Source: Prevotellaceae bacterium
GTDB taxonomy: Bacteria; Bacteroidota; Bacteroidia; Bacteroidales; UBA932
DNA: 64,000 nt
Assembly (NCBI GenBank): GCA_031279695.1
Contig: JAITIA010000140.1
Location: forward strand, 12,935 to 76,934
Direction: 5' to 3'
Shown here: one piece after another, positions 1-64,000 of the stretch
Layout of the letters: each line of letters begins with the position of its first letter
Position numbering within the stretch: position 1 is the first letter of the stretch
The notes under the pieces: generated by a model
What the model saw: only the letters and a program-made list of their open reading frames with translations
Told to the model about the DNA's origin: nothing
Databases searched by the model: none
Position numbers and translations under genes: made by a program

Positions 1-66
1 ATGGTACTCCACATGCAATTCAGTGCGCATGACTTCGTACCTGATTCTGTCAATAATATTCTTCAT
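1..66 (-). CDS. N-terminal fragment of a minus-strand ORF running off the window start (begins MKNIIDRIRYEVMRTELHVEYH); hypothetical
   Basis: Reverse complement of 1..66 reads from an ATG (complement of 64-66) with no stop before the window edge. Same orientation as the upstream hydrolase gene. No recognisable motif. Confidence 0.25.
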   Translation of the reverse strand, partial: MKNIIDRIRYEVMRTELHVEYH

Positions 67-324
67 GACGTTCAATAATTTAATACTTTAATTTTTACTT
101 AACTGTTTTAATTTCTATATACTGTCTGCCATCATTTGCAAATGCTCGACGGCTTTTCGTATCTCTTCTATACAGCGCATATACGTAAATTTTATTTTTT
201 TGTTTCATTTTTATACCTTAGATATAAAATATTTTTTTATTTTCGTATTATACACACATATTACTGTTCTTCTTCACTACAAATTCTGTGCCATATTTGC
301 GTTTTACTCAACAAAAGTTATTCG

Positions 325-3300
325 TTAGTTATTCTTCTTTACAATAAGGTTGCATGAGCCAATCAATCCAGACGCTTGCAGTTTCGATTCGCTCTTATAA
401 TGATTAACAACTGTACGTGTTATTCTCTGCTCGTTGGGCAAACGACTATCGCCAATAAGTTTGTTTGCCCAGCTATTTGCAACCTCAATTTCCAGCAGGT
501 TAGTTCCCTTTTTCAATGCTTTATCGATACGCAAACGATAGGGCGCAGTCCATAAATTGCCAATTGATTTGCCGTTTAACTTGACGCGGGCAACAACCAT
601 CACATTTTCAAGGTCGATATACGCCTGTTCGTTTGGCAGTTTATCTATATCGAATGTTGTTTCGTAAGTTGCTGTTCCTGAAAAATAGCGAATACGCTCG
701 TCGCTCGATTTCGACCAATCTTCAAGTTTATTAAATGTAACCGGCTCTTCCGGCGCTCCTCTGCCTTTTTCAAATGTTACTTTCCATGGATTCGACAGTG
801 TCAGTAGAGTTTCGTACTTTACTGAATGTTGTTTTGTTGATATGTTTTCGTTTGCCTTATTACGGAACACAACAAATACGCTGCCATTTGCAGGCAAATC
901 AATTTGCACTGCGGTGGTCTGTTCCGATGCTTTACTGTAAACAGCAGGACTTATTTCGCGTGTAACCGGATTCCACAGTTCAACAGCCCTGCCGGCAACA
1001 CGAAATTCAGGCGTGAAATTTACAGGCTTGTCGCTTTGATTAGTTACAAAATATATATCGCCATCCTTCAACCGTCGGTGGATGTGCAGCGCAGGTGTTT
1101 TAGGCGATGAGGCAAGGCTGAAATCGGGCGGCAGGTTGAGCGACGCAAACACTTCATCAAGCGACGCATCTGCTGAGAATACCTGTCCGCGACCAACTTT
1201 GCGCACTTTTTCATTGCCGTCAGCCCAGAGTTTCGACGCCAGCGCCGCAACTTCGCCGTCAGCCTTTGGATAATTGACTAAACTTGGCGAGCGTTTCGGC
1301 TGCTGACCAACGATGGTCAATCCTTCGTTAACAAAATTGCTAATTCGCTGTAATACTTCCGGACGCATAGTTTCTACCGGAGGCAAAACGAGAACGTTGT
1401 AATGCATTCCATCAGGTAAGGCAAGTTTGCCGTCCTGCATTGAAGCCCGCGTCATCAAAACCTCTGCGTTGATAAAATCGTATGAATATCCGTGCGGCAG
1501 TTCCGGTGAAGTTATACCGGTCATCTTCGGGGCGTCTTCGCCAATAAAGTAAGCAACGTCGGCAACATAGTTTCCCTCCTGCAACATCAAGTTGCAGCTG
1601 CGAAGATAGTCGGTAAATCCATTCATTTTTCCGAACCATGTATTCTTACGGTTAAATTCCATGCCGAACCATGCATTGATACCCGGATTCCAGTCCTCAT
1701 AAGCCTGATGCTGATAAGTGCTTAGCAGAGTGGCATTGATACCTTCAATAAACGACCTGTCTATGTCGATTTTAAGAGTGCCCGGGTATAACCAGAAATA
1801 TGGACCGCCGCTGGTACACGATTCCGCCCACGTTTTGCGCTTACCATATATATGTGCCGATGACGAGGCTGCGCGGTTTTCAACTCCACGTCCCCAGCTG
1901 CCCGTCCAAAATTCTCCGCTAACTTCGTCCGACTGACCGCCGTATTGTAGAAATTCGCCCGGATAGCCCCAATGCCCGTAATTCTGTAACCACAGTGTGA
2001 GTCCATGTTCATTTGCCACTTTCTTCAATCCGGCAACATACCCGTATGAAATCATGTCGGCAACAAGGCGGCGCAAATCCCAGAGAAACCTGTCCGACAG
2101 TTCGCGACTGCCAACCACATTACCGTCGAACACCGGAAAGTATGGCACAGGGCTGTATCCATAAGTTTTGGTAAACCGTTCAAGCATACCGTCTGTCCAG
2201 TTTTGACCTCCCGTTTCGTAACTGTCGGCAACAACAAGACGGAAAGTACGTCGGTCTTTGGCAGGAATACGTCGCAAAACTTCGCCAATAAAAGCGTCGA
2301 AATGGCTTGCAACATGCTTGCTGTTCATCTTGTCCACCTCCAAACCCTTTCCTTCGGGCGATGCAGGCGCATTGGTAACACCGGTTGTTATCATTGCCAC
2401 ACGCGAAACAGTCCACAGTCCTTCGGGAGCATCCCATTCAATAATGCCCTCAGCCGACATTTTGTCGGTCAAATCAATAACACGTTCAACAGGAATATAC
2501 ATTTCCTGTATGGCTTCGGGCTGCACATCCCACATATATGAATCCCACGATGGTATGGCGTCCTGAAACATCTTGCCAAGCACCTTTTCAGGGTAGCGTT
2601 CCATATATGGAACAGTACTCAGTGTTATATCAGCCTCGCCAGCGCCATTATCGCCAAGCCACAGACGGAAATCGGAAGACTGCGCTTCCGGTATTGCACC
2701 AACCACAGGAGCATGACGTATAAAGCCTACATTAGGGTTATGATTGGTGCGGTTAATCATCATCTTTTTGATACTTCTATACTCCGAGCCTTCTTTAACT
2801 AACAGTTCTGCCGTTGTCCACATCCTTGCTGCCGTTGAATATATAAAGCTGCGCACGGTAACAGGGCGCTCAAAGTGAAAATCGACGGTGAGCGATTTTC
2901 CCTGTTCTTTATTCACCTTGATTGTTTTTTCCGTAATTGCGTTTTGCGGCAAAACCGGATACGCCACTACACGGACGTCCTGCGCCTCATTACCCGGACT
3001 TGCAAGTTTGAGGCTTACATGCTTGCCGCCCTCAACCTGCGCCGACGAAGAAGCCAGCCGTCGCATACTCTGTTGCGGCTTAATCCACGGACCACCGGAC
3101 TGACTCCATCCGGGAGAATTAAACATACCAACTTCGATGTCGAGTTCCGAAGCCTTCTTCATGGCAGTATGCAGCGCCGCCCACCATTCGTCGGACAACA
3201 GTTTAACCTTCCCGTAAGGAACGCCTTCGCCGCCAATGTTTCCGATAAACACCGAGCCTATTCCTGCGGCTTTTATTGCTTCGAGGTCGCGTTCGATACC

Positions 3301-3471
3301 TTCCTGCGAAACATTGTCGGACATCCAATACCAGAACATCCTCAGTCGGACACTGTCGTCAGGGTTGCGGAAGCCGTCCGCCAGCCTGTCGAACTCCGAT
3401 TGCCGGCATCCGCCCGTGAATAAACACAGCGCTACCAGCGATAATAAAATTGAGATTTGTTTTTTACACAT
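325..3471 (-). CDS. Large secreted glycoside hydrolase lipoprotein (1048 aa). The C-terminal sugar-binding jelly-roll resembles GH2/GH106-type domains; family uncertain.
   Basis: Long ORF with lipoprotein signal peptide MCKKQISILLSLVALCLFTGGC. C-terminal motif VKLNGKSIGNLWTAPYRLRIDKALKKGTNLLEIEVANSW is typical of GH2-type sugar-binding domains. Co-directional with GH43 and the giant gene. Confidence 0.7.
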   Translation of the reverse strand: MCKKQISILLSLVALCLFTGGCRQSEFDRLADGFRNPDDSVRLRMFWYWMSDNVSQEGIERDLEAIKAAGIGSVFIGNIGGEGVPYGKVKLLSDEWWAALHTAMKKASELDIEVGMFNSPGWSQSGGPWIKPQQSMRRLASSSAQVEGGKHVSLKLASPGNEAQDVRVVAYPVLPQNAITEKTIKVNKEQGKSLTVDFHFERPVTVRSFIYSTAARMWTTAELLVKEGSEYRSIKKMMINRTNHNPNVGFIRHAPVVGAIPEAQSSDFRLWLGDNGAGEADITLSTVPYMERYPEKVLGKMFQDAIPSWDSYMWDVQPEAIQEMYIPVERVIDLTDKMSAEGIIEWDAPEGLWTVSRVAMITTGVTNAPASPEGKGLEVDKMNSKHVASHFDAFIGEVLRRIPAKDRRTFRLVVADSYETGGQNWTDGMLERFTKTYGYSPVPYFPVFDGNVVGSRELSDRFLWDLRRLVADMISYGYVAGLKKVANEHGLTLWLQNYGHWGYPGEFLQYGGQSDEVSGEFWTGSWGRGVENRAASSSAHIYGKRKTWAESCTSGGPYFWLYPGTLKIDIDRSFIEGINATLLSTYQHQAYEDWNPGINAWFGMEFNRKNTWFGKMNGFTDYLRSCNLMLQEGNYVADVAYFIGEDAPKMTGITSPELPHGYSYDFINAEVLMTRASMQDGKLALPDGMHYNVLVLPPVETMRPEVLQRISNFVNEGLTIVGQQPKRSPSLVNYPKADGEVAALASKLWADGNEKVRKVGRGQVFSADASLDEVFASLNLPPDFSLASSPKTPALHIHRRLKDGDIYFVTNQSDKPVNFTPEFRVAGRAVELWNPVTREISPAVYSKASEQTTAVQIDLPANGSVFVVFRNKANENISTKQHSVKYETLLTLSNPWKVTFEKGRGAPEEPVTFNKLEDWSKSSDERIRYFSGTATYETTFDIDKLPNEQAYIDLENVMVVARVKLNGKSIGNLWTAPYRLRIDKALKKGTNLLEIEVANSWANKLIGDSRLPNEQRITRTVVNHYKSESKLQASGLIGSCNLIVKKNN

Positions 3472-3556
3472 ACTGTTATAATATTAAAAATTGTTTCGTT
3501 TGTATATACAGTTTATAGCCATTATCATTTTTATCTGTTAATATTGATTATTTGTT

Positions 3557-6500
3557 CTACTTTTTGTTGTCAGGTTTATGTGCTTTATATAAATTTTCCG
3601 TATCGACAATATGCCAGAAAAAATTCGTATCATATGCAACACGTTTTGCAAACTGTTCAGCCGCCATGTAAGCCATTTCCGCTTTATGTATAAACATAAT
3701 CTCCGACTTACGGGTATTTGTTTTATTTTGCAGTATTTGTTTCGCAGCCCTACGAGCTATCGTCCAGTTATGCTTCAACTGTTTCGCAGCCCTGCAAATA
3801 ACCGCCAAGTCATACCGAAAGCCATTCGTATTATTACGAATAGTTGTTGAATATAGCTTCAAGTAATTTGCAGCCTTACGCACATCAATAAAGTTGTGCA
3901 GAAACTGTGCCGCAAATTTACGAGCCTTTGGATTATCGCGCAGAAACTGTTTTGCAGCATTACGAACGTCTATCTCATCCTGCTGGAGGTATTCGGCAGA
4001 TTTACGAATCTTTGTCACATTAAGCAACTTTTGTCTCGCAATATTACTAATCTTAGTACTATAATATTCTTGATGAGATTCAAACTTGAGAGCCATTGCT
4101 TCGTTCTTTTCAAACTGTCGCACAAGTTGTAAAGCCTCATTTTGCTTTAGTTTTGCATGTTTTGTAGCACTGATAGCCTCTTCATGTTTATGCAGTAGTA
4201 TTTTAGAATAGAGAATAGTTTTCATTTTTTCTTTGGAGGCAACTATTAATCTCATGTTAGCCTTCTCAAGTTTATTATGAATGTTGTTTACAGATATGAT
4301 AATCTTCGACAGTTGTTGTATATATTCATTCGTAGCAATACGGAGCGTAAACATTTCTTGAAAAATTTCACACGTCAGCTCGTGAGCCTCCGCCTCATTC
4401 ATTTTCTTTTTATGCTGTGTTGTACCATCTTTCAACTTATCTTGAAAAACGCCAATGGTAATATGATTAACCTCTATTTCATTCTGCAGAATTTGTTGCG
4501 AACGGGCGAGAGTTATCTGCTCCTTATTTAACAGCGATTGCGCATGTTTGTTAGCCTTGTCGAGTTGCTGCATGGCATGTTCGGCGTCGATACTTATCCG
4601 CTTTTGTTTTGTTTTAACATTATCGACGTCCAATTCAGCAGTAATATTATTTTGCTGCGCCTGTTTATGAATGCTACTAATCTGTTTCTCGTATTGCTGC
4701 GCCTGTGAAAGCGCAATACGAGTCTGTTCCACGTAATGCTTTGCCTGTTCAAAAGCACTACAAGTTTCTGTCGATTGTTGCAAATTTTGATTTTCGGATA
4801 TGCTAATCGTCGGCAAGTTCAACTGATATTGTTTAATATCTGAATAAAACCTCTTTTTTACTTTAAGCACCTGTTTAACATCCATACATGTTTTCTCAAT
4901 ATTTTGCAGGTTTTGTTCCGCATTAATACTGTTCATCATACACATTAGCAGGTTTTGTTCCGCATTAATACGGTTGTCGGTACATTTATGAAATTTGTGC
5001 ATTGCTTCAATAAAAGCCTTTCCAATATGGTTTTTTAGTTTATTCACATTGTTGAAAGCAATTATCTCATCATTTTTAATTTGATTGGCAGTCGTGCGAG
5101 CCTTCTTCTCTTTAGTTTTATAATCTGCCAACTGTGTTATTGCTATCTGTTTTTTATGCATTAATGCTTTCAAATATTGACTAATATTATCTATATTTTG
5201 CTGCGCCTGTTCATCATCACTGTTAGTAATAAATTTATATAGATGCGGATTTTTTTCGTCAATGTCAGTCTCCGATTCATTCAGCTGCTGGGGCTCGGAC
5301 GCGACGTCAGTTTCCGGCTCATCCGGATGCTGCGGCTCGGCATCGTCGTCAGTTTCGGGTTCATTCTGCTGCTGCTGCTCGGCATCGTCGTTAATCTCCG
5401 ATTCATTCTGCTGTTGTGGCTCGGCATCGTCGTCAGTCTCCGATTCGTTCTGCTGCTGCGATTCGGCTGCGGCGTCAGTTTCCGACTCCTTTTGCTGCAG
5501 TTGTTTAGCCGAATTTTTAGTTTTTATTTTATTTTGCAGAGAATGGTTTTTATCGATACGAGCCTTTTCTGCCAATTGCAGTCTGTATTCAGCATCTATG
5601 GTATTATTCTCTGCATTTTGCAGATTAACTTCCGCATAAATACAATCGTGCGAACATTTTCTCAGTTCCCGTTCCGCATCAATACGAGCCTCAATACATT
5701 TTTGCAGTTTTTTAGTGGCTTTATCGAGATTTTTACCCCCATTCCGCTCTTCCATTACAACATCCATGCGAGCCTCCGCTTCATTATCTTTCAACTGTTT
5801 TGCGCGATTGCTTGCCTTTAATTCGTTTTGTTTAGCAACAAAAAGCTCAATGCGAGCCTTTTTTTCTACTCTCTTCGACCGTGCCACATTTGTTAGAATC
5901 TCTTTATGGTTATTCAGAAGATATTCGGTATCAGAGATATTCTCCGCCTCATTTTGCTGCGCTTGGGGTGCATCGGTACGAGTTTCCGCCTCATTTTGCT
6001 GCGCTTGGGGTGCATCGATACGAGTTTCCGCCTCATTTTGCTGCTTTTGGTCGTCATCGATACAAGTTTCCGCCTCATTTTGCTGTGCATGGTCGTCATC
6101 AATATGAGTTTCCGTCTCATTTTGCTGCACTTGGTCGTCATCGATACCGTCCTGCTCCAAGTTGTTATTTAGTTGTTCGATACCATATCTTTCCTTTTTC
6201 ATATATAGATGTATCGCAGATTTAAAATCCTGAGCCCGTATTTTATTTTTACGATAATGAGATATAAAGATTTCAATCTCTTCCAACGCCTTATTTGCCT
6301 TATTCGCAACCCTGTCAACCTTATCCATTCGTAGCTGCGCCTGTTCCACAACATAATTAGCCTCTTCTTCCTTATACTGCGCCTGTTGGGTAATAATGCA
6401 AGCGTCGGCAAAGTTGTTCAAAGCATGGTAAAAATCGGTGCGAGCATTTCTTATACATTGCCAAATATATTTAGTATTGATGCTGCTCTCCAATCCATAT

Positions 6501-9500
6501 TGCTTAATATATTGTGCAGTACGTACAGCCTCCAACAGGTTTTGCATTGAATTGATGGCAGCCATACGAGCATTTTGCTCGTTTTGCCGAGCGTCGTTGG
6601 CAAGAGCAATAGCCTGTTCATAGTTTTGCTGCGCCTGTTTTGCAAGGTTACGAATATTTGTTTCATTTTGCAGAATATCGTTCGTAAAACCGTCAATTTT
6701 AGTCTTATTCTGCATAATTTGTGACATATTTGCTATTCTTATCTTCCTGTTCATATCAAATTGTTTCTGATGTTTTCTTACCTTGTAAGTATTGATATTA
6801 CGTTGTTTCGCATCGATACCACCGTTAGTTTTAAGCATTAGATTAACTTCAGCAAACATACGTTCGTTCTCCTTGTTCAACTTATTAAGTTGAGTAGCAT
6901 AATCATCGTTCGATTTTTGCATCCAAGTCAGTTCGGTAAATATTCTAATGTTCGAGTCATTGATAAGTTCGAGTTTATACCCTATGATTTCCTCAATAGT
7001 ATTTTGCCGATACTGTTCTGCATCGATACGAGCCTGTGTTGCAATTTGCAGTTGCCGATTGGCGGCAATACAGTCCTGCTCGGTAATTAGCAGTTGCTGT
7101 TGCGCGTCGATACGAGCCTGCGTATATTCTTGCAGACGCGATTCGGCAATACCGACGTCTATATCCTCATCCTTTTTCTTTTGATTAAAAATATTTAAAG
7201 CGGCCTGCTCGTTGCGCTGCATATCCAAGATATGATTTAAAACATTCGATTTATTAATTTGCGCCTGTTCAGCAGCATTACGGGCTTCTGTCTCTATATG
7301 CAGAGCCTCATCAAAACTAAAGACAATTGTCAGATAGTTTTGTATAATGTGTTCGGTATTTTTGCTAATATAGATATGAGTTTGCTTAAACAGTTCGGTA
7401 TTTTTGTTAATGTCGAATATTTTTTGCAGGAAATGTTCGGCACTTATGCCAATCTCCGAATTTTGTTGCGATGACTGTTTTGCAGCAATTCCGGCTTTTT
7501 TCAATTGTTTTTTCTGCTCTTTTGCAGCAAGTTTAGTTTCCTGCACTTTTTGCTTTGTTTCTTTTACCTTAGTTAGCGCCTCCTGCACTTTTTGTTTTGT
7601 TTCGTCGGCAAGTATCCGCGCCTCCTTCACTTTTTGTTTTGTTTCGTCGGTAAGTATCCGCGCCTCTTTTATTTTTTGTTTCGACTCTTCGGCAAGTTTT
7701 TTTTCCTGATTATTCTTTTCGGCAAGTTCGGAAGTAAGGGTTTTTATCTCCGTATGTTTATTAACAATGTCCTGCGTAAGACTATTATCGACCGACTTGT
7801 TTTGCTTAACTGCGGATACAAGGCTGTTAAGCTCATTCTTTTTTTGCTTGATTTGTTGTTTCAGCGCTACAATCTCTTCATTTATTATCTGAATATCTTT
7901 GGAAGCACTACGAGCCTCCTTCATTTTTTGCGTAGCAAGTTCAGCTTCTAAGCGAGCCTTTTTTAAATTTTTCTTATCTTCATATTCCTTAATGAGAATA
8001 TCGTTCAATTCTTGCTGCGCCTGTTGCGCAATATTACAAGTCGGCGACTCTTGTTGCGGCGTCTGTTGAGCGGCGACAATAATCTCTGCCGCTTTTTGCA
8101 GATTTCGTTTAGCAATCATACGAGCCTGTTCCGCCCTTAGCAGCGGCTGTTCTTCATCTATACTGTCTTTTTCTTGTTGTTGCAAATCCTGTTCGACGGT
8201 AATGCTATCCTCTGGCTGTTGTTGCAAATCCTGTTCGACGGTAATACTATCCTCTGGCTGTTGTTGCAAATCCTGTTCGACGGTAATACTATCCTCTGGC
8301 TGTTGTTGCAAATCCTGTTCTACGGCAATGCTATCCTCTGGCTGTTGTTGCAAATCCTGTTCTACAGCAATACTATACTGTTCCTGTTGTTGCAGATTTT
8401 GTTCGATAGCCATACGCGCCTGTTTCGTTTGTTCTATTTGCTGTTCGGCGTCGCGACAAGCCTTTTTCGCTTCCAATAAATTCTGCATGGTAGCTTCACG
8501 ATACTCTTTCGATTGTTGCAGTCGCTGCTCCGCATCAACACGCAAGTCTTCCACATCTTTTAGATTCAGTAATTTCTGCATGAGTTTTCTTCCGCCGTCA
8601 TCCTTCGTTTGATTAGCAATATTACAGGCGTTCATTTCTTTATCATACATCTGTTTAAGCTGTGCGTGCATCTCATGATTTTTTTTACGGGCATATTCCG
8701 TAAGTATGCGCATCTTTGCTCTGTTTTGCATCGACTGTTCAACATCAATGTAATCCTGTTCTGCCTGTTGCAGGTTCTGTTTGGCAGCAATACTGTTCTG
8801 TTCTGCCTGTTGCAGGTTATCTTTGGCAGCAATACTGTTCTGTTCTGCCTGTTGCAGGTTATGTTTGGCAGCAATGATATCTTCTTTGCTGCTTTGCTTC
8901 ATTCGATTAACAGTATCGCAAGCCGTAATATATTTTGACTGAAAATGATTGTTCTCTGTTCGCGCATTGTTCTCGATGTGCATAGCACGTTCAACAAGTA
9001 TTCGAGCCTGTTCAATGTTTAAATTCGCCTGTTCCACAGCAATACTTGCCTCTTGCTCTTCTTGCTGTCGCATATTTGCAATTGTCAAATCAATGCTTGC
9101 TATTCGCATATTATGTTCGGCAATAATACGAGCCTCTTTAGCTCTTTCAAGTTTACGTTCAGCTTTAATACGCGCCTTTTCATTCTCTTTGAGCAACTGT
9201 ACGGCACGCATAATGTTTTCCGGTCTGGTTCCCTGCACTCGATTAAGAGCATTGCGAGCCTCTATCTCTTTATTTTTTGTCAGTTCAAGATTCGTTTGTC
9301 TATACTGCTCTCTTTGCTTAGCCTTTTCCACAAGTTGGCGAGCCTGTTCAATGTTTAGCTTCGCCTGTTCAACAGTAATACATATATCATCAATTTTTTG
9401 CTGATATTGTTTAACTTCGCCACGTGCCTTAGCCTCCTGTTTAAGTTTCTGTTCGGCAGCAAGACGAGCCTCTTCTTTTTGTTTTAGTTTCTGTTCGGAA

Positions 9501-12500
9501 GCAAGACGAGCGTCTTCCAACTCTTGCGGATTTTGCGCAGTAGCATTACGAGCGTCTTCCAACTCTTGCGGATTTTGTGCGGTAGCATTACGGGCGTCTT
9601 CCAACTCTTGCAGATTTTGTGCGGTAGCATTACGAGCGTCTTCCAACTCTTGCAGATTTTGTGCCGTAGCATTACGAGCGTCTTCCAACTCTTGCAGATT
9701 TTGCCCCGTAGCATTACGAGCGTCTTCCAACTCTTGCGGATTTTGTGTGGCAGCAATACGAGCCTCTTTCAACTTTTGCGAATTTTGTGCGGCAGCAATA
9801 CGAGCCTCTTTTAACTCTTGCAGATTTTGTTCGGAAGCAATACGGTCATTTTCCGCCAACTGAAGTTTCTGTTCGGAAGCGATAAATGCTTCTCTAACTT
9901 GTTTAAGGCGCTGTTCGGCAGCGATACGCTCTTCTCCCTCCTGTGTTAGACAGTGTTCGGAAGCGATACGCACGTCTTCTTTTAGTTTCACATACTCTTT
10001 GGCAGCAGCACGTACTGCTTTCTCGTATTTTATGTTCTGTTCGGAAGCGATACGCTTTTTCTCCGCTTGTTCCCGCTGTTGTTCTGCTACGATACGTTCC
10101 TCTTCCGCTTCTATGAGATTTTGTTCGGCAGCAATATGTTCTTCTTTCGCTTTTTGCAGATTTTGTTCGGCAACGATACGTTCCTCTGTAATTTTTTGCA
10201 AATCCTGTTTTGCAATAATACAAAAGGCTTCTGCTTCTTTAAGGTTTTTTTCAGCATCAAGATTTACTGTTAGATTTTTTGTCAGGGACTGGTTATACTC
10301 TATGCGAGCTTTATTCACGTTTTGCTTAGCTTGTTTAAATTCTGTGCGAGCCTTTTCCTCTTGTTGCAGTTTCAGTTCAACAGCGCCACGAGCCTTTTTC
10401 GCTTGTTTTAATTTCAGTTCAACAGCGCTGCGAGCCTTTTTCTCCTGTTTCAGTTTCAGTTTAACAGCACTACCATTCATATCTTCTATTTGTAGATTTT
10501 GCCCCGTAGCAATACGCTCTTTTTCTTTTTGTTTGAGATACTGTTCGGCAATAATACTCGCCTCTTCTTTCAGTTTGAGATACTGTTCGGTAGCTATGCG
10601 TTTTTTATCTTTGTTTTGTAGAGAATGTTCGGTAGCGATACGTTCTTCTTCTATTTGTTTGAGCTGCTGTTCGGCAGTAATGCGTTCTTCTTTCAGTTGT
10701 TTGAGATGCTGTTCGGCAACGCTACGAGCCGCTTCCACTTTTTGCAGATTTTGTTCGGCAACGCTACGAGCCTCTTCCGCTTTTTGCAGATTTTGTTTGG
10801 CAATGCTACTAACCTCTTTTAACTTTTGTAGATTTTGTTGGGCAACAATACGCTCCGCTTCCACTTTTTGCAGATTTTGTACCGCAGCGATACTCTCCTC
10901 TTTCGCTATTTGCAGTTCTTGTTCAACAGCGATACGCATATCTTTCTCTATTTGCAGCCTTTGTTTAGCAGTCAAATAAACTACTCTATTTTTTTTCGGA
11001 GACTGTTTACTCTTTATGTCAGCCTTATTTTCTGTTTCATTAAACTGTTTATACTTTAGTCCGGCTTGATTCTCTTTTTGCTGAGCATTTTTTACGTCTG
11101 TACGAGCCTTTTTTTCTTCTTCGAGCTTTAGCCCTAATTTTCTACGAGCCTTTCTTCCTTCTACGAGTTTTGATTTTAATTCACTACGAGCCTTTGATTC
11201 TTCTTTTAGTATTGATTTTAATTCACTACGAGCCTTTGATTCTTCTTCGAGTTTTAGTTTAACAATACTGCTATTTACTTCTTCTTTATGCAGATTTTGT
11301 TTGGCAAGGATACGAGCCTCTTTTAACTTTTGCAGATTTTGTGTGGCAAGGATACAAGCCTCTTTTAACTTTTGCAGATTTTGTGTGGCAATGCTACAAG
11401 CCTCTTCCGCTGTTTGCAGTTGCTGTTCGGCAGCAATACGCATCGCTTCCGACATTTGCAATTTCTTTTCCACAATCATACGAGCATAGTCCGTTTTATT
11501 TTGTGCCTGATTAAGATTTATTTGCATATCCTTCTCACTTTGCGTAGTGTTTTCTACAAGACGGCGAGCCTGTTCAACTATTATCGTCTGATATTCGAGC
11601 GCAATGCGAGCCTCTTTAATTTTTTGCAGATTTTGTTTGTAAATCGTGCGAGCCTCTTCTGCTTTTTGTTTTTCCAGTTCGTCGGCAATACGGGCATTTT
11701 CTTCTTCTTGCTGACGCTGTTCGACGGTAATACGAGCCTCTTCCCATTGTTGCATAGACTGTTCAGCAGCAATACGCGCCTGTTCAAAATTTTGCTGCGC
11801 CTGTTTGGTAGCAATACAAGCATTTTCAAGTTCTTGTTGAGCCTGTTCGCTTTTAGTGCAAGCCTTCGAATGTTTTTTCTCCGCATATTGCAGAGCAGAT
11901 CTAACCTTTAGTTTATTGTGTTTAGCGTCTGCATTCTCTTGTACATACTGCTCGTTGTTTTGCTTTTGCCGATGCAACAGGTTACTATTCTCTTCCAACT
12001 GTTGCAGAATTTCTTTTGCAAGTATGCTGTTCTCTCCCTCTTCCTGCACAACTCTTTGCGCACGATTGCGGCACTCCTCCTCTTTTTGCTGCAATTGTAC
12101 GGCAAGCATTCGTCCCTCGTTCATTGTTTTAGCCGTCTCTTCAACACGATTAGCCGCCTCCTGCAATTTTTGCTGAGCCTGTATAAGTTGAATACGAGCC
12201 TGCTCCTTATATTGCTGCAATTGATTAGCCGTATCAATAGCCTTTAACTCATCTTGCTGACACTTATTAAGACTGTTACTAAGTTCCTCCTTATTCTGAT
12301 TACAATTAACAAGAGTCATACGGGCATTTTCCACTTCTTGCTGACGTTGTTCGGCATCAATACGGGCATTGTCTTCTTCTTGCTGACGCTGTTCGGCATC
12401 AATACGGGCATTGTCTTCTTCTTTTCGACGCTGTTTGGCAGCAATACGTGCCTTTTCTTCTTCTTGCTGACGCTGTTCGGCAGCAATACGTGCCTTTTCT

Positions 12501-14104
12501 TCTTCTTTTCGACGCTGTTTGGCAGCAATACGTGCCTTTTCTTCTTCTTGCTGACGCTGTTTGGCAGCAATACGTGCCTTTTCTTCTTCTTGCTGACGCT
12601 GTTCGGCAGCAATACGTGCCTTTTCTTCTTCTTGTTTCTCTATTTTGGTGGCAATACGTATGTCATCAACTTTTTGTCGGGTCTGTTCGGCAATAATACG
12701 AGCCTCTTCCCATTTTTGTCGAGTCTGTTCAGCAGCAATACGAGCCTGGTCATAATTTTTATGCGCCTGTTTCTCAACAATATTATTCTGTTCCCATTGT
12801 TGCTGCGCCCGTTTGGTAGCACTACGAGCCTTTTCTAATTCTTGTTTCGCCTGTTCGCTTTTAGTGCAAGCCTTCGCATAGTTTTTTTCTAAATATTGCA
12901 CAGCGGATCTGATTTTTGTTCTATTGTGTTTAGCGTCTGCATTCTCCTGTGCATACTGCTCATTGTTTTGCGTATGCTGATGCAAAAGATTACTAATCTC
13001 TTCCAACTGTTGCAGAATTTCTTTTGCAAGTATGCTGTCCTCTCCCTCTTCCTGTATAACTCTTTGCGCACGATTGCGGCACTCCTCCTCTTTTTGCTGC
13101 AATTGTACCACAAGCATACGTTCCTCGTTCATTGGTTTATCCGTCTCTTTAACACGATTAACAGCATCCTGCAATTTTTGCTTCAGCTGTGTAAGATTAA
13201 TACGAGTCTGCTCCTTGTGTTGCTGAGATAGATTAACAGTATCAATAGCCTTTAACTCATCTTGCTTACACTGATTAAGACTGTTGCTAAGTTTCGCCTT
13301 ATTTTGACTACACTTTACAAGAGCAGTACGGGCATTTGCCGCTGCTTTTTGTCGTTGTTCGGCAATAATACGCGCCTTTTCTGCTTCTTTTTGTCGTTGT
13401 TCGGCAGCAATACGCACTTTTTCCACTGCTTGCTGCCTCTGTTCGGCAGCAATACGCGCCTCTTTATCTTTTTTATATTTCTGTTCGGCAGCAATACGCG
13501 CCTCTTCTTTTTTTGTCAGTTTCTGTTCGGCAACAATATTAGTTTTTTTCGACTGTTGCGTACTTTGTTCGGCAACAATGTTAGTTTTTTTCGACTGTTG
13601 CTGACGTTGTTCGGCAACAATACTATCAATTTCTGCTTGTTGCTGACGTTGTTCGGCAACAATACTATCAACTTCTGTTTGTTGCATACTTTGTTCGGTA
13701 GCAATACTATCAACTTCTGCTTGTTGCGTACTTTGTTCGGCAACAATACTATCAACTTCTGCTTGTTGCGTACTTTGTTCTGCAACAATACTATCAACTT
13801 CTGCTTGTTGCGTACTTTGTTCTGCAACAATACTATCAACTTCTGTTTGTTGCGTACTTTGTTCGGCAACAATACTATCAACTTCTGCTTGTTGCATACT
13901 TTGTTCGGCAACAATACTATCAACTTCTGCTTGTTGCGTACTTTGTTCAGCAACAATATTTATCTCTTCCTGTTCTTTGAGTTGTTGCTCCGACTCAATA
14001 CGAATAGATTCATTATTATGCTGCAGCGAATTGTCATTTTTTGTTTCTTTCCTAAAAATATTATTCCAGAAACCACGCTTACTACTTATTTTTATAAACT
14101 TCAT
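3557..14104 (-). CDS. Giant (3515 aa) tandem-repeat coiled-coil protein made of about 250 degenerate 14-residue repeats (consensus ARIAAEQxLQxxEE). No signal peptide or TM segment. Function unknown.
   Basis: Uninterrupted 10,548-nt ORF. Translation is dominated by A/E/Q/R/K/I/L with hydrophobic residues spaced i, i+7 (two heptads per 14-mer). The N-terminus MKFIKISSKRGFWNNIFRKE is polar. Start codon lies 4 nt after the GH43 stop. Opposite-strand ORFs are repeat artefacts. Confidence 0.85.
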   Translation of the reverse strand: MKFIKISSKRGFWNNIFRKETKNDNSLQHNNESIRIESEQQLKEQEEINIVAEQSTQQAEVDSIVAEQSMQQAEVDSIVAEQSTQQTEVDSIVAEQSTQQAEVDSIVAEQSTQQAEVDSIVAEQSTQQAEVDSIATEQSMQQTEVDSIVAEQRQQQAEIDSIVAEQRQQQSKKTNIVAEQSTQQSKKTNIVAEQKLTKKEEARIAAEQKYKKDKEARIAAEQRQQAVEKVRIAAEQRQKEAEKARIIAEQRQKAAANARTALVKCSQNKAKLSNSLNQCKQDELKAIDTVNLSQQHKEQTRINLTQLKQKLQDAVNRVKETDKPMNEERMLVVQLQQKEEECRNRAQRVIQEEGEDSILAKEILQQLEEISNLLHQHTQNNEQYAQENADAKHNRTKIRSAVQYLEKNYAKACTKSEQAKQELEKARSATKRAQQQWEQNNIVEKQAHKNYDQARIAAEQTRQKWEEARIIAEQTRQKVDDIRIATKIEKQEEEKARIAAEQRQQEEEKARIAAKQRQQEEEKARIAAKQRRKEEEKARIAAEQRQQEEEKARIAAKQRRKEEDNARIDAEQRQQEEDNARIDAEQRQQEVENARMTLVNCNQNKEELSNSLNKCQQDELKAIDTANQLQQYKEQARIQLIQAQQKLQEAANRVEETAKTMNEGRMLAVQLQQKEEECRNRAQRVVQEEGENSILAKEILQQLEENSNLLHRQKQNNEQYVQENADAKHNKLKVRSALQYAEKKHSKACTKSEQAQQELENACIATKQAQQNFEQARIAAEQSMQQWEEARITVEQRQQEEENARIADELEKQKAEEARTIYKQNLQKIKEARIALEYQTIIVEQARRLVENTTQSEKDMQINLNQAQNKTDYARMIVEKKLQMSEAMRIAAEQQLQTAEEACSIATQNLQKLKEACILATQNLQKLKEARILAKQNLHKEEVNSSIVKLKLEEESKARSELKSILKEESKARSELKSKLVEGRKARRKLGLKLEEEKKARTDVKNAQQKENQAGLKYKQFNETENKADIKSKQSPKKNRVVYLTAKQRLQIEKDMRIAVEQELQIAKEESIAAVQNLQKVEAERIVAQQNLQKLKEVSSIAKQNLQKAEEARSVAEQNLQKVEAARSVAEQHLKQLKEERITAEQQLKQIEEERIATEHSLQNKDKKRIATEQYLKLKEEASIIAEQYLKQKEKERIATGQNLQIEDMNGSAVKLKLKQEKKARSAVELKLKQAKKARGAVELKLQQEEKARTEFKQAKQNVNKARIEYNQSLTKNLTVNLDAEKNLKEAEAFCIIAKQDLQKITEERIVAEQNLQKAKEEHIAAEQNLIEAEEERIVAEQQREQAEKKRIASEQNIKYEKAVRAAAKEYVKLKEDVRIASEHCLTQEGEERIAAEQRLKQVREAFIASEQKLQLAENDRIASEQNLQELKEARIAAAQNSQKLKEARIAATQNPQELEDARNATGQNLQELEDARNATAQNLQELEDARNATAQNLQELEDARNATAQNPQELEDARNATAQNPQELEDARLASEQKLKQKEEARLAAEQKLKQEAKARGEVKQYQQKIDDICITVEQAKLNIEQARQLVEKAKQREQYRQTNLELTKNKEIEARNALNRVQGTRPENIMRAVQLLKENEKARIKAERKLERAKEARIIAEHNMRIASIDLTIANMRQQEEQEASIAVEQANLNIEQARILVERAMHIENNARTENNHFQSKYITACDTVNRMKQSSKEDIIAAKHNLQQAEQNSIAAKDNLQQAEQNSIAAKQNLQQAEQDYIDVEQSMQNRAKMRILTEYARKKNHEMHAQLKQMYDKEMNACNIANQTKDDGGRKLMQKLLNLKDVEDLRVDAEQRLQQSKEYREATMQNLLEAKKACRDAEQQIEQTKQARMAIEQNLQQQEQYSIAVEQDLQQQPEDSIAVEQDLQQQPEDSITVEQDLQQQPEDSITVEQDLQQQPEDSITVEQDLQQQEKDSIDEEQPLLRAEQARMIAKRNLQKAAEIIVAAQQTPQQESPTCNIAQQAQQELNDILIKEYEDKKNLKKARLEAELATQKMKEARSASKDIQIINEEIVALKQQIKQKKNELNSLVSAVKQNKSVDNSLTQDIVNKHTEIKTLTSELAEKNNQEKKLAEESKQKIKEARILTDETKQKVKEARILADETKQKVQEALTKVKETKQKVQETKLAAKEQKKQLKKAGIAAKQSSQQNSEIGISAEHFLQKIFDINKNTELFKQTHIYISKNTEHIIQNYLTIVFSFDEALHIETEARNAAEQAQINKSNVLNHILDMQRNEQAALNIFNQKKKDEDIDVGIAESRLQEYTQARIDAQQQLLITEQDCIAANRQLQIATQARIDAEQYRQNTIEEIIGYKLELINDSNIRIFTELTWMQKSNDDYATQLNKLNKENERMFAEVNLMLKTNGGIDAKQRNINTYKVRKHQKQFDMNRKIRIANMSQIMQNKTKIDGFTNDILQNETNIRNLAKQAQQNYEQAIALANDARQNEQNARMAAINSMQNLLEAVRTAQYIKQYGLESSINTKYIWQCIRNARTDFYHALNNFADACIITQQAQYKEEEANYVVEQAQLRMDKVDRVANKANKALEEIEIFISHYRKNKIRAQDFKSAIHLYMKKERYGIEQLNNNLEQDGIDDDQVQQNETETHIDDDHAQQNEAETCIDDDQKQQNEAETRIDAPQAQQNEAETRTDAPQAQQNEAENISDTEYLLNNHKEILTNVARSKRVEKKARIELFVAKQNELKASNRAKQLKDNEAEARMDVVMEERNGGKNLDKATKKLQKCIEARIDAERELRKCSHDCIYAEVNLQNAENNTIDAEYRLQLAEKARIDKNHSLQNKIKTKNSAKQLQQKESETDAAAESQQQNESETDDDAEPQQQNESEINDDAEQQQQNEPETDDDAEPQHPDEPETDVASEPQQLNESETDIDEKNPHLYKFITNSDDEQAQQNIDNISQYLKALMHKKQIAITQLADYKTKEKKARTTANQIKNDEIIAFNNVNKLKNHIGKAFIEAMHKFHKCTDNRINAEQNLLMCMMNSINAEQNLQNIEKTCMDVKQVLKVKKRFYSDIKQYQLNLPTISISENQNLQQSTETCSAFEQAKHYVEQTRIALSQAQQYEKQISSIHKQAQQNNITAELDVDNVKTKQKRISIDAEHAMQQLDKANKHAQSLLNKEQITLARSQQILQNEIEVNHITIGVFQDKLKDGTTQHKKKMNEAEAHELTCEIFQEMFTLRIATNEYIQQLSKIIISVNNIHNKLEKANMRLIVASKEKMKTILYSKILLHKHEEAISATKHAKLKQNEALQLVRQFEKNEAMALKFESHQEYYSTKISNIARQKLLNVTKIRKSAEYLQQDEIDVRNAAKQFLRDNPKARKFAAQFLHNFIDVRKAANYLKLYSTTIRNNTNGFRYDLAVICRAAKQLKHNWTIARRAAKQILQNKTNTRKSEIMFIHKAEMAYMAAEQFAKRVAYDTNFFWHIVDTENLYKAHKPDNKK

Positions 14105-14108
14105 ATTT

Positions 14109-15134
14109 CTATTTAATCTTCCGACGTTTTACGCCGGTTTTAGTTATCTTGACTGGAATAATTCGTCCATTTTCATCAAACTCCATCCTGTCGATACATG
14201 TTACACGATGATTGCCATGTCGGTCGCCAATCGGTCGGCGATGATATACTATATAATATGTATCGGTATCGGGCAGGTGAATAACAGAATGATGTCCTGC
14301 GCCTGTGGCGACAGCAGAGTCCTGTTGCAGTATTTTTCCCTCCCGATGAAATGGACCATAAGGTGAATCGGCAATTGCGTATGCAACAGAATAGTCGGGA
14401 CCTGTCCAACCACCCTCGCTCCACATAAAATAGTACTTGCCATTACGCTTAAACATAAAAGGACCTTCGACATAGTTTTGTGGAGTAATTTCCTTATATA
14501 TAGAGCCGTCATCGTGAGGTATCAGCCCGTCGAACTTGTCGTTCAGTCGTACAATATTGCAATGACTCCAACCGCCATAATACATATAATAATTGCCGTC
14601 GTCGTCGAGAAACACAAACTGGTCGATAGGTTGTGCGCCATTCACAATATTGTTGATAAGAGGTTTACCGAGCAAATCACGGTATCGTCCCTGCGGCTTG
14701 TCGGCAATTGCAACGCCTATACCGCCAACTTCGCCCTCATGCACATCGTTGGCAGCAAAGAAGAGATAGTACTTGTTGTTTTTGCGTATAACAGAAGGCG
14801 CCCACATCGCCATACGAGCCCATCGAACCTCAGTGGTGTCGATAATCCGTTCGTGTTTTTGCCACTGCACCAAGTCGGGCGATGAAAAGCAGTCGAAAAA
14901 TACCTGTTTTTCAAAATTGTCGCTAAATGTTGGAAAAATCCAGTAATTTTTGTCATATATTATACCCTCAGGGTCGGCATACCAGCCGTTGAAAACCGGA
15001 TTTCCACTGAAAGGAGCGGTTTTTGTTGCTGTACAGGATGCGAGGAGCGCCGCTGCTGCAACTGTTACTGTAAATGCTGTAAATCTGCTGTTTATGCAGT
15101 CTAAATTCAATTTACAAATGTTAAAAATCTTCAT
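14109..15134 (-). CDS. Glycoside hydrolase family 43 (beta-xylosidase/arabinofuranosidase-like), lipoprotein
   Basis: Signal peptide with lipobox (LLASCTA). Canonical GH43 N-terminal motif NPVFNGWYADPEGIIYDKNYWIFPT and five-bladed propeller-like W/D-rich sequence. Confidence 0.85.
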   Translation of the reverse strand: MKIFNICKLNLDCINSRFTAFTVTVAAAALLASCTATKTAPFSGNPVFNGWYADPEGIIYDKNYWIFPTFSDNFEKQVFFDCFSSPDLVQWQKHERIIDTTEVRWARMAMWAPSVIRKNNKYYLFFAANDVHEGEVGGIGVAIADKPQGRYRDLLGKPLINNIVNGAQPIDQFVFLDDDGNYYMYYGGWSHCNIVRLNDKFDGLIPHDDGSIYKEITPQNYVEGPFMFKRNGKYYFMWSEGGWTGPDYSVAYAIADSPYGPFHREGKILQQDSAVATGAGHHSVIHLPDTDTYYIVYHRRPIGDRHGNHRVTCIDRMEFDENGRIIPVKITKTGVKRRKIK

Positions 15135-15241
15135 ATTTTTCGTAAAATTTACTAATTATTTGCCGACAAAGATATGGAGAATTTTGAATATGACAAAAAT
15201 GCTGTTATTTGGTACTTTATATGGTATTCATAAAAAATATG

Positions 15242-15249
15242 TACCTTTG
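15242..15249 (+). promoter_or_regulatory. Bacteroidetes sigmaA -7 box TACCTTTG upstream of miaB
   Basis: Matches TAnnTTTG consensus 20 nt upstream of the miaB ATG. Lies in the divergent intergenic region with GH43. Confidence 0.5.
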
Positions 15250-15268
15250 CACCCTTGAAATATAAAAT

Positions 15269-16630
15269 ATGTCAAAGATGAAAGAACGGATAATCAGTTC
15301 GATAAGACCGATATATAAGGAGCAAAGCCCAAAACTGTATATCGAAACATACGGCTGTCAGATGAATGTGAACGACAGCGAAATTGTTGCCGCCATCATG
15401 CAAAAGGCGGGTTATTCGATAACACGGGACATTGGCGAGGCAAACGTTGTACTGATAAATACCTGCTCGGTGCGCGACAATGCCGAGCAGCGCGTCATGG
15501 GACGTATCGAACAGTTTGGGGCAGAAAAAAAGAAACGCCCGTCGCTGAATATCGGGATAATAGGCTGCATGGCCGAACGGCTCAAAGAACGCCTGCTCGA
15601 GAACCGGATTGTTGATTTGGTTGCTGGTCCCGACGCCTATCGCGAATTACCCAAACTGCTGGAAACAACCGCTTCCGGTCAGCAGGGAATCAACGTGCTG
15701 CTCTCGCGCGACGAAACCTATTCCGGCATCAGTCCCGTGCGGCTCGACAAAACCGGCGTCAGCGCATATATCTCAATCATGCGGGGTTGCAACAATGTTT
15801 GCGCCTTTTGCGTCGTTCCATACACTCGGGGAGCGGAGCGCAGCCGACCTCCGGGAACCATTCTCGACGAAGTGCGCGAACTTGCCGATAATGGCTACCG
15901 CGAAATTACCCTGCTGGGACAAAACGTCAATTCCTATCGCTCGGAAGAGATGAATTTTTCCCGTCTGCTGGCAGCCGTTGCCCGTGCCGCCTCCGGAATG
16001 CGCGTCCGTTTTTCCACCTCGCATCCCAAGGATATGGGCGTCGATGTGCTTGAAACAATAGCCGGATACGACAATATCTGCAACAGTATTCACCTGCCCG
16101 TCCAGTCGGGAAGTACGGCGATGCTCCAAAAAATGAACCGCAAATATACGCGGGACGAATATCTGCAAAAAATTGAAAAAATCAGAGAAGTTATACCCGA
16201 CTGCTCCATCTCGACCGACATTATTGCCGGATTTTGTGGCGAAACGCTCGACGACCACCGCCACACGCTCAGCCTGATGGAAACGGCGGCTTTCGACGCG
16301 GCATTCATGTTCAAATATTCCGAACGTCCCAACACCAGAGCCGCCCGCCATTTCAGCGACGATGTGCCGGAAAACGAAAAAATACGCCGCCTGACGGAAA
16401 TAATTGACCTGCAAAGCCGCCTGTCGCTGGCAAGTCATGCCAAAGAATACGGGCAAACCGTCGAAGTCCTTGTTGAAGATGTGTCGAAACGCTCGGAAAA
16501 CGACTTGTGCGGACGCACGCCGCAGAATAAAACGGTGATATTTCCGAAAAATCACTATCGGGCAGGCGACTTGGTGAAAGTGAAAATAACCGAATATACA
16601 CAGGCAACACTGAAGGGCGAAACAGTATGA
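15269..16630 (+). CDS. miaB: tRNA-2-methylthio-N6-dimethylallyladenosine synthase MiaB (radical SAM methylthiotransferase)
   Basis: N-terminal YIETYGCQMNVNDSE Cys triad, radical-SAM CNNVCAFC motif and C-terminal TRAM domain. Length 453 aa. Confidence 0.95.
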   Translation: MSKMKERIISSIRPIYKEQSPKLYIETYGCQMNVNDSEIVAAIMQKAGYSITRDIGEANVVLINTCSVRDNAEQRVMGRIEQFGAEKKKRPSLNIGIIGCMAERLKERLLENRIVDLVAGPDAYRELPKLLETTASGQQGINVLLSRDETYSGISPVRLDKTGVSAYISIMRGCNNVCAFCVVPYTRGAERSRPPGTILDEVRELADNGYREITLLGQNVNSYRSEEMNFSRLLAAVARAASGMRVRFSTSHPKDMGVDVLETIAGYDNICNSIHLPVQSGSTAMLQKMNRKYTRDEYLQKIEKIREVIPDCSISTDIIAGFCGETLDDHRHTLSLMETAAFDAAFMFKYSERPNTRAARHFSDDVPENEKIRRLTEIIDLQSRLSLASHAKEYGQTVEVLVEDVSKRSENDLCGRTPQNKTVIFPKNHYRAGDLVKVKITEYTQATLKGETV

Positions 16631-16685
16631 AAATCGACCGAAAATGTTCAAAAAAAAACACATTTTTTGCCGTCGATTTTTTTCA
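16630..16685 (+). terminator. Rho-independent terminator after miaB
   Basis: Imperfect long hairpin (aaaatcgaccgaaaatgt ... acattttttgccgtcgatttt) followed by a T-run. Confidence 0.5.
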
Positions 16686-16729
16686 TTTGAAAATCTTTAA
16701 TATCATTGTGCAAAAATTTTTATTGTATT

Positions 16730-17107
16730 ATGCGTACTAAAAAATTGACAGAGACTGCAAAAGCAGAAAATAAGCCGTCGAAAAATGACGAAAAAACCGC
16801 TGTAACCAAGAAAAAAATCGTGGTTAGCTACAAAAATCTGGCGCCCGAAATTGTGGATTTGGTAAAAGAACAATATCCCACCGGATATGCCGAACATCTT
16901 ATCAAGGTGGACAGAGGAAACGGGCAGGTTTTTTATGCCGTTACCCTGAACACGGAAACAGTCGATTATCTGATAAAGGTTGATGTTAAAATCGATTCCG
17001 AAATCGACGAAGTAGAAAAGGCGCTGTTTGAACAGCCGGACATGGCGGACGACGGATTTCCGGACGATTCTGCTCCTTTCGACGACCGTCTTGACGATGA
17101 CGAATAA
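16730..17107 (+). CDS. Hypothetical small protein with strongly acidic C-terminus (DDGFPDDSAPFDDRLDDDE)
   Basis: ORF with reasonable coding composition. Start chosen at MRTKKLTE (ATG 16730) inside the longer ORF 16706..17107. No recognisable domain. Confidence 0.5.
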   Translation: MRTKKLTETAKAENKPSKNDEKTAVTKKKIVVSYKNLAPEIVDLVKEQYPTGYAEHLIKVDRGNGQVFYAVTLNTETVDYLIKVDVKIDSEIDEVEKALFEQPDMADDGFPDDSAPFDDRLDDDE

Positions 17108-17629
17108 TCATTCGTCCTTCTCGAACCGTACCGTCGAACAGAAAACGGCTGAGGATTTTTGGAACAGATCTTGCCGTCTGTTCCCAATCGGGTGAGGTCT
17201 GTTTGTTGCACAGGTAACAAACAGATACACCTGTATTGGCTTGCTATTGACATGTTTGAAGGCGTCGAAGTTTGATTGAGTCTGATTGTCCTATGGGATG
17301 TAAATGTCTGCGTATGATACTGTTCTACCGAGAGATGCATCTCTACGATATGCAAAAACCGCAGCCGCCATGCCAACGGCGCATCCCTGCGAGCGTTTTG
17401 TATTCATATTATAATAGTATAGTATTGTACCGACGTTATAGCACCTCAATCTTTTTTTCAACCTTTTTTGACACTGCCGGTGGACAAGGTCCATTGCGGG
17501 ATACACTCGAAAAATTTTTTTTACAAAAAATGTCATTTTTATTACACATAAAATCAGGGAGATACAAAAAAATCTGCAAATTTTTTACAAAAAATGACAA
17601 ACATTTTTTTGTAATTGAAAAAAAAGCCA

Positions 17630-17637
17630 TACCTTTG
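17630..17637 (+). promoter_or_regulatory. -7 box TACCTTTG (TAnnTTTG) of the S10/spc ribosomal operon promoter, with TTTG about 20 nt upstream
   Basis: Sequence ccatacctttgcagtccg. The same extended motif, TAnnTTTGCAGcCG, recurs before tRNA-Pro and the GNAT gene. Gives a ~215-nt leader before rpsJ. Confidence 0.55.
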
Positions 17638-17852
17638 CAGTCCGTTTTGCATTGATAAAATAATGTTAAGCAAAAGTGTAACAGAGTTTTAAGTACATGC
17701 AAACCGGTCTGTATTTTTGGCAAATCTGTGTTTTTGGCAAAATTGAACAATTTCACAACGGGCTGAAACGTGTAAACAGAAAATTAAATTAAAAATAAAA
17801 AACGTAGTAATAACAGAAAGTATTAAATAATTATTTGAATAATTAATTTGTT

Positions 17853-18158
17853 ATGAGTCAAAAGATAAGGATAAAATTGAAATCATACGATCATTCGCTG
17901 GTCGATAAATCGGCGGAGAAGATTGTGAAAACGGTAAAAACAACAGGCGCAGTGGTAAGTGGTCCAATTCCCCTTCCCACTCAAACCAAAATATTTACCG
18001 TCAATCGTTCGACTTTTGTAAACAAAAAATCGCGCGAACAGTTTCAGCTGAGCAACTATAAACGCCTGCTTGATATTTACAGCTCGACGCCAAAAACCGT
18101 CGATGCCCTGATGCGCCTCGAACTGCCGTCGGGCGTGGAGGTTGAAATCAAGGTTTAA
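17853..18158 (+). CDS. rpsJ: 30S ribosomal protein S10
   Basis: [20 protein letters not shown]...GPIPLPT is a diagnostic S10 sequence. Confidence 0.97.
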
Positions 18159-18213
18159 TGCTCGATTGAAACAAAACAGAATTTTATATACATATTATTA
18201 ATAGATTTTATAC

Positions 18214-18834
18214 ATGCCAGGAATTATTGGAAAAAAAGTCGGAATGACTTCCGTGTTCGGAGATGATGGGAAAAATATCCCGTGTACGGTTGTTGAAGCT
18301 GGACCATGTGTAGTCACGCAAGTAAAAAACGTCGAGACAGACGGATATGAAGCAATTCAGCTTGCCTATGACGACAAAAAAGAAAAAAATACCAGCAAAG
18401 CGCTGCTGTGCCATTTCAAAAAAGCAGGCACAGCGCCAAAACGGAAAATCGTTGAGTTTCCCAACAATTATGGGAAAGAAATGATTTTGGGAGATGCGGT
18501 AACAGTCGAACTGTTCAAAGAAGGCGAATGGGTCGATGTAATTGGCGTATCCAAAGGAAAAGGATTTCAGGGCGTTGTCAAACGTCATGGATTTGGCGGC
18601 GTCGGTGGTCGCACACACGGACAGCATAACCGCAACCGCGCACCCGGCTCGCTGGGCGCATCGTCCTATCCGTCAAGAGTATTCAAAGGAAAAAGACTTG
18701 CCGGACGTATGGGCGGAGACAGAGTTAAAATAATGAATTTAAGAGTGTTGAAGGTTATTCCTGAAAATAACCTGTTGCTGGTTAAGGGTTCCATACCCGG
18801 AGCAAGAGGCTCGTATTTAATAATTGAGGGTTAA
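18214..18834 (+). CDS. rplC: 50S ribosomal protein L3
   Basis: [34 protein letters not shown] is a diagnostic L3 sequence. Confidence 0.97.
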
Positions 18835-18838
18835 AAAA

Positions 18839-19483
18839 ATGGAATTAGCAATACATAAAACAGATGGAAGCAAATCGTCGAAAACAGTTGTCCTCGACGA
18901 TGCAATATTCGGCATAGAACCGAACGAACATGTGATGTATCTCGATGTAAAGCAATATCTTGCAAATCAGCGTCAAGGCACACACAAGGCAAAACAGAGA
19001 AGCGAAATTGCTTACAGTACCAAAAAACTTGGGAAGCAAAAAGGCTCGGGCGGCGCTCGCCATGGCAGCAGAAAATCGCCGATATTTGTTGGCGGAGGAC
19101 GTGTTTTTGGACCTGTTCCGAGAGATTACGGTTTTAAACTCAACAAAAAAGTTAAGGCGCTGGCTCGTCGTAGTGCCCTGTCGGACAAGGCTAAAAATGA
19201 GGCTATTGTGATGGTTGAAAATTTCACCTTCGAAGCGCCCAAAACAAAGAGATTTCTGGAACTGAGGGCAAACCTGCAACTGTCGGACAAAAAACTGCTT
19301 GTTGTACTTGGCGAATCGAACAAAAACATTTATCTGTCGTCCAGAAATTTGCCCAAAGTCAAAGTAGTGAATGCAATCGACCTGAATACATACGATATTT
19401 TGAACGCATCGTGCCTGCTGATTCAGGAAAGTGCAGTAGATAAGATTAATAACTTACTGGGAACAGTATCAAAACAGGATTAA
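18839..19483 (+). CDS. rplD: 50S ribosomal protein L4
   Basis: Carries the L4 glycine-rich loop ([27 protein letters not shown]). Start set at ATG 18839 (MELAIHK), 4 nt after the rplC stop, rather than the upstream in-frame ATG. Confidence 0.93.
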
Positions 19484-19494
19484 TAAAAACAGCA

Positions 19495-19785
19495 ATGGAT
19501 ATATTAATTAAGCCAATTATTACCGAAAAAATGACGGCTCAGGGCGAAAAATTGAACCGTTACGGATTGATAGTCGATCGCAGAGCCGATAAACCGCAAA
19601 TTAAGAAGGCTGTTGAAACACAGTTTAATGTGCAAGTTGTATCGGTTAATACGATGAACTACAAAGGGAAGCGCAAAAGACGCTATACCACAGCGGGTCT
19701 ATTGAGGGGTCGCACAAACAATTACAAAAAAGCCATTATTACATTGAAAGAAGGCAGTAAAATTGATTTCTTCAGCAGTATCTAA
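19495..19785 (+). CDS. rplW: 50S ribosomal protein L23
   Basis: MDILIKPIITEKMT...FNVQVVSVNTMNYKGK is L23. Confidence 0.95.
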   Translation: MDILIKPIITEKMTAQGEKLNRYGLIVDRRADKPQIKKAVETQFNVQVVSVNTMNYKGKRKRRYTTAGLLRGRTNNYKKAIITLKEGSKIDFFSSI

Positions 19786-19791
19786 AAAATT

Positions 19792-20616
19792 ATGGGAGTA
19801 AGAAAATTCAGACCTGTTACACCAGGCACAAGACACAAGGTGATAGGCACTTTTGATGACATCACATCGGCTACACCTGAAAAAAGTCTGCTTGCGCCAC
19901 TGAAAAGAACTGGCGGTCGCAACAATACGGGCAAAATGACTATGCGCCACATCGGTGGCGGTCATAAACGCCGCTATCGCATAATTGATTTTAAACGCGA
20001 TAAGGATGGAGTAAAAGCCACAGTGAAAACAATTGAGTATGACCCGAATCGCAGCGCCCGTATCGCTCTGGTATTCTATACCGACGGCGAAAGACGCTAT
20101 ATTGTAGCCCCCAACGGATTGAAAGTGGGACAGGAGATTTTTTCGGGACAGGGTGTAGCGCCGGAAATAGGCAATACGCTGTTTCTGTCGGAGATACCTC
20201 TGGGTACGGTGATACACAATATCGAACTGCATCCGGGGCAGGGCGCAATAATGGCACGCAGCGCAGGCGCTTATGCTCAACTTGTTGCCCGCGAAGGAAA
20301 ATACGCAATATTGCAATTGCCCTCCGGCGAAACCCGCATGGTGGCAATTACTTGTCGCGCAACAATCGGCTCGGTGTCGAACCCCGACCACAGCCTCGAA
20401 GTTGACGGCAAGGCAGGCAGACGACGCTGGAAAGGCCGCCGTCCGAGAGTGAGAGGCGTAGTAATGAACCCCGTAGATCACCCGATGGGTGGCGGCGAAG
20501 GTCGTGCGTCGGGCGGACATCCGCGCTCGCGCAAAGGGGTGCTTGCCAAGGGTTACAAAACACGCAATCCGAAAAAGAAATCAGGGAAATTTATTCTCGA
20601 AAAAAGAAAGAAATAA
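19792..20616 (+). CDS. rplB: 50S ribosomal protein L2
   Basis: Contains [21 protein letters not shown] and [16 protein letters not shown], both L2 signatures. Confidence 0.97.
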
Positions 20617-20636
20617 GTGCATAAAAAGTTAAAATT

Positions 20637-20903
20637 ATGAGTAGATCACTTAAAAAAGGACCATATATCGAACCTAAATTGGAAAAAAAGGTATTGACAA
20701 TGAACGAAAGCGGCAAAAAAACGGTAATCAAAACCTGGTCGCGTGCTTCGATGATTTCGCCCGATTTTGTGGGCAATACAATCGCCGTTCACAACGGGAT
20801 GAAATTCATTCCCGTGTATATCACTGAAAACATGGTGGGTCATAAATTGGGCGAATTTGCCCCAACCCGTACCTTCCGAGGTCATTCAGGTAACAGAAAA
20901 TAA
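20637..20903 (+). CDS. rpsS: 30S ribosomal protein S19
   Basis: [19 protein letters not shown]...[16 protein letters not shown] is S19. Confidence 0.97.
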
Positions 20904-20935
20904 ATGTATAACATCGAAAATATCTGTAAAAAATA

Positions 20936-21358
20936 ATGGGTGCAAGAAAAAGAAAAATGGCTGAGAATCTGAAAAAAGAAAAACGCTCGAAAGCCATAGC
21001 AAAATTAAACGACTGCCCGACCTCCCCGAGAAAGATGCGTCTGGTGGCAGATCTGATTCGTGGAGTCGAAGTGAACAGGGCAATGGATATCCTGAGATTC
21101 AGCAAAAAAGAGGCTTCGACAAGGCTCGAAAAACTTGTAAAATCGGCAATCAATAACTGGGAAGCCAAAAACGAGGATTTGAAACTTGACAATGTGTTTC
21201 TCTATGTTAAGGAAATATTTGTGAATCAGGGAAGAACAATAAAACGGATGCATCCGGCGTCGAGAGGTCGTACCGCCATCGTCCGCAAACGTTCAAATCA
21301 CGTTACGGTTGTACTTGATGTGAAAATAGAAGAAACAAACGAAAAAACAGAAGAATAA
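20936..21358 (+). CDS. rplV: 50S ribosomal protein L22
   Basis: SPRKMRLVADLIRGVEVNRAMDILRFSKKEAS is an L22 signature. Confidence 0.95.
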   Translation: MGARKRKMAENLKKEKRSKAIAKLNDCPTSPRKMRLVADLIRGVEVNRAMDILRFSKKEASTRLEKLVKSAINNWEAKNEDLKLDNVFLYVKEIFVNQGRTIKRMHPASRGRTAIVRKRSNHVTVVLDVKIEETNEKTEE

Positions 21359-21364
21359 AAAAGT

Positions 21365-22129
21365 ATGGGACAAAAAGTAAATCCGATAGGTAACAGGCTT
21401 GGTATTATACGCGGCTGGGATTCAAACTGGTTTGGCGGTAAAGATTTTTCTGCCAAAATACTGGAAGACCACAAAATCAGAGAATATCTGAACACCCGCC
21501 TGGCAAAGGCAAGTCTGTCGAAAATAATCATTGAGCGCACGCTGAAACTGATTACGGTAACCATCTACAGCTCGCGTCCGGGTCTGATAATCGGCAAAGG
21601 CGGCAAGGATGTGGACACGCTCAAGGAAGAATTAAAGAAAATAACAGGCAAAGATATCCAAATCAATATCTTTGAAATAAAACGCCCCGACCTTGACGCG
21701 GTGATAGTTGCCAACAATATAGCCCGTCAGGTGGAAAATCGCGTATCGTATCGCAAAGCTATCAAAATGGCTATTGCAGCAACAATACGCACGGGTGCGG
21801 AAGGAATAAAAGTTCAAATATCGGGACGTCTGAACGGCGCGGAAATAGCAAGAAGCGAGACTTATAAGGATGGTCGTATTCCTTTGCATACATTTCGGGC
21901 GAATATCGATTATGCTCTTGGCGAGGCTCTTACAAAAGTGGGGCTGCTGGGTATAAAAGTGTGGATTTGCAACGGTCTGGTTTACGGAAAAAGAGATCTT
22001 GAACCAAATATCGGCATGTCGGCAGCCGCCGCAGGCGCAGGCGGCAATCATAATTATGACCGGAATTATGACCGTGATCGGAATTTCGACCGGAATAAAC
22101 GTAATAAAAAATCACCAAGAAAACAGTAA
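21365..22129 (+). CDS. rpsC: 30S ribosomal protein S3 with basic/N-rich C-terminal extension
   Basis: [23 protein letters not shown] followed by a KH domain. The C-terminal tail has [16 protein letters not shown] repeats. Confidence 0.96.
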
Positions 22130-22150
22130 TAATTTCTAATTAGAGAAACA

Positions 22151-22570
22151 ATGTTACAGCCAAAAAAGACAAAGTACAGAAGGCAACAGAAAGGCAGGAT
22201 GAAAGGCGTTGCACAGCGCGGACATCAACTGTCTTTTGGGTCGTTTGCCATAAAAACAATGGATTATGCGTGGATAACGGGTCAGCAGATAGAAGCCGCC
22301 CGTCAAGCAATAGTCCGCCACATGAAACGCGAAGGTCAGGTGTGGATACGCATCTTCCCTGACAAGCCGATAACCAAGAAACCCGCCGAAGTGCGCATGG
22401 GTAAAGGAAAGGGCGCTCCCGAAGGATTTGTCGCCCCCGTAACTCCGGGACGTATTCTTTTTGAAGCGGACGGCGTGCCTCTCGAAGTGGCAAAAGAAGC
22501 GCTAAGGCTTGGCGCTCAGAAACTTCCGATTATAACAAAATTTATAGTCAGAAGAGATTATACCGAATAA
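22151..22570 (+). CDS. rplP: 50S ribosomal protein L16
   Basis: [19 protein letters not shown]...[11 protein letters not shown] is L16. Confidence 0.96.
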
Positions 22571-22582
22571 AATTTATTTGTA

Positions 22583-22792
22583 ATGAAACAGAAAACGGAT
22601 TTAAAGGACTATAATGTCAAGGATTTGCAGGACAGACTTCAATCGCGGAAAGCAGAGTATGTCAAAATAAAATTAGACCATGCCGTTTCTCCGGTAGAAG
22701 ATACATCAAAAATTCGGAAAATGCGGAGAGAAATCGCCCGCATGCATACGGAATTGAGAAGACGGGAAACAGAAGTACAAAATCAAAATTAA
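22583..22792 (+). CDS. rpmC: 50S ribosomal protein L29
   Basis: Small helical protein in the conserved position between L16 and S17; sequence is L29-like. Confidence 0.9.
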   Translation: MKQKTDLKDYNVKDLQDRLQSRKAEYVKIKLDHAVSPVEDTSKIRKMRREIARMHTELRRRETEVQNQN

Positions 22793-22804
22793 TACATTTG
22801 GATT

Positions 22805-23059
22805 ATGGAAAGAAATTTCAGAAAAGAACGAGTAGGCGTGGTAGTGAGCAACAAAATGGATAAATCGATAGTTGTTGCCGAAAAACGCAAGGTTAAACAT
22901 CCGATATACGGAAAGTTTGTGAACAGAACAACGAAATATATGGCTCATGACGAGAAAAATGAATGCAGCGAGGGCGATACCGTCCGCATCATGGAAATCC
23001 GTCCGCTGAGCAAAAATAAACGTTGGCGACTGGTAGAAATTGTTGAAAAAGTTAAATAA
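22805..23059 (+). CDS. rpsQ: 30S ribosomal protein S17
   Basis: [19 protein letters not shown]...[23 protein letters not shown] is S17. Confidence 0.95.
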
Positions 23060-23061
23060 CG

Positions 23062-23427
23062 ATGATACAACAGGAATCAAGGCTGCAAGTGGCCGATAAC
23101 AGCGGAGCAAAAGAAGTTCTTTGTATCCGCGTACTTGGAGGAACCCGCAAGCATTATGCTTCGGTTGGCGATAAAATAGTGGTGAGCGTGAAACATGCCA
23201 TACCCGGCTCGGACGTTAAAAAGAAAACAGTGTCGAAAGCCGTGATTGTCAGAACAAAAAAGGAAATTCGTCGAGCCGACGGTTCGTATATCCGTTTCGA
23301 CGATAATGCCTGCGTTTTGCTTAACAGTCAGGGCGAAATCAGAGGGACACGTATTTTTGGACCCGTAGCCCGCGAACTTCGCGACGGTTATATGAAAATA
23401 GTTTCACTCGCACCTGAAGTATTGTAA
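23062..23427 (+). CDS. rplN: 50S ribosomal protein L14
   Basis: [27 protein letters not shown] is L14. Confidence 0.97.
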
Positions 23428-23449
23428 AATCTTAATAAAAGAAAAGAAA

Positions 23450-23806
23450 ATGCACGTTAAATTGCGTATCAAAAAAGGCGACCATGTGATAGTCAAATCA
23501 GGCGAATCCAGAGGTCAGAAAGGAAAGGTACTGGAAATCTTTCCAAAGAAAAACAGGGCAATAGTTGAAGGTATAAATTTTATAATCAGGCATACCAAAC
23601 CAAATGCGAAAAATCCGAACGGAACACGCTTGAAGCGGGAAGCCTCAATTCATATCTCTAACCTGCAACTGGTTTGCCCCGAAACAGGAAAACCCACCAG
23701 AGTGGGTAAAATAAGAAGCGAAAAACCGGGAAAGGATGGAAAATACAGAATGGTGCGCTTCTCGAAACAGGCTAAAAAAGAAGGTATAATCACAGTAATA
23801 GACTAA
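23450..23806 (+). CDS. rplX: 50S ribosomal protein L24
   Basis: KOW motif [24 protein letters not shown] is L24. Confidence 0.93.
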
Positions 23807-23811
23807 ATCGA

Positions 23812-24423
23812 ATGGCTAAGAAAAAAGGAGAAGAGGCTGCTGCCCAAATAAATGCAACGCCCGAGGGATATATTCCAACTCTAAAAAAACAGTACAGGGA
23901 AGAAATAGTTCCAACTTTGATGAAAAAATTTGGATACAAAAGCGTAATGCAAGTTCCGAAACTTGAGAAAATTGTTATAAACCAGGGAATGGGCGCTGCT
24001 GTCGGCGAAAAAAAACTGATAGAAGTTGCGCAGGCAGAACTTGCTCTGATTGCAGGTCAAAAACCTATAATTACCAGTTCCAAAAAGGATATATCAAATT
24101 TTAAACTCCGCAAAGGCATGCCCATAGGCGTGAAAGTAACCCTTCGCGGTTACCGAATGTACGAATTTCTCGAACGTCTGATATCCATAGCCCTGCCGCG
24201 TATCCGCGATTTCAGAGGCATCGGCGATAAACTGGACGGCAAGGGAAACTATACTCTCGGAATAGAGGAACAGATAATCTTCCCCGAAATCGATATCGAC
24301 AAAATATCGAAAATCATAGGAATGGAAATATCGTTTATATGTTCGTCGCAAACGGACGAAGAATCGTATTCGCTGCTCCGTGAGTTTGGGCTACCATTTA
24401 AAAATGCAAAAAAGAACGATTAA
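23812..24423 (+). CDS. rplE: 50S ribosomal protein L5
   Basis: [18 protein letters not shown]...[13 protein letters not shown] is L5. Confidence 0.95.
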
Positions 24424-24425
24424 AT

Positions 24426-24695
24426 ATGGCAAAAGAATCGATGAAAGCACGGGAAGTTAAACGTGCGAAACTTGTTGAAAAATACGCGGAAAAACGCAAA
24501 GCGCTGAAAGCGGCAGGCGATTATGAAGGACTGGCAAAACTGCCTAAAAATTCAAATCGCGTGCGTCTGCACAACCGCTGTTCTCTTACAGGCCGCCCGA
24601 AAGGCTACATGCGCCTGTTTGGAATCAGCCGGATACAGTTTCGCGAAATGGCTTCAAAAGGTTTGATTCCCGGTGTGAAGAAGGCAAGCTGGTAG
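24426..24695 (+). CDS. rpsN: 30S ribosomal protein S14
   Basis: [20 protein letters not shown]...[40 protein letters not shown] is S14. Confidence 0.96.
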
Positions 24696-24718
24696 AAACA
24701 AATTAATATTGCATATAT

Positions 24719-25171
24719 ATGATTGACACAATTATACATAGAAATACATGGTCGGGACGAGCGGCTTATTCATTCCTTTGGGTGAGCTTTGTGCTGTTTT
24801 TTGTGTATGCCAGTATAGTGTCATCAATATTTATGAAAGATAAAAGTTTTACTGAAGAATATTTGAAACTTCAAAGTAATATCCCTGCGATGTTTGTTAA
24901 TTTTGGTGTGATGTTTATGTTGGTTATTGACAATTTATGGAACAGATATACGGAAAACAGGTATTTTCTTTTACTTGTTGTGTTTTCCATGTTTATTATC
25001 ATGGCATTATACGGACATGCGCAGGCTTATTTCGATAACAGTAGAAACTATATTTCTTTAATTAAAAAGTCGTGGATTTCGTATCTGCTGCAAGGTCTGT
25101 TTGTTTTGATACTGTTGATTTCGAAATATAAGACAATAGAAATTATTAAAGACGATTTAGAAGAAGTGTGA
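24719..25171 (+). CDS. Hypothetical small polytopic membrane protein (about 4 TM helices) inserted in the spc ribosomal operon
   Basis: 150-aa ORF with hydrophobic segments (FLWVSFVLFFVYASIVSSIF, FGVMFMLVI, FLLLVVFSMFIIMALY, LLQGLFVLILLI). AT-rich (about 33% GC) against roughly 45-50% in flanking r-protein genes. Its stop overlaps the next gene's ATG (TGATG). Confidence 0.6.
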   Translation: MIDTIIHRNTWSGRAAYSFLWVSFVLFFVYASIVSSIFMKDKSFTEEYLKLQSNIPAMFVNFGVMFMLVIDNLWNRYTENRYFLLLVVFSMFIIMALYGHAQAYFDNSRNYISLIKKSWISYLLQGLFVLILLISKYKTIEIIKDDLEEV

Positions 25172-25671
25172 TGATTAATGTAGTGTTATTTTTGATATTG
25201 TTGTTTTTGTGCGTCGGTTTTTACACAGTACAGCGCAAACTGCCTTTGCAGACAGCAGAGGCAGGAGCGATTACAGGCGTAAACAAACAGAACTGCGCAT
25301 CGAAACGGTTTTCGTACCGGCATGATTTTGTGATTAATGGGAAACCCATAAATCCATCGAAACATATCATGCTTGTTGTTGAAGGCAATTGTATGAGCCA
25401 ACGCAAAATTGAAAACGGAGATATTATTTTTGTGCGAAAATTTGACAAATCGTTCACGAAAAATCAAATTAAACCGGATGATATTCTGTTGATATGGCAC
25501 GATAGCGAACAGTATAAAGGCTATAAAATACGAGTCCTTGATAATGACAAATCGGAAAACAACAACGAATTAAATACATTCTACTATAAAGAGGATGGCA
25601 ATAAACATTTATCCTGTCATAATATAAACAATATTAAAGGAGTAGTAAAATATAAACTGCAAAAAAAGTAA
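25171..25671 (+). CDS. Membrane-anchored S24/LexA-UmuD-like (clan SF) peptidase-fold protein with Cys in the nucleophile position; inserted in the spc operon
   Basis: N-terminal TM helix MINVVLFLILLFLCVGFYTV, then VVEGNCMSQRKIENGDIIFVRKF matching the V-x-G-D-S-M...I-x-D-G-D-hh-hV box of LexA/UmuD/SPase I with S replaced by C. A candidate general-base Lys lies in YKGYKIRVL about 45 residues downstream. Start taken at ATG 25171, coupled to the upstream stop. Confidence 0.55.
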   Translation: MINVVLFLILLFLCVGFYTVQRKLPLQTAEAGAITGVNKQNCASKRFSYRHDFVINGKPINPSKHIMLVVEGNCMSQRKIENGDIIFVRKFDKSFTKNQIKPDDILLIWHDSEQYKGYKIRVLDNDKSENNNELNTFYYKEDGNKHLSCHNINNIKGVVKYKLQKK

Positions 25672-25739
25672 AAATAAATAAATTTTTGGATATCGGACGA
25701 GCAATCGTCGAAAATTAAAATTAAAACAAAGAAAAGAAA

Positions 25740-26135
25740 ATGACTGATCCAATCGCAGATTTCCTTACAAGAATCCGTAACGCGGTAAAGGCAAATCACA
25801 AAGTGGTGGAAATTCCATCATCGAAAATGAAACGGGAACTGACAAGAGTTCTCCACGAAAAAGGCTATATCCTGAGCTACAAATTTGTAGAAGGAGCGCC
25901 GTTTGCGACCATTAAAATCGCATTAAAGTATCATCCCGAAACAAAAAATCCGGCAATCAAATGCCTGAAACGCATCAGCCGTCCGGGTTTGCGACGCTAT
26001 ACAAATGCATCGTCGCTGCCGCGAGTTTTGAACGGGCTTGGCATAGCAATAGTCTCAACATCAAGAGGTGTGATGACCGATAAAGAGGCTCGCGAACAGC
26101 ATGTTGGCGGCGAAGTAATCTGCTATGTATATTAA
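25740..26135 (+). CDS. rpsH: 30S ribosomal protein S8
   Basis: [15 protein letters not shown] is the diagnostic S8 N-terminus. Confidence 0.97.
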
Positions 26136-26210
26136 ACGCAAAGTTGTGAGCAAAAAATTGCTTGCCTCTGCACAAAATTTGAAAATTGTTTTAAATAAAA
26201 GTATTAGAAA

Positions 26211-26771
26211 ATGTCAAGAATAGGAAAATTACCTGTAAACCTGCCACAGGGAGTAACGGCAACAATAGAGCCGGGCAATGTGGTAACGGTGAAAGGACCT
26301 CTTGGAGAACTGAAACAGAAGGTAGACCCCGATATAACAGTATCCATAGAGGACGGAGCGGTGAAATTTACCCGCCCTACCGACCAGCCTCGCCACCGTT
26401 CGATGCACGGATTGTACCGTGCTTTGATAAATAACATGGTCACGGGAGTTTCTGCCGGCTATACCATTCAACAGGAACTTGTTGGGGTAGGCTACAAAGT
26501 GGAAGCCAAAGGACAGATACTCGAGTTCAGTCTGGGGTATTCGCACGATATTCATCTTGAACTTCCATCCGAAGTTAAGGCTACGGCTGTGGTGGAAAAA
26601 AAAGGTGCAAATCCTGTAATAACATTAAAATCAATTGATAAACAATTAGTAGGGCAGGTTGCCGCCAAAATACGCTCACTGAGAAAACCGGAACCATACA
26701 AGGGCAAAGGAATCCGCTTTGTTGGAGAAAAACTCAGACGCAAGGCAGGCAAATCGGCTAACGCTAAATAA
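26211..26771 (+). CDS. rplF: 50S ribosomal protein L6
   Basis: [20 protein letters not shown]...[10 protein letters not shown] is L6. Confidence 0.96.
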
Positions 26772-26788
26772 CAGAAGGAGTATATCTT

Positions 26789-27151
26789 ATGTCATTAACG
26801 AAAGTAGAAAGAAGAAAAAGAATCAAGTACCGTATCCGCAAAGTTGTGAACGGCACGTCGGAGCGTCCGCGCATGACAGTGTTCAGAAGCAACAAACAGA
26901 TTTACGTACAGTTCATTGACGATACCAAAGGAAAAACTCTGGCGTCAGCCTCGTCGCTCGACAAATCGCTTGCCGAGCAGATTACAGGCAAAAATGGAAT
27001 CGAAGTGGCAAAAATCGTCGGCAAACTGTCGGCTGAACGCGCTTTGGAACAGGGTGTTACAGCCGTAGTGTTCGACCGTAACGGCTACCTGTATCACGGA
27101 AGAATAAAAAACTTAGCAGAATCCGCCAGAGAAGCTGGTCTTAAATTTTAA
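26789..27151 (+). CDS. rplR: 50S ribosomal protein L18
   Basis: [37 protein letters not shown] is L18. Confidence 0.95.
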
Positions 27152-27157
27152 AAGATT

Positions 27158-27676
27158 ATGACAAATACGAATATCAGAAGAGTGAAAACCACCGACTTGG
27201 AACTGAAAGACAAACTGGTGGCAGTACAACGTGTAACAAAAGTAACCAAAGGCGGTCGCCACATGAGTTTTGCCGCCATAGTGGTAGTGGGCAACCCCAA
27301 TGGCATTGTTGGCTATGGCTTGGGAAAAGCAGGCGAAATAGGCATTGCAGTGACCAAAGGCATAGAAGACGCAAAGAAAAATCTGGTTAAAGTGCCTGTA
27401 TTTAAGGGAACTATCCCCCACGAGCAGGAAGCCAAATTTGGCGGAGCCAGAGTGTTTATCAAACCCGCCGCTCCCGGAACAGGCGTAAAAGCGGGCGGCG
27501 CGATGCGTGCCGTTCTCGAAAGCGCCGGCATTCACGATGTGATTGCAAAATCGAAAGGCTCGTCAAATCCGCACAATCTGGTAAAGGCTACCGTAGCCGC
27601 TTTGCTGGAACTGCGCGACGCCTATACCGTTGCCCAATTGCGTGGAGTATCAATGAACAAAGTGTTTAACGGATAA
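27158..27676 (+). CDS. rpsE: 30S ribosomal protein S5
   Basis: [39 protein letters not shown] is S5. Confidence 0.96.
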
Positions 27677-27687
27677 AAAACAGAAAA

Positions 27688-27867
27688 ATGGCAACATATA
27701 AAATTACACAAGTAAGAAGCCGCATAGGTTCAAATAAAAAACAGCGGGCAACGCTCGATACTCTGGGTCTTCGCAGAATCAACCACTCGGTAGAGCGCGA
27801 AGCCTCGCCCACAGTCGAAGGCATGATTAAAACCGTACACCATTTGGTGAAAGTAGAAAAATTGTAA
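27688..27867 (+). CDS. rpmD: 50S ribosomal protein L30 (59 aa; below the ORF-track length cut-off)
   Basis: Manual translation from ATG 27688 gives [59 protein letters not shown], which is L30-like and sits in the conserved slot between S5 and L15. Confidence 0.88.
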
Positions 27868-27889
27868 AATTTAAGAGAAACATAAGAGT

Positions 27890-28354
27890 ATGAATTTAAA
27901 TAGTTTAAAACCGGCAAAAGGATCAACGCACAAAGTTAAACGAGTAGGTCGCGGACAAGGATCGGGACGTGGAGGCACATCTACGCGCGGACACAAAGGC
28001 GCACAGTCCCGTTCGGGATATTCGCGAAAATTCGGATTTGAAGGCGGTCAAATGCCTATTCAGCGCCGTTTACCAAAATATGGTTTTAAAAATCGAAACC
28101 GTGTTGAATATAAACCTGTCAATATCTCTACATTGCAGGAACTGGCAGAAAAACGAAACTTGACCGTTATAGATATTCAAACACTGATAGAAACAGGGTT
28201 GATTTCTAAAAACGATAAAGTTAAAATCTTGGGAAATGGTGAATTGAATGTAACACTGGAAGTTACCGCTCATGCTTTTTCCAAGTCAGCAACCGCCGCA
28301 ATAGAGGCAAAGCAGGGAAAAGTAATAAAACTGAAAAACAATAAGGATGAATAA
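27890..28354 (+). CDS. rplO: 50S ribosomal protein L15
   Basis: [37 protein letters not shown] is L15. Confidence 0.96.
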
Positions 28355-29690
28355 ACTGATGACCCTTTTAGGTATTACCCGGTTTGTACAAACCGTTCAG
28401 AATATCTACCGGATTGAAGAACTGCGTAAACGCATCATTTACACCCTGCTTCTTTTGCTGGTGTTTCGTTTCGGCAGTTTCATCGTCATACCCGGCATCG
28501 ACCCCACAATGATAGGGTCGTTCACCAAATCGGCACGCGAAGGTTTGATGGGTATGCTCGACTTGTTTTCGGGAGGCGCAATGTCGAACGCATCAATCTT
28601 TGCACTCGGCGTAATGCCTTATATATCAGCGTCAATTGTAATACAGTTGATGACTATAATGGTGCCAACCCTGCAAAGAATTCAGCGCGAAGGCGAAAGC
28701 GGACGACGTAAAATAAACCAGTATACAAGGCTGCTGACCTTAGTCATTCTCCTGATTCAAGCCCCAGTATATCTGGTGCATCTGACACAGAAAGTTCCGC
28801 CCGAAGCATTCATGGTCAAAGGATTTTTGGGATACAATTTTCCAGCCACCGTTTGTCTGATTGCAGGAACAATGTTTGTGATGTGGCTCGGCGAGCGCAT
28901 CACCGACAGAGGTTTAGGTAACGGAATATCGCTCCTGATCATGATAGGAATTATTTCGCGCCTGCCTCACGCTCTGATGGCGGAAGTAGAAACACGTTTC
29001 AACGAAACAACCGGCGGTCCGCTGTTTTTGATAGTCGAAATACTGCTGCTACTGTTTGTGTTCATGGCAAGTATAGCCCTGGTGCAGGCAGTGCGAAAAA
29101 TCCCCGTACAGTATGCCAAACGAATAATAGGCACAAAACAGTATGGAGGCGTGCGTCAGTATATACCGTTGAAAATCAACGCGGCAGGAGTTATGCCCAT
29201 TATCTTTGCGCAAGTATTTACATTTATTCCGCTGCTGTTTTCAGGCTTCGATTCGACAAGCAAATTTGCCCGAGCCTTTGAAATGTACGGATTCTGGCAC
29301 ACCTTCCTTCATGCCCTGCTTGTGGTTGTGTTTACCTATTTTTATACGGCAATAACAGTCAATCCCACAATGATGGCGGAAGAAATGAAGAAAAACGGAG
29401 GCTTTATTCCGGGTATAAAACCGGGGAAGAAAACGGCGGAAGAAATCGACAAAATAATGTCGCGCATAACCTTTCCGGGCTCACTGTTTCTGGCTTTGAT
29501 AGCAATTTTGCCAACATTCGCATACCGTTTTGGCGTTGGAGAAAGTTTTTCGCAATTCTATGGAGGTACATCGTTGCTGATTCTTGTTGGCGTTGTGCTT
29601 GACACCCTGCAGCAAATCGAAAGTCATCTCCTGCTCCGGCACTACGACGGCTTGATGAAAACAGGACGGCTGAAAGGACGCACATCGTAA
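28347..29690 (+). CDS. secY: Preprotein translocase subunit SecY
   Basis: 447 aa with 10 TM segments. Position after rplO and SecY-type motifs (GIMPYISASIVIQLM). Confidence 0.95.
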   Translation: MNKLMTLLGITRFVQTVQNIYRIEELRKRIIYTLLLLLVFRFGSFIVIPGIDPTMIGSFTKSAREGLMGMLDLFSGGAMSNASIFALGVMPYISASIVIQLMTIMVPTLQRIQREGESGRRKINQYTRLLTLVILLIQAPVYLVHLTQKVPPEAFMVKGFLGYNFPATVCLIAGTMFVMWLGERITDRGLGNGISLLIMIGIISRLPHALMAEVETRFNETTGGPLFLIVEILLLLFVFMASIALVQAVRKIPVQYAKRIIGTKQYGGVRQYIPLKINAAGVMPIIFAQVFTFIPLLFSGFDSTSKFARAFEMYGFWHTFLHALLVVVFTYFYTAITVNPTMMAEEMKKNGGFIPGIKPGKKTAEEIDKIMSRITFPGSLFLALIAILPTFAYRFGVGESFSQFYGGTSLLILVGVVLDTLQQIESHLLLRHYDGLMKTGRLKGRTS

Positions 29691-29946
29691 GTAATTGTTT
29701 ATAAGATATAAAAGCACAGGTATCATGAAGGAAAACCACACTCCCGGATTGTTTTCTGCCCTTGCGGTAAATCGTCTGTCCGAGTGTATGGTTGCAGCCA
29801 AAAAACCGAATATCAATTTGCCGGCAGTAATTTGTGATAGCCGGTCGAATGGACCTGATATTAAAAAGGGAACAAAATCGGTTGCCTACAATGCGTATGT
29901 AACTGTTTTATAAGCATATACGTGTGAATTATAAAAATATCCGAAC

Positions 29947-31410
29947 ATGAATAAAGAAAATGTAAAAATAAAATTCTACAGTGGAGAAAATATACCACTC
30001 GAACTGCACAAGGTTCGTATCGTTCAGAAATTGAATCTTGTACCGATAGAGCGACGTTTGGAAGCTCTTTACGAAGGCGGATTCAATACGTTCAGACTAA
30101 GCACGAAAGACGTATTTCTCGACATGCTCACCGACAGCGGTACAAACGCAATGAGCGACATGCAATTATCGTCGATGATGCGTGCCGACGACGCATACGC
30201 CGGCTCTCAAAGTTTCTACCGATTGCAGCAGGCAGTTGAAGATGTATTGAAAAAGAAGTACTTGCTGCCGGTGCATCAGGGACGCGCCGCCGAAAATATC
30301 CTGTCGAACGCCTATATCCGCAAAAAAGGCGACCTGATACCAATGAACTATCATTTCACTACCGCCCTGGCTCATATCACCCAATACGGCGGACGAATAG
30401 TGGAACTTCTTTATGATGAGGCATATAAAATCGATTCGCGGCATCCCTTCAAAGGCAATTTGAACGTCGAAAAACTCGACGCAGTAATCCGCGAAACCGG
30501 CAAGGAAAATATCCCCTTTATCAGAATGGAAGCCTCGACAAATCTTATTGGTGGACAGCCATTTTCGATTCAGAACATGCGCGAAGTACGCAAAATAGCC
30601 GACCGATACGGCATCCGTTTAGTGCTCGACGCCAGTCTGCTGGGCGAAAATGCATACCTGATTCTTCAGCGCGAACCCGAATTTGCCGACTCGTCGATGG
30701 CAGAAGTGATTGCAATTATAACAGGATTAGCGGATATCGTTTATTTCTCGGCGCGAAAATTGAGTTCGTCGCGCGGCGGCGGCATCTGTACCAACGACCT
30801 GGCAATTTACCGCGAATTAGAAGCGCTTGTGCCTTTGTTTGAGGGTTTTCTGACATACGGCGGCATCTCTGTCCGCGAAATTGAAGCAATGGCAGTTGGT
30901 TTGTACGAAACACTCGACGAAACAATGATTTGCCAAAGTCCGCAGTTTATCTCATATCTGGTCGAATCGCTCACCAGCAAGGGCGTACCAATGGTAACGC
31001 CTCCCGGAGTGCTTGGCGCCCACGTCGACGCCATGCAAATCTGTTCGCACATCCCTCAAACACAGTATCCTGCCGGAGCGCTGGCAGCCGCCTTTTATCT
31101 TGTCTCCGGCGTTCGGGGCATGGAGCGCGGCTCAATCTCCAACCAGCGCGACGAAAACGGCAACGAAACATACGCCGACATGGAACTGCTGCGCTTGGCT
31201 GTGCCGCGACGTGTATTCACCCTGTCGCAAATTAAATACGTGGAAGACCGTTTAGTATGGCTGTACGAAAATCGTAACCTGATAGGCGGACTTAAATTTG
31301 TTTACGAGCCGCCAGTGCTGCGCTTCTTCATGGGCGGGCTCGAACCGGTGTCGGACTGGACCAACAAACTGATTGTGAAATTCAAAGAAGACTTCGGCGA
31401 CAGTCTGTAA
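29947..31410 (+). CDS. tnaA: Tryptophanase / tyrosine phenol-lyase family beta-eliminating lyase (PLP-dependent)
   Basis: 487 aa. N-terminal FRLSTKDVFLDMLTDSGTNAMSD..MRADDAYAGSQSFY is collinear with E. coli TnaA (DVFIDLLTDSGTGAVT..MMRGDEAYSGSRSYY). The PLP-lysine region SARKLSSSRGGGI is present. Confidence 0.85.
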   Translation: MNKENVKIKFYSGENIPLELHKVRIVQKLNLVPIERRLEALYEGGFNTFRLSTKDVFLDMLTDSGTNAMSDMQLSSMMRADDAYAGSQSFYRLQQAVEDVLKKKYLLPVHQGRAAENILSNAYIRKKGDLIPMNYHFTTALAHITQYGGRIVELLYDEAYKIDSRHPFKGNLNVEKLDAVIRETGKENIPFIRMEASTNLIGGQPFSIQNMREVRKIADRYGIRLVLDASLLGENAYLILQREPEFADSSMAEVIAIITGLADIVYFSARKLSSSRGGGICTNDLAIYRELEALVPLFEGFLTYGGISVREIEAMAVGLYETLDETMICQSPQFISYLVESLTSKGVPMVTPPGVLGAHVDAMQICSHIPQTQYPAGALAAAFYLVSGVRGMERGSISNQRDENGNETYADMELLRLAVPRRVFTLSQIKYVEDRLVWLYENRNLIGGLKFVYEPPVLRFFMGGLEPVSDWTNKLIVKFKEDFGDSL

Positions 31411-31536
31411 AAAACCTGTTTGCAGGCTTGTCCAAATTCTGTTTGAATATCGCTTGACAAGAAAATATACAGGAAATTGCCGCAATTGTTGCAGGATAAT
31501 AATGTTTTGCCTAATTTTGCAGCGATTTTCTAATCC

Positions 31537-31609
31537 GACTCCGTAGCTCAGTTGGTAGAGCAATTGACTCTTAATCAATGGGTCGAGAGTTCGAGCCTCT
31601 CCGGGGTCA
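31537..31609 (+). tRNA. tRNA-Lys (anticodon CTT)
   Basis: Manual cloverleaf: acceptor GACTCCG/CGGGGTC, D-arm GCTC-AGTTGGTA-GAGC, anticodon stem ATTGA/TCAAT with loop CTCTTAA, T-arm GAGAG-TTCGAGC-CTCTC, discriminator A. Confidence 0.85.
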
Positions 31610-31613
31610 CCCA

Positions 31614-31652
31614 AAAAACGCTTTGAATATTTTTGTTCAAAGCGTTTTTTTG
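31614..31652. terminator. Bidirectional rho-independent terminator (cgctttgaa-tatttttg-ttcaaagcg flanked by A-run and T-run)
   Basis: Perfect 9-bp stem with A6 on the 5' side and T7 on the 3' side, immediately after tRNA-Lys. Confidence 0.7.
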
Positions 31653-31877
31653 TGGTGCTTGGCAAGCGTGGTCTGTGTGGAAAAACCGGTCGAAATTATT
31701 ATTTTGAACGGATTTTACTTTACAAACAGATGATTATCAATATTTAACAAAATTGCGATTTTATGTAAAAATTTTTAGTTACCTTTCGCCCGATTTTGTT
31801 AAAAAAGATTATTACACGAAATTTCACGAAGAAGGCACGAAGTCTATTTTACATATCTTTTAATTCGTAATTGAAAT

Positions 31878-33329
31878 TCAGAGCAGTGCGCCGATATATT
31901 CGTATATACCGCTCACAAATCCGACTGTCAGTATTCCGATAGAACACATCACGAGGCTCAAACGATTGAAATTGTCGGTACGGATAACATCGGGAGCGGG
32001 GTCGGTGGCGGAGTCGATATACATTGCTTTGACAATTAGCAGATAATAATACAGCGCAACAACGGTATTGGCAAGTGCAATGGCTACCAGAGCATAGTCG
32101 CCGCGTGCAAAAACGGCGGCAAAGATAAAAAATTTACTGAACGCGCCTGCTAACGGGGGAATGCCGGCAAGCGAAAAAACGGCTATCATCATAACAAACG
32201 ACAGTCGCGGGTTATTTTTTGAAAAACCGCGCAGGACTGCAATATCGGTGCGTCCGGTATTGTTTTCGACGGATGCTATCACTCCGAATATCGCCAAATT
32301 GGAGAAGAGATAAACCAGTATATAATAAATTGTTGCCGTAATTCCCTGCGCCGAGCCGCTCAGCGTGCCAAGCATGATGTAGCCCGCCTGCGACACTGAC
32401 GAAAATGCAAAAAAACGCTTGATATTTTTTTGTCGAAGAGCAAACAGATTGCCTGTTACAATGGTGATTACCGTAAGAACAAGCAGCATATTGTGCCAAA
32501 CGGCTTCAATATTGCCAAACACGCGGTATAAAATAAAAATCAGTGTGAACGAAGCGGCGGCTTTCGAGGCTACCGAGAAATGCGCCGAAACTCCTGTTGG
32601 CGCTCCCTCGTAAACATCGGCTGTCCACAGATGAAACGGGGCAAGCGAGATTTTATATGCCAGACCGGCGAAGAAAAACACAAAGCCAAACAGTACAAGA
32701 ATATTGCTGGCGTGGCTGGCGACGTCGAAAAAATAGAGCGTGCCTACGCCGCCGTAGATATACGACATTCCAAAAACCATAATGCCCGACGACAGGGCGG
32801 TGGTCAGCACATATTTTGCTCCCGCTTCTGCCGACCGCCTGTTATATTTGTCGAATGCCGACAGACAAGCCATTGGCAGCGACGCCATTTCTATGCTCAG
32901 GTACAGCAACATAAAGTGCTGTGCCGATATCATAAAATACATCCCAAGCAATGTGGCAAGCATTATGATATAAAATTCGCCTTCGCGCTGGCGGATTGCT
33001 TTTGTTGAACGAAGCCACTGTCCCGACTGTAAAAAAACAAAAAAAGTTGCCAGCCCAAGCAGGTTTTTCATCATTACTGCCATTTTCGACGTGCCATACA
33101 TTCCGCCAAAGGCTGTTTCGTCGGGAACTGTCGAAAAAACCGAGTATGCAAAACCGCCCGCCACATGCAAACCCAATGCAATACACGCTACTAACTGAAA
33201 ATACTTCATCGCCGGACGGTCGGAAACCGCAATATCGAAAATCAGGAGTAGCAGAAACACTGCCAGCAAGCCGATTTCCTGATATAACTTGAAAAAATCA
33301 CCTAAATTCATTACAAAAAATTTGCGCAA
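31878..33329 (-). CDS. nuoN: NADH-quinone oxidoreductase subunit N-like (NuoN/ND2, Mrp-antiporter-like) membrane protein; appears orphan
   Basis: 483 aa with about 14 TM helices. Conserved NuoN-family motifs (FHLWTADVYEGAPT, SKAAA, LAGIPPLAGFFSKF). No other nuo genes adjacent on the minus strand. Confidence 0.8.
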   Translation of the reverse strand: MRKFFVMNLGDFFKLYQEIGLLAVFLLLLIFDIAVSDRPAMKYFQLVACIALGLHVAGGFAYSVFSTVPDETAFGGMYGTSKMAVMMKNLLGLATFFVFLQSGQWLRSTKAIRQREGEFYIIMLATLLGMYFMISAQHFMLLYLSIEMASLPMACLSAFDKYNRRSAEAGAKYVLTTALSSGIMVFGMSYIYGGVGTLYFFDVASHASNILVLFGFVFFFAGLAYKISLAPFHLWTADVYEGAPTGVSAHFSVASKAAASFTLIFILYRVFGNIEAVWHNMLLVLTVITIVTGNLFALRQKNIKRFFAFSSVSQAGYIMLGTLSGSAQGITATIYYILVYLFSNLAIFGVIASVENNTGRTDIAVLRGFSKNNPRLSFVMMIAVFSLAGIPPLAGAFSKFFIFAAVFARGDYALVAIALANTVVALYYYLLIVKAMYIDSATDPAPDVIRTDNFNRLSLVMCSIGILTVGFVSGIYEYIGALL

Positions 33330-33369
33330 AAGTACTGCTTTTTTATATTCTACAAAAATCGACGTCAGT

Positions 33370-33400
33370 TTTTCAGTGGTCAGTGGTCAGTGGTCAGTTC
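33370..33400. repeat. (CAGTGGT)x3-4 heptanucleotide tandem repeat
   Basis: tttcagtggtcagtggtcagtggtcagttcc, in the nuoN upstream region. Confidence 0.7.
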
Positions 33401-33578
33401 CTGCGGCGGCTTGTTTTTCTGACAAAATTTACAGAATTTTGTTTGTACACAAGGCAGGCAATTGGGCAGGATTGTGCCGGGCACGCCCTGCAACTGCATC
33501 GACAAACGTGTTTGACCAAATCGTGGCAAGGGCTAACCTTGCCACGAGCACTGCCGATTGTTTGAAACATGTATTTTC

Positions 33579-33846
33579 CTGTTTCAGTAAAACCTCTTCA
33601 TCTTTTCAGTAAAACGTGTATATCTTTTCAGTAAAACGTGTATATCTTTTCAGTAAAACCTCTTCATCTTTTCAGTAAAACCTCTTCATCTTTTCAGTAA
33701 AACCTCTTCATCTTTTCAGTAAAACCTCTTCATCTTTTCAGTAAAACGTGTATATCTTTTCAGTAAAACATGTATATCTTTTCAGTAAAACGTGTATATC
33801 TTTTCAGTAAAACATGTATATCTTTTCAGTAAAACAAATCTACTCT
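33579..33846. repeat. Array of about 12 contiguous 22-bp tandem repeats with two alternating unit variants (…ttttcagtaaaacCTCTTCATc / …ttttcagtaaaacGTGTATATc and ATGTATAT)
   Basis: Direct reading gives unit order A,B,B,A,A,A,A,B,B',B,B' plus a degenerate end. No spacers. Lies between the tsaB 3' end and the nuoN 5' end. Confidence 0.85.
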
Positions 33847-33903
33847 TTGAGACAGCCACTAAATCAGGTTGAAAAAAGATTTAGGTGTACAATAATATGG
33901 TAT

Positions 33904-34590
33904 TCATTTTTTACCTGTTAAAAGATTTTTTTTACTTGTGGTAGCAACAAAATCTTTCAGATAAAGTGGCTCAAAATATGCCACATTCTCGAAATGCCGG
34001 TTAAGAAATGCTTCGTTTGCGGGAGCGGCAAGTCCGGTAGCAGAGGCTGTTACGTCGATAAACACGGCATTTGGGCGAGTGATTATCGACCGGCATTTCG
34101 CGGCTCCGCTGCCAAAGAAACAGACTGTTTGCTTTTCGAGTATTTCGTCGAAAGATGATTCGCTGACTGTCATTGCTTTGGTTTCCGACAGCCGTTGCAG
34201 CGAGGCGTCGAACAGCGCCGTATATACTTCCATGCGTCTTGCGTCAATCATTGGACAGTAAATTGCCTCACTGTCTGTGCGTTTGCCTGTTGCCGCCAGT
34301 GCAAGCAGGCTGTCCACTGCAATCAGCGGTTTCGACACGCCGTAGCAAATGCCTTTGGCTGTGGCAACTCCAATGCGCAGACCTGTATATGAGCCGGGTC
34401 CCTTGCCTACAGCCACCGCGTCGAGTTCGGCATATTCCAATCCCGTCGATTTCATTAATTCGTCGATAAAAACCGAAAGGTATTTGGCGTGTTCTCTTTC
34501 GGGATATTCTTTCAGAGCAACGATTTCTTTTCCCTGCGACAAGGCAACCGAGCAGTTGTCGCCGCCGGTTTCGATGCAAAGTATCGCCAT
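33904..34590 (-). CDS. tsaB: tRNA threonylcarbamoyladenosine biosynthesis protein TsaB (YeaZ)
   Basis: MAILCIETGGDNCSVAL...GKGPGSYTGLRIGVATAKG is the TsaB/YeaZ N-terminal ASKHA motif. Confidence 0.9.
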   Translation of the reverse strand: MAILCIETGGDNCSVALSQGKEIVALKEYPEREHAKYLSVFIDELMKSTGLEYAELDAVAVGKGPGSYTGLRIGVATAKGICYGVSKPLIAVDSLLALAATGKRTDSEAIYCPMIDARRMEVYTALFDASLQRLSETKAMTVSESSFDEILEKQTVCFFGSGAAKCRSIITRPNAVFIDVTASATGLAAPANEAFLNRHFENVAYFEPLYLKDFVATTSKKNLLTGKK

Positions 34591-34592
34591 TA

Positions 34593-35609
34593 TCAGGCTG
34601 TTTCAAACTGTTTGAGAAAGCGGACGTCGTTTTCGAAATACAGTCGCAAGTCTTTGATTTGCCATTTGAGCATTGCCAGCCGTTCCACTCCCATACCAAA
34701 GGCAAAGCCGGTGTACTGATGGCTGTCGATACCGCAGGCTTCGAGCACGTTAGGATCGACAATTCCGCAGCCGAGCACTTCCAGCCAGCCCGTATTTTTG
34801 CAGATATTGCAGCCTTTGCCTCCGCAGATTTTGCACGAAACGTCCATTTCTGCCGACGGTTCGGTGAATGGGAAGAACGAGGGACGGAGGCGGATTTCGG
34901 TATTTTCGCCAAACATTTCGCGGGCAAAGTAGAGCAGGGTTTGCTTCATGTCGGCAAACGACACATTTCTATCGATATACAGCCCTTCGACCTGATGAAA
35001 AATGCAGTGCGCCCGCGCCGATATTGCTTCGTTGCGGAACACTCTGCCCGGGCAAATCACACGTATTGGGGGTTTTTGCCGTTCCATCACTCTGACCTGT
35101 ATCGAGCTGGTGTGTGTGCGCAGCAGAATGTCGGGGTTACGTTCGACGAAGAACGTGTCCTGCATGTCTCGCGCCGGGTGGTCGGGCGGAAAGTTGAGAG
35201 CGGAAAACACGTGCCAGTCGTCCTCGATTTCCGGACCGTCGGCAATGGCAAAACCCAGACGGGTAAAGATTTCTATAATTTCGTTGCCCGTAATCGAAAT
35301 CGGATGTCTCGAGCCGATAGATTCTGCGCTGGCAGGCAGGGTTTTATCGGGCACAAGAACATCGTCGGCGCTGCTATCGAACATTTCTTTTTGATTTTTA
35401 AGCCTGTCCTGCACCATGTTTTTGACTTCGTTGAGCAATTTGCCCATCTCTTTTTTCTGTTCGGCGGCTATGTTTTTAAAATCGTCAAAAATGGCAGTCA
35501 GTTCGCCTTTTTTTCCCAGAACGGCAATGCGAAATTCTTCCAGTTCACGTGGGGTTTGTGCGGTAAACTGCTCGATTTTTTTTTTCAACTGTTCGATTCT
35601 TGTTTTCAT
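34593..35609 (-). CDS. pheS: Phenylalanine--tRNA ligase alpha subunit
   Basis: Class II aaRS motifs (FPPDHPARDMQDTFF, GFAFGMGVERLAML). 338 aa. Confidence 0.93.
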   Translation of the reverse strand: MKTRIEQLKKKIEQFTAQTPRELEEFRIAVLGKKGELTAIFDDFKNIAAEQKKEMGKLLNEVKNMVQDRLKNQKEMFDSSADDVLVPDKTLPASAESIGSRHPISITGNEIIEIFTRLGFAIADGPEIEDDWHVFSALNFPPDHPARDMQDTFFVERNPDILLRTHTSSIQVRVMERQKPPIRVICPGRVFRNEAISARAHCIFHQVEGLYIDRNVSFADMKQTLLYFAREMFGENTEIRLRPSFFPFTEPSAEMDVSCKICGGKGCNICKNTGWLEVLGCGIVDPNVLEACGIDSHQYTGFAFGMGVERLAMLKWQIKDLRLYFENDVRFLKQFETA

Positions 35610-35618
35610 GTATCGATT

Positions 35619-36284
35619 TTATTTTACGATTTTTGCCTGTTTGATAACGATGTCTTTTACAGGACGGTTATCCTCCGGACGGGTTTGAGTTTCGGCAATT
35701 TTGTCCACCGTATCCAAGCCTTCCAGCACTTCGCCAAAAACGGTATAATCGCCATCGAGATGCGGCGTTCCTCCTGTCGAAGTATAGTCTTCAAGCGCTT
35801 TGGGGGTAAAGGCAAAGTCCTTGTTCATAGCCTTTTTAGCGGTTTCCATTTCTTTCAGAGCGTCGTTTGTATAAACGCGACCCTGCACGATGTAGAACTG
35901 CGAGCCGGACGAGGCTTTTTCGGGATTTTGGGTACGTGCGGCAGCCAGCGCTCCTTTTTTATGATGTTTGTCGGGGATAATTTCTGCCGGCACTTTATAG
36001 TCAGGACCGCCTGAACCATAGCGTGCTTCGGGTTTTGGATTTTTCGACTCGGGGTCGCCCGCCTGTATCATAAAACTTTCGATAACGCGATGAAAAAGCA
36101 CGCCGTCGTAGTATCCGTCCTTGACAAGTTTCACGAAATTGTCTCTGTGCTGAGGAGTTTCGTCGTAGAGTTGCAAGAGAATATTTCCTTCCGAAGTTTC
36201 GAGCAGAACCTTCACGTTTTCATTTTTTTGGCACGATGTAGCCAGAATTGTTGCAAGCATTGTAATAACTGTAAATTTATTCAT
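35619..36284 (-). CDS. Cyclophilin-type peptidyl-prolyl cis-trans isomerase, secreted lipoprotein
   Basis: FHRVIESFMIQAGDP ... QFYIV motifs. Signal peptide with Cys lipobox. Confidence 0.9.
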   Translation of the reverse strand: MNKFTVITMLATILATSCQKNENVKVLLETSEGNILLQLYDETPQHRDNFVKLVKDGYYDGVLFHRVIESFMIQAGDPESKNPKPEARYGSGGPDYKVPAEIIPDKHHKKGALAAARTQNPEKASSGSQFYIVQGRVYTNDALKEMETAKKAMNKDFAFTPKALEDYTSTGGTPHLDGDYTVFGEVLEGLDTVDKIAETQTRPEDNRPVKDIVIKQAKIVK

Positions 36285-36295
36285 TTTTTATTATT

Positions 36296-37423
36296 TTAAT
36301 TTATTATTTTCTTTGTATAACAGCGACGCCGGATATAGGGTTCGCTGTCGTAATTGTTCCATATCGAAATAGCGTCGATATTGCTTTCGAGTTGCTGGTT
36401 TGAGATGGCGGTTTTGACTTTCAGGCGGATATATGTTTTATTCATTTCGGCGTAATAGATTGACGCCACGCCTTTTTTTTGCCAGTCGGGATGCACGCCG
36501 TTGAGGTAGAGGTCAATTTCGTCGCATTTTTTCATGGCTTTCAGGATGTGGACAAATCCGAAGGGTAAAAGCCGCCCGCGGGCTTTCTGAAATGCCCGCG
36601 ACAGGCTGGACATGCTGACGCCAAAGGCAATAATATTGTCGTTACTGTCGGCAACCATGCACACAAGTTCGGGGTTGATCATCGAGATATACTGTTTCAC
36701 ATATCTGTCCATTTCCTTGTCGGTAAGTTCCACAAAACCATGCAGATTGACAAATGCTTCGTTCAGTGTTTCAAACAGTTTTTTTCCGTAGGGGATAATG
36801 TCTTTTGCGCAGGTAAATTTCTTGATATGAAGTTTATAGCGTTCCATCACTATTTTATTCAGCCTTTCGACTTTTTCGGGTACGGGCTGCGAGGCGTTGA
36901 ATTTAAATTGCACCCAGTCGTCGTATTTTCCATAACCATGTTTTTCAAGATGTTGGGGATAATAAGGATAATTGTAGATATTTGCGATGGTGGGCAGTTT
37001 GTCGAACCCGTCCACCAGCATACCTTCAAAATCCATATCGGTAAAACCCATTGGACCTTCAACCGTATCCATTCCCAGCTCAACAGCCCATTTTTCGACC
37101 TCGTCGAGCAGCAATTTCGACACCTCCAAATCGTCGATAAAATCAATCCATCCGAAACGCAGATGTCGATAGTTCCATTTTTGGTTGGCTCTGATATTCA
37201 GAATTGCCGCCACCCTGCCAACCACCTTCCCCGACCTGTATGCAAGCCAGTATTTAGCCTTGCAATAGTCGAAGGCGGGGTTTTTATCTTTTCGGAGTGT
37301 ATTCATTTCGTCCATATTGAGCGGCGGCACCCAACAGCGATTATCCTTATACAAATCGAAAGGAAATTTGACGAATTTTTTCAATTCCGATATTTTAATC
37401 ACTTCTTTTACAAAAGTATTCAT
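36296..37423 (-). CDS. Hypothetical protein, possibly GNAT-fold N-acyltransferase-like (375 aa)
   Basis: Good coding composition. Function inferred weakly, since no sharp motif was recognised. Confidence 0.5.
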   Translation of the reverse strand: MNTFVKEVIKISELKKFVKFPFDLYKDNRCWVPPLNMDEMNTLRKDKNPAFDYCKAKYWLAYRSGKVVGRVAAILNIRANQKWNYRHLRFGWIDFIDDLEVSKLLLDEVEKWAVELGMDTVEGPMGFTDMDFEGMLVDGFDKLPTIANIYNYPYYPQHLEKHGYGKYDDWVQFKFNASQPVPEKVERLNKIVMERYKLHIKKFTCAKDIIPYGKKLFETLNEAFVNLHGFVELTDKEMDRYVKQYISMINPELVCMVADSNDNIIAFGVSMSSLSRAFQKARGRLLPFGFVHILKAMKKCDEIDLYLNGVHPDWQKKGVASIYYAEMNKTYIRLKVKTAISNQQLESNIDAISIWNNYDSEPYIRRRCYTKKIIN

Positions 37424-37766
37424 AGCCGGTCTGCTTTAAATTCGGGTGCAAATGTAGTACAAAATATCGAAACCAAAAAATTTTTTTGAAAAAAAGTTGA
37501 GGTGCGACTGATTTTCGATTGCCCGGCGCGAGGAAATGCGAAGGAGATGGTCGTTTTTTCTATCGATATGGATCTCCGATTTTCATAATGCCGCTGATTT
37601 TTGCCGCCAAAATTTATCGAATATTCTTCTATATCTGGTTAAAATTAAAAAATTAGCAGGCAAAATATCCTTTACAACAGATTTTATTTTCACATATAAC
37701 ATATTTATTTTAAGAATAATACATAATTGTCCGCAATATTTTTTGGATTATTCAATAAAAAAGCAT

Positions 37767-37774
37767 TACCTTTG
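37767..37774 (+). promoter_or_regulatory. -7 box TACCTTTG 14 nt upstream of tRNA-Pro
   Basis: Sequence cattacctttgcagccg, the same extended motif as the rpsJ promoter. Confidence 0.5.
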
Positions 37775-37787
37775 CAGCCGCATTTTT

Positions 37788-37861
37788 CGGGGTGTGGCGC
37801 AGTTGGCTAGCGCACCTGCTTTGGGAGCAGGGGGTCCTCCGTTCGAGTCGGAGTACCCCGA
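37788..37861 (+). tRNA. tRNA-Pro (anticodon TGG)
   Basis: Manual cloverleaf: acceptor CGGGGTG/TACCCCG, D-arm GCGC-AGTTGGCTA-GCGC, anticodon stem CCTGC/GCAGG with loop TTTGGGA, T-arm CTCCG-TTCGAGT-CGGAG, discriminator A. Confidence 0.85.
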
Positions 37862-38015
37862 CAAAATAATATTGTACGGGCTATATAATTTTTTGATATA
37901 GTGAGTTTTACTATCTATCAAATGCAAAATGAATCAGGTGCAAAAATTTGCGCCGCCATTATTGCGCGCCCTACAAACCTCTGAAAACAAGGCTTTTTCG
38001 TCGAAAAACAATAAA

Positions 38016-38801
38016 TTAAATATTCAACACCTTGCGCATTGCTGCCCTGTCGGGGTCGATGCCTGTAAAAAGTTTGAAACAGTATAAAGCCTGACAGTAA
38101 AGCCAGTATCGTCCGTCAATTACGGTGCAGTTCAGGCTGCGGGCTTTGTCGAGCAAGGGCGAGCCGATATACGAGGCGTCGAGAATTACCTGCCTGGTAT
38201 TGAGCAGTTTCCTGTCGATTAAATCAATATTTCCATACAGAGTGTTTATTATGACATCAGCAGATTGTAGCAGATCTGCGAGGCTATCGACAGGCGCTGC
38301 CCGGCAGCCGATTTTGCTCGCAAAATCGGTGGCTTTCTGCACGGTACGATTAACGATGGTTAATTTACCGCCGGCTTTGCAAACGGCGTATGCGGCGGCT
38401 TTGCCAGCGCCTCCAATGCCCAGCAGCACACAGGTTTTGCCCTGAAGTGCGACGCCAAACTCCTCGAAACTGCCCGACACGCCGCAATGGTCGCAATTAT
38501 CGGCTTTCAGCCTTCCATTATGCACTGTTACAGTATTTACCGCTTCAATCAGCCTTGCCGTTTCGCTCAATTCGTCAGCAAATCGATAAATATCCTCTTT
38601 GAAGGGCGCGGTGATATTGCCGCCGTCGTAGCGCGTTTTCAATATTTCGACGCATTCTTCGGCGCTTGTCGGTTCGTTGATTTCATAACTCAGTCCCGTA
38701 TAACGCTGATACGCTGCGCCAAACAGCGCGGGACTTTTACTGTGTCGGGCAGGATTGCCCAAAATTGTGAATTTTTGCATTATATGGATATTAGTTTTCA
38801 T
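38016..38801 (-). CDS. aroE: Shikimate dehydrogenase (likely true start at MQKFTILGNP, 38780)
   Basis: ILGNPARHSKSP substrate motif and a GIGGAGKAAAYA Rossmann motif. Confidence 0.85.
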   Translation of the reverse strand: MKTNIHIMQKFTILGNPARHSKSPALFGAAYQRYTGLSYEINEPTSAEECVEILKTRYDGGNITAPFKEDIYRFADELSETARLIEAVNTVTVHNGRLKADNCDHCGVSGSFEEFGVALQGKTCVLLGIGGAGKAAAYAVCKAGGKLTIVNRTVQKATDFASKIGCRAAPVDSLADLLQSADVIINTLYGNIDLIDRKLLNTRQVILDASYIGSPLLDKARSLNCTVIDGRYWLYCQALYCFKLFTGIDPDRAAMRKVLNI

Positions 38802-38810
38802 TATTAATAT

Positions 38811-39140
38811 TCAATGTTTGCTGACAACATTCAGTCCTGCAATCGATACGACGAGAGTAGCCAGAAAGAAGATTCTCCAGAAATCAGCAGGATCTTTGAA
38901 CACCAAAATACCGGTCAAAATGGTTCCCGCCGCTCCCGTTCCTGTCCATACGGCATAGGCTGTGCCTATCGGAATATTTTGCGTTGCCTTTATCAGCAAC
39001 AGCATACTCAGGGTAAGAGTAAGGGCAAAACCGCCATACCACCAGCAAGTTGCCGTTCCCGTTGCCTCCTTCGCCTTTCCCAAACAGAATGCAAAAGCAA
39101 CCTCAAACAATCCCGCAATAATCAAAATAATCCAGTTCAT
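38811..39140 (-). CDS. SMR-family (EmrE/SugE-like) small multidrug/quaternary-ammonium efflux protein
   Basis: 109 aa with 4 TM helices, a conserved Glu in TM1 (AGLFEVAFAFCLGKA), and a WTGTGAAG motif. Confidence 0.85.
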   Translation of the reverse strand: MNWIILIIAGLFEVAFAFCLGKAKEATGTATCWWYGGFALTLTLSMLLLIKATQNIPIGTAYAVWTGTGAAGTILTGILVFKDPADFWRIFFLATLVVSIAGLNVVSKH

Positions 39141-39286
39141 ATTGTATTAATTTTAAAAATTTCGCGCCGCAAAAGTACTAATAATTTTTTGATTGACGAT
39201 TTTAGATTTTTGAAAAAATTATTTCTTGGAGATTTGATAATTTTGTGGCATTTCAACATTTTTTTGATTGTATAATAAAATAGACT

Positions 39287-39294
39287 TATATTTG
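39287..39294 (+). promoter_or_regulatory. -7 box TATATTTG (tatatttgcagccg) upstream of the GNAT gene
   Basis: Matches TAnnTTTG and the extended GCAGCCG motif. Confidence 0.45.
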
Positions 39295-39371
39295 CAGCCG
39301 AAAACTGAGGGTTTTTTCAGATAAAACTCTCTGAAAATTAATTTATTAATTCCGATTGGAAGATACGAAAA

Positions 39372-39938
39372 ATGGAAATTTTGGTAGCAAATTCATCACA
39401 TGTCGAACATGCTGAAACGGTATGTCGGCTGATTTACGAATCTGCATTACAGCGCGGTACGGGAATAGCAAAAAGAACGCCGGAATATATCGCAAAAAAA
39501 ATGAAAGACGGCAAGGCAATTGTAGTCCTTGACGAGGGTAAACTGATAGGATTCAGTTATATAGAATCGTGGCAACATAAAAAATTTGTCGCCAATTCGG
39601 GCTTGGTGGTCGATCCCGAATATCGCAAAACTGGTTTGGCACGAAAAATCAAAAAGGAAATATTCGAACTGTCGAAACGCCTGTATCCCGAAGCGAAAAT
39701 ATTCAGTATAACAACAGGTTTGGCGGTGATGAAACTCAATTCGGAACTCGGTTATGTGCCCGTAACATTTTCGGAACTGACCGACGACGACGAATTTTGG
39801 AAAGGTTGCGAAGGCTGCAAAAATTATCACATACTGATGGACAACAACAGAAAAATGTGCCTCTGTACAGGAATGCTCTACGACCCCGCAAAACACCAAA
39901 ACAGCAAGCCGGAAACCGAAAATAATCGCCAAAAATGA
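39372..39938 (+). CDS. GNAT-family N-acetyltransferase
   Basis: Acetyl-CoA binding motif region (VVDPEYRKTGLARKIKKEIFE) and about 19 kDa size. Confidence 0.75.
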   Translation: MEILVANSSHVEHAETVCRLIYESALQRGTGIAKRTPEYIAKKMKDGKAIVVLDEGKLIGFSYIESWQHKKFVANSGLVVDPEYRKTGLARKIKKEIFELSKRLYPEAKIFSITTGLAVMKLNSELGYVPVTFSELTDDDEFWKGCEGCKNYHILMDNNRKMCLCTGMLYDPAKHQNSKPETENNRQK

Positions 39939-40090
39939 AGTTTTGTCGCCAAAAAAAATCGTAAAATTGAAAAAAATCAGCACAAAAAATGAAAGCATTT
40001 AAGCCTGAAAAACAGCGTTTTATTTTTGTGATTGCAAACAGATTTTTTTTCTTTAACATAATTTAAGATAAAAACCCGCATAAAATTCGT

Positions 40091-40098
40091 ATCTTTGC
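40091..40098 (+). promoter_or_regulatory. -7 box TATCTTTG upstream of sufE
   Basis: Matches TAnnTTTG 28 nt before the ATG. Confidence 0.4.
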
Positions 40099-40125
40099 GT
40101 CGAATTTGCATTGAATTTGCATTAA

Positions 40126-40545
40126 ATGATGATTAAGACAATAAATGAGGTACAAAACGCTATAATAGAAGAGTTTTCATCGCTGACTGACTGGATGGAC
40201 AAGTACGAATATCTTATTGAGTTGGGCAGAGACCTGGACCCTTTTGACGTAAAATGTAAAAAAGATGAATATCTTATAGAAGGCTGTCAATCAAAAGTAT
40301 GGGTCTGTGCAGCCAAAAGCGGCGACGAAATAATTTACTCTGCCGACAGCGACGCCATAATCACTAAAGGCATGATTTCGCTGTTGATACGGGTATTTTC
40401 GGGGCAAAAACCAGCCGACGTCGCAATTGCCGACCTGTATTTTATAGAAAAAATAGGCTTGAAAGAAAACCTTTCGCCGATAAGATCAAACGGATTACTG
40501 TCGATGATTCGGAAAATGAAACTTTTAGCCCTTGAATTGGAGTAA
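40126..40545 (+). CDS. sufE: SufE-like cysteine desulfuration (sulfur acceptor) protein
   Basis: Conserved active-site motif EGCQSKVW. Confidence 0.85.
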   Translation: MMIKTINEVQNAIIEEFSSLTDWMDKYEYLIELGRDLDPFDVKCKKDEYLIEGCQSKVWVCAAKSGDEIIYSADSDAIITKGMISLLIRVFSGQKPADVAIADLYFIEKIGLKENLSPIRSNGLLSMIRKMKLLALELE

Positions 40546-40554
40546 CAGCTCACG

Positions 40555-40863
40555 ATGGATAAATTTGAATTGGAACAGAACATAGTAAAAGTTCTTAAAA
40601 ATATATACGACCCTGAAATTCCGGTTAATATCTACGATTTGGGGTTGATTTACAAAGTCGAAACCGACGGCAGCAAGGTGGAAATCACAATGACACTCAC
40701 CGCGCCCAACTGTCCGATGGCAGACGAACTTGTTGAAAATGTGAACAGGGACGTCAAAGACATCTCAGGCGTTACGGATGTCAATGTTATTCTGACATTT
40801 GAGCCGCCTTGGGATATGAATTATCTGTCGGACGAAGCAAAACTCGAAATGGGAATGTTGTAA
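40555..40863 (+). CDS. DUF59/MIP18-family Fe-S cluster assembly protein (SufT-like)
   Basis: VLKNIYDPEIPVNIYDLGLIY...TAPNCPMAD is the canonical DUF59 motif. Confidence 0.8.
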   Translation: MDKFELEQNIVKVLKNIYDPEIPVNIYDLGLIYKVETDGSKVEITMTLTAPNCPMADELVENVNRDVKDISGVTDVNVILTFEPPWDMNYLSDEAKLEMGML

Positions 40864-40881
40864 TAATTGTAATATAAATAA

Positions 40882-41460
40882 TTGACAATGAGAAAAAAGA
40901 ATGTAACAACCAGAAATTTAAACAGATACTTCTGTTTGCGGATTGCGGTAAGCGCTCTCCTGTTTTTGTCGATAAGCCTTAATATTCAGGCACAACCGCA
41001 CAAAAAAGTCAAATGGATGAAATTCACCGAAGCCATCGAAGCGTCGAAAAAAGAGCCGCGCAAAATATTTGTCGATATATATGCCAGCTGGTGCGGATGG
41101 TGCAAGGTACTGGATAACACCACTTTTGCCGACAGCGCAATTGTCAAAATTCTGAATACGGAGTATTATCCGGTAAAAATTGATTCCGAATCGAAAGAGG
41201 CGCTCAAATTCAAGGGATATGATTTGACTTATGCCGAACTTGCTGTTATTCTTGGCGCTGACAGAGGCTCGAATCTGGGGCTGCCCACAATGGTGTTTCT
41301 CAATGAAGATCACGATCTTCTGACCCGTGTTCCCGGATATCAGAAAGCCGAAGCAATGAAACCTATCCTGCTGTATTTTTCTGAAAATCACTATAAAAAC
41401 CAGCAATGGGACGAATATCACCGCCAATACACCGAAAAGCAAAATACAAAAAAGAAATGA
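40882..41460 (+). CDS. Secreted thioredoxin-fold protein (CGWC active site)
   Basis: Signal peptide. Thioredoxin motif YASWCGWCK. Confidence 0.8.
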   Translation: MTMRKKNVTTRNLNRYFCLRIAVSALLFLSISLNIQAQPHKKVKWMKFTEAIEASKKEPRKIFVDIYASWCGWCKVLDNTTFADSAIVKILNTEYYPVKIDSESKEALKFKGYDLTYAELAVILGADRGSNLGLPTMVFLNEDHDLLTRVPGYQKAEAMKPILLYFSENHYKNQQWDEYHRQYTEKQNTKKK

Positions 41461-42773
41461 TTGCCTCCGAACATAAAAATTTAGCTCGGGAAACTATGGA
41501 TTTTGCCTTGCAGCACGGAGCAAATGCCCGTATATCAATTATTTCGGGCACAAACAGCGCTTTTGAATATCGCGACAACACGCTCGACAAACTGCAACAG
41601 GCTGCCGAAAATCGCATGGAAATCGAACTTTTTGTGGACAGTCGCTATGGCTCGTATTCCACCAACCGCATGGACAGGGAAAGTCTTTTCAAATTCACGT
41701 TATCGGCAATAGAATCAACACGTTATCTCGATAAAGATCCGGAAAAAACCTTGCCCGAATTTTCGCGCTGTTATCAAGGCAAAATGTTTACGCTGGATAC
41801 ATACGACCCTGATTTTAAAAATATTGCGATAGACGCAAAACTTGAACTTGCTAAAAATCAGATTGACGAAATATTCGGCGTCGATGAGAGAATTATCTCA
41901 ATATCATCGGAATACAACGACGGCGAAAGTTTTCTGTATATGATTGCAAGCAACGGATTTGAGGGCGAAACGGCACATTCGACCTGTTCGCTGTATGCAA
42001 GCGTTGCAATGAAAGGCGCAAACGACAGTCGTCCAAGCGCTTATTGGCACGATTCGGCGCTGTATCTCAACGATTTAACAACTGTTGGAATAGGAAAAAC
42101 AGCCTACGAAAAAACTCTGCAAAAACTGAATCAGACAAAAATTGCTTCCGGCAAATATCCCATGCTTTTGGACAATACACAGTCGGTCAGATTATTAACC
42201 CCTCTGATTTCTGCACTGAACGGATACGCTCTGCAACAGGAAAATTCGTTTCTGATTGATAAACTCAACGAAAAAATTATATCGGAAAAAGTAACAGTTG
42301 TCGATAATCCTCACATCGATAGAGCGTTTGGCGCACGAATGTTCGACGACGAAGGCGTTGCTACAAAAAAACGGAATATTATAGAAAAAGGCATTCTAAA
42401 CACTTATTTTATAGACACATACATCTCAAAAAAAATGAATATCCAGCCCACAATTTCCTCGCCCTCAGTTGTGGTTTTTGAACCGGGCAAACGTCCGCAC
42501 ACGGAAATTATGGCGGATATGGACACAGGAATTTGGGTTACAGGCTTTAACGGAGGCAACAGTAACAGTTCGACCGGCGATTTTTCGTTTGGAATCGAAG
42601 GTTTTCTTGTTGAAAACGGCAAACCTGTAAAGCCTGTAAATGAGATGAATATCACCGGAAATATACTGAGTTTGTGGAACAGCGTGCTGGAAGTGGGCAA
42701 CGACCCCAAACTGAATTCCTCGAAACGGGTTCCTTCAATTTTATTTGACGGAGTAGATTTCAGCGGTATTTAA
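41457..42773 (+). CDS. TldD/PmbA-family metallopeptidase-like protein
   Basis: PmbA/TldD family architecture with a C-terminal GxGNxxxxGDFSFG motif (NGGNSNSSTGDFSFGIEGF). Start placed at ATG 41457 (MIASEH), overlapping the upstream stop as ATGA. Confidence 0.8.
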   Translation: MIASEHKNLARETMDFALQHGANARISIISGTNSAFEYRDNTLDKLQQAAENRMEIELFVDSRYGSYSTNRMDRESLFKFTLSAIESTRYLDKDPEKTLPEFSRCYQGKMFTLDTYDPDFKNIAIDAKLELAKNQIDEIFGVDERIISISSEYNDGESFLYMIASNGFEGETAHSTCSLYASVAMKGANDSRPSAYWHDSALYLNDLTTVGIGKTAYEKTLQKLNQTKIASGKYPMLLDNTQSVRLLTPLISALNGYALQQENSFLIDKLNEKIISEKVTVVDNPHIDRAFGARMFDDEGVATKKRNIIEKGILNTYFIDTYISKKMNIQPTISSPSVVVFEPGKRPHTEIMADMDTGIWVTGFNGGNSNSSTGDFSFGIEGFLVENGKPVKPVNEMNITGNILSLWNSVLEVGNDPKLNSSKRVPSILFDGVDFSGI

Positions 42774-42806
42774 ACGAGCAAATAATAATTTATTATATAT
42801 TTAGAT

Positions 42807-44231
42807 ATGAGAACATTATTTATCCTATTTATTTTAACGGCAACAGGCTGCGGCGCTCGCGAGGCTTGCGCTCAAAATGCAGAGCCACAAAAATCGGGCT
42901 ATCAAATTAAATTTGAACTGAAAGGCGAAAAAAACAAGGATGTTATACTTGCAATATATTACGGGTCAAGTAAATATTCGATAGATACAGCCCAACTCGA
43001 CCGACACGGGAAAGCCGAATTTTCCGGAGCAAAACCGCTTTCTCCGGGCATGTATCTGTTTGCCTCCGACGGCGCTCAACTGTTCGATTTTTTGATTTCA
43101 GATACTGTAAATCAGAATTTTACGGTGTTCACAACAAAAGGAAAACTGCTTGAAACCCTGTCGTTCGATGGTTCGCCCGAAAATCAGGCGTTTGCCGATT
43201 TTACGCGCTTTATGGCTGATATACAGAAAACTCAGCAAAAACATGACCTCAAAAATGCTGATTCCCTGCAATTGCAGCAGTATCGGGACGAAGAGGCGCT
43301 GCTGGACAAAAAAACGGAGGATAAAGTCAAGGAAATCAGCGAGCAATATCCCAAATCGCTGCTGTCGTCAATTGCAAATGCAATGATGTATCCCAAGCCC
43401 AAAACCAGCGAATTGCCAGCCGATAAATCTGAACAACAGCGATATATATATAAATTTATGAAAACTCACTATTGGGATAAACTGACATTGACCGACCACA
43501 GAATGCAAAATACGCCAATTTTGATTCCCGCAATCGATAACTATTTTGCTACAATAATTCCTCAAATACCTGATTCCATTATACATGCTATCGACAAAAT
43601 GCTCGACAAAGCACAAACCGATACGGCAATGACCAAGTTTTTAGTTGGGCATATTTTCAATAAATATCTGAAAATGAAAACAATAATGGGAATGGAAAAT
43701 GTTATTATACATTTGATTGATAATTACTATCTTAGCGGAAAAGTGAAAACCGACGACGAAAAATTTATGACAAGTATCACCGAATTTGCCGACAAAAACA
43801 GGGTTTCGCTGATTGGCAAACAGGCACAAAATTTGAAAATGGAAAGCCTGACCGGCACGCCCGAAGCGCTTTACGATATTGATTCGCCTTACACTCTGGT
43901 GTATATTTTTGAGCCGTCGTGCGGTCATTGCAAGGTCGAAACTCCCAAGATTTACAAGGTTTTTCAGGAATATAAGGACAAAGGACTTGCCGGTTTTTGT
44001 GTTTATAATCTGCACAATAAGGAGGAATGGGTGGAATATATTGCGGCAAATAATTTTACGGACTGGATAAATGTCTGGGACCCAAAGAATGAGGCGGATT
44101 TCAGAACGGCATACAGCGTTTATTCTGTTCCGCAGGTTTATGTGCTCGACAAGGACAAAAAAATTGTCGGTCGCGGGCTCGAAAGTGTTTCTCTGGCACA
44201 GCTGCTGGCGCACCTGTTGAAAAATAAATAA
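42807..44231 (+). CDS. TlpA-like thiol:disulfide oxidoreductase lipoprotein (474 aa) with CGHC active site
   Basis: Lipoprotein signal (LTATGCGA). C-terminal thioredoxin domain FEPSCGHCK...SVPQVYVLDKDKKIVGRGL. Confidence 0.8.
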   Translation: MRTLFILFILTATGCGAREACAQNAEPQKSGYQIKFELKGEKNKDVILAIYYGSSKYSIDTAQLDRHGKAEFSGAKPLSPGMYLFASDGAQLFDFLISDTVNQNFTVFTTKGKLLETLSFDGSPENQAFADFTRFMADIQKTQQKHDLKNADSLQLQQYRDEEALLDKKTEDKVKEISEQYPKSLLSSIANAMMYPKPKTSELPADKSEQQRYIYKFMKTHYWDKLTLTDHRMQNTPILIPAIDNYFATIIPQIPDSIIHAIDKMLDKAQTDTAMTKFLVGHIFNKYLKMKTIMGMENVIIHLIDNYYLSGKVKTDDEKFMTSITEFADKNRVSLIGKQAQNLKMESLTGTPEALYDIDSPYTLVYIFEPSCGHCKVETPKIYKVFQEYKDKGLAGFCVYNLHNKEEWVEYIAANNFTDWINVWDPKNEADFRTAYSVYSVPQVYVLDKDKKIVGRGLESVSLAQLLAHLLKNK

Positions 44232-44238
44232 TTGCCTG

Positions 44239-45027
44239 ATGCTAAGATTGTTATTTTTCAGTTTATTTGTCGTTCTGTTCTGTTCGTGTCGAACTTCAAA
44301 ACAGACAAAATCCCAGCCGGACGTCACCATAACAGCCAGCTATGCCGACAGTTACCTTTCGTCGCTGCCACAAATTCACGATTCGATAATTCCTGCCATC
44401 GACAGGACGCTGGCAGCGCACAAAAACGATACCGCCACACTGCGTTTCCTTGCACGCTATCTGTACGACAAATATCTGATTTCGGAAATGCAAGGCGCTG
44501 AAAATATTACTGTTCACCTTGCCGATAATTATTATCTGAATAACAGAATTGTAGAAAATGCGAAGTTCAGGAAAGAGGTAGCCGATTTTGCCAAAAAGTT
44601 CAGAAATACGCTAATTGGCAAGCAGGCGCAAAATCTGAAAATGGAAAGTATCAACGGCACGCACGAAGCGCTGTATGATATTGATTCTCCATATACTCTG
44701 GTCTATTTTTTTGACCCCACATGCAGCCACTGCAAAAAAGAGACGCCAAAAATTTATAAAATATTCCGCAAATACAGCAACAGAGGATTGGCAGGTTTTT
44801 GCGTTTACTCGCAGAGCGACAGGGAGGAATGGATTGATTATGTGGCAAAAAATAATTTAACCGACTGGATGAATGTCTGGGATCCGACAAATGAAAATAA
44901 TTTCAGAATTGCATACAGTATCTATTCTGTGCCTCAAACATATCTGCTCGACAAAGACAAAAAAATTGTCGGTCGCCGATTGAATGATGAAACACTGGAA
45001 AATCTGCTGAAAAATTTGCTGAATTAG
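44239..45027 (+). CDS. TlpA-like thioredoxin-fold lipoprotein, shorter tandem paralogue of the upstream gene (CSHC active site)
   Basis: Collinear with the C-terminal half of the 42807 gene (LIGKQAQNLKMES.NGT.EALYDIDSPYTLVY.F.P.C.HCK.ETPKIYK.F). Confidence 0.8.
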   Translation: MLRLLFFSLFVVLFCSCRTSKQTKSQPDVTITASYADSYLSSLPQIHDSIIPAIDRTLAAHKNDTATLRFLARYLYDKYLISEMQGAENITVHLADNYYLNNRIVENAKFRKEVADFAKKFRNTLIGKQAQNLKMESINGTHEALYDIDSPYTLVYFFDPTCSHCKKETPKIYKIFRKYSNRGLAGFCVYSQSDREEWIDYVAKNNLTDWMNVWDPTNENNFRIAYSIYSVPQTYLLDKDKKIVGRRLNDETLENLLKNLLN

Positions 45028-45207
45028 AGTGGATGAGGATGAAAATGAGGATATTATTTATTAAAAACATCCATATAATAATCGGTTCAACCGGGAATTG
45101 TGTGGAAAATCCATAGAAATAATTAACAATGAAATTAAATCAACTCTTTCACAAATAACATTTTAACTTTATGTGCATACACTGTTTATCCTTACTGTTC
45201 AAAGAAA

Positions 45208-46704
45208 TTATCGTCGTTTAAAAAACTCATCGATTGTTGTATTCATTAGTGTTGCAGTTAAATCTAATTTAAACATAATAATTATAAAATCAGCATAATA
45301 TATAACATCATTGTCAATCATTTCCAGCAAAGCCTGAGTTTTTTCGAGTTTATGTTCGGCTTCTTTATTCATATAATCCAACAGAATAGATGCATAGCAC
45401 CGAATAAACTGCGACATTTCAAACTTTGTAATCGTTTTGCCCTCAACCATTTTTCGCAATTGTTCCCGCGCCTCTTCCCGCGCCTCCGGTGGCAAATCTC
45501 GCAGTTCTTTATCTTTTTTCAACATCTCTATGAGAAAATAATTGGGAAATCGCTCAAGTTCCTTGTTTATACGACTGTACTCATGTTCATTACCATTAAT
45601 TTTTCCGATCAGCATCAAATTCAGGTACGAAATAACGGCGCAATCACCATGCTGTTTTTTAAACAACTTGATTTGTTGTTGCGCATCACTTACAGATTTA
45701 AAGTCTTGAATTTCAATAAATGCAGTCAGGAGATCAAGATACAACTCTTTGCCGTCGGTTTTGAAAGAGGGAAACAGCGAATTTGGTACCTCATCATTTG
45801 CTGTCGCCTCAAATAAAGCAAAGTCTGATTTCATCATTTCCAGATATTTATCCACTACATCGGTATTTAGCATATTGTCTTCTTCGCGCCAAAAGTCTGC
45901 CAAAATCCTTACTTTGTCCACAAAATCTATGTCTGAGTCTAAATAAAATGTATCAACTGTTTTGTTTTGATATTCTTTAAATACAGCAATCGCCTCTTCC
46001 TCAGCGGCTTTTTTATCCATATTAACAATTTTTTGATAATAAATGTCATAAGCATCTTCGTCATCATCATAATCATAATCATCATACTCATCGTCGTCAT
46101 CGTTTATTGTGTCGCCGTCAACCATTTTTGTATTTAAAATGACTTCATAATTGCCTTGTCCTGCTGTTTTATCAAGCTGATTTATGATTTTTTTAGCCTG
46201 TAACGAACTTTCGTAACCGTTATAGACATACAGCGGAATACCGTTTTTGTTGCCACAATGAATGTCAATCAGCGGAATATCGTCGTTATCTTCTTCCAGA
46301 AAATATTGTGTAATTGAAGTAAAATCTTTGTGTGGCACAAAACCATATTCTTCGGCAAATTCGATAGCCGCAAAAATTATATTATGAGCAAATTTGTAAG
46401 AAATTTCTTCCATATCATGATTGTCATCCATCTGGTCTATACAATTGTCAAATACATTTGATGAAACATTGAATTGAAACAGTGTATCTTTTACTCCAAG
46501 ACACTTTGTATCTACCAGATACATGCAAAAAGTAAGGTTTCCATTTGTGTGCTCTCTGGCAATAATTATGTTTGCCAAGCCTGCTTTCTCCCAGTCAATG
46601 TTGATTAAGCATTTTATAATGGGCAAATTACGTGATTTTTTACGTATAAAATTCTCCGGCGAGAGAAATACCTGTATTTTCTTATTTTTCTTAGATTTTG
46701 ACAT
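45208..46704 (-). CDS. Hypothetical protein (498 aa) with poly-acidic tract DDDDEYDDYDYDDDEDAYD; AT-rich gene
   Basis: Long ORF with distinctly lower GC than its neighbours. No domain recognised. Confidence 0.55.
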   Translation of the reverse strand: MSKSKKNKKIQVFLSPENFIRKKSRNLPIIKCLINIDWEKAGLANIIIAREHTNGNLTFCMYLVDTKCLGVKDTLFQFNVSSNVFDNCIDQMDDNHDMEEISYKFAHNIIFAAIEFAEEYGFVPHKDFTSITQYFLEEDNDDIPLIDIHCGNKNGIPLYVYNGYESSLQAKKIINQLDKTAGQGNYEVILNTKMVDGDTINDDDDEYDDYDYDDDEDAYDIYYQKIVNMDKKAAEEEAIAVFKEYQNKTVDTFYLDSDIDFVDKVRILADFWREEDNMLNTDVVDKYLEMMKSDFALFEATANDEVPNSLFPSFKTDGKELYLDLLTAFIEIQDFKSVSDAQQQIKLFKKQHGDCAVISYLNLMLIGKINGNEHEYSRINKELERFPNYFLIEMLKKDKELRDLPPEAREEAREQLRKMVEGKTITKFEMSQFIRCYASILLDYMNKEAEHKLEKTQALLEMIDNDVIYYADFIIIMFKLDLTATLMNTTIDEFFKRR

Positions 46705-46902
46705 ATAAATTATCTTTTTAAAATTTCAATCTGCGAAATTACATATTTTTTTGTTTCCAACCAAATAGTTTTTTTAATTTATTATTAATCAGACTTTTCT
46801 TTACGCGATTTTTGGACGGGAAACGCTGAACCGACAGTGGAATTTTTACGATTGGAAAACATTTTTTTGATTTTTGAATTAAAAGACCATCGTCATAAAT
46901 CA

Positions 46903-47166
46903 TCAAACAAAGGTTTCGCTTTCAGAGTTTTTATCGGAAAATGAAAATAATTCTCTGACATATTGGCTGTAGTCATAAGTTATCAGCCATTTATGCGGAC
47001 ATTGTTTCATGTTTTCCGCAAAACGTTTGTGGTCGAAGGCTTTGTGTAAGTTGCCGTTTTTTTTCGTACAATGCCGATTTTGTTGCCGAATAACAGGGCG
47101 TATCCTGCGAAGAAGAACAGAACGATTGGCTGTGCAAAAAACGTATCGAGGACAAGGCATTGACAA
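46903..47166 (-). pseudogene. Probable remnant of a Dam-class (D12) N6-adenine DNA methyltransferase C-terminus
   Basis: Translation has HKWLITYDYSQYVRELF, resembling the conserved Dam C-terminal motif (VLISNHDT..TREWY). Adjacent frames are broken and no intact MTase ORF is present. Confidence 0.3.
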
Positions 47167-47363
47167 AGGATTGTTTGCAAATCAAATTTCTTGAATTTTT
47201 TTGGCAATTTTTCCTGTTCTATGTATATTATTTCTTCTTTTACGTCAGCATTTCCCGTTCGGAGAGCGCGTGTGGTCAAAATTTTTCACCCTAATTTACA
47301 GGCATATATCAAAAAAAAACAATTGTTTGAAAAAAAAATTTCACACAAATGAAAAAAAAACAT

Positions 47364-47371
47364 TACCTTTG
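47364..47371 (+). promoter_or_regulatory. -7 box TACCTTTG upstream of the META-domain gene
   Basis: Sequence cattacctttgccgcg, 40 nt before the ATG at 47411. Confidence 0.45.
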
Positions 47372-47410
47372 CCGCGTTTTATGTTTTTAAATAATTAAAA
47401 AATTTTAGTA

Positions 47411-47854
47411 ATGAGACATTGTTTATATTTAATTTTGATTATGATTTTGGCGCAGGCTTGTTTCTCTGTAACCACAACAGAATCGTCGTCCGGAGCAACA
47501 TCAACAGACTTGACATCAATGGAATGGAGGCTTGTATCGGTAAATGTGGACGACAAACCGATGACCACAGAAAGCCTCAAAACACCGGCAACCCTCAAAA
47601 TCAACCCCGACGGACAGTTTTCGGGTCAGGGCGGATGTAATAACTTTTTCGGAAAAGCCACAATCAAAGGCTCGAAAATCGGTTTCGGAAATGCCGGAAT
47701 AACGAAAAAAATGTGCTTCGACAATACCGTCATGGCGCTCGAAACAGCATACATGAAGGCGCTTAACGAGGCGGATTCGTATGAAATCAAACTGAAAAAT
47801 TTGATTTTGAAAAAAGGAAATAACACAATTGCAACGTTTCTTTCGATACAGTAA
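47411..47854 (+). CDS. META/DUF306 (HslJ-like) domain lipoprotein
   Basis: Signal peptide with Cys. Motif GQGGCNNFFGKA is typical of the META domain. Confidence 0.75.
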   Translation: MRHCLYLILIMILAQACFSVTTTESSSGATSTDLTSMEWRLVSVNVDDKPMTTESLKTPATLKINPDGQFSGQGGCNNFFGKATIKGSKIGFGNAGITKKMCFDNTVMALETAYMKALNEADSYEIKLKNLILKKGNNTIATFLSIQ

Positions 47855-47926
47855 GCGCACAGTTGCGTTTGCCACCGGAAGCGGAAAAATTATATCAGTG
47901 TAACATAAATTTTATATAAAATAATT

Positions 47927-49498
47927 ATGAAACGAAGCAACAGTATTCAACAAATCAGCGATTTATCCCTTGTATGGGATTTTGTAATTGTTGGCGGCGG
48001 AGCAACCGGACTGGGCGCTGCCGTCGACGCCGCCTCGCGAGGCTACAAAGTAGCGCTGCTCGAACAGGCAGATTTTACAAAAAGCACTTCGAGCCGCAGC
48101 ACCAAACTCGTACACGGTGGCGTACGCTATCTGGCTCAGGGCGACGTTGCTATGGTTATCGAAGCCTTGCACGAACGCGGTCTGATGCGCAAAAATGCGC
48201 CTCATTTAGTCAAAGATCAGCGATTTATAATTGGCAACTACCGCTGGTGGGAAAAACCGTTCTATACCATCGGTTTAACACTCTACGATTTACTTGCAGC
48301 CAAACGGGCTTTTGGAGCCTCGCTGCCGCTGAGCCGCAAACGGGTGGTTGCCGAAATTCCGCAAATCGCCACAAAAGGGCTTCGCGGCGGAGTGGTGTAT
48401 CACGACGGGCAGTTTGACGATTCGCGCATGGCTGTCAATCTGGCGCAAACAGCAACAGAACAGGGCGCTGCCTGCGCAAATTATGTGCAAGTAACAGGAT
48501 TGACAAAAAATGCGGAAGGAAAAATTGACGGCGTGGACGTCTGCGATATGCTTTCCGGAAAAACTTGTCACCTGAAAACAAAGTCGGTTATCAACGCAAC
48601 AGGCATTTTTGTTGATGAACTGATGCAGATGGATAACGAACAGAACGACCGGATGGTACGTCCAAGTCAGGGAATACATCTGGTTGTCGATCGCTCGTTT
48701 CTGGGCGGCGACACGGCAATCATGATTCCCAAAACAAGCGACGGACGGGTTCTTTTTGGCGTACCCTGGCATGGCAAAGTTGTTCTGGGAACGACAGATA
48801 CGCCGCTGGATGAGTTCACTCTCGAACCTCGCGCACTGGACGAGGAAATTGAATTTATTCTGCGCACCGCCGGCACATATCTCGCCAAACAGCCTTCGCG
48901 CAGCGATGTGCTTTCGGTATTTGCAGGGCTGCGACCTCTTGCCGCACCGCGCAAAAGCGCCGACGCGAAAAAAACCAAGGAAATATCGCGCAGCCACAAA
49001 ATTATGATTTCCGACAGCGGTCTGCTCACCATAACCGGCGGAAAATGGACAACATACCGACGTATGGCAGAGGACGCCATCAATAAGGCAGCCGCCATCG
49101 CCGGATTGCCGCGCAAAAAATGCGTAACAAAAAATCTGCATATCCACGGACATAAAAAAACAACCGACAGAGAGTCGTTTTCATACGTTTACGGTTCGGA
49201 TTACGAAAAAATTCTGCAACTGCAAAACGAAAATCCGGCAATGAGCAAAAAAATTCATCCTTCATACGAATATACTGCCGCCGAAGTTGTGTGGGCTGTT
49301 CGCCACGAAATGGCGCAAACGGTTGAAGATGTGTTGGCTCGCCGGTTTCGTCTGCTGTTTCTCGACGCACGGGCGGCAATTGAAGCCGCGCCAAACGTGG
49401 CCTCGCTGATGGCAAAAGAACTCGGAGAAAACCATGAATGGGAACAATTGCAAATCCAAATATTTGTCGAAATCGCAAACGGATATTTAATAGAGTAA
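47927..49498 (+). CDS. glpD: FAD-dependent glycerol-3-phosphate dehydrogenase
   Basis: N-terminal FAD motif DFVIVGGGATGLGAAVDAASRGYKVALLE. 523 aa with a GlpD-type C-terminal domain. Confidence 0.88.
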   Translation: MKRSNSIQQISDLSLVWDFVIVGGGATGLGAAVDAASRGYKVALLEQADFTKSTSSRSTKLVHGGVRYLAQGDVAMVIEALHERGLMRKNAPHLVKDQRFIIGNYRWWEKPFYTIGLTLYDLLAAKRAFGASLPLSRKRVVAEIPQIATKGLRGGVVYHDGQFDDSRMAVNLAQTATEQGAACANYVQVTGLTKNAEGKIDGVDVCDMLSGKTCHLKTKSVINATGIFVDELMQMDNEQNDRMVRPSQGIHLVVDRSFLGGDTAIMIPKTSDGRVLFGVPWHGKVVLGTTDTPLDEFTLEPRALDEEIEFILRTAGTYLAKQPSRSDVLSVFAGLRPLAAPRKSADAKKTKEISRSHKIMISDSGLLTITGGKWTTYRRMAEDAINKAAAIAGLPRKKCVTKNLHIHGHKKTTDRESFSYVYGSDYEKILQLQNENPAMSKKIHPSYEYTAAEVVWAVRHEMAQTVEDVLARRFRLLFLDARAAIEAAPNVASLMAKELGENHEWEQLQIQIFVEIANGYLIE

Positions 49499-49568
49499 AA
49501 CCAAATACTTTATCGTATTGCAGGGTATTTTTCATGACGCCTCAATCTTTCCCGAACAAAAAAATGTT

Positions 49569-49576
49569 TACCTTTG
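49569..49576 (+). promoter_or_regulatory. -7 box TACCTTTG upstream of the lipoprotein gene
   Basis: Sequence gtttacctttgcaaaaaaa. Confidence 0.4.
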
Positions 49577-49646
49577 CAAAAAAAATATAATTGTGGAATA
49601 CAGTATAACAAAGTTAAAACAAGGGAATTACAGATTGTTATGGAAA

Positions 49647-50078
49647 ATGGCAACAGCATTTTTGCCGGTTTTTTTCCTGGCGTCCTGCGGAAATATCCGA
49701 GATGTTGAAATTGAAAACATCGAAGAGATAAAACTGAAAACACTGAAAGGCAGCAAAGCAACTGTGGAAGTGAAAATTACCGTTAATAATCGCTCGGCGC
49801 ACAATATTTATCTCAAAAAAGCCGATTTTGAAATCTTGCGCGAGGGATATTCGTTTGCTACGGCAATAATGACCGGCAAATATCTGATAACGAAACATTC
49901 GCGGCAAACTCAGGTATTGATGTTTAATCTCGATATATCGGACAGAATGCTCATTGTTTCGGGCAGAATACGGGCGGTGCTGGCTGGCGAGGACAGAACA
50001 AAACTGTCGCTGGCGGGGAAAATCAGGGCGGGAACAAAAATACTGTCGAAAAACATAAAAATATATCACGAACTCTGA
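49647..50078 (+). CDS. Hypothetical small lipoprotein (possibly LEA14/Lea_2-like beta-sandwich)
   Basis: Start chosen at MATAFLPVFFLASCGN (lipobox) inside the longer ORF 49518..50078. Confidence 0.55.
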   Translation: MATAFLPVFFLASCGNIRDVEIENIEEIKLKTLKGSKATVEVKITVNNRSAHNIYLKKADFEILREGYSFATAIMTGKYLITKHSRQTQVLMFNLDISDRMLIVSGRIRAVLAGEDRTKLSLAGKIRAGTKILSKNIKIYHEL

Positions 50079-50160
50079 AACCGCTCTCAAATAAAATCAT
50101 GATATAAAACTGTATGACAGACAAAAAAGTTTTCCGTTTTGGCGGTTTACACTTTTTATG

Positions 50161-50168
50161 TACATTTG
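50161..50168 (+). promoter_or_regulatory. -7 box TACATTTG upstream of the Gfo/Idh/MocA oxidoreductase gene
   Basis: Sequence atgtacatttgcggcg, 40 nt upstream of the ATG. Confidence 0.4.
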
Positions 50169-50207
50169 CGGCGAATTTTATTAATACAATATTAAATATA
50201 AAACGTA

Positions 50208-51452
50208 ATGAAAAAAGATAAAGTAGTATTGGCGCTGATTGGCGCAGGCGGCAGAGGTTCGGGCGTTATTCGCAGCTTGAAACAGTGCGACAAAAATGTA
50301 GAAGTCAAGTATGTATGCGAAGTGGACGAGCAGCGTGGCGGCGGCGTCATTCAGGAACTTGGCAAATTGCAGGGACATGAGCCGAAACGGGTCGCCGACA
50401 TGCGTAAAGTGTTCGACGACAAGGATGTGGATGCTGTGGTTATCACCACCCCCGAACACTGGCACGCGCTGGCAACCGTCCGTGCATGTGAGGCTGGAAA
50501 AGACGTATATGTTGAAAAAAATGTCTGTCTCACCCTCGACGAAGGTCGGCGAATGATTGAAGCCGCCGCACAAAACAAACGGATAGTGCAGTGCGGAACA
50601 CAAAACCGCAGCGGCGACTATGCCTTTGCCGCACGCGACTATATTGCCGCCGGCGAACTCGGAACAATAGTTACCGTAAAGGCATACTGCATGTTACCCG
50701 GTACGCGCGAATGGATTCTGAAACCCGACAGCCCCGCTCCCGAAGGTCTCAACTGGGACATGTGGCTCGGACCGGCGGACGCCGTCCCCTACAACGTCTC
50801 GCGCCATAAAGCATGGTACGACTGGTGGGCGTACTCCGGCGGCTCTTCAATGTCGGGCGATGCTTCGCACGTTATCGACCTTGCACGCATGGCTTTAGGC
50901 GATCCGCCAATGCCGCAGGCTATATACTCCGCCGGAGGCAGAGTGATTTTTAACGATAAACGCGAAATCCCCGATAATCAGACAGTAGTGTTCGATATGG
51001 ACAAATACGTAATCAGCCTCGAATCGTCGCAATTCGGTAACTACATGTACAAAACGCCGCAGGAAGTGCGCTTTAGCGACAAATTCCCCGAATGGCGCAA
51101 CAACGCCACACGTATCGAAATATATGGAACAAAAGGAATTATGTTTCTCGGTCGTCATGGCGGCGGCTGGCAGGTGTTTGGCGATAACATGAAACTGCTG
51201 GCTGAAAAAACCGGCTATTTCCCCGACGAAAAACATCACCGTAATTTTATCGACTGTATCCGCAGCCGCAAAGCGCCCAACGCAACAATCGAACAGGGCG
51301 TGCTGAGCGCATCGATGATAAATCTTGCAAACCTCTCATACCGTACAGGTAAGAAATTAGTACGCATCGACCGCGAAAACGGCGCAATTGTCGATAACGA
51401 CGAAGCTGCCAGCCTCGATAAAAGAATATACCGACAAAATTATAACTTTTGA
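50208..51452 (+). CDS. Gfo/Idh/MocA-family NAD(P)-dependent oxidoreductase
   Basis: N-terminal Rossmann motif LIGAGGRGSG and EKNVCLT consensus. 414 aa. Confidence 0.85.
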   Translation: MKKDKVVLALIGAGGRGSGVIRSLKQCDKNVEVKYVCEVDEQRGGGVIQELGKLQGHEPKRVADMRKVFDDKDVDAVVITTPEHWHALATVRACEAGKDVYVEKNVCLTLDEGRRMIEAAAQNKRIVQCGTQNRSGDYAFAARDYIAAGELGTIVTVKAYCMLPGTREWILKPDSPAPEGLNWDMWLGPADAVPYNVSRHKAWYDWWAYSGGSSMSGDASHVIDLARMALGDPPMPQAIYSAGGRVIFNDKREIPDNQTVVFDMDKYVISLESSQFGNYMYKTPQEVRFSDKFPEWRNNATRIEIYGTKGIMFLGRHGGGWQVFGDNMKLLAEKTGYFPDEKHHRNFIDCIRSRKAPNATIEQGVLSASMINLANLSYRTGKKLVRIDRENGAIVDNDEAASLDKRIYRQNYNF

Positions 51453-51487
51453 TAAAATATTTGGAAACTTCTAATAATTGATATTAA

Positions 51488-51830
51488 TGCCCTGCGGGTG
51501 GGGTGTCAAAAATATGAATAGGGACAAAAATATCTTCTTCCCTTTTATTGATGACAAAACCCTTATTTTTGAAAGATCCCTTAGTAGCCAAATTACACGC
51601 AACAAACAACCCTTATTCCCTTATTAAATCGATTATAATAAGGGAATAAGGGAGGAGAAATCCTTGTCCGATACTACTAAGGGAGCCTTGGGAAATAAGG
51701 GTTTTTATCCCGATTAAAACCGGAAAGAATCTTTTAAACCTCGACCCCATATTTTTTACACCCCACCCTGCGGGCAACAAGATTCGACAAGTTTGATTGC
51801 CCGGATTGCCCGCAGGCATCAATATCAATA
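51488..51830. repeat. Highly palindromic structured element, MITE-like, with terminal GC-rich inverted repeats (gccctgcgggtggggtgt / acaccccaccctgcgggc) and internal nested inverted repeats
   Basis: The ends carry tggggtgt and acacccca as inverted partners next to direct ccctgcggg. Internal pairs: cccttattcccttatt with aataagggaataaggg, and cccttagtag with ctactaaggg. A further gcccgcagg copy lies near 51810. No ORF. Confidence 0.55.
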
Positions 51831-51853
51831 GAAATCATCAGTCCAACGCGACC

Positions 51854-51890
51854 GAAACCCCGTCAGGGGTTTCACAACAAAGTTTTTTTG
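51854..51890 (+). terminator. Hairpin gaaacccc-gtca-ggggtttc followed by a T-run; possible terminator
   Basis: Perfect 8-bp GC-rich stem with a T7 run 10 nt downstream. Confidence 0.4.
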
Positions 51891-52013
51891 TCATACAGGC
51901 AAGGCGCGCCTGCATCCGAACAAGTAGAATATCAAAGTGCAAATCAATAGCACCTCAATCTTTTTTTGTGCCATGAAAAAAGTTTGAGGCACATTGACAA
52001 AACCCTGCCTTGA

Positions 52014-52175
52014 GGCAAAAAATCCTGCCCTTACCGTCCAAAAATCTCAGTTCAATCCGAAAATCGAAGCAAAAAATTCGCCTGATCTGCAAAAAAAATG
52101 CATCTGAAATACCATTGATTTTCAGCGAAATCAAAAAAAATATTTTTTTGTTCAAAAAAAGTTTTGTACTTTTGC
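52014..52175 (+). repeat. Copy A of a three-copy intergenic repeat family (about 165 bp core) carrying a TTTG / TACTTTTG promoter at its 3' end
   Basis: About 90% identical to 55792..55955 and 56785..56945. Shared core ccttaccgtccaaaaatc..atcgaagcaaaaaattcgc.tgatctgcaaaaaaatgcatctgaaatac.attgattttcagcgaaatcaaaaaaaatatttttttgttcaaaaaaagttttgtacttttg. Confidence 0.85.
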
Positions 52176-52235
52176 GGCGCGTTTCAGTGAGATATTGACG
52201 CGCCGCTAAATTGAAAGTATTTTATAAAGAAATTT

Positions 52236-52448
<213 letters not shown>

Positions 52449-52473
52449 GAATTTTACATGAATTTATAATAAA

Positions 52474-52512
52474 CCCCACCGCAAAGTTTTGCATTGCGGC
52501 GGGGCTTTTTTT
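52474..52512 (+). terminator. Rho-independent terminator (ccccaccgcaa-agttttgca-ttgcggcgggg + T7)
   Basis: GC-rich 11-bp stem with one mismatch, followed by ttttttt. Confidence 0.7.
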
Positions 52513-52641
52513 ATTCGCAATTTCAGTATGTGGATTGCGGCGGATTTTGCCTGTTAATTATACAAAAACAGCAATTTATATTTATTTGCGGAGATTAATC
52601 TGCTCTATAATCGAAGAAAAAAAATTTTAAAAAATAGTATT

Positions 52642-53796
52642 ATGGGACTGTTAAACAGAAATTGGGACGGGAAAAATGCCGGCTCTCCGGATAACGGAAT
52701 TTTCGGATCGACCATATCGCGCGATCACGAGTCTGACGACGAAATGGTCTGGAAATATTCGTTCAGCAATGTAAAAAAGGGCGCAAAAATATTTGTCAAA
52801 CCCACACAACGCGCTATTTTACTGATTAATAATGAATATGTTTCGACAATCGAAGGCGGACAAACTTTTGATTTGTACGATTCGTCGAACATTCCGCTGC
52901 TTGGCGGGGTACTGAATTTTGCCACCGGTGGCGAAACGCCATACCCTGTGGATATTTGGTTTGTAAACGTCGAAACTCACCGCAACATGCTGTGGGCTAC
53001 CGGTAAAATGCATGTGCGGGATTGGGAAACCAATATTCCTGCAGAACTGTACTGCAACGGTTCGTGCGTTATCAAAATCAAAGATGTGGAACTCTTTTAC
53101 AAGACGTATATTGGCACTAAACATGGATTTTCGGTAACGGAACTGTATGATAATATGCGCAATATTATTAAAGAAGAGGTTATTGTGCATATTCTTGGGG
53201 CAATAGAAAAAGACCATATTCCGCTGTATGATTTTCAGGGCAATATGAGAAAATTCTCAACCGAGATAGAAGTCCTGCTTCAGTCCGAAGCATTCGACGA
53301 AAGAGGTATTGAACTGATTAAATTCGCAATAGGCGAAGTCGATTTTTCCGAAGAATTTAAAGAGGCAATCAAGGAATTGCGAACAAAGGAGAAATTTTAC
53401 AGTTCGGAAGCATATTTGCGCAAAGAGCAGTTTGAAATCATGAAACAGGCTGCCGCCAATCCGGGCGCAGGCGTCATGATGGGCGTGGGAATGGGCGCAG
53501 GAATGGGCGCGGGAATGGGACAATCAATGGGCAGCATGATGCAAAACGCAATGGGGTCGGTAAATCAGCAGAATGTGCCGCCGCCGCCGTTGCCTGCTCA
53601 GATATATGCCGTAATCAACGGAATACAGTCGGGACCGCTGAGTTTGGACGCCTTGCAGTCTAATATTCAGCAGGGATTAATCAACAAAGATACACTGGTT
53701 TGGAAACAGGGAATGACGGCATGGGTGGCGGCGGCTTCGCTGCCCGAACTGTCGGCTTTGCTTGGCGCTGTGCCACCGCCTCTTCCTCCGGTTTAA
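52642..53796 (+). CDS. SPFH/Band-7-like (Band_7_1, YdjI-like) protein with Gly/Met-rich linker and C-terminal DUF4339 (GYF-like) domain
   Basis: N-terminal region is collinear with B. subtilis YdjI (IFVKPTQRAILLINNEYVSTIEGGQTF vs IRPGQDAVFLNNGRVEGVF). It has a GVGMGAGMGAGMGQSMGSMMQNAMG linker. The C-terminus IYAVINGIQSGPLSLDALQ...LVWKQGMTAWVAAASLPEL is typical of DUF4339. Confidence 0.7.
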   Translation: MGLLNRNWDGKNAGSPDNGIFGSTISRDHESDDEMVWKYSFSNVKKGAKIFVKPTQRAILLINNEYVSTIEGGQTFDLYDSSNIPLLGGVLNFATGGETPYPVDIWFVNVETHRNMLWATGKMHVRDWETNIPAELYCNGSCVIKIKDVELFYKTYIGTKHGFSVTELYDNMRNIIKEEVIVHILGAIEKDHIPLYDFQGNMRKFSTEIEVLLQSEAFDERGIELIKFAIGEVDFSEEFKEAIKELRTKEKFYSSEAYLRKEQFEIMKQAAANPGAGVMMGVGMGAGMGAGMGQSMGSMMQNAMGSVNQQNVPPPPLPAQIYAVINGIQSGPLSLDALQSNIQQGLINKDTLVWKQGMTAWVAAASLPELSALLGAVPPPLPPV

Positions 53797-53831
53797 ACAA
53801 GTAAATATAAAATAATTAAATATTTATAAAC

Positions 53832-54566
53832 ATGAGATCTTTTAAAATTTTAAACTGTTTGATATTGGCGGTTACATTATCCGCCATTGCGGGGCTGTTC
53901 TTTTTGTTTGGTCCTGCCGAAAAAACTCTACCGTTTTATTTCAATCTGGGCTTTGCCTGTCTGATTGATGTCCTGTTTTTTTGCTCACTTTTTATTGTGT
54001 CGGGCAAGAAACATTACACGGTACAGGGTATTGCGCTTGCAAAACAGATAATGACTTACGGTCTGCTGTCCACAGTGTTAATACTGGGCTACAGTCTGAC
54101 GTCGTATTTTTACCCGATACCGTTTCCGTGGTATCTGGGTGCGGTTATTCTGCTGACTGTCATTTATTTCATCATTATTATCGTAACTTTTCAGGGAGGG
54201 CAGGTACAGCGTGAAACTGCGGAGCGTCTCAAACAAACAGGAGAGGCGAGCCGGAAATACACAAAGCAAATCCCTGATATACACGAATATTTTGTTGAAA
54301 CGATGAGCAAAAAAAATGCAGATCCGGCATACAGGGAAAGCGTGAAAAAGTCATTGAAAATATTGCACGAAACAGCCACTTTTGTTCCAACAAAACTCTA
54401 TGTCGAAAAGCCGGAATTAGCTCAAAATGTTTCTCGGCATTTTGAAGAACTTATGGCTGAAACAGGCAAAATTGTTCATTTGGAAGGCGATGCTCTGATC
54501 AAACAATTGGAAAATATCCATGCCACAGCAAAGCGTGTTACGAAATATATACAAAATAACAAATAA
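53832..54566 (+). CDS. Hypothetical 4-TM membrane protein with cytoplasmic helical C-terminal domain (YdjH-like position)
   Basis: Hydrophobic segments in the N-terminal 130 aa and a charged helical tail. Operon-like spacing with its neighbours. Confidence 0.6.
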   Translation: MRSFKILNCLILAVTLSAIAGLFFLFGPAEKTLPFYFNLGFACLIDVLFFCSLFIVSGKKHYTVQGIALAKQIMTYGLLSTVLILGYSLTSYFYPIPFPWYLGAVILLTVIYFIIIIVTFQGGQVQRETAERLKQTGEASRKYTKQIPDIHEYFVETMSKKNADPAYRESVKKSLKILHETATFVPTKLYVEKPELAQNVSRHFEELMAETGKIVHLEGDALIKQLENIHATAKRVTKYIQNNK

Positions 54567-54610
54567 ATTATTATTATTATTATTTACAAACAAATAAAAT
54601 TATTATTTTT

Positions 54611-55696
54611 ATGGACAGTAATGTGTTAAAATTAATTCAGTTGAAGTGTGCAAACTGCAATTCTACCTTATCAAGAGCAGACAAGTTTGAAACACAAATT
54701 AAATGTCCGTACTGCGGTACGGTGAATGAAGTTACGGGAACTATGCATCAGGATGTTGCTGCACCCGAGCGGATTATCCTCTTCAAAACTCAGGAAAATG
54801 ATTTTGATACTGGAATCTGCAACTTCTTTGTTGATCAAGATTATGCGGTGAACGATATTTTCGAGAAAGTACAACTCGAAAATGTTACGCCAATTTATCT
54901 TCCGATGTATCTGTACGAGGGTCGATACGATGCAACCTATTCGTGTTCAGTCGGTCAGAAGGAAACACAACTAAGAGTAGGCTCGGACTTCTCGGGCAAC
55001 AAAACCGTCAAAGAAAAGACGGTTACCAAATGGACGCCGTATAATGGCACGGCAAGAGACAATTATGCCTTTCTCAGTCTGGCTTTTGAAGGCAAAGAAA
55101 TTACCCCCGAACTGGCTGAATGGACAAGATCGTTCCCTTACGAGCCTGTGTATGGACAAAAGTTCGACATCAACCTGCTGTCGGGCAAAGGTTTCCAAAT
55201 TCTCCCTCACAATTTGGACAGGGAAGCAACCTGGCATAAATGGGGCGTCTCAACTCTTGAATATCTGTCGGAACAACTTGCTTATTCGCAAATTCCGGGA
55301 GGTCAGCAAATAAGAGATTTCCGGTCGAACTGCAGTTACGACCCGAAACACGATGGACGACTGTTTTTAGTACCATTCTGGTTTGTTTACTATTACTATG
55401 ACAACAAACAGTTTTTTGTGCTGATGGATGGCTTGGGCAAAAATATACACGGATCGACGCCAATAGACGAAAAACGTGTAAAGGATGTCCGAAATCTGGA
55501 AAAACTTGGAAAATGGGGCTTGTGGATAGCTATCATTTTGGGTATCGTGTTGATGTCGGTGCACTTCCTGACCGCGCTTATTGCGTTTGTTGTGATATGG
55601 CTGGGCTTGAAATTTTTCACAAGATGGAAAGTTGGAAGTATCATTAAAACAGCAAGAAACATCAGAACGGAAGCATATAACAAGCTTTCGCATTAA
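54611..55696 (+). CDS. Zinc-ribbon protein (CxxC..CxxC) with C-terminal TM anchor (YdjG-like)
   Basis: N-terminal LKCANCNSTL...IKCPYCGTVNEV zinc ribbon. C-terminal TM helix WGLWIAIILGIVLMSVHFLTALIAFVVIWLGL. Confidence 0.6.
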   Translation: MDSNVLKLIQLKCANCNSTLSRADKFETQIKCPYCGTVNEVTGTMHQDVAAPERIILFKTQENDFDTGICNFFVDQDYAVNDIFEKVQLENVTPIYLPMYLYEGRYDATYSCSVGQKETQLRVGSDFSGNKTVKEKTVTKWTPYNGTARDNYAFLSLAFEGKEITPELAEWTRSFPYEPVYGQKFDINLLSGKGFQILPHNLDREATWHKWGVSTLEYLSEQLAYSQIPGGQQIRDFRSNCSYDPKHDGRLFLVPFWFVYYYYDNKQFFVLMDGLGKNIHGSTPIDEKRVKDVRNLEKLGKWGLWIAIILGIVLMSVHFLTALIAFVVIWLGLKFFTRWKVGSIIKTARNIRTEAYNKLSH

Positions 55697-55791
55697 ACAG
55701 AATGGCTACGGCACAGGGATTTTTTCCATGATTAGATTTGTCCCTGTGCCACACGCCATTTAACCTGTTTTGCTGGATTTTTTGTTTTCAA

Positions 55792-56017
55792 TGGCAAAAA
55801 ATCCTGCCCTTTACCGTCCAAAAATCTCAGTTCAATCCGAAAATCGAAGCAAAAAATTCGCATGATCTGCAAAAAAATGCATCTGAAATACTATTGATTT
55901 TCAGCGAAATTAAAAAAAATATTTTTTTGTTCAAAAAATTTTTGTACCTTTGTGCTTGTGATTTATCTGAGATATAACAGATAATTAATTGAATAATAAG
56001 ATTTAAACGTAAATAAA
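55792..56017 (+). repeat. Copy B of the intergenic repeat family, with promoter TTTG...TACCTTTG (55944-55951) and a 65-bp extension shared with copy C
   Basis: Aligns with copies A and C. The extension tgatttatctgagatataacagataattaattgaataataagatttaaacgtaaataaatgg is identical in B and C. Confidence 0.85.
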
Positions 56018-56059
56018 TGGTTAGTATAATAAAAATAAAAATAAAAAATATAATACAAG

Positions 56060-56293
56060 ATGAAAACATTGACAGTTACCGATATGGAGGCGCATTTCTC
56101 TGATATAATTGGGGAAGTGATAAATGGAGAACAATTCCAAATTAGTTTTGATGCATCAAAAGAGCCGGTTGCAATGATTGTTCCCGTGCAAAAACAAAAA
56201 AAATCAAGAAAAATAGGTGTTTTGGACGGAAAAGCATTATTTAAAATAAACGGGGAGAGTAAAATTTCTGAAAAAGAATTTTTGGGAATATGA
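56060..56293 (+). CDS. Type II antitoxin (Phd/YefM-like)
   Basis: 77 aa. A 4-nt overlap (ATGA) with the downstream PIN-toxin gene gives classic TA organisation. Confidence 0.7.
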   Translation: MKTLTVTDMEAHFSDIIGEVINGEQFQISFDASKEPVAMIVPVQKQKKSRKIGVLDGKALFKINGESKISEKEFLGI

Positions 56294-56691
56294 ATTATTT
56301 ATTGGATACTCATGCATTCATTTGGGCGGCATTAGAAACCAACAAATTAAGCAAAAATGCTCAAAATATTATTCTAAACGGCAGCAATGATATTTTTGTA
56401 AGTACTGTTTCTTTTTGGGAAATATCACTAAAAACAAGAATTAATAAATTTCTATTTGAAAATATAAACATAATGGATTTTGCTCAATATGCAAAAGATA
56501 TGGATTTTGCAATATTGGATATGAAAGAATATGAAGCAATAACATTTCATAAATTACCATTAAAAGATAATCATAAAGATCCCTTTGATAGAATGTTAAT
56601 ATGGCAGGCAATAACCCAAAATATGACAATGATAAGTAAAGATAAATTATTTAAACAATATAAAGAAAATGGTCTAAAAATAATTTGGTAA
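56290..56691 (+). CDS. PIN-domain ribonuclease toxin (VapC-like)
   Basis: MNYLLDTHAFIWA start with conserved acidic residues (D6, E, D) of the PIN fold. Confidence 0.8.
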   Translation: MNYLLDTHAFIWAALETNKLSKNAQNIILNGSNDIFVSTVSFWEISLKTRINKFLFENINIMDFAQYAKDMDFAILDMKEYEAITFHKLPLKDNHKDPFDRMLIWQAITQNMTMISKDKLFKQYKENGLKIIW

Positions 56692-56784
56692 ATTTATGCT
56701 ACGCCCGCTGTTCGGACAAGGTTATACTTTGTTTGCACTATCCACTCAGGCACAGCCTCGTCCGAACAGCAGTTTTCGGGCAGT

Positions 56785-57014
56785 CGCAAAAAACCTTCCC
56801 CCCTTACCGTCCAAAAATCTAATTTCAGAACCAAATCGAAGCAAAAAATTCGCATGATCTGCAAAAAAATGCATCTGAAATACTATTGATTTTCAGCGAA
56901 ATCAAAAAAAATATTTTTTTGTTCAGAAAAAGTTTTGTACTTTTGTACTTGTAATTTATCTGAGATATAACAGATAATTAATTGAATAATAAGATTTAAA
57001 CGTAAATAAATGAG
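56785..57014 (+). repeat. Copy C of the intergenic repeat family, with promoter TTTG...TACTTTTG (56938-56945)
   Basis: Aligns with copies A and B across the whole core and the B-type extension. Confidence 0.85.
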
Positions 57015-57163
57015 GTAAAAGCAATCATTAATTGCAGGTAAAACGCAGATGCCGGAAGTTTTGCACAGAAGTTTAACAATACAGTAAGAAATATAAAAAT
57101 CTGAAAAAGCAGCTGACAAATGCGAAACATTCGTGTATTAAATAAATTAAAAATATTGATTAT

Positions 57164-57451
57164 ATGAAATTTATATCAGTAAAAGATTTTAGAACATCGT
57201 CGGAAAATATTTGGAAAACATTGCCGGATGAACAAGAAATGGTAATAACAAATAATGGCAAACCTATAGCATTATTGACGCCGTTAAGTGACAAAAATTT
57301 TGAAAATGCTCTTGCATCCATAAGACAGGCAAAGGCAATAAATGCAGTAAAATTGTTACAGCAGGAATCCATAAAAAGAGGTATGGGGCAAACTACAATG
57401 GAAGAAATTGATGAAGAAATAAGAAAAATAAGAAAAGAATCAAAAAAATGA
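57164..57451 (+). CDS. Type II antitoxin (Phd/YefM-like)
   Basis: 95 aa, starting MKFISVKDFRTSSENIWKTL. A 4-nt overlap with the downstream PIN gene. Confidence 0.7.
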   Translation: MKFISVKDFRTSSENIWKTLPDEQEMVITNNGKPIALLTPLSDKNFENALASIRQAKAINAVKLLQQESIKRGMGQTTMEEIDEEIRKIRKESKK

Positions 57452-57852
57452 AAATAGTGTTAGATACAAATATTATTGTGTCATCTTTTTTGAATCCGCA
57501 GGGACTTCCGGGTGAAATAGTATCATTGGTGTTAACTAAAAAATTGACAGTTTGTTATGATAATAAAATATTCTTTGAATATACGGAAGTTTTAACAAGA
57601 TCAAGATTTAATTTCAATGGTGAATTGGTAAATGATTTTTTGGAATTTGTTAAAAATAATGGTGAGTATATAGTAGCAGAATCTCAAAAAATAAAGTTTA
57701 TTGATGAAGATGATAAAATATTTTACGATGTATATAAAAGCAGTGACGCTGAATATATTATTACCGGCAATACAAGACATTTTCCTCAAGAAAAGAATAT
57801 AATAACACCAAAAGAATTTATAGAAATATTGCAAGCCGAATTGAAAGATTGA
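57448..57852 (+). CDS. PIN-domain toxin (PF13470-like)
   Basis: MKIVLDTNIIVSSF...ITGNTRHF gives the PIN acidic residue pattern. Confidence 0.75.
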   Translation: MKIVLDTNIIVSSFLNPQGLPGEIVSLVLTKKLTVCYDNKIFFEYTEVLTRSRFNFNGELVNDFLEFVKNNGEYIVAESQKIKFIDEDDKIFYDVYKSSDAEYIITGNTRHFPQEKNIITPKEFIEILQAELKD

Positions 57853-57884
57853 ACTGAGATTTTATTGAAAAAATTGTAAAAACA

Positions 57885-58625
57885 TCAAATCGTCCGTCGT
57901 CGAAATTCGCTGCATATTATTGCAGCGGCAAGGGCAACGTTCAGCGATTCAGCAAGTTTATTGCTGTTGAAAGGAGGAATATACAGTCGTCGAGTAACAA
58001 ACTTGCCTGTTCCGGGCGAGATGCCTTTGCCTTCGTTTCCAAGCAAAATTATTCCATTGTGCGTCAAATCAGCGCCATAGACCGGTTCGCCGTTCAGAAA
58101 CGCACCGTAAACGGGAATTTGTTCGTTCAGCGAGCCGAGCAAATCGGGCAAATGGCTGTAAGTAACACTCACTCTGGCAAGTGAGCCCATTGTTGCCTGC
58201 ACTGTTTTTGGCGAATATGCATCCGCAGTAAAAGGCGAACACAGTATTTGCCCGACGCCAAACCAGTCTGCCAGCCGTATTATTGTACCCAAATTTCCCG
58301 GATCCTGAATATCATCCAAAGCAATAATTAGTTCATTATGCTGATGTTCGGGATTTTTGCCGGCGGGAATTTCCAGCACGGCAAGCACCGGCGACGCTGT
58401 TTTCAGATTGCTGATTTGCTGCATTTCGGAGTCCGAAATTTCAACTGCGCCCACATCCCGAAACGAAATGCCGGCGTTTTCTGTTTGATATATTGCCTTG
58501 ATTTTAAAGCCCGAACGGATAAATTCGCTTAGCGATTTTTCGCCTTCAACAACAAAGCAACCTTCCCTGTCGCGATATTTTTTTATGGCAAGAGAATTGA
58601 TATATTTTCTTGTCTGTCTGTTCAT
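57885..58625 (-). CDS. TrmH/SpoU-family RNA 2'-O-methyltransferase (RlmB-like); the ORF extends in frame to 58784 but the start is likely MNRQTRKY
   Basis: SPOUT motifs LDDIQDPGNLGTIIRLADWFG and LLGNEGKGIS. N-terminal substrate-binding subdomain. Confidence 0.8.
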   Translation of the reverse strand: MNRQTRKYINSLAIKKYRDREGCFVVEGEKSLSEFIRSGFKIKAIYQTENAGISFRDVGAVEISDSEMQQISNLKTASPVLAVLEIPAGKNPEHQHNELIIALDDIQDPGNLGTIIRLADWFGVGQILCSPFTADAYSPKTVQATMGSLARVSVTYSHLPDLLGSLNEQIPVYGAFLNGEPVYGADLTHNGIILLGNEGKGISPGTGKFVTRRLYIPPFNSNKLAESLNVALAAAIICSEFRRRTI

Positions 58626-58641
58626 TACCGCAATTGCCGAG

Positions 58642-59310
58642 CTACAGTTTCCAATCGATTTCGTCCATTCCCCGACTGCGCAAAATGCTGTTTGTCTGCG
58701 AAAAATGTTTGCAGCCAAAAAACATGTTTGCCGACATTGGCGAAGGATGCGCCGATTCGAGAACAAAGTGTTTACTCGTGTCAATCAGCGCTTTCTTTTG
58801 ACGGGCAAAACTTCCCCAAAGCAAAAAAACGACGCCGCTTTTATGTTCCGAAATTTTTTGGATTACCGCATCGGTAAAGAACGTCCAACCCGCTTTTGCG
58901 TGGGACGCCGGCTCCGACCTGCGCACAGTCAGAATTGCATTGAGCAGAAAGACACCTTGTTCCGCCCATCGTTCGAGGTTGCCGTGCGCGGGCGGTTCGA
59001 TGTCCAAATCGTTTTTGATTTCCTTAAAAATATTAATCAGCGACGGCGGCGTGCGTATGCCTGCGGGGACGGAGAACGAAAGTCCATGCGCCTGTCCCAC
59101 ATTGTGATACGGATCCTGTCCCAGAATTACAACTTTCACTTTGTCGAACGGAGTTTTGTCGAATGCGTTGAATATCAGTTTGCCCGGAGGATAAACCTGT
59201 TTGCCTTCCGCCACTTCTTTTTTTATAAAGGCAACGAGCGAGGCAAAATATTCCTTTTCAAATTCGTCGGAAAGCACAGTTTTCCAGCCCGTTTCGATTT
59301 TTACATCCAT
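58642..59310 (-). CDS. ung: Uracil-DNA glycosylase
   Basis: VVILGQDPYH water-activating motif and HPSPMSAN catalytic His motif. Confidence 0.93.
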   Translation of the reverse strand: MDVKIETGWKTVLSDEFEKEYFASLVAFIKKEVAEGKQVYPPGKLIFNAFDKTPFDKVKVVILGQDPYHNVGQAHGLSFSVPAGIRTPPSLINIFKEIKNDLDIEPPAHGNLERWAEQGVFLLNAILTVRRSEPASHAKAGWTFFTDAVIQKISEHKSGVVFLLWGSFARQKKALIDTSKHFVLESAHPSPMSANMFFGCKHFSQTNSILRSRGMDEIDWKL

Positions 59311-59321
59311 AACTTTCCGAT

Positions 59322-59846
59322 TTACAGAAAATATACCAACGACAGGCTGAACTTGCTGTTTTTCAGTTTCAGAAGGTCAGATTTGCTGACATTCTTCAAT
59401 CCCAGCGAATAGCGCGCTTCGACCTGCAATTTCCACACTTCGACGCCTGCGCCAATACCGATACCCCAATCGACGGGAGTTATCATGTTTTTTTCTTTGA
59501 TATTCACCGCATATCCGAAATATGGACCGGCAAGTATCACCGGTTTAATCAGCGGCAGCGGCAAGGGTTGCCAGCGAATATTGACGGGAATGTTGATATA
59601 GTCCGACAATTTTTCGCCGCTGTTGATTGTGTACAGTATTTCAGGCTGAATGCCAAGCCCTAACAGTGGAATTTTGAGTTGAGGTGCAATACCGAACTGA
59701 AATCCGTTGCAGGATTTTTTCAGCGTATCGACCTTTGTCGAAAGAGTGCTGAAATTTGCGCCGGCTTTGATGCCGAAACGAAACTGTGCCTGTGCATATC
59801 CAATCGTCAGGCTGAACAAAATAAAACTGAATAATAATTTTTTCAT
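59322..59846 (-). CDS. Small outer-membrane beta-barrel protein (OMP_b-brl_2 / porin-like)
   Basis: Signal peptide, alternating amphipathic beta-strands, C-terminal aromatic residue. Confidence 0.7.
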   Translation of the reverse strand: MKKLLFSFILFSLTIGYAQAQFRFGIKAGANFSTLSTKVDTLKKSCNGFQFGIAPQLKIPLLGLGIQPEILYTINSGEKLSDYINIPVNIRWQPLPLPLIKPVILAGPYFGYAVNIKEKNMITPVDWGIGIGAGVEVWKLQVEARYSLGLKNVSKSDLLKLKNSKFSLSLVYFL

Positions 59847-59893
59847 CTTAAAATATTTATATAATTAAAAATTAATGTATTAACATATTGGTG

Positions 59894-60700
59894 TCAGGAA
59901 AAATGTTTTTTTAACAAATTTTTCATTTCGATATTCAATTCGGCATTTCCGGTAGCGATTAAACTGTTGCCAAACAAATAGTTGTCGCCGCCGTCGAAAT
60001 CGGTAACCACCGCGCCTGCTCTGGTGGCAATAAATGCTCCTGCCGCCACATCCCATGGGTTAAGATCGGTTTGAAAAAACGCTTCCGCCCGTCCGCAGGC
60101 AATATAGACCAAATCAGCCGCCGCCGAGCCTACTCGTCTGACTCCGTGCGAGTTGAACGTGAGATATTTTATTATATCTAAATAATTATCGATTTTTTGA
60201 TTCACCTTGTGCGGAAAACCGCTGATAACAAGAGAATTGCTGATAGAATCAATGCCGGACGCCTTTATTTCGCTGCCGTTCAGATACGCTTTGCTGTCCT
60301 TCCATGCATAGAAACATTCCTTACTGTCAGCGATATAAACCACTCCAAGCACAAGTTTTCCATTCTCGGTCAGCCCGATGCTGACGGCGTAAGGATTGAA
60401 TCCGTGAATATAGTTTGTTGTGCCGTCCAGCGGGTCGATTATCCAAGTATATTTGTTGTTATCCGACTGTGTTACAGTTTTTTCTTCGGTAATAAAGCCG
60501 GCGTCGTCAATCAGTGGCGTCAGACCTTTTACGATGATTTTTTCAGCATTTTTATCGACATACGACACAAAATCGTTAACTCCCTTGTTTTCAACCCTAT
60601 CTATCGAAAAGGTACTGCGTTCGTCGAGCATAAACTGCCCTGCCTCGCGTGCAATCATACATACTTTATCACAAATTTCCCTGTATTTTTCGTATTCCAT
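59894..60700 (-). CDS. Inositol monophosphatase family protein (SuhB-like)
   Basis: WIIDPLDGTTNYIHG metal-binding motif and the GRAEAFF..WDVAAG motif. Confidence 0.9.
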   Translation of the reverse strand: MEYEKYREICDKVCMIAREAGQFMLDERSTFSIDRVENKGVNDFVSYVDKNAEKIIVKGLTPLIDDAGFITEEKTVTQSDNNKYTWIIDPLDGTTNYIHGFNPYAVSIGLTENGKLVLGVVYIADSKECFYAWKDSKAYLNGSEIKASGIDSISNSLVISGFPHKVNQKIDNYLDIIKYLTFNSHGVRRVGSAAADLVYIACGRAEAFFQTDLNPWDVAAGAFIATRAGAVVTDFDGGDNYLFGNSLIATGNAELNIEMKNLLKKHFS

Positions 60701-60720
60701 TTATTATGAATTAACTATTA

Positions 60721-61902
60721 TTAAAAAAGCGATTTAATTTTATTTTCCAGATTTTGTCCAAACAAATCTTTTCCCGCTATTTCGCCATCGCGGTCAATCA
60801 GGTAATTTGCAGGCAGTTTACTCAGATTATACAGCAACGCGGCGCTGGATTCGGCGCCTCTGAAATCGCAAACATTTATCCATGGCAATTTCTGATTATT
60901 GATTGTATAGAGCCAGAGTTCTCTGTTTTCGTCAAGCGAAACATTGTATATTTCAAAGCCTTGCGCATGATATTTTTCATACAGAGGCAACATTTCGATA
61001 TTGTTGGTTGCCGATGCTCTGTCGCTCGACACCCAGAAATTCAGCAGAATAATTTTTCCCTTCAAACTCGACAGCGCGATTTTTGTTCCCGTAGCATCGG
61101 GCATCGAAATATCGGGAAATGAGGCGTTTTCGGCATTCTCAACCATGTTTTTAATTGTGTTTGCCTGTATCAGATTTTTGTAATCGTCGCGCAGGCGGTA
61201 AACGTATGGCGAATGTGGATATTTCTGTTCAAGCGAGTCGGCAATCATTTTAAAATAGAGTGCGTCCGATTCCTTCCCAAAGACAGGCATTTCGCCGCGT
61301 ATAGTCTGATACAAAGCATAATAGGCGGCATACGACTTGTTGTTTTTTACAATAAAACGCACCAGATTACGTTTATATTTTGTATAAATACCCGACATTT
61401 CTTTGTTTGTTTTTTCAACCGCAAGTTCGTATTCGGGAGTGTTTTCCTGTTTGCCAAGCAAGGCAATAAGCGAATCAATTGATATTGAGATTGCCAGAGT
61501 ATAGTCGTTCAATTCTTTCAGCAGTTGCGAGCCTTCCGATCCGCTGATTTTATAGTTGCGCGTATTTTTTGCGTCGATTTCTATCCGCGCCTTGTCGTCC
61601 GGCTCTAAGAGTAAGGATACCAGAGGTTTATTGGCAAGCGAGAGCAACATCGAAACCGGATAAATATTTTTTCCAAACCGGTATTTGAAGTTAAATTCGC
61701 CGGACGGTTTCAGGCGAACTGTATCCACAATTTTTTTTGGCGATGTGTTTAACGACAATTCGAGCAAATGGTTGTCGGCATTTTCGATTTTTCCGCGTAC
61801 AGTGGCGGTTTTTTCGCACGAAACAAAGAAAATCAGAACAGACAAACTCAACAGAGCATACCGTATATTAAAGACCATAAGCAATTTATCAAATATTTTC
61901 AA
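60721..61902 (-). CDS. DUF4369 + TlpA-like thioredoxin-fold protein lacking the CxxC active site (predicted redox-inactive)
   Basis: C-terminal domain aligns with TlpA/ResA (LLNFW...LPLYEKYHAQGFEIYNVSLD), but the FWASWCGPC position reads FWVSSDRAS. Confidence 0.75.
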   Translation of the reverse strand: MKIFDKLLMVFNIRYALLSLSVLIFFVSCEKTATVRGKIENADNHLLELSLNTSPKKIVDTVRLKPSGEFNFKYRFGKNIYPVSMLLSLANKPLVSLLLEPDDKARIEIDAKNTRNYKISGSEGSQLLKELNDYTLAISISIDSLIALLGKQENTPEYELAVEKTNKEMSGIYTKYKRNLVRFIVKNNKSYAAYYALYQTIRGEMPVFGKESDALYFKMIADSLEQKYPHSPYVYRLRDDYKNLIQANTIKNMVENAENASFPDISMPDATGTKIALSSLKGKIILLNFWVSSDRASATNNIEMLPLYEKYHAQGFEIYNVSLDENRELWLYTINNQKLPWINVCDFRGAESSAALLYNLSKLPANYLIDRDGEIAGKDLFGQNLENKIKSLF

Positions 61903-62099
61903 AATAAAACAAGTTTTAAAATTGCTGCAAATTTACATGAAAATCTACAAACTGCAAAAAAATTTCAAAAAAAGTTTGAGACGGTATCGATAAAATCATA
62001 TAAAAAGCCGTAGTTTGCGGATGAAACTGTCGGTCGTTTTTTGCCGCAAGGAGGCTGTGCCAAAAAACAATGAGACAGCCTCTACAAATTTGCGGTGTT

Positions 62100-63221
62100 T
62101 TACCTTAAAAATTCATCATAATTTTCTTTGTGAATGACCTCAAAACGGCTGTTTTCGTAGTTTCCAAGGAATGTTTTTGGGATTTTTGCATTTGCTTTCG
62201 GATTCCATTTAAACTCAAACGCAGTTATTTGTCCGTCTTGTTCTTCAATAAAGTCGATTTCCTGTTGCTGTTGAGTTCGCCAAAACCAGTAATTTGCATA
62301 TAATTGATTGTAATTAAGTTTTTTAATTCTTTCCGAAATCATATAATTTTCCCACAATGCGCCTGTGTCATCGCGCAATTCCACAGGGTTGAAATTTGAA
62401 ATCAGCGTGTTGCGGATACCATTGTCCCAAAAGTATATTTTTCGACTGTTTTTTAGTTCGTTACGCAAATTGCGGCTGAATGAGCCAAGCCGAAAAACTA
62501 CATACGACTGTTCCAAAAGCACAATATACTGCTCAACGGTTTTGCTGTCAAGCCCGCATATTTGTCCCAATTCGCTGTATGACACTAAATTGCCAATCTG
62601 AAAAGCCAATGCCTGCAACAGTTTCACAATTTTGTCGGGTTTCCGTATGCGTTCCCATTTCAAAATATCTTTATACAGATAACTGTTGGTTAATTCTTTA
62701 AGCGTTTCTTTTTCTTTGCCGAAATCCGTAACTACTTCGGGATACATTCCATAAACAAGGCGGTGCGCAAGCAAACGCTTTTCGTCCAACAGTCCGTGGT
62801 ATTGCTCCATTTCGACAAACGAAAGCGGAAAAAGCAAAATTTCGCGTTTTCGTCCTGTGAGCGGCTCGTTGATTTCATTTGCCAAATCCAATGACGAACT
62901 TCCCGTTACAATAAGTTGAATATCGGGTATTTGGTCTGTAATCAGTTTGAGTTTTATTCCAATATTTTTGACATATTGCGCCTCATCCAGAATAACAGTT
63001 TGGTTTTGCCCTATAATGTTTTTCCATTTCAGCGTATTCACGGTTTCGAGAATGGTTTGAATTTCACTGTCGTCACAGTTGAGCCAGAGCACATTTTGCC
63101 TGTCTGCAAACAATTGTTTTAGCAATGTGGTTTTACCAACTTGCCTTGCACCCAATATCACTGCCGCTTTTTTTCGGCTGAAAATGTTGGCAATATCATT
63201 TTCTACAATTCGTTTTATCAT
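62100..63221 (-). CDS. AAA-family ATPase (AAA_14 + DUF4143 architecture)
   Basis: Walker A ILGARQVGKTTLLKQ and Walker B VILDEAQ. The C-terminal region is typical of DUF4143. Confidence 0.85.
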   Translation of the reverse strand: MIKRIVENDIANIFSRKKAAVILGARQVGKTTLLKQLFADRQNVLWLNCDDSEIQTILETVNTLKWKNIIGQNQTVILDEAQYVKNIGIKLKLITDQIPDIQLIVTGSSSLDLANEINEPLTGRKREILLFPLSFVEMEQYHGLLDEKRLLAHRLVYGMYPEVVTDFGKEKETLKELTNSYLYKDILKWERIRKPDKIVKLLQALAFQIGNLVSYSELGQICGLDSKTVEQYIVLLEQSYVVFRLGSFSRNLRNELKNSRKIYFWDNGIRNTLISNFNPVELRDDTGALWENYMISERIKKLNYNQLYANYWFWRTQQQQEIDFIEEQDGQITAFEFKWNPKANAKIPKTFLGNYENSRFEVIHKENYDEFLR

Positions 63222-63260
63222 ATAATTTTATCATTAAAAATTTTTGCAAAAGTACGGTTT

Positions 63261-63377
63261 TTTGGAATATAATCCAAATTTATTATAAGAATTTTGGAAT
63301 ACAATCCTGATTTATTATAAGAATTTCGGAATACAATCCTGATTTATTATAAGAATTTCGGAATACGATACTGACAA
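63261..63377. repeat. About 3.5 tandem copies of a 32-bp unit (ttt[tc]ggaatacaatcctgatttattataagaa)
   Basis: Direct reading of the sequence. The first copy is divergent (ataatccaaa). Confidence 0.8.
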
Positions 63378-63443
63378 TAATGGGGGGCTGTGTAAAAAGT
63401 ACGGTAGAGTAGAGCGGGAAGACTACTGTTAGTCTTCCCCCCT

Positions 63444-63482
<39 letters not shown>

Positions 63483-63728
63483 GTGATTGATTTACGGAAA
63501 TTTCTATACGTTTGATATGCAACTTTTTATTTACATATATTTGTATATTCGGAAAAAACATAATAATTTTGCACCCGATTTAATACAGAACGGTTCATAA
63601 AATAGAAAACATATATATCTGATACAAAACAAATAACTGAAACATCTGTATTTCTTGTTTGAGGAATATTTGGAACAGCAAGTGGCTGATAAACAACGGG
63701 TATTTGGGAAATAAAAACATAAAGAATT

Positions 63729-64000
63729 ATGAGTAAATTGATAAAAATAGACGAGGAATATAAAGAATGGATTTATCAACTTAGTGAAAGATTCAGAATC
63801 AACCAGTTAAAAGCCTCGATGAGGGTAAATGCCGAAATGCTTCGCTTTTATTGGTCGCTCGGTAGAGATATCGAAGAATTGAACGCGGAAAGCAAATGGG
63901 GCGACAAAATTCTCCAAAATATCAGTCTGGATTTACAGGATTGTTTGCCCGGAGTAAAAGGTTTTTCATTTACAAATATGAATTACATAAAAAGATTTTA
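63729..64000 (+). CDS. DUF1016 (YhcG-like, PDDEXK nuclease superfamily) protein, 5' part only; truncated by the window end
   Basis: N-terminus MSKLIKIDEEYKEWIYQLSERFRINQLKASMRVNAEMLRFYWSLGRDI is characteristic of the DUF1016 N-terminal domain. Confidence 0.6.
   Translation, partial: MSKLIKIDEEYKEWIYQLSERFRINQLKASMRVNAEMLRFYWSLGRDIEELNAESKWGDKILQNISLDLQDCLPGVKGFSFTNMNYIKRF

What the first reader, a model, noticed from the sequence alone, without database searches (positions are those of the whole stretch)
25171..25671. Membrane-anchored S24/S26-like (LexA/UmuD/signal-peptidase fold) protein with Cys replacing the Ser nucleophile
After an N-terminal TM helix, the sequence VVEGNCMSQRKIENGDIIFVRKF aligns with the catalytic box of clan-SF Ser/Lys-dyad peptidases (LexA VRGDSMKDIGIMDGDLLAV, LepB IPSGSMMPTLLIGDFILVEKF). 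It reads Gly-Asn-Cys-Met where those have Gly-Asp/Ser-Ser-Met. A Lys in YKGYKIRVL lies about 45 residues downstream, where the general-base Lys sits in LexA and UmuD. A Cys/Lys variant of this fold, anchored in the membrane and paired with a small 4-TM partner, is unusual. It could be an autoproteolytic or partner-cleaving switch.
Basis: inference. Interest (0 to 1): 0.6.

Follow-up and report, generated by a model that had tools for sequence, protein, structure and literature searches.

The report
Membrane-tethered Cys-type LexA-like self-cleaving protease cassette
Two small genes wedged into a ribosomal-protein operon encode a four-helix membrane protein and a membrane-anchored relative of the self-cutting LexA/UmuD proteases that carries cysteine instead of the usual catalytic serine and keeps the family's own cut site, which suggests a new kind of membrane-release switch, though its cutting activity and its purpose are untested.

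Summary

- **Catalytic residues:** Cys74 sits in the column of LexA Ser119. Lys119 is kept in 133 of 138 relatives.
- **Family:** about 150 cluster representatives, almost all unannotated. The nucleophile column is Cys in 116 and Ser in 19, with several switches.
a near-invariant V-E-A-G motif just after the TM helix aligns with the Ala/Cys-Gly self-cleavage sites of LexA, UmuD and lambda cI.
- **Topology:** K/R residues cluster after the TM helix in 128/138 members, which places the domain in the cytoplasm. This argues against a signal-peptidase reading.
- **Partner:** the upstream 4-TM gene is present in all 19 loci that include upstream DNA.
- **Mobility:** the pair recurs in unrelated contexts; one locus pair shares DNA only over the ~1 kb cassette. 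Here it lies between rpsN and rpsH.

Best reading: a thiol-variant S24 autoprotease that severs itself from its membrane anchor. The trigger and the biological role are unknown.

The parts
24719..25171 (+). Partner gene: 150-aa membrane protein with four predicted TM helices (about 18-37, 55-73, 82-100, 118-136) and predicted N-in/C-in topology. It matches no known family.
   Evidence: ORF. TM segments and charge distribution. A homolog lies directly upstream of the S24-like gene in every locus with upstream DNA. Invariant residues W21, F28, Y30, Y48, Q52, N61, G63, D71, Y122. No consistent Pfam or PDB match. dN/dS 0.28.
25171..25671 (+). S24-like (LexA/UmuD-type) gene, 166 aa. Its start overlaps the partner's stop by one base (TGATG), which implies translational coupling.
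   Evidence: dN/dS 0.24.
25174..25230 (+). N-terminal transmembrane anchor (residues 2-20), followed by R22-K23.
   Evidence: Helix 2-20 in the AF2 model. Hydropathy. Family-wide, there are 0.14 K/R before the TM against 2.65 in the 15 residues after it, and 128/138 members have more after.
25252..25266 (+). Predicted self-cleavage motif T28-A29-E30-A31|G32 (family consensus V-E-A|G-P). Cleavage is predicted between Ala31 and Gly32.
   Evidence: A31 is kept in 129/138 and G32 in 130/138. These columns coincide with LexA A84-G85, UmuD C24-G25 and cI A111-G112 in a joint MAFFT alignment. Residues 27-30 form a beta-strand in the model.
25375..25395 (+). Catalytic box V69-V-E-G-N-C74-M75. Cys74 (TGT 25390-25392) is in the nucleophile position.
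   Evidence: Profile alignment to LexA Ser119. Joint alignment. The column holds Cys 116, Ser 19, Gly 2, Tyr 1. At least 10 state changes on an NJ tree.
25519..25533 (+). G117-Y-K119-I-R121: predicted general-base Lys119, plus Arg121, the only invariant residue in alignment A1.
   Evidence: K119 in 133/138 and R121 in 137/138. R121 is the only fully invariant column of A1. LexA, UmuD and cI Lys fall within 1-3 alignment columns of K119.
25612..25620 (+). S148-C149-H150, a family-specific conserved S-S/T-(x-x)-H motif of unknown role.
   Evidence: S148 in 119/138, S/T149 in 110/138, H150 in 124/138. His is kept in both the Cys-type and Ser-type members.
24426..24695 (+). rpsN (ribosomal protein S14), left flank of the insertion. 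The cassette starts 23 nt after its stop codon.
   Evidence: The same rpsN-cassette junction is present in L011.
25740..26135 (+). rpsH (ribosomal protein S8), right flank of the insertion, 68 nt after the S24-like stop codon.
   Evidence: GC falls to 0.28-0.39 across the insert against about 0.40-0.46 in the flanks. No terminator-like site lies between the genes.

Best explanation
The two ORFs form a mobile two-gene membrane module. Gene 2 encodes a LexA/UmuD-type (S24) autoprotease held at the inner face of the membrane by an N-terminal TM helix. Its active site uses Cys74 in place of the canonical Ser, with Lys119 as general base. Arg121 and the S-S-H150 motif may assist. Its substrate is its own juxtamembrane V-x-Ala31|Gly32 bond. 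Cleavage would cut the ~135-residue cytoplasmic domain free from a 31-residue membrane stub, much as UmuD sheds its N-terminal arm or LexA and cI lose their N-terminal domains. Gene 1, a translationally coupled 4-TM protein, is its obligate membrane partner and most likely either gates the cleavage or is released or activated by it. Shown here: fold, residue positions, motif conservation, partner linkage, mobility and purifying selection. Inferred: catalytic competence of Cys, the site of cleavage, and cytoplasmic orientation. Speculative: the trigger (RecA filament, membrane or phage stress) and the output (a defence, addiction or stress switch).
Confidence: 0.55

Rival explanations
1. The protein is an active Cys/Lys peptidase that works in trans. 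Its substrate is the 4-TM partner or another protein, as a maturation or inactivating protease. The conserved A-G would then be structural or only a secondary site.
For: The strict gene pairing and translational coupling would suit an enzyme-substrate pair. From my own recollection, LexA C-terminal fragments can cleave other LexA molecules in trans. This also resembles RP4 TraF, a membrane-anchored clan-SF peptidase that processes the small membrane pilin TrbC (own knowledge).
Against: The partner alignment shows no conserved Ala-Gly or other small-residue site in its predicted cytoplasmic parts. Its invariant residues lie in TM helices and the predicted outer loops. By contrast, the protease's own V-x-A-G is kept in about 94% of members and aligns with known scissile bonds.
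Confidence: 0.15
2. The protein is a non-catalytic pseudo-protease: a clan-SF scaffold, like S. pyogenes SipA or the phage 186 CI C-terminal domain, that only binds the partner or another ligand. The Cys would then serve another purpose such as metal, redox or lipid binding.
Against: The column alternates almost only between the two nucleophile-competent residues, Cys and Ser, with several independent switches. Lys119 and the A-G site stay fixed in both types (102 C/K/H/AG and 12 S/K/H/AG members). A degenerate active site would be expected to drift.
Confidence: 0.12
3. The protein is a periplasmic signal-peptidase-type (S26, LepB/TraF-like) enzyme. Either the N-terminal helix is a signal anchor, or V-E-A|G is itself a signal-peptidase I cleavage site of an exported protein.
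Against: The N-flank is about 3 residues with almost no K/R, while 2-3 K/R follow the helix in 128/138 members. That is the opposite of a signal peptide or signal anchor. The A-G lies about 11 residues beyond the helix, past the charges. The nucleophile is about 50 residues from the membrane, not about 10 as in S26 (own knowledge of SipS and TraF). No member reaches any S26 model, and TIGR02227 gives 14 bits against a cut-off of 47. Sequence-profile and Foldseek hits favour LexA/UmuD.
Confidence: 0.05

Closest known systems
UmuD (MEROPS S24), the self-cleaving subunit of DNA polymerase V
   Different: The arm here is a transmembrane helix. The nucleophile is Cys, not Ser. There is no umuC neighbour, and the obligate neighbour is a 4-TM protein instead. 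The P-x-N segment is replaced. RecA dependence is unknown.
LexA and lambda cI-type repressors (MEROPS S24)
   Same: These give the best sequence-profile and Foldseek matches. They share the V-x-A|G site about 35-43 residues before the nucleophile, and a Lys general base. Both S24 signature elements defined in PMC8565304 are present in motif form.
   Different: There is no N-terminal DNA-binding domain, so the protein cannot be a repressor. It is membrane-tethered and uses a Cys nucleophile. It also has the extra invariant Arg121 and the S-S-H150 motif.
Type I signal peptidases and relatives (MEROPS S26: LepB, SipS, RP4 TraF, SipA)
   Different: The predicted orientation is opposite, with the domain in the cytoplasm. 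The nucleophile is far from the membrane. No S26 profile matches. The protein carries its own LexA-type scissile motif.

Membership tests
MEROPS S24 / Pfam PF00717 (LexA-UmuD-cI self-cleaving peptidases) | Sequence-profile match above the curated threshold | tested here: met
   PF00717 scores 26.5 bits against a cut-off of 23.3, E 5.5e-6. 21 of 83 family members match at E<=0.01 and no other family recurs. The match is marginal, and most members fall below detection.
MEROPS S24 / Pfam PF00717 | Clan-SF beta-fold of the catalytic domain | tested here: met
MEROPS S24 / Pfam PF00717 | Serine nucleophile of the Ser-Lys dyad | tested here: not met
   The aligned residue is Cys74. 116/138 relatives have Cys and 19 have Ser. 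The position is conserved but the chemistry differs, so the protein is a thiol variant and not a canonical serine peptidase.
MEROPS S24 / Pfam PF00717 | Lysine general base about 37-45 residues after the nucleophile | tested here: met
   Lys119 is 45 residues after Cys74 and is kept in 133/138. It falls within 1-3 columns of LexA K156, UmuD K97 and cI K192.
MEROPS S24 / Pfam PF00717 | Scissile Ala-Gly (or Cys-Gly) bond N-terminal to the catalytic domain | tested here: met
   A31-G32 is kept in 129-130/138 with V or A at P3. It occupies the same alignment columns as the LexA, UmuD and cI sites. This feature is defined in PMC8565304. Actual cleavage was not tested.
MEROPS S24 / Pfam PF00717 | LexA-type 'Omega subzone' (conserved Pro and aromatic residue, P-x-N...Y/F) as defined in PMC12984324 | tested here: inconclusive
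   In the sequence alignment, LexA LLPEN, UmuD LIPMN and cI QPLNPQY face the family's T-x-Y-Y-x-x-x-G. There is no conserved Pro, but the aromatic Y139 is conserved. Coordinates are needed to decide.
MEROPS S24 / Pfam PF00717 | Demonstrated (RecA- or pH-stimulated) autoproteolysis | not testable with these tools
   Requires biochemistry.
LexA / cI repressor subfamily | N-terminal DNA-binding (wHTH/HTH) domain | tested here: not met
   Only a 20-residue TM helix precedes the cleavage site. No HTH family was hit.
UmuD subfamily | Operon partner umuC (Y-family polymerase) | tested here: not met
   The neighbours are rpsN, the 4-TM partner and rpsH. NF007621 (UmuD) scores 12.6 bits against a cut-off of 110.
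MEROPS S26 (type I signal peptidase / TraF) | S26 profile match | tested here: not met
   TIGR02227 scores 14 bits against a cut-off of 47. No S26 Pfam model was hit by any of the 83 members.
MEROPS S26 (type I signal peptidase / TraF) | Catalytic domain on the outer face of the membrane, with the nucleophile close to the membrane surface | tested here: not met
   The positive-inside pattern predicts N-out/C-in in 128/138 members. Cys74 is about 50 residues beyond the helix. This is a prediction only, not experimental topology.
Known anti-phage defence systems (PADLOC-DB 2.0) | Match of either protein to a defence-system model | tested here: not met
   No hit at E<=1 for either protein.

The most novel reading that the evidence does not exclude
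This is the first natural thiol-nucleophile lineage of the LexA/signal-peptidase clan. It forms a previously undescribed mobile two-gene membrane switch of gut Bacteroidales, in which a signal sensed with or by the 4-TM partner triggers Cys74/Lys119 self-cleavage at Ala31-Gly32. The cleavage frees a cytoplasmic domain, or unmasks a membrane-active stub-partner complex. The module would act as a new stress, addiction or anti-phage system, benign enough at rest to be carried inside an essential ribosomal-protein operon.
Probability: 0.3. Interest if true: 0.8.

Novelty: new variant of a known kind. Interest (0 to 1): 0.62.

Why it matters
The LexA/signal-peptidase clan is the textbook Ser-Lys dyad clan. 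[quoted passage not shown] A natural family in which Cys and Ser alternate at the nucleophile, while the Lys and the scissile Ala-Gly stay fixed, would extend the clan's chemistry. It would also give a natural system for comparing thiol and hydroxyl catalysis with a Lys base.

Biologically, a LexA-type self-cleavage reaction attached to a membrane anchor and an obligate 4-TM partner would be a new architecture for proteolytic signal release in bacteria. Its mobility hints at a defence- or addiction-type role in gut Bacteroidales that current catalogues do not list. The cassette is seen in a phage-like island, at capsule-locus edges, beside IS elements, and in more than 300 contigs for one variant.

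Its stable residence between rpsN and rpsH is also an unusual breach of one of the most conserved gene orders in bacteria. It implies that the cassette is probably co-transcribed with the ribosomal-protein genes.

Tried and rejected
**Searches that gave nothing**
- Phmmer of the single protein against PDB sequences found nothing. Only the family profile found LexA.
- The word-based homolog search found only 2 proteins. The exhaustive search was needed to reveal the family.
The viral-contig scan found no relative. The window protein found nothing in the genome-contig collection (185,579 species genomes). A subfamily alignment found one locus, L019, a Bacteroides MAG.
- tblastn against the phage and plasmid collections found no match. 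blastn against phages hit only rpsN/rpsH fragments.
- PADLOC gave no hit. PHROGs gave only weak repressor-type S24 hits.
- Six literature searches found no description of this family or of a natural Cys variant of S24/S26. One further query was rejected for syntax.

**Partner protein**
- The AF2 model has pLDDT 57 and is unusable, so no fold search was run on it.
- Pfam gave only inconsistent weak hits such as DctQ and DUF1475. The PDB profile search gave nothing.
- The afdb50 fold library was not available.

**Looking for an uninterrupted rpsN-rpsH site in close relatives**
- The exact rpsN 3'-end pattern found nothing in metagenome contigs.
- The exact S14 and S8 proteins are not on record.

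**Other checks**
- No significant direct or inverted repeats flank the insert.
- The sigma-70 and terminator scans were uninformative and are not designed for Bacteroidetes promoters.
- Longer family members were checked for fused effector domains. Only one TPR fusion was found (P0141). P0073, a chitin-binding-domain protein, looks like a false positive.

**Readings rejected**
- The signal-peptide and S26 readings were rejected on charge distribution and profile evidence.
- Partner cleavage was downgraded because the partner has no conserved site.

Full report
**1. What is at the coordinates**

The window between 21.3 and 29.7 kb carries the conserved S10-spc ribosomal-protein cluster. Its order is rpsC, rplP, rpmC, rpsQ, rplN, rplX, rplE, rpsN, then rpsH, rplF, rplR, rpsE, rpmD, rplO and secY. 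Two extra same-strand ORFs lie between rpsN (24426-24695) and rpsH (25740-26135).

- The first is a 150-aa ORF at 24719-25171.
- The second is the flagged ORF at 25171-25671, 166 aa from the ATG. An in-frame GTG lies at 25168.
- The first ORF's TGA stop overlaps the second ORF's ATG by one base, TGATG.
- GC drops to 0.28-0.39 over the insert, against about 0.40-0.46 in the flanking ribosomal genes.
- No terminator-like site separates the insert from its neighbours.

Residues 2-20 are a hydrophobic helix. VVEGNCM is residues 69-75. Lys119 in YKGYKIRVL lies 45 residues after Cys74.

**2. Is it really an S24/S26-fold protein, and is the Cys in the nucleophile position?**

Yes on both counts.

- Pfam Peptidase_S24 matches above its curated cut-off: 26.5 bits against 23.3, E 5.5e-6. 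NCBIfam models for signal peptidase I, LexA and UmuD give only weak sub-threshold hits.
- An exhaustive HMMER search found 152 cluster representatives at E<=1e-3, nearly all 160-190 aa.
- A profile of 83 of them has LexA chains as its 11 best PDB sequence matches. It aligns the family's 'VkGnCMe' on E. coli LexA 'VSGMSMK', which puts the Cys on Ser119.
- An AlphaFold2 model built on that alignment is confident: pLDDT 91.9, pTM 0.83.
- Foldseek against the PDB returns only LexA and UmuD chains at ranks 1-26, at probability 1.00, with the human signal peptidase complex at rank 27.

**3. What the family alignment adds**

In a 138-member alignment, the nucleophile column holds Cys in 116, Ser in 19, Gly in 2 and Tyr in 1.

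- Lys119 is kept in 133 and Arg121 in 137. Gly72, Met75, Thr136, Tyr139 and Gly157 are also highly conserved.
- The combination Cys/Lys/His150/Ala-Gly occurs 102 times. The combination Ser/Lys/His150/Ala-Gly occurs 12 times.
- On a neighbour-joining tree, the Ser forms are interspersed among the Cys forms. Parsimony needs at least 10 changes at this column. This is a rough tree of short sequences, so the number is indicative only.
- Cys (TGY) and Ser (AGY or TCY) are one mutation apart.

Interchange restricted to the two residues that can act as nucleophiles, on a constant Lys background, is what one expects of a working active site. It is not expected of a decayed one.

**4. The self-cleavage motif**

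Positions 29-33 read V/A-E-A-G-P across the family. Ala31 is kept in 129/138 and Gly32 in 130/138. The motif lies about 11 residues after the TM helix.

I added E. coli LexA, UmuD and lambda cI to the family alignment. Their scissile A84-G85, C24-G25 and A111-G112 fell in exactly the two columns of Ala31-Gly32. Their Ser nucleophiles fell in the Cys74 column. Their Lys residues fell within 1-3 columns of Lys119.

- The P3-P1' pattern V-x-A|G is the same as in LexA (V-A-A|G), UmuD (V-Q-C|G) and cI (V-Q-A|G).
- The spacing from site to nucleophile is 43 residues, against 35-38 in those proteins.
- In the model, residues 27-30, immediately before the site, form a beta-strand with good confidence. 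Residues 31-50 are less confident. This would be consistent with a docked P-side strand followed by a flexible linker.

I could not access the coordinates, so the critical distances remain unmeasured.

**5. Topology**

The N-terminal flank is about 3 residues with almost no K/R (mean 0.14). The 15 residues after the helix carry 2.65 K/R on average. 128 of 138 members have more positive charge after the helix than before it.

By the positive-inside rule this predicts N-out/C-in, with the catalytic domain in the cytoplasm. This speaks against the two periplasmic readings, a signal anchor of an S26-type enzyme and a cleavable signal peptide with V-E-A|G as an SPase I site. So does the roughly 50-residue distance of the nucleophile from the helix.

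**6. The partner and the cassette**

The upstream protein has four predicted TM segments and a charge pattern that suggests N-in/C-in. It belongs to no known family, and its AF2 model is unreliable at pLDDT 57.

HMM searches over the 19 loci fetched by then, plus the window, found a partner homolog directly upstream of the protease gene in all 18 with upstream DNA. This includes a Ser-type member, L017.

- The later Bacteroides MAG locus L019, which was not in that search, has a 189-aa ORF in the same position. I did not test its homology to the partner.
- Intergenic distances run from -1 to 14 nt.
- The partner's invariant residues (W21, F28, Y30, Y48, Q52, N61, G63, D71, Y122 and others) lie in TM helices or the predicted outer loops.
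- No Ala-Gly-like site is conserved in its cytoplasmic parts. This weakens the 'partner-cleaving' alternative.

**7. Mobility and the ribosomal-operon location**

The neighbourhoods differ completely between loci:

- a block of small opposite-strand genes with PHROG hits to PAPS reductase, RNase H and regulators (L001);
- the end or start of glycosyltransferase/capsule-type loci, next to amidase, HU-HIG, DUF4248 and VapE-primase genes or a HEPN-like gene (L004-7, L012-13);
- upstream of IS1595 transposases in two cassette lineages (L008-9, L014-16);
- between an aminotransferase and HU-HIG/DnaB genes in a mouse-gut Bacteroides MAG (L019).

DNA similarity between L004 and L008 is confined to about 1.04 kb. 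It runs from about 80-90 nt upstream of the partner's ATG to the protease's stop codon, so the pair appears to move as a discrete unit.

One variant, P0158, is listed in 361 blocks of the contig index and on 311 contigs, including Hadza gut assemblies. Yet only one of 185,579 GTDB species genomes was picked up by the pattern scan. NCBI names the window's protein 'MAG: S24 family peptidase [Prevotellaceae bacterium]'.

In this window's lineage the cassette sits in the spc operon. A second metagenome contig, L011, whose cassette is 91% identical at DNA level, has the same rpsN-cassette junction.

- Between the two, dS is 0.33-0.48 and dN/dS is 0.24-0.28 for both genes.
- The insertion is therefore old enough to have diverged, and both genes are under purifying selection.
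- From the same strand, the tight spacing and the absence of a terminator, I infer co-transcription with the ribosomal-protein genes. This is not shown.

**8. Mechanism proposed**

The most economical reading is a membrane-tethered, thiol-variant S24 autoprotease.

- Cys74, with Lys119 as base, attacks the protein's own Ala31-Gly32 bond. This separates a 135-residue cytoplasmic domain from a 31-residue membrane stub.
- Arg121 lies two residues from the Lys on the same strand, so it probably faces the same side. Arg121 and the S-S-H150 motif may assist catalysis.
- The 4-TM partner, made in fixed proportion by translational coupling, would be the regulator or the effector of this event.
- That a thiol can work in this fold is supported by my recollection that E. 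coli leader peptidase S90C is active and becomes NEM-sensitive (Tschantz et al. 1993). I could not retrieve that paper here.

What triggers cleavage, and what the products do, is not indicated by any data. Candidate triggers are RecA filaments as for LexA, UmuD and cI, or the membrane state sensed by the partner. Candidate outputs are a released domain acting elsewhere, or a stub-partner complex acting on the membrane. The mobile, stand-alone, context-independent distribution is typical of addiction or defence-type modules, but neither protein matches a known one.

**9. Differences from canonical S24**

- Cys stands in for Ser.
- A TM helix replaces a DNA-binding domain or a soluble arm.
- The family has the K-x-R motif with an invariant Arg, where LexA has K-R.
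- The P-x-N...aromatic 'Omega' segment is replaced by T-x-Y-Y-x-x-x-G...S-S-x-x-H. PMC12984324 describes that segment as the structural marker of the LexA family.

The protein therefore works like an S24 self-cleaver on the evidence available, but it fails the strict 'serine peptidase' criterion. It is best filed as a new thiol-type, membrane-anchored variant of the S24 kind.

**10. Verdict**

- Confidence that the fold and residue assignments are right is about 0.9.
- Confidence that the protein actually self-cleaves at Ala31-Gly32 using Cys74/Lys119 is about 0.55.
- Confidence that the module is a stress or defence-type switch is about 0.3.

No description of this family or of a natural Cys variant in the clan was found in six literature searches.

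Noticed in passing
window 24696-25739 (between rpsN 24426-24695 and rpsH 25740-26135); L011 1-985: The two-gene cassette interrupts the otherwise canonical S10-spc ribosomal-protein gene order, on the same strand and with no terminator-like site. A 91%-identical contig from another metagenome has the same rpsN-cassette junction, so the insertion is inherited and not a one-off or an assembly artefact.
   Followed up: partly
window 3557-14104 (-): A 3515-aa ORF with no Pfam family at E<=1e-5, flanked by a GH106 alpha-L-rhamnosidase (325-3471) and a GH43 glycoside hydrolase (14109-15134).
   Followed up: no
L008 9285-10220, L009 3253-4188, L014 8423-9346, L015 8901-9824, L016 1932-2855: In two different cassette lineages an IS1595-family transposase gene lies 400-800 bp downstream on the same strand. 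L008 and L014 share no DNA similarity by blastn, so whether this reflects cargo carriage or coincidence is open.
   Followed up: partly
L004 7447-8489 versus L008 7446-8489: Homology between two otherwise unrelated loci starts about 80-90 nt upstream of the partner's ATG and ends exactly at the protease's stop codon (74% identity over 1046 nt). This defines sharp cassette borders with no recognisable repeats.
   Followed up: partly
window 25531-25533 (Arg121) and 25612-25620 (Ser148-Cys149-His150): Arg121 is the only invariant residue in alignment A1, and His150 is kept in 124/138 members in both Cys-type and Ser-type proteins. Neither has an obvious counterpart in LexA or UmuD. They could be added catalytic residues, for example a Cys-His pair or oxyanion or pKa tuning.
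   Followed up: no
L010 54-574: The partner gene is split over two reading frames (96-aa and 63-aa calls) next to an intact protease gene. This is either a frameshifted pseudogene or an assembly error.
   Followed up: no
proteins P0004, P0076, P0109, P0141 (family members, not in the window): A few members have Tyr or Gly at the nucleophile column. Of these, P0076 and P0109 have also lost the Ala-Gly. P0141 keeps Ser but has lost the Ala-Gly and carries a ~300-aa C-terminal TPR extension. These are possible inactivated or repurposed derivatives.
   Followed up: no
L012 1761-2813 and L013 1761-2813: A 350-aa gene with a faint HEPN hit follows the cassette directly on the same strand, at the head of a capsule-type glycosyltransferase locus. 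HEPN domains are common in defence and toxin modules.
   Followed up: no

Follow-up and report, generated by a model that had tools for sequence, protein, structure and literature searches.

Three co-directional genes, here termed P1, P2 and P3, occupy positions 52642 to 55696 of the plus strand of the window (the whole 64-kb stretch of DNA analysed), exactly where an earlier note on this DNA had placed them (Table 1). The genes are closely spaced, with 35 nt between P1 and P2 and 44 nt between P2 and P3, and their GC contents (0.40–0.46) are near the window mean of 0.42. As P1 and P3 have 345 and 92 database homologues, respectively, and the families recur together in unrelated contigs, the three predicted ORFs are regarded as real genes and not as chance ORFs. 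A terminator-like hairpin upstream of P1 probably forms the 5' boundary of the transcription unit, and an inverted repeat shortly after P3, which lacks a T-run and did not register in the terminator scan, possibly forms the 3' boundary. The exact Bacteroidetes promoter pattern TTTG-N17-23-TAnnTTTG was not found directly upstream of P1, and no promoter was therefore assigned to the triad. The sole Rfam match in the flanking non-coding DNA, to the Moco-riboswitch, was sub-threshold (18.7 bits vs. a gathering score of 36) and was treated as chance. A promoter-like repeated element is present on the flanks of the triad, and two antitoxin+PIN pairs are encoded directly downstream.

Table 1 Predicted features of the P1–P3 locus (window coordinates).
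Feature	Position	Strand	Extent	Basis
Terminator-like hairpin with T-run, upstream of P1	52483..52508	+		Consensus scan, pattern match only
P1, soluble Band_7_1 SPFH protein with GYF_2 tail, YdjI/SamI homologue	52642..53796	+	384 aa	ORF, Pfam, BLASTP, hydropathy
Band_7_1 (SPFH) domain of P1	52765..53376	+	Residues 42-245	Pfam PF13421
Gly/Met-rich low-complexity linker of P1	53464..53556	+	Residues 275-305	Read from sequence
Proline-rich motif PPPPLP, directly ahead of P1 GYF_2	53578..53595	+		Sequence
GYF_2 domain of P1	53605..53751	+	Residues 322-370	Pfam PF14237
C-terminal proline-rich motif PPPLPP of P1	53773..53790	+		Sequence
P2, 4-TM membrane protein with predicted cytoplasmic helical C-terminal domain	53832..54566	+	244 aa	ORF, hydropathy, topology
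P3, YdjG/SamG-family protein: zinc ribbon, beta-rich core, C-terminal hydrophobic anchor	54611..55696	+	361 aa	ORF, hhalign, AF2
Zinc ribbon of P3, C13/C16/C32/C35 (CxxC...CxxC)	54638..54742	+	Residues 10-44	Pfam Zn_ribbon_Com
YdjG-type core of P3	54743..55468	+	Residues 45-286	Conserved motifs, AF2 secondary structure
Hydrophobic block of P3	55517..55621	+	Residues 303-337 (35 residues)	Hydropathy; AF2 helical hairpin
Perfect 10-bp inverted repeat GGCACAGGGA...TCCCTGTGCC	55710..55750	+	14 nt past P3 stop codon

The Band_7_1 match of P1 covers profile positions 9-205 of 211 (1.1e-23; 84.4 bits vs. a cutoff of 24), and the protein ends in a GYF_2 domain (4.2e-16; 58.9 bits vs. a cutoff of 25.8), a family which we take to have formerly been named DUF4339. 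P1 contains no hydrophobic segment, as no 19-residue window reached a Kyte-Doolittle mean of at least 1.6. For direct comparison, a real Bacillus pspA-ydjGHI locus was retrieved, an operon which in B. subtilis has been renamed pspA-samGHI (Scholz et al. 2021, PMC8581546; Baur et al. 2026, bioRxiv 10.64898/2026.02.06.704340). P1 was found to align with YdjI over 221 aa (BLASTP, 5e-12) and is identified by homology as a soluble Band_7_1 SPFH relative of YdjI, which likewise lacks a hydrophobic segment by the Kyte-Doolittle scale. The collinearity of the two proteins, already pointed out in the earlier note, extends to the low-complexity linker, whose YdjI counterpart is a G/M/N/Q-rich stretch ahead of the zinc ribbon; a low-complexity region of YdjI was described by Scholz et al. 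2021 (PMC8581546). The C-terminal zinc finger of YdjI (Zn_ribbon_3/Zn_Ribbon_1) is replaced in P1 by GYF_2. This tail, recognized in the earlier note as a DUF4339 domain, is not a local peculiarity: among the matches listed, all 120 P1 homologues, from several phyla, carry it, with a Pro-rich stretch ahead of the domain in 117, after the domain in all 120 (commonly GAVPPPLPP), and on both flanks in 117. Furthermore, the exact architecture of P1, SPFH plus GYF with flanking proline-rich stretches, is described by Balaji & Aravind 2007 (PMC2034487). The only sequence relative of P1 in the PDB was the GYF domain of GltJ (7z3c, E 7.6e-4), and the only NCBIfam match was likewise GltJ, at 32.5 bits vs. 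a cutoff of 450, so that P1 is not a GltJ.

The family of P3 was compared to Bacillus YdjG with hhalign, giving a probability of 99.9% (E 1e-31, 309 aligned columns) and, in a second comparison, of 100% (E 1.8e-48), and is thus considered genuinely homologous to YdjG. The Zn_ribbon_Com match (6.3e-8) is confined to residues 10-44, and its four cysteines are invariant across 28 family members. In the AF2 model (pLDDT 90.1) the core contains a very long beta-hairpin (residues 93-157); conserved motifs of the core are PERIIPF, YLPMYLYEG and LVPFWFVYY..DG.G. Neither a Pfam model nor a solved structural relative was found for the core, and a Foldseek search of P3 against the PDB returned nothing below E 0.088 (TM-scores ≤0.12); the long beta-hairpin is probably behind the weak matches obtained with stems of beta-pore-forming toxins and with ring-forming proteins, none of which was accepted as a relative. 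The YdjG core has been described as YpeB-related and NTF2-like (Ravi et al.). At the C-terminus, helices were modelled at residues 287-315 and 319-360, and the hydrophobic block is a probable membrane anchor. With a zinc ribbon at the N-terminus, an anchor at the C-terminus and no signal peptide, the bulk of P3 is predicted to be cytoplasmic. The YdjG-type family is large, with 8,838 cluster representatives at E≤1e-3.

Hydropathy peaks in P2 delimit the four TM segments that had been recognized earlier (residues 9-27, 39-57, 67-85 and 102-120), and the positive-inside rule predicts an N-in/C-in topology. A single-sequence AF2 model was poor (pLDDT 63, pTM 0.34) and was used only to describe the protein as all-helical. 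P2 matched no Pfam, NCBIfam or PADLOC family, and as a word-seeded database search returned only P2 itself, orthologues had to be gathered by position within loci and were then confirmed by HMM. These share 11–38% identity and the same architecture, adjoin Band_7_1 and P3 genes, and are placed between the two in all loci except the permuted L093; the named members of the family are all from Bacteroidota. The possibility that P2 is a YdjH homologue was ruled out: a profile of 20 P2 sequences gave an hhalign probability of 1.1%, a BLASTP match (E 0.18) was limited to a TM stretch, and P2 contains no TPM_phosphatase domain (PF04536). A phmmer search with YdjH against the 443 six-frame ORFs of the window also revealed no TPM homologue at E≤10. 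P2 thus belongs to a separate, unnamed 4-TM family, which fills the slot that YdjH, a TPM protein, has in Bacillus. The YdjI/YdjH/YdjG-like triad of the earlier note thus stands for P1 and P3 but not for P2, and the gene order is I-x-G here compared to G-H-I in Bacillus.

In a rough, non-dereplicated sample of YdjG-family neighbourhoods, about 70 loci were evaluable; a Band_7_1 gene adjoins the YdjG-family gene in about 60 of them, and PspA accompanies the pair in only two. The P2-containing triads are a subset of these Band_7_1-YdjG loci. That the three genes are conserved as neighbours is borne out by a Flavobacteriaceae MAG and by further contigs in which the triad keeps its order while its flanks differ. 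The closest P1 relative among the matches listed belongs to a triad in the same order, and the closest P3 relative to a set of the same three families, cyclically permuted. The module is not restricted to Bacteroidetes: Band_7_1-YdjG dyads were found in Enterovibrio norvegicus and in a MAG of Rhodospirillaceae, and the pair is present in many metagenome contigs. As there are also stand-alone P3 relatives (e.g. L030, after folK) and stand-alone Band_7_1+GYF_2 genes (e.g. the Gemmataceae locus L099), the partnership is not obligatory. The tails of 52 YdjG-linked Band_7_1 proteins included HTH_17, an excisionase-type DNA-binding domain, in 30, GYF_2 in eight (this locus included) and SHOCT in five. 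A zinc-ribbon tail was found in PspA-linked Firmicutes-type operons, being present in both PspA-linked Band_7_1 proteins with examinable tails (Bacillus YdjI and L056) and in none of the PspA-free loci. In some metagenome lineages, largely from soil, an exported DUF4019 protein is encoded as an added gene. The Band_7_1-YdjG pair is the conserved core across phyla, with PspA, the middle gene and the SPFH C-terminal tail as lineage-variable parts. Since P1 is a true relative of YdjI and P3 of YdjG, and the pair is common without PspA, the locus is classified, judging by homology and gene neighbourhood, as a Bacteroidota variant of the known YdjG/YdjI (SamG/SamI) module and not as a new system.

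Experimental work on a module of this kind is limited to B. subtilis, where it has usually been framed as part of the Psp response, and every functional step proposed here is consequently by analogy. In that organism, the soluble YdjI reaches the membrane only with YdjG and YdjH, and YdjI is needed for PspA foci to form (PMC8581546); two-hybrid assays identified YdjH as the main contact for both YdjI and PspA. A restraining role in SamGH signalling has since been proposed for SamI, whose phenotype does not need PspA (bioRxiv 10.64898/2026.02.06.704340). On this basis, we consider it fairly probable that the triad is an operon for a sub-membrane SPFH assembly, a Bacteroidota form of SamG/SamI that works without an operon-encoded PspA. 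P3 and P2 would bring P1 to the cytoplasmic membrane, on its inner face, where P1 would oligomerise and scaffold or restrain the P2/P3 membrane complex, and the assembly may act in membrane homeostasis or stress sensing. By analogy with GltJ, the GYF_2 domain probably binds the flanking PPPPLP/PPPLPP motifs, either of neighbouring subunits or in cis, which would result in cross-linking or autoinhibition; alternatively, it may bind another proline-rich partner. As P2 is unrelated to YdjH, the main YdjI/PspA contact in Bacillus, the anchoring logic may differ here. A broader and rather doubtful reading is that the Band_7_1-YdjG pair is an ancient PspA-independent device, found in several phyla, that reports the membrane state to the cytoplasm through an exchangeable SPFH output tail. 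The membrane partners would then sequester and release a regulator, beyond building a scaffold, and each lineage would have its own input module in the middle gene: Bacteroidota the 4-TM P2, Firmicutes the TPM protein and some metagenome lineages, largely from soil, the exported DUF4019 protein. If so, the P2 family of Bacteroidota would constitute a novel sensor component.

It is unlikely that the triad instead depends on PspA, even though P1 and P3 are true homologues of YdjI and YdjG and PspA foci in Bacillus require YdjI. Abbreviated band-7 operons have been suggested to work with a PspA encoded elsewhere (Ravi et al.), and PspA occurs in some Bacteroidota, at times adjoining band-7 genes (Popp et al.). 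However, the middle gene P2 is not a YdjH/TPM protein, which is the conserved partner of PspA according to Ravi et al., and the zinc-ribbon tail of PspA-linked Band_7_1 proteins is replaced by GYF_2 in P1. The absence of PspA stated in the earlier note holds for the window, in which two PspA queries gave no phmmer match at E≤10 to any of the 443 six-frame ORFs; nor was PspA found in the fetched flanks (3.6–8 kb per side) of L001-L008. The rarity of an adjacent PspA in the neighbourhood sample and the PspA-independent SamI phenotype in Bacillus argue in the same direction.

A stand-alone anti-phage or abortive-infection module, composed of an SPFH protein and membrane partners and located next to repeats and toxin-antitoxin cassettes in a variable region, is far less probable. 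The phage-response role suggested earlier could draw on the downstream antitoxin+PIN pairs, the promoter-like repeats flanking the triad and a DUF87 ATPase gene two genes upstream in L006, but none of the three proteins matched a PADLOC-DB 2.0 family at E≤0.001, the best match being limited to the zinc ribbon of P3 (PDC-M14A, 0.011; none for P1 and P2). No relatives were found among 2.9 million viral contigs or 50,697 phage records, the flanks in other genomes vary by locus and contain mostly ordinary metabolic, envelope and housekeeping genes, among which no defence gene recurs, and the GC content of the three genes is close to that of the window. The remaining reading, that the locus is a prophage remnant with P3 as its regulator, follows the names given by NCBI and JGI to the identical protein ('Com family DNA-binding transcriptional regulator' / 'phage Mu Com') and the Pfam Zn_ribbon_Com match, but is practically untenable, as this match spans only 35 of 361 residues, the remainder of P3 is YdjG core and membrane anchor with full-length homology to YdjG, and neither phage genes nearby nor relatives in the viral and phage collections were found.

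The analysis separates two layers of the module: a core of Band_7_1 and YdjG-family proteins, and additions comprising PspA, TPM, P2, DUF4019 and the SPFH tail. This split agrees with the recent report of PspA-independent SamGHI phenotypes. The analysis further corrects the public 'Com family regulator' annotation of P3 and defines both the unnamed 4-TM P2 family and the large family of YdjG type, for whose core neither a Pfam model nor a solved structure exists. Researchers working on Bacteroidota are thereby provided with a candidate membrane-homeostasis operon, although no long-standing question is opened.

In classical SPFH-partner operons (stomatin-NfeD, HflK/C-FtsH, YqiK-YqiJ/YuaF), the SPFH gene also adjoins that of a dedicated membrane partner, which the SPFH oligomer is presumed to organise or hold in check. 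Those SPFH proteins have a membrane anchor of their own and are members of PF01145-type families, whereas P1 is a soluble Band_7_1 protein, and the NfeD, FtsH and YqiJ partners are unrelated to YdjG or P2. GltJ, from the gliding machinery of Myxococcus, is a ZnR-linker-GYF switch in which a proline-rich sequence is bound by the GYF domain (Attia et al. 2024, PMC11135422). GltJ and P1 share a bacterial GYF_2-type domain, and each system includes a zinc ribbon; unlike in GltJ, however, the zinc ribbon (P3) and GYF domain (P1) are here on separate proteins, and the GltJ context (MglA, AglZ, gliding) is absent from the triad. A tendency of SPFH+GYF genes to adjoin genes for TM proteins, as seen here, is reported in the accessible part of Balaji & Aravind 2007 (PMC2034487), and a Band_7_1 + SHOCT architecture in that of Eberhardt et al. 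2013 (PMC3581485). In these parts of the two papers, the neighbouring TM protein is not identified as a YdjG homologue, the 4-TM P2 family is not described, and the SPFH-tail architecture is not tied to Bacillus SamGHI.

Among the closest known counterparts is the Bacillus operon, which includes pspA where the present triad does not. Protein sizes are similar (384/244/361 aa for P1/P2/P3 vs. 323/253/341 aa in Bacillus). In both P1 and YdjI, a soluble Band_7_1 SPFH protein, the low-complexity linker leads to a small adaptor domain at the C-terminus, this domain being GYF_2 flanked by proline-rich motifs in P1 and a zinc ribbon in YdjI. P3 and YdjG both begin with a zinc ribbon region, continue with a conserved core and are anchored at the C-terminus, but P3 has one zinc ribbon compared to two in Bacillus YdjG and proteobacterial family members, and its anchor is predicted to be a 35-residue hydrophobic hairpin compared to a single TM in YdjG. 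Both operons encode a third membrane protein, which here is the cytoplasm-facing, 4-TM P2 and in Bacillus the TPM-domain protein YdjH (TPM_phosphatase, 1.1e-23); as the TPM domain of YdjH is enclosed by a signal/TM segment at the N-terminus and a single late TM, it is probably extracytoplasmic.

The three adjacent genes that the earlier note had described as co-directional, encoding proteins here called P1, P2 and P3 (together the triad), were recovered as ORFs with exactly matching coordinates, separated by 35 nt (P1-P2) and 44 nt (P2-P3). P1 comprises a Band_7_1 domain (residues 42-245; 84.4 bits, Pfam cutoff 24), a linker rich in Gly and Met (residues 275-305) and a GYF_2 domain, the current Pfam name of DUF4339 (residues 322-370; 58.9 bits, cutoff 25.8), which is flanked on either side by the Pro-rich motifs PPPPLP and PPPLPP; a hydropathy scan revealed no hydrophobic segment in the protein. 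P2 is matched by no Pfam, NCBIfam or PADLOC model. It displays four hydropathy peaks (9-27, 39-57, 67-85 and 102-120), and its charge distribution predicts an N-in/C-in topology, under which the helical C-terminal half (121-244) would be cytoplasmic. P3 carries a single CxxC...CxxC zinc ribbon (residues 10-44), the only part recognised by Pfam (as Zn_ribbon_Com), followed by a conserved, beta-rich core and a 35-residue hydrophobic block (303-337) that folds as a helical hairpin in the AlphaFold2 model (pLDDT 90.1). A beta-hairpin with ~30 residues per strand (93-157) is also present in this high-confidence model, for which Foldseek gave only non-significant matches, to beta-pore-forming toxin stems and to proteins that form rings (SpoIIIAG, MS-ring).

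The triad proteins were compared to those of the pspA-ydjGHI membrane-stress operon of Bacillus subtilis, where YdjG, YdjH and YdjI are also named SamG, SamH and SamI. A primer given in Scholz et al. (PMC8581546) supplied the first 30 nt of the B. subtilis gene ydjG, and an exact-match scan with this sequence retrieved the ydjG locus in four close Bacillus relatives. The order in B. stercoris is PspA (227 aa), YdjG (341 aa), YdjH (253 aa) and YdjI (323 aa), for which Pfam reports PspA_IM30, zinc ribbons only, TPM_phosphatase, and Band_7_1 with a C-terminal zinc ribbon, respectively. P1 matched YdjI over the SPFH domain (BLASTP, 5e-12), and a P3 family profile of 28 sequences aligned with YdjG over 309 columns (hhalign, 99.9%, E 1e-31; 100%, E 1.8e-48 in an independent run). 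P2 showed no similarity to YdjH, with a BLASTP E value of 0.18 confined to a TM stretch and an hhalign probability of 1.1% for a profile of 20 sequences. The proposed YdjI/YdjH/YdjG likeness thus holds for P1 and P3, which are true homologues, and fails for the middle protein.

Conservation of the three genes as neighbours was borne out, as the order Band_7_1, P2 family, P3 family was found again with unrelated flanks in several contigs, among them one from a Flavobacteriaceae MAG. The closest relative of P1 lies in a triad of the same order with a longer P3 of 670 aa, and the closest relative of P3 in a cyclic permutation (P3, Band_7_1+SHOCT, P2-family gene). The 670-aa homologue (L095:2331-4343) has ~310 extra C-terminal residues and is followed by a gene for a Gly-zipper protein. 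Using HMMs built from the retrieved sequences, we classified 80 metagenome loci together with the looked-up loci; the tallies are approximate, without de-replication, and ~70 loci had enough flank to evaluate. The Band_7_1-P2-YdjG triad occurred in 17 of these (window included), a Band_7_1-YdjG dyad in about 40, PspA-YdjG-Band_7_1 in two, and YdjG-Band_7_1 with upstream sequence not covered in one, while about 10 encoded a YdjG-family protein without adjacent Band_7_1, among them a lone P3 relative on a contig of 3.46 Mb. Among named taxa, dyads were found in Enterovibrio norvegicus and a Rhodospirillaceae MAG, and a Band_7_1+GYF_2 gene by itself in a Gemmataceae MAG. The YdjG-type family is very large, with 8,838 members at E<=1e-3 and 1,458 at E<=1e-30 among 1.84 billion cluster representatives. 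In seven dyads (L035, L038, L039, L040, L051, L059 and L088) a gene for an exported DUF4019 protein (~145 aa, with signal peptide) fills the slot that is P2's in Bacteroidota and that of the TPM protein YdjH in Bacillus. The middle position thus varies by lineage, being occupied by TPM, P2, DUF4019 or nothing.

The C-terminal tail of the Band_7_1 protein is likewise variable. Among the matches listed, all 120 P1 homologues combined Band_7_1 with GYF_2 and had a Pro-rich stretch after the GYF domain, 117 of them before it too. The replacement of the zinc ribbon by DUF4339 is correct relative to YdjI, but the architecture is a common one; SPFH+GYF with Pro-rich flanks and a tendency to adjoin TM proteins already appears in a 2007 paper (PMC2034487), and Band_7_1+SHOCT in one from 2013 (PMC3581485). 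Across 52 Band_7_1 proteins encoded beside a YdjG-family gene, the tail was HTH_17 in 30, GYF_2 in eight, SHOCT in five and a zinc ribbon in two, with none detected in the remainder. Both zinc-ribbon tails are PspA-linked (Bacillus YdjI and L056); at the other PspA-linked locus, L053, the Band_7_1 gene runs off the contig end, leaving its tail outside the sequence. HTH_17 was found above the Pfam cutoff at the extreme C-terminus. This excisionase-type DNA-binding domain ends most YdjG-linked Band_7_1 proteins of the sampled metagenome contigs (L063:5476-6630, L037:5654-6784, L074:4989-6095 and 27 other loci; e.g. residues 337-384 of 385). A DNA-binding tail on an SPFH scaffold protein suggests a regulator that may be sequestered at the membrane.

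Features of the window in and around the triad
Feature	Position	Strand	Description
P1 gene	52642-53796	+	ORF, 384 aa
P2 gene	53832-54566	+	ORF, 244 aa
P3 gene	54611-55696	+	ORF, 361 aa
Direct repeat, ~165 nt, copies 1-3	52015-52178, 55795-55957, 56787-56950	+	
Probable fourth repeat copy	near 46806-46822	-	
Type II toxin-antitoxin-like pair 1	56060-56691	+	77-aa protein + PIN protein (PF01850)
Type II toxin-antitoxin-like pair 2	57164-57852	+	Phd/YefM-like protein + PIN_3 protein (PF13470)
Perfect (GA)20 dinucleotide repeat	52377-52416		between repeat copy 1 and terminator-like hairpin (52483-52508)
Nested inverted repeats	51481-51783		intergenic, after Gfo/Idh/MocA oxidoreductase gene
Outer arms, 36 nt	51481-51516 / 51748-51783		81% complementary
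Inner arms, 32 nt	51556-51587 / 51674-51705		84% complementary
Group II intron match (RF00029)	63404-63482	-	Rfam, 54.4 bits (gathering score 40), E 2.5e-8

The direct repeat has no Rfam match, and its 3' end, TTTG-N16-TACnTTTG, resembles the Bacteroidetes -33/-7 promoter. Copy 1 lies ~460 nt upstream of the triad; copies 2 and 3, which have ~75 nt more in common (89-96% identity), each immediately precede an antitoxin+PIN toxin pair, in a region with a GC content of 29.5% compared to the window mean of 42%. Lying inside short ORFs of each strand, the (GA)20 tract may be a site of slipped-strand variation, or else a remnant. At the nested inverted repeats, the only Rfam match was a probable chance one to the Moco-riboswitch, below threshold (18.7 bits, gathering score 36; E 0.77).

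A phage-response role, also raised in the earlier note, was not supported: no triad protein matched a PADLOC model, no P3 relatives were found in viral contigs or phage records, and the genes that flank the triad in other genomes are of ordinary kinds and do not recur, adjacency to the two antitoxin+PIN pairs being peculiar to this contig. The absence of PspA was confirmed for the 64-kb window, where no PspA or TPM homologue was detectable, and PspA was likewise not found beside the triad in other genomes within the fetched flanks (3.6-8 kb each side). Since Popp et al. described some Bacteroidota with band-7 genes next to pspA, a PspA partner may be encoded distantly in the same genome.

In B. 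subtilis, membrane recruitment of soluble YdjI needs YdjG and YdjH, and PspA foci need YdjI (PMC8581546); a 2026 preprint (bioRxiv 10.64898/2026.02.06.704340) proposes a SamGH sensor complex restrained by SamI, with PspA dispensable for the same SamI/SamGH phenotype. By extension, P3, together with P2, would dock P1 to the membrane's inner face, where P1 could oligomerise and scaffold or restrain membrane components. Its GYF_2 tail would probably engage the flanking PPPLP motifs or a Pro-rich partner, on the model of GltJ, whose GYF domain binds a Pro-rich sequence of AglZ (PMC11135422).

Overall, the observation in the earlier note was confirmed and its interpretation partly supported. According to Ravi et al., the conserved partner of PspA is the TPM protein, and the distribution data fit a composite picture with the Band_7_1-YdjG pair as the core and PspA+TPM as a Firmicutes-type addition. 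The window locus is one instance of this widespread pairing, which the literature covered by our search discusses for Firmicutes only. Its gene order (I-x-G) is inverted relative to that of Bacillus (G-H-I), and it represents a lineage-specific version of a known type of module, lacking PspA and TPM and having a new family of 4-TM partner.
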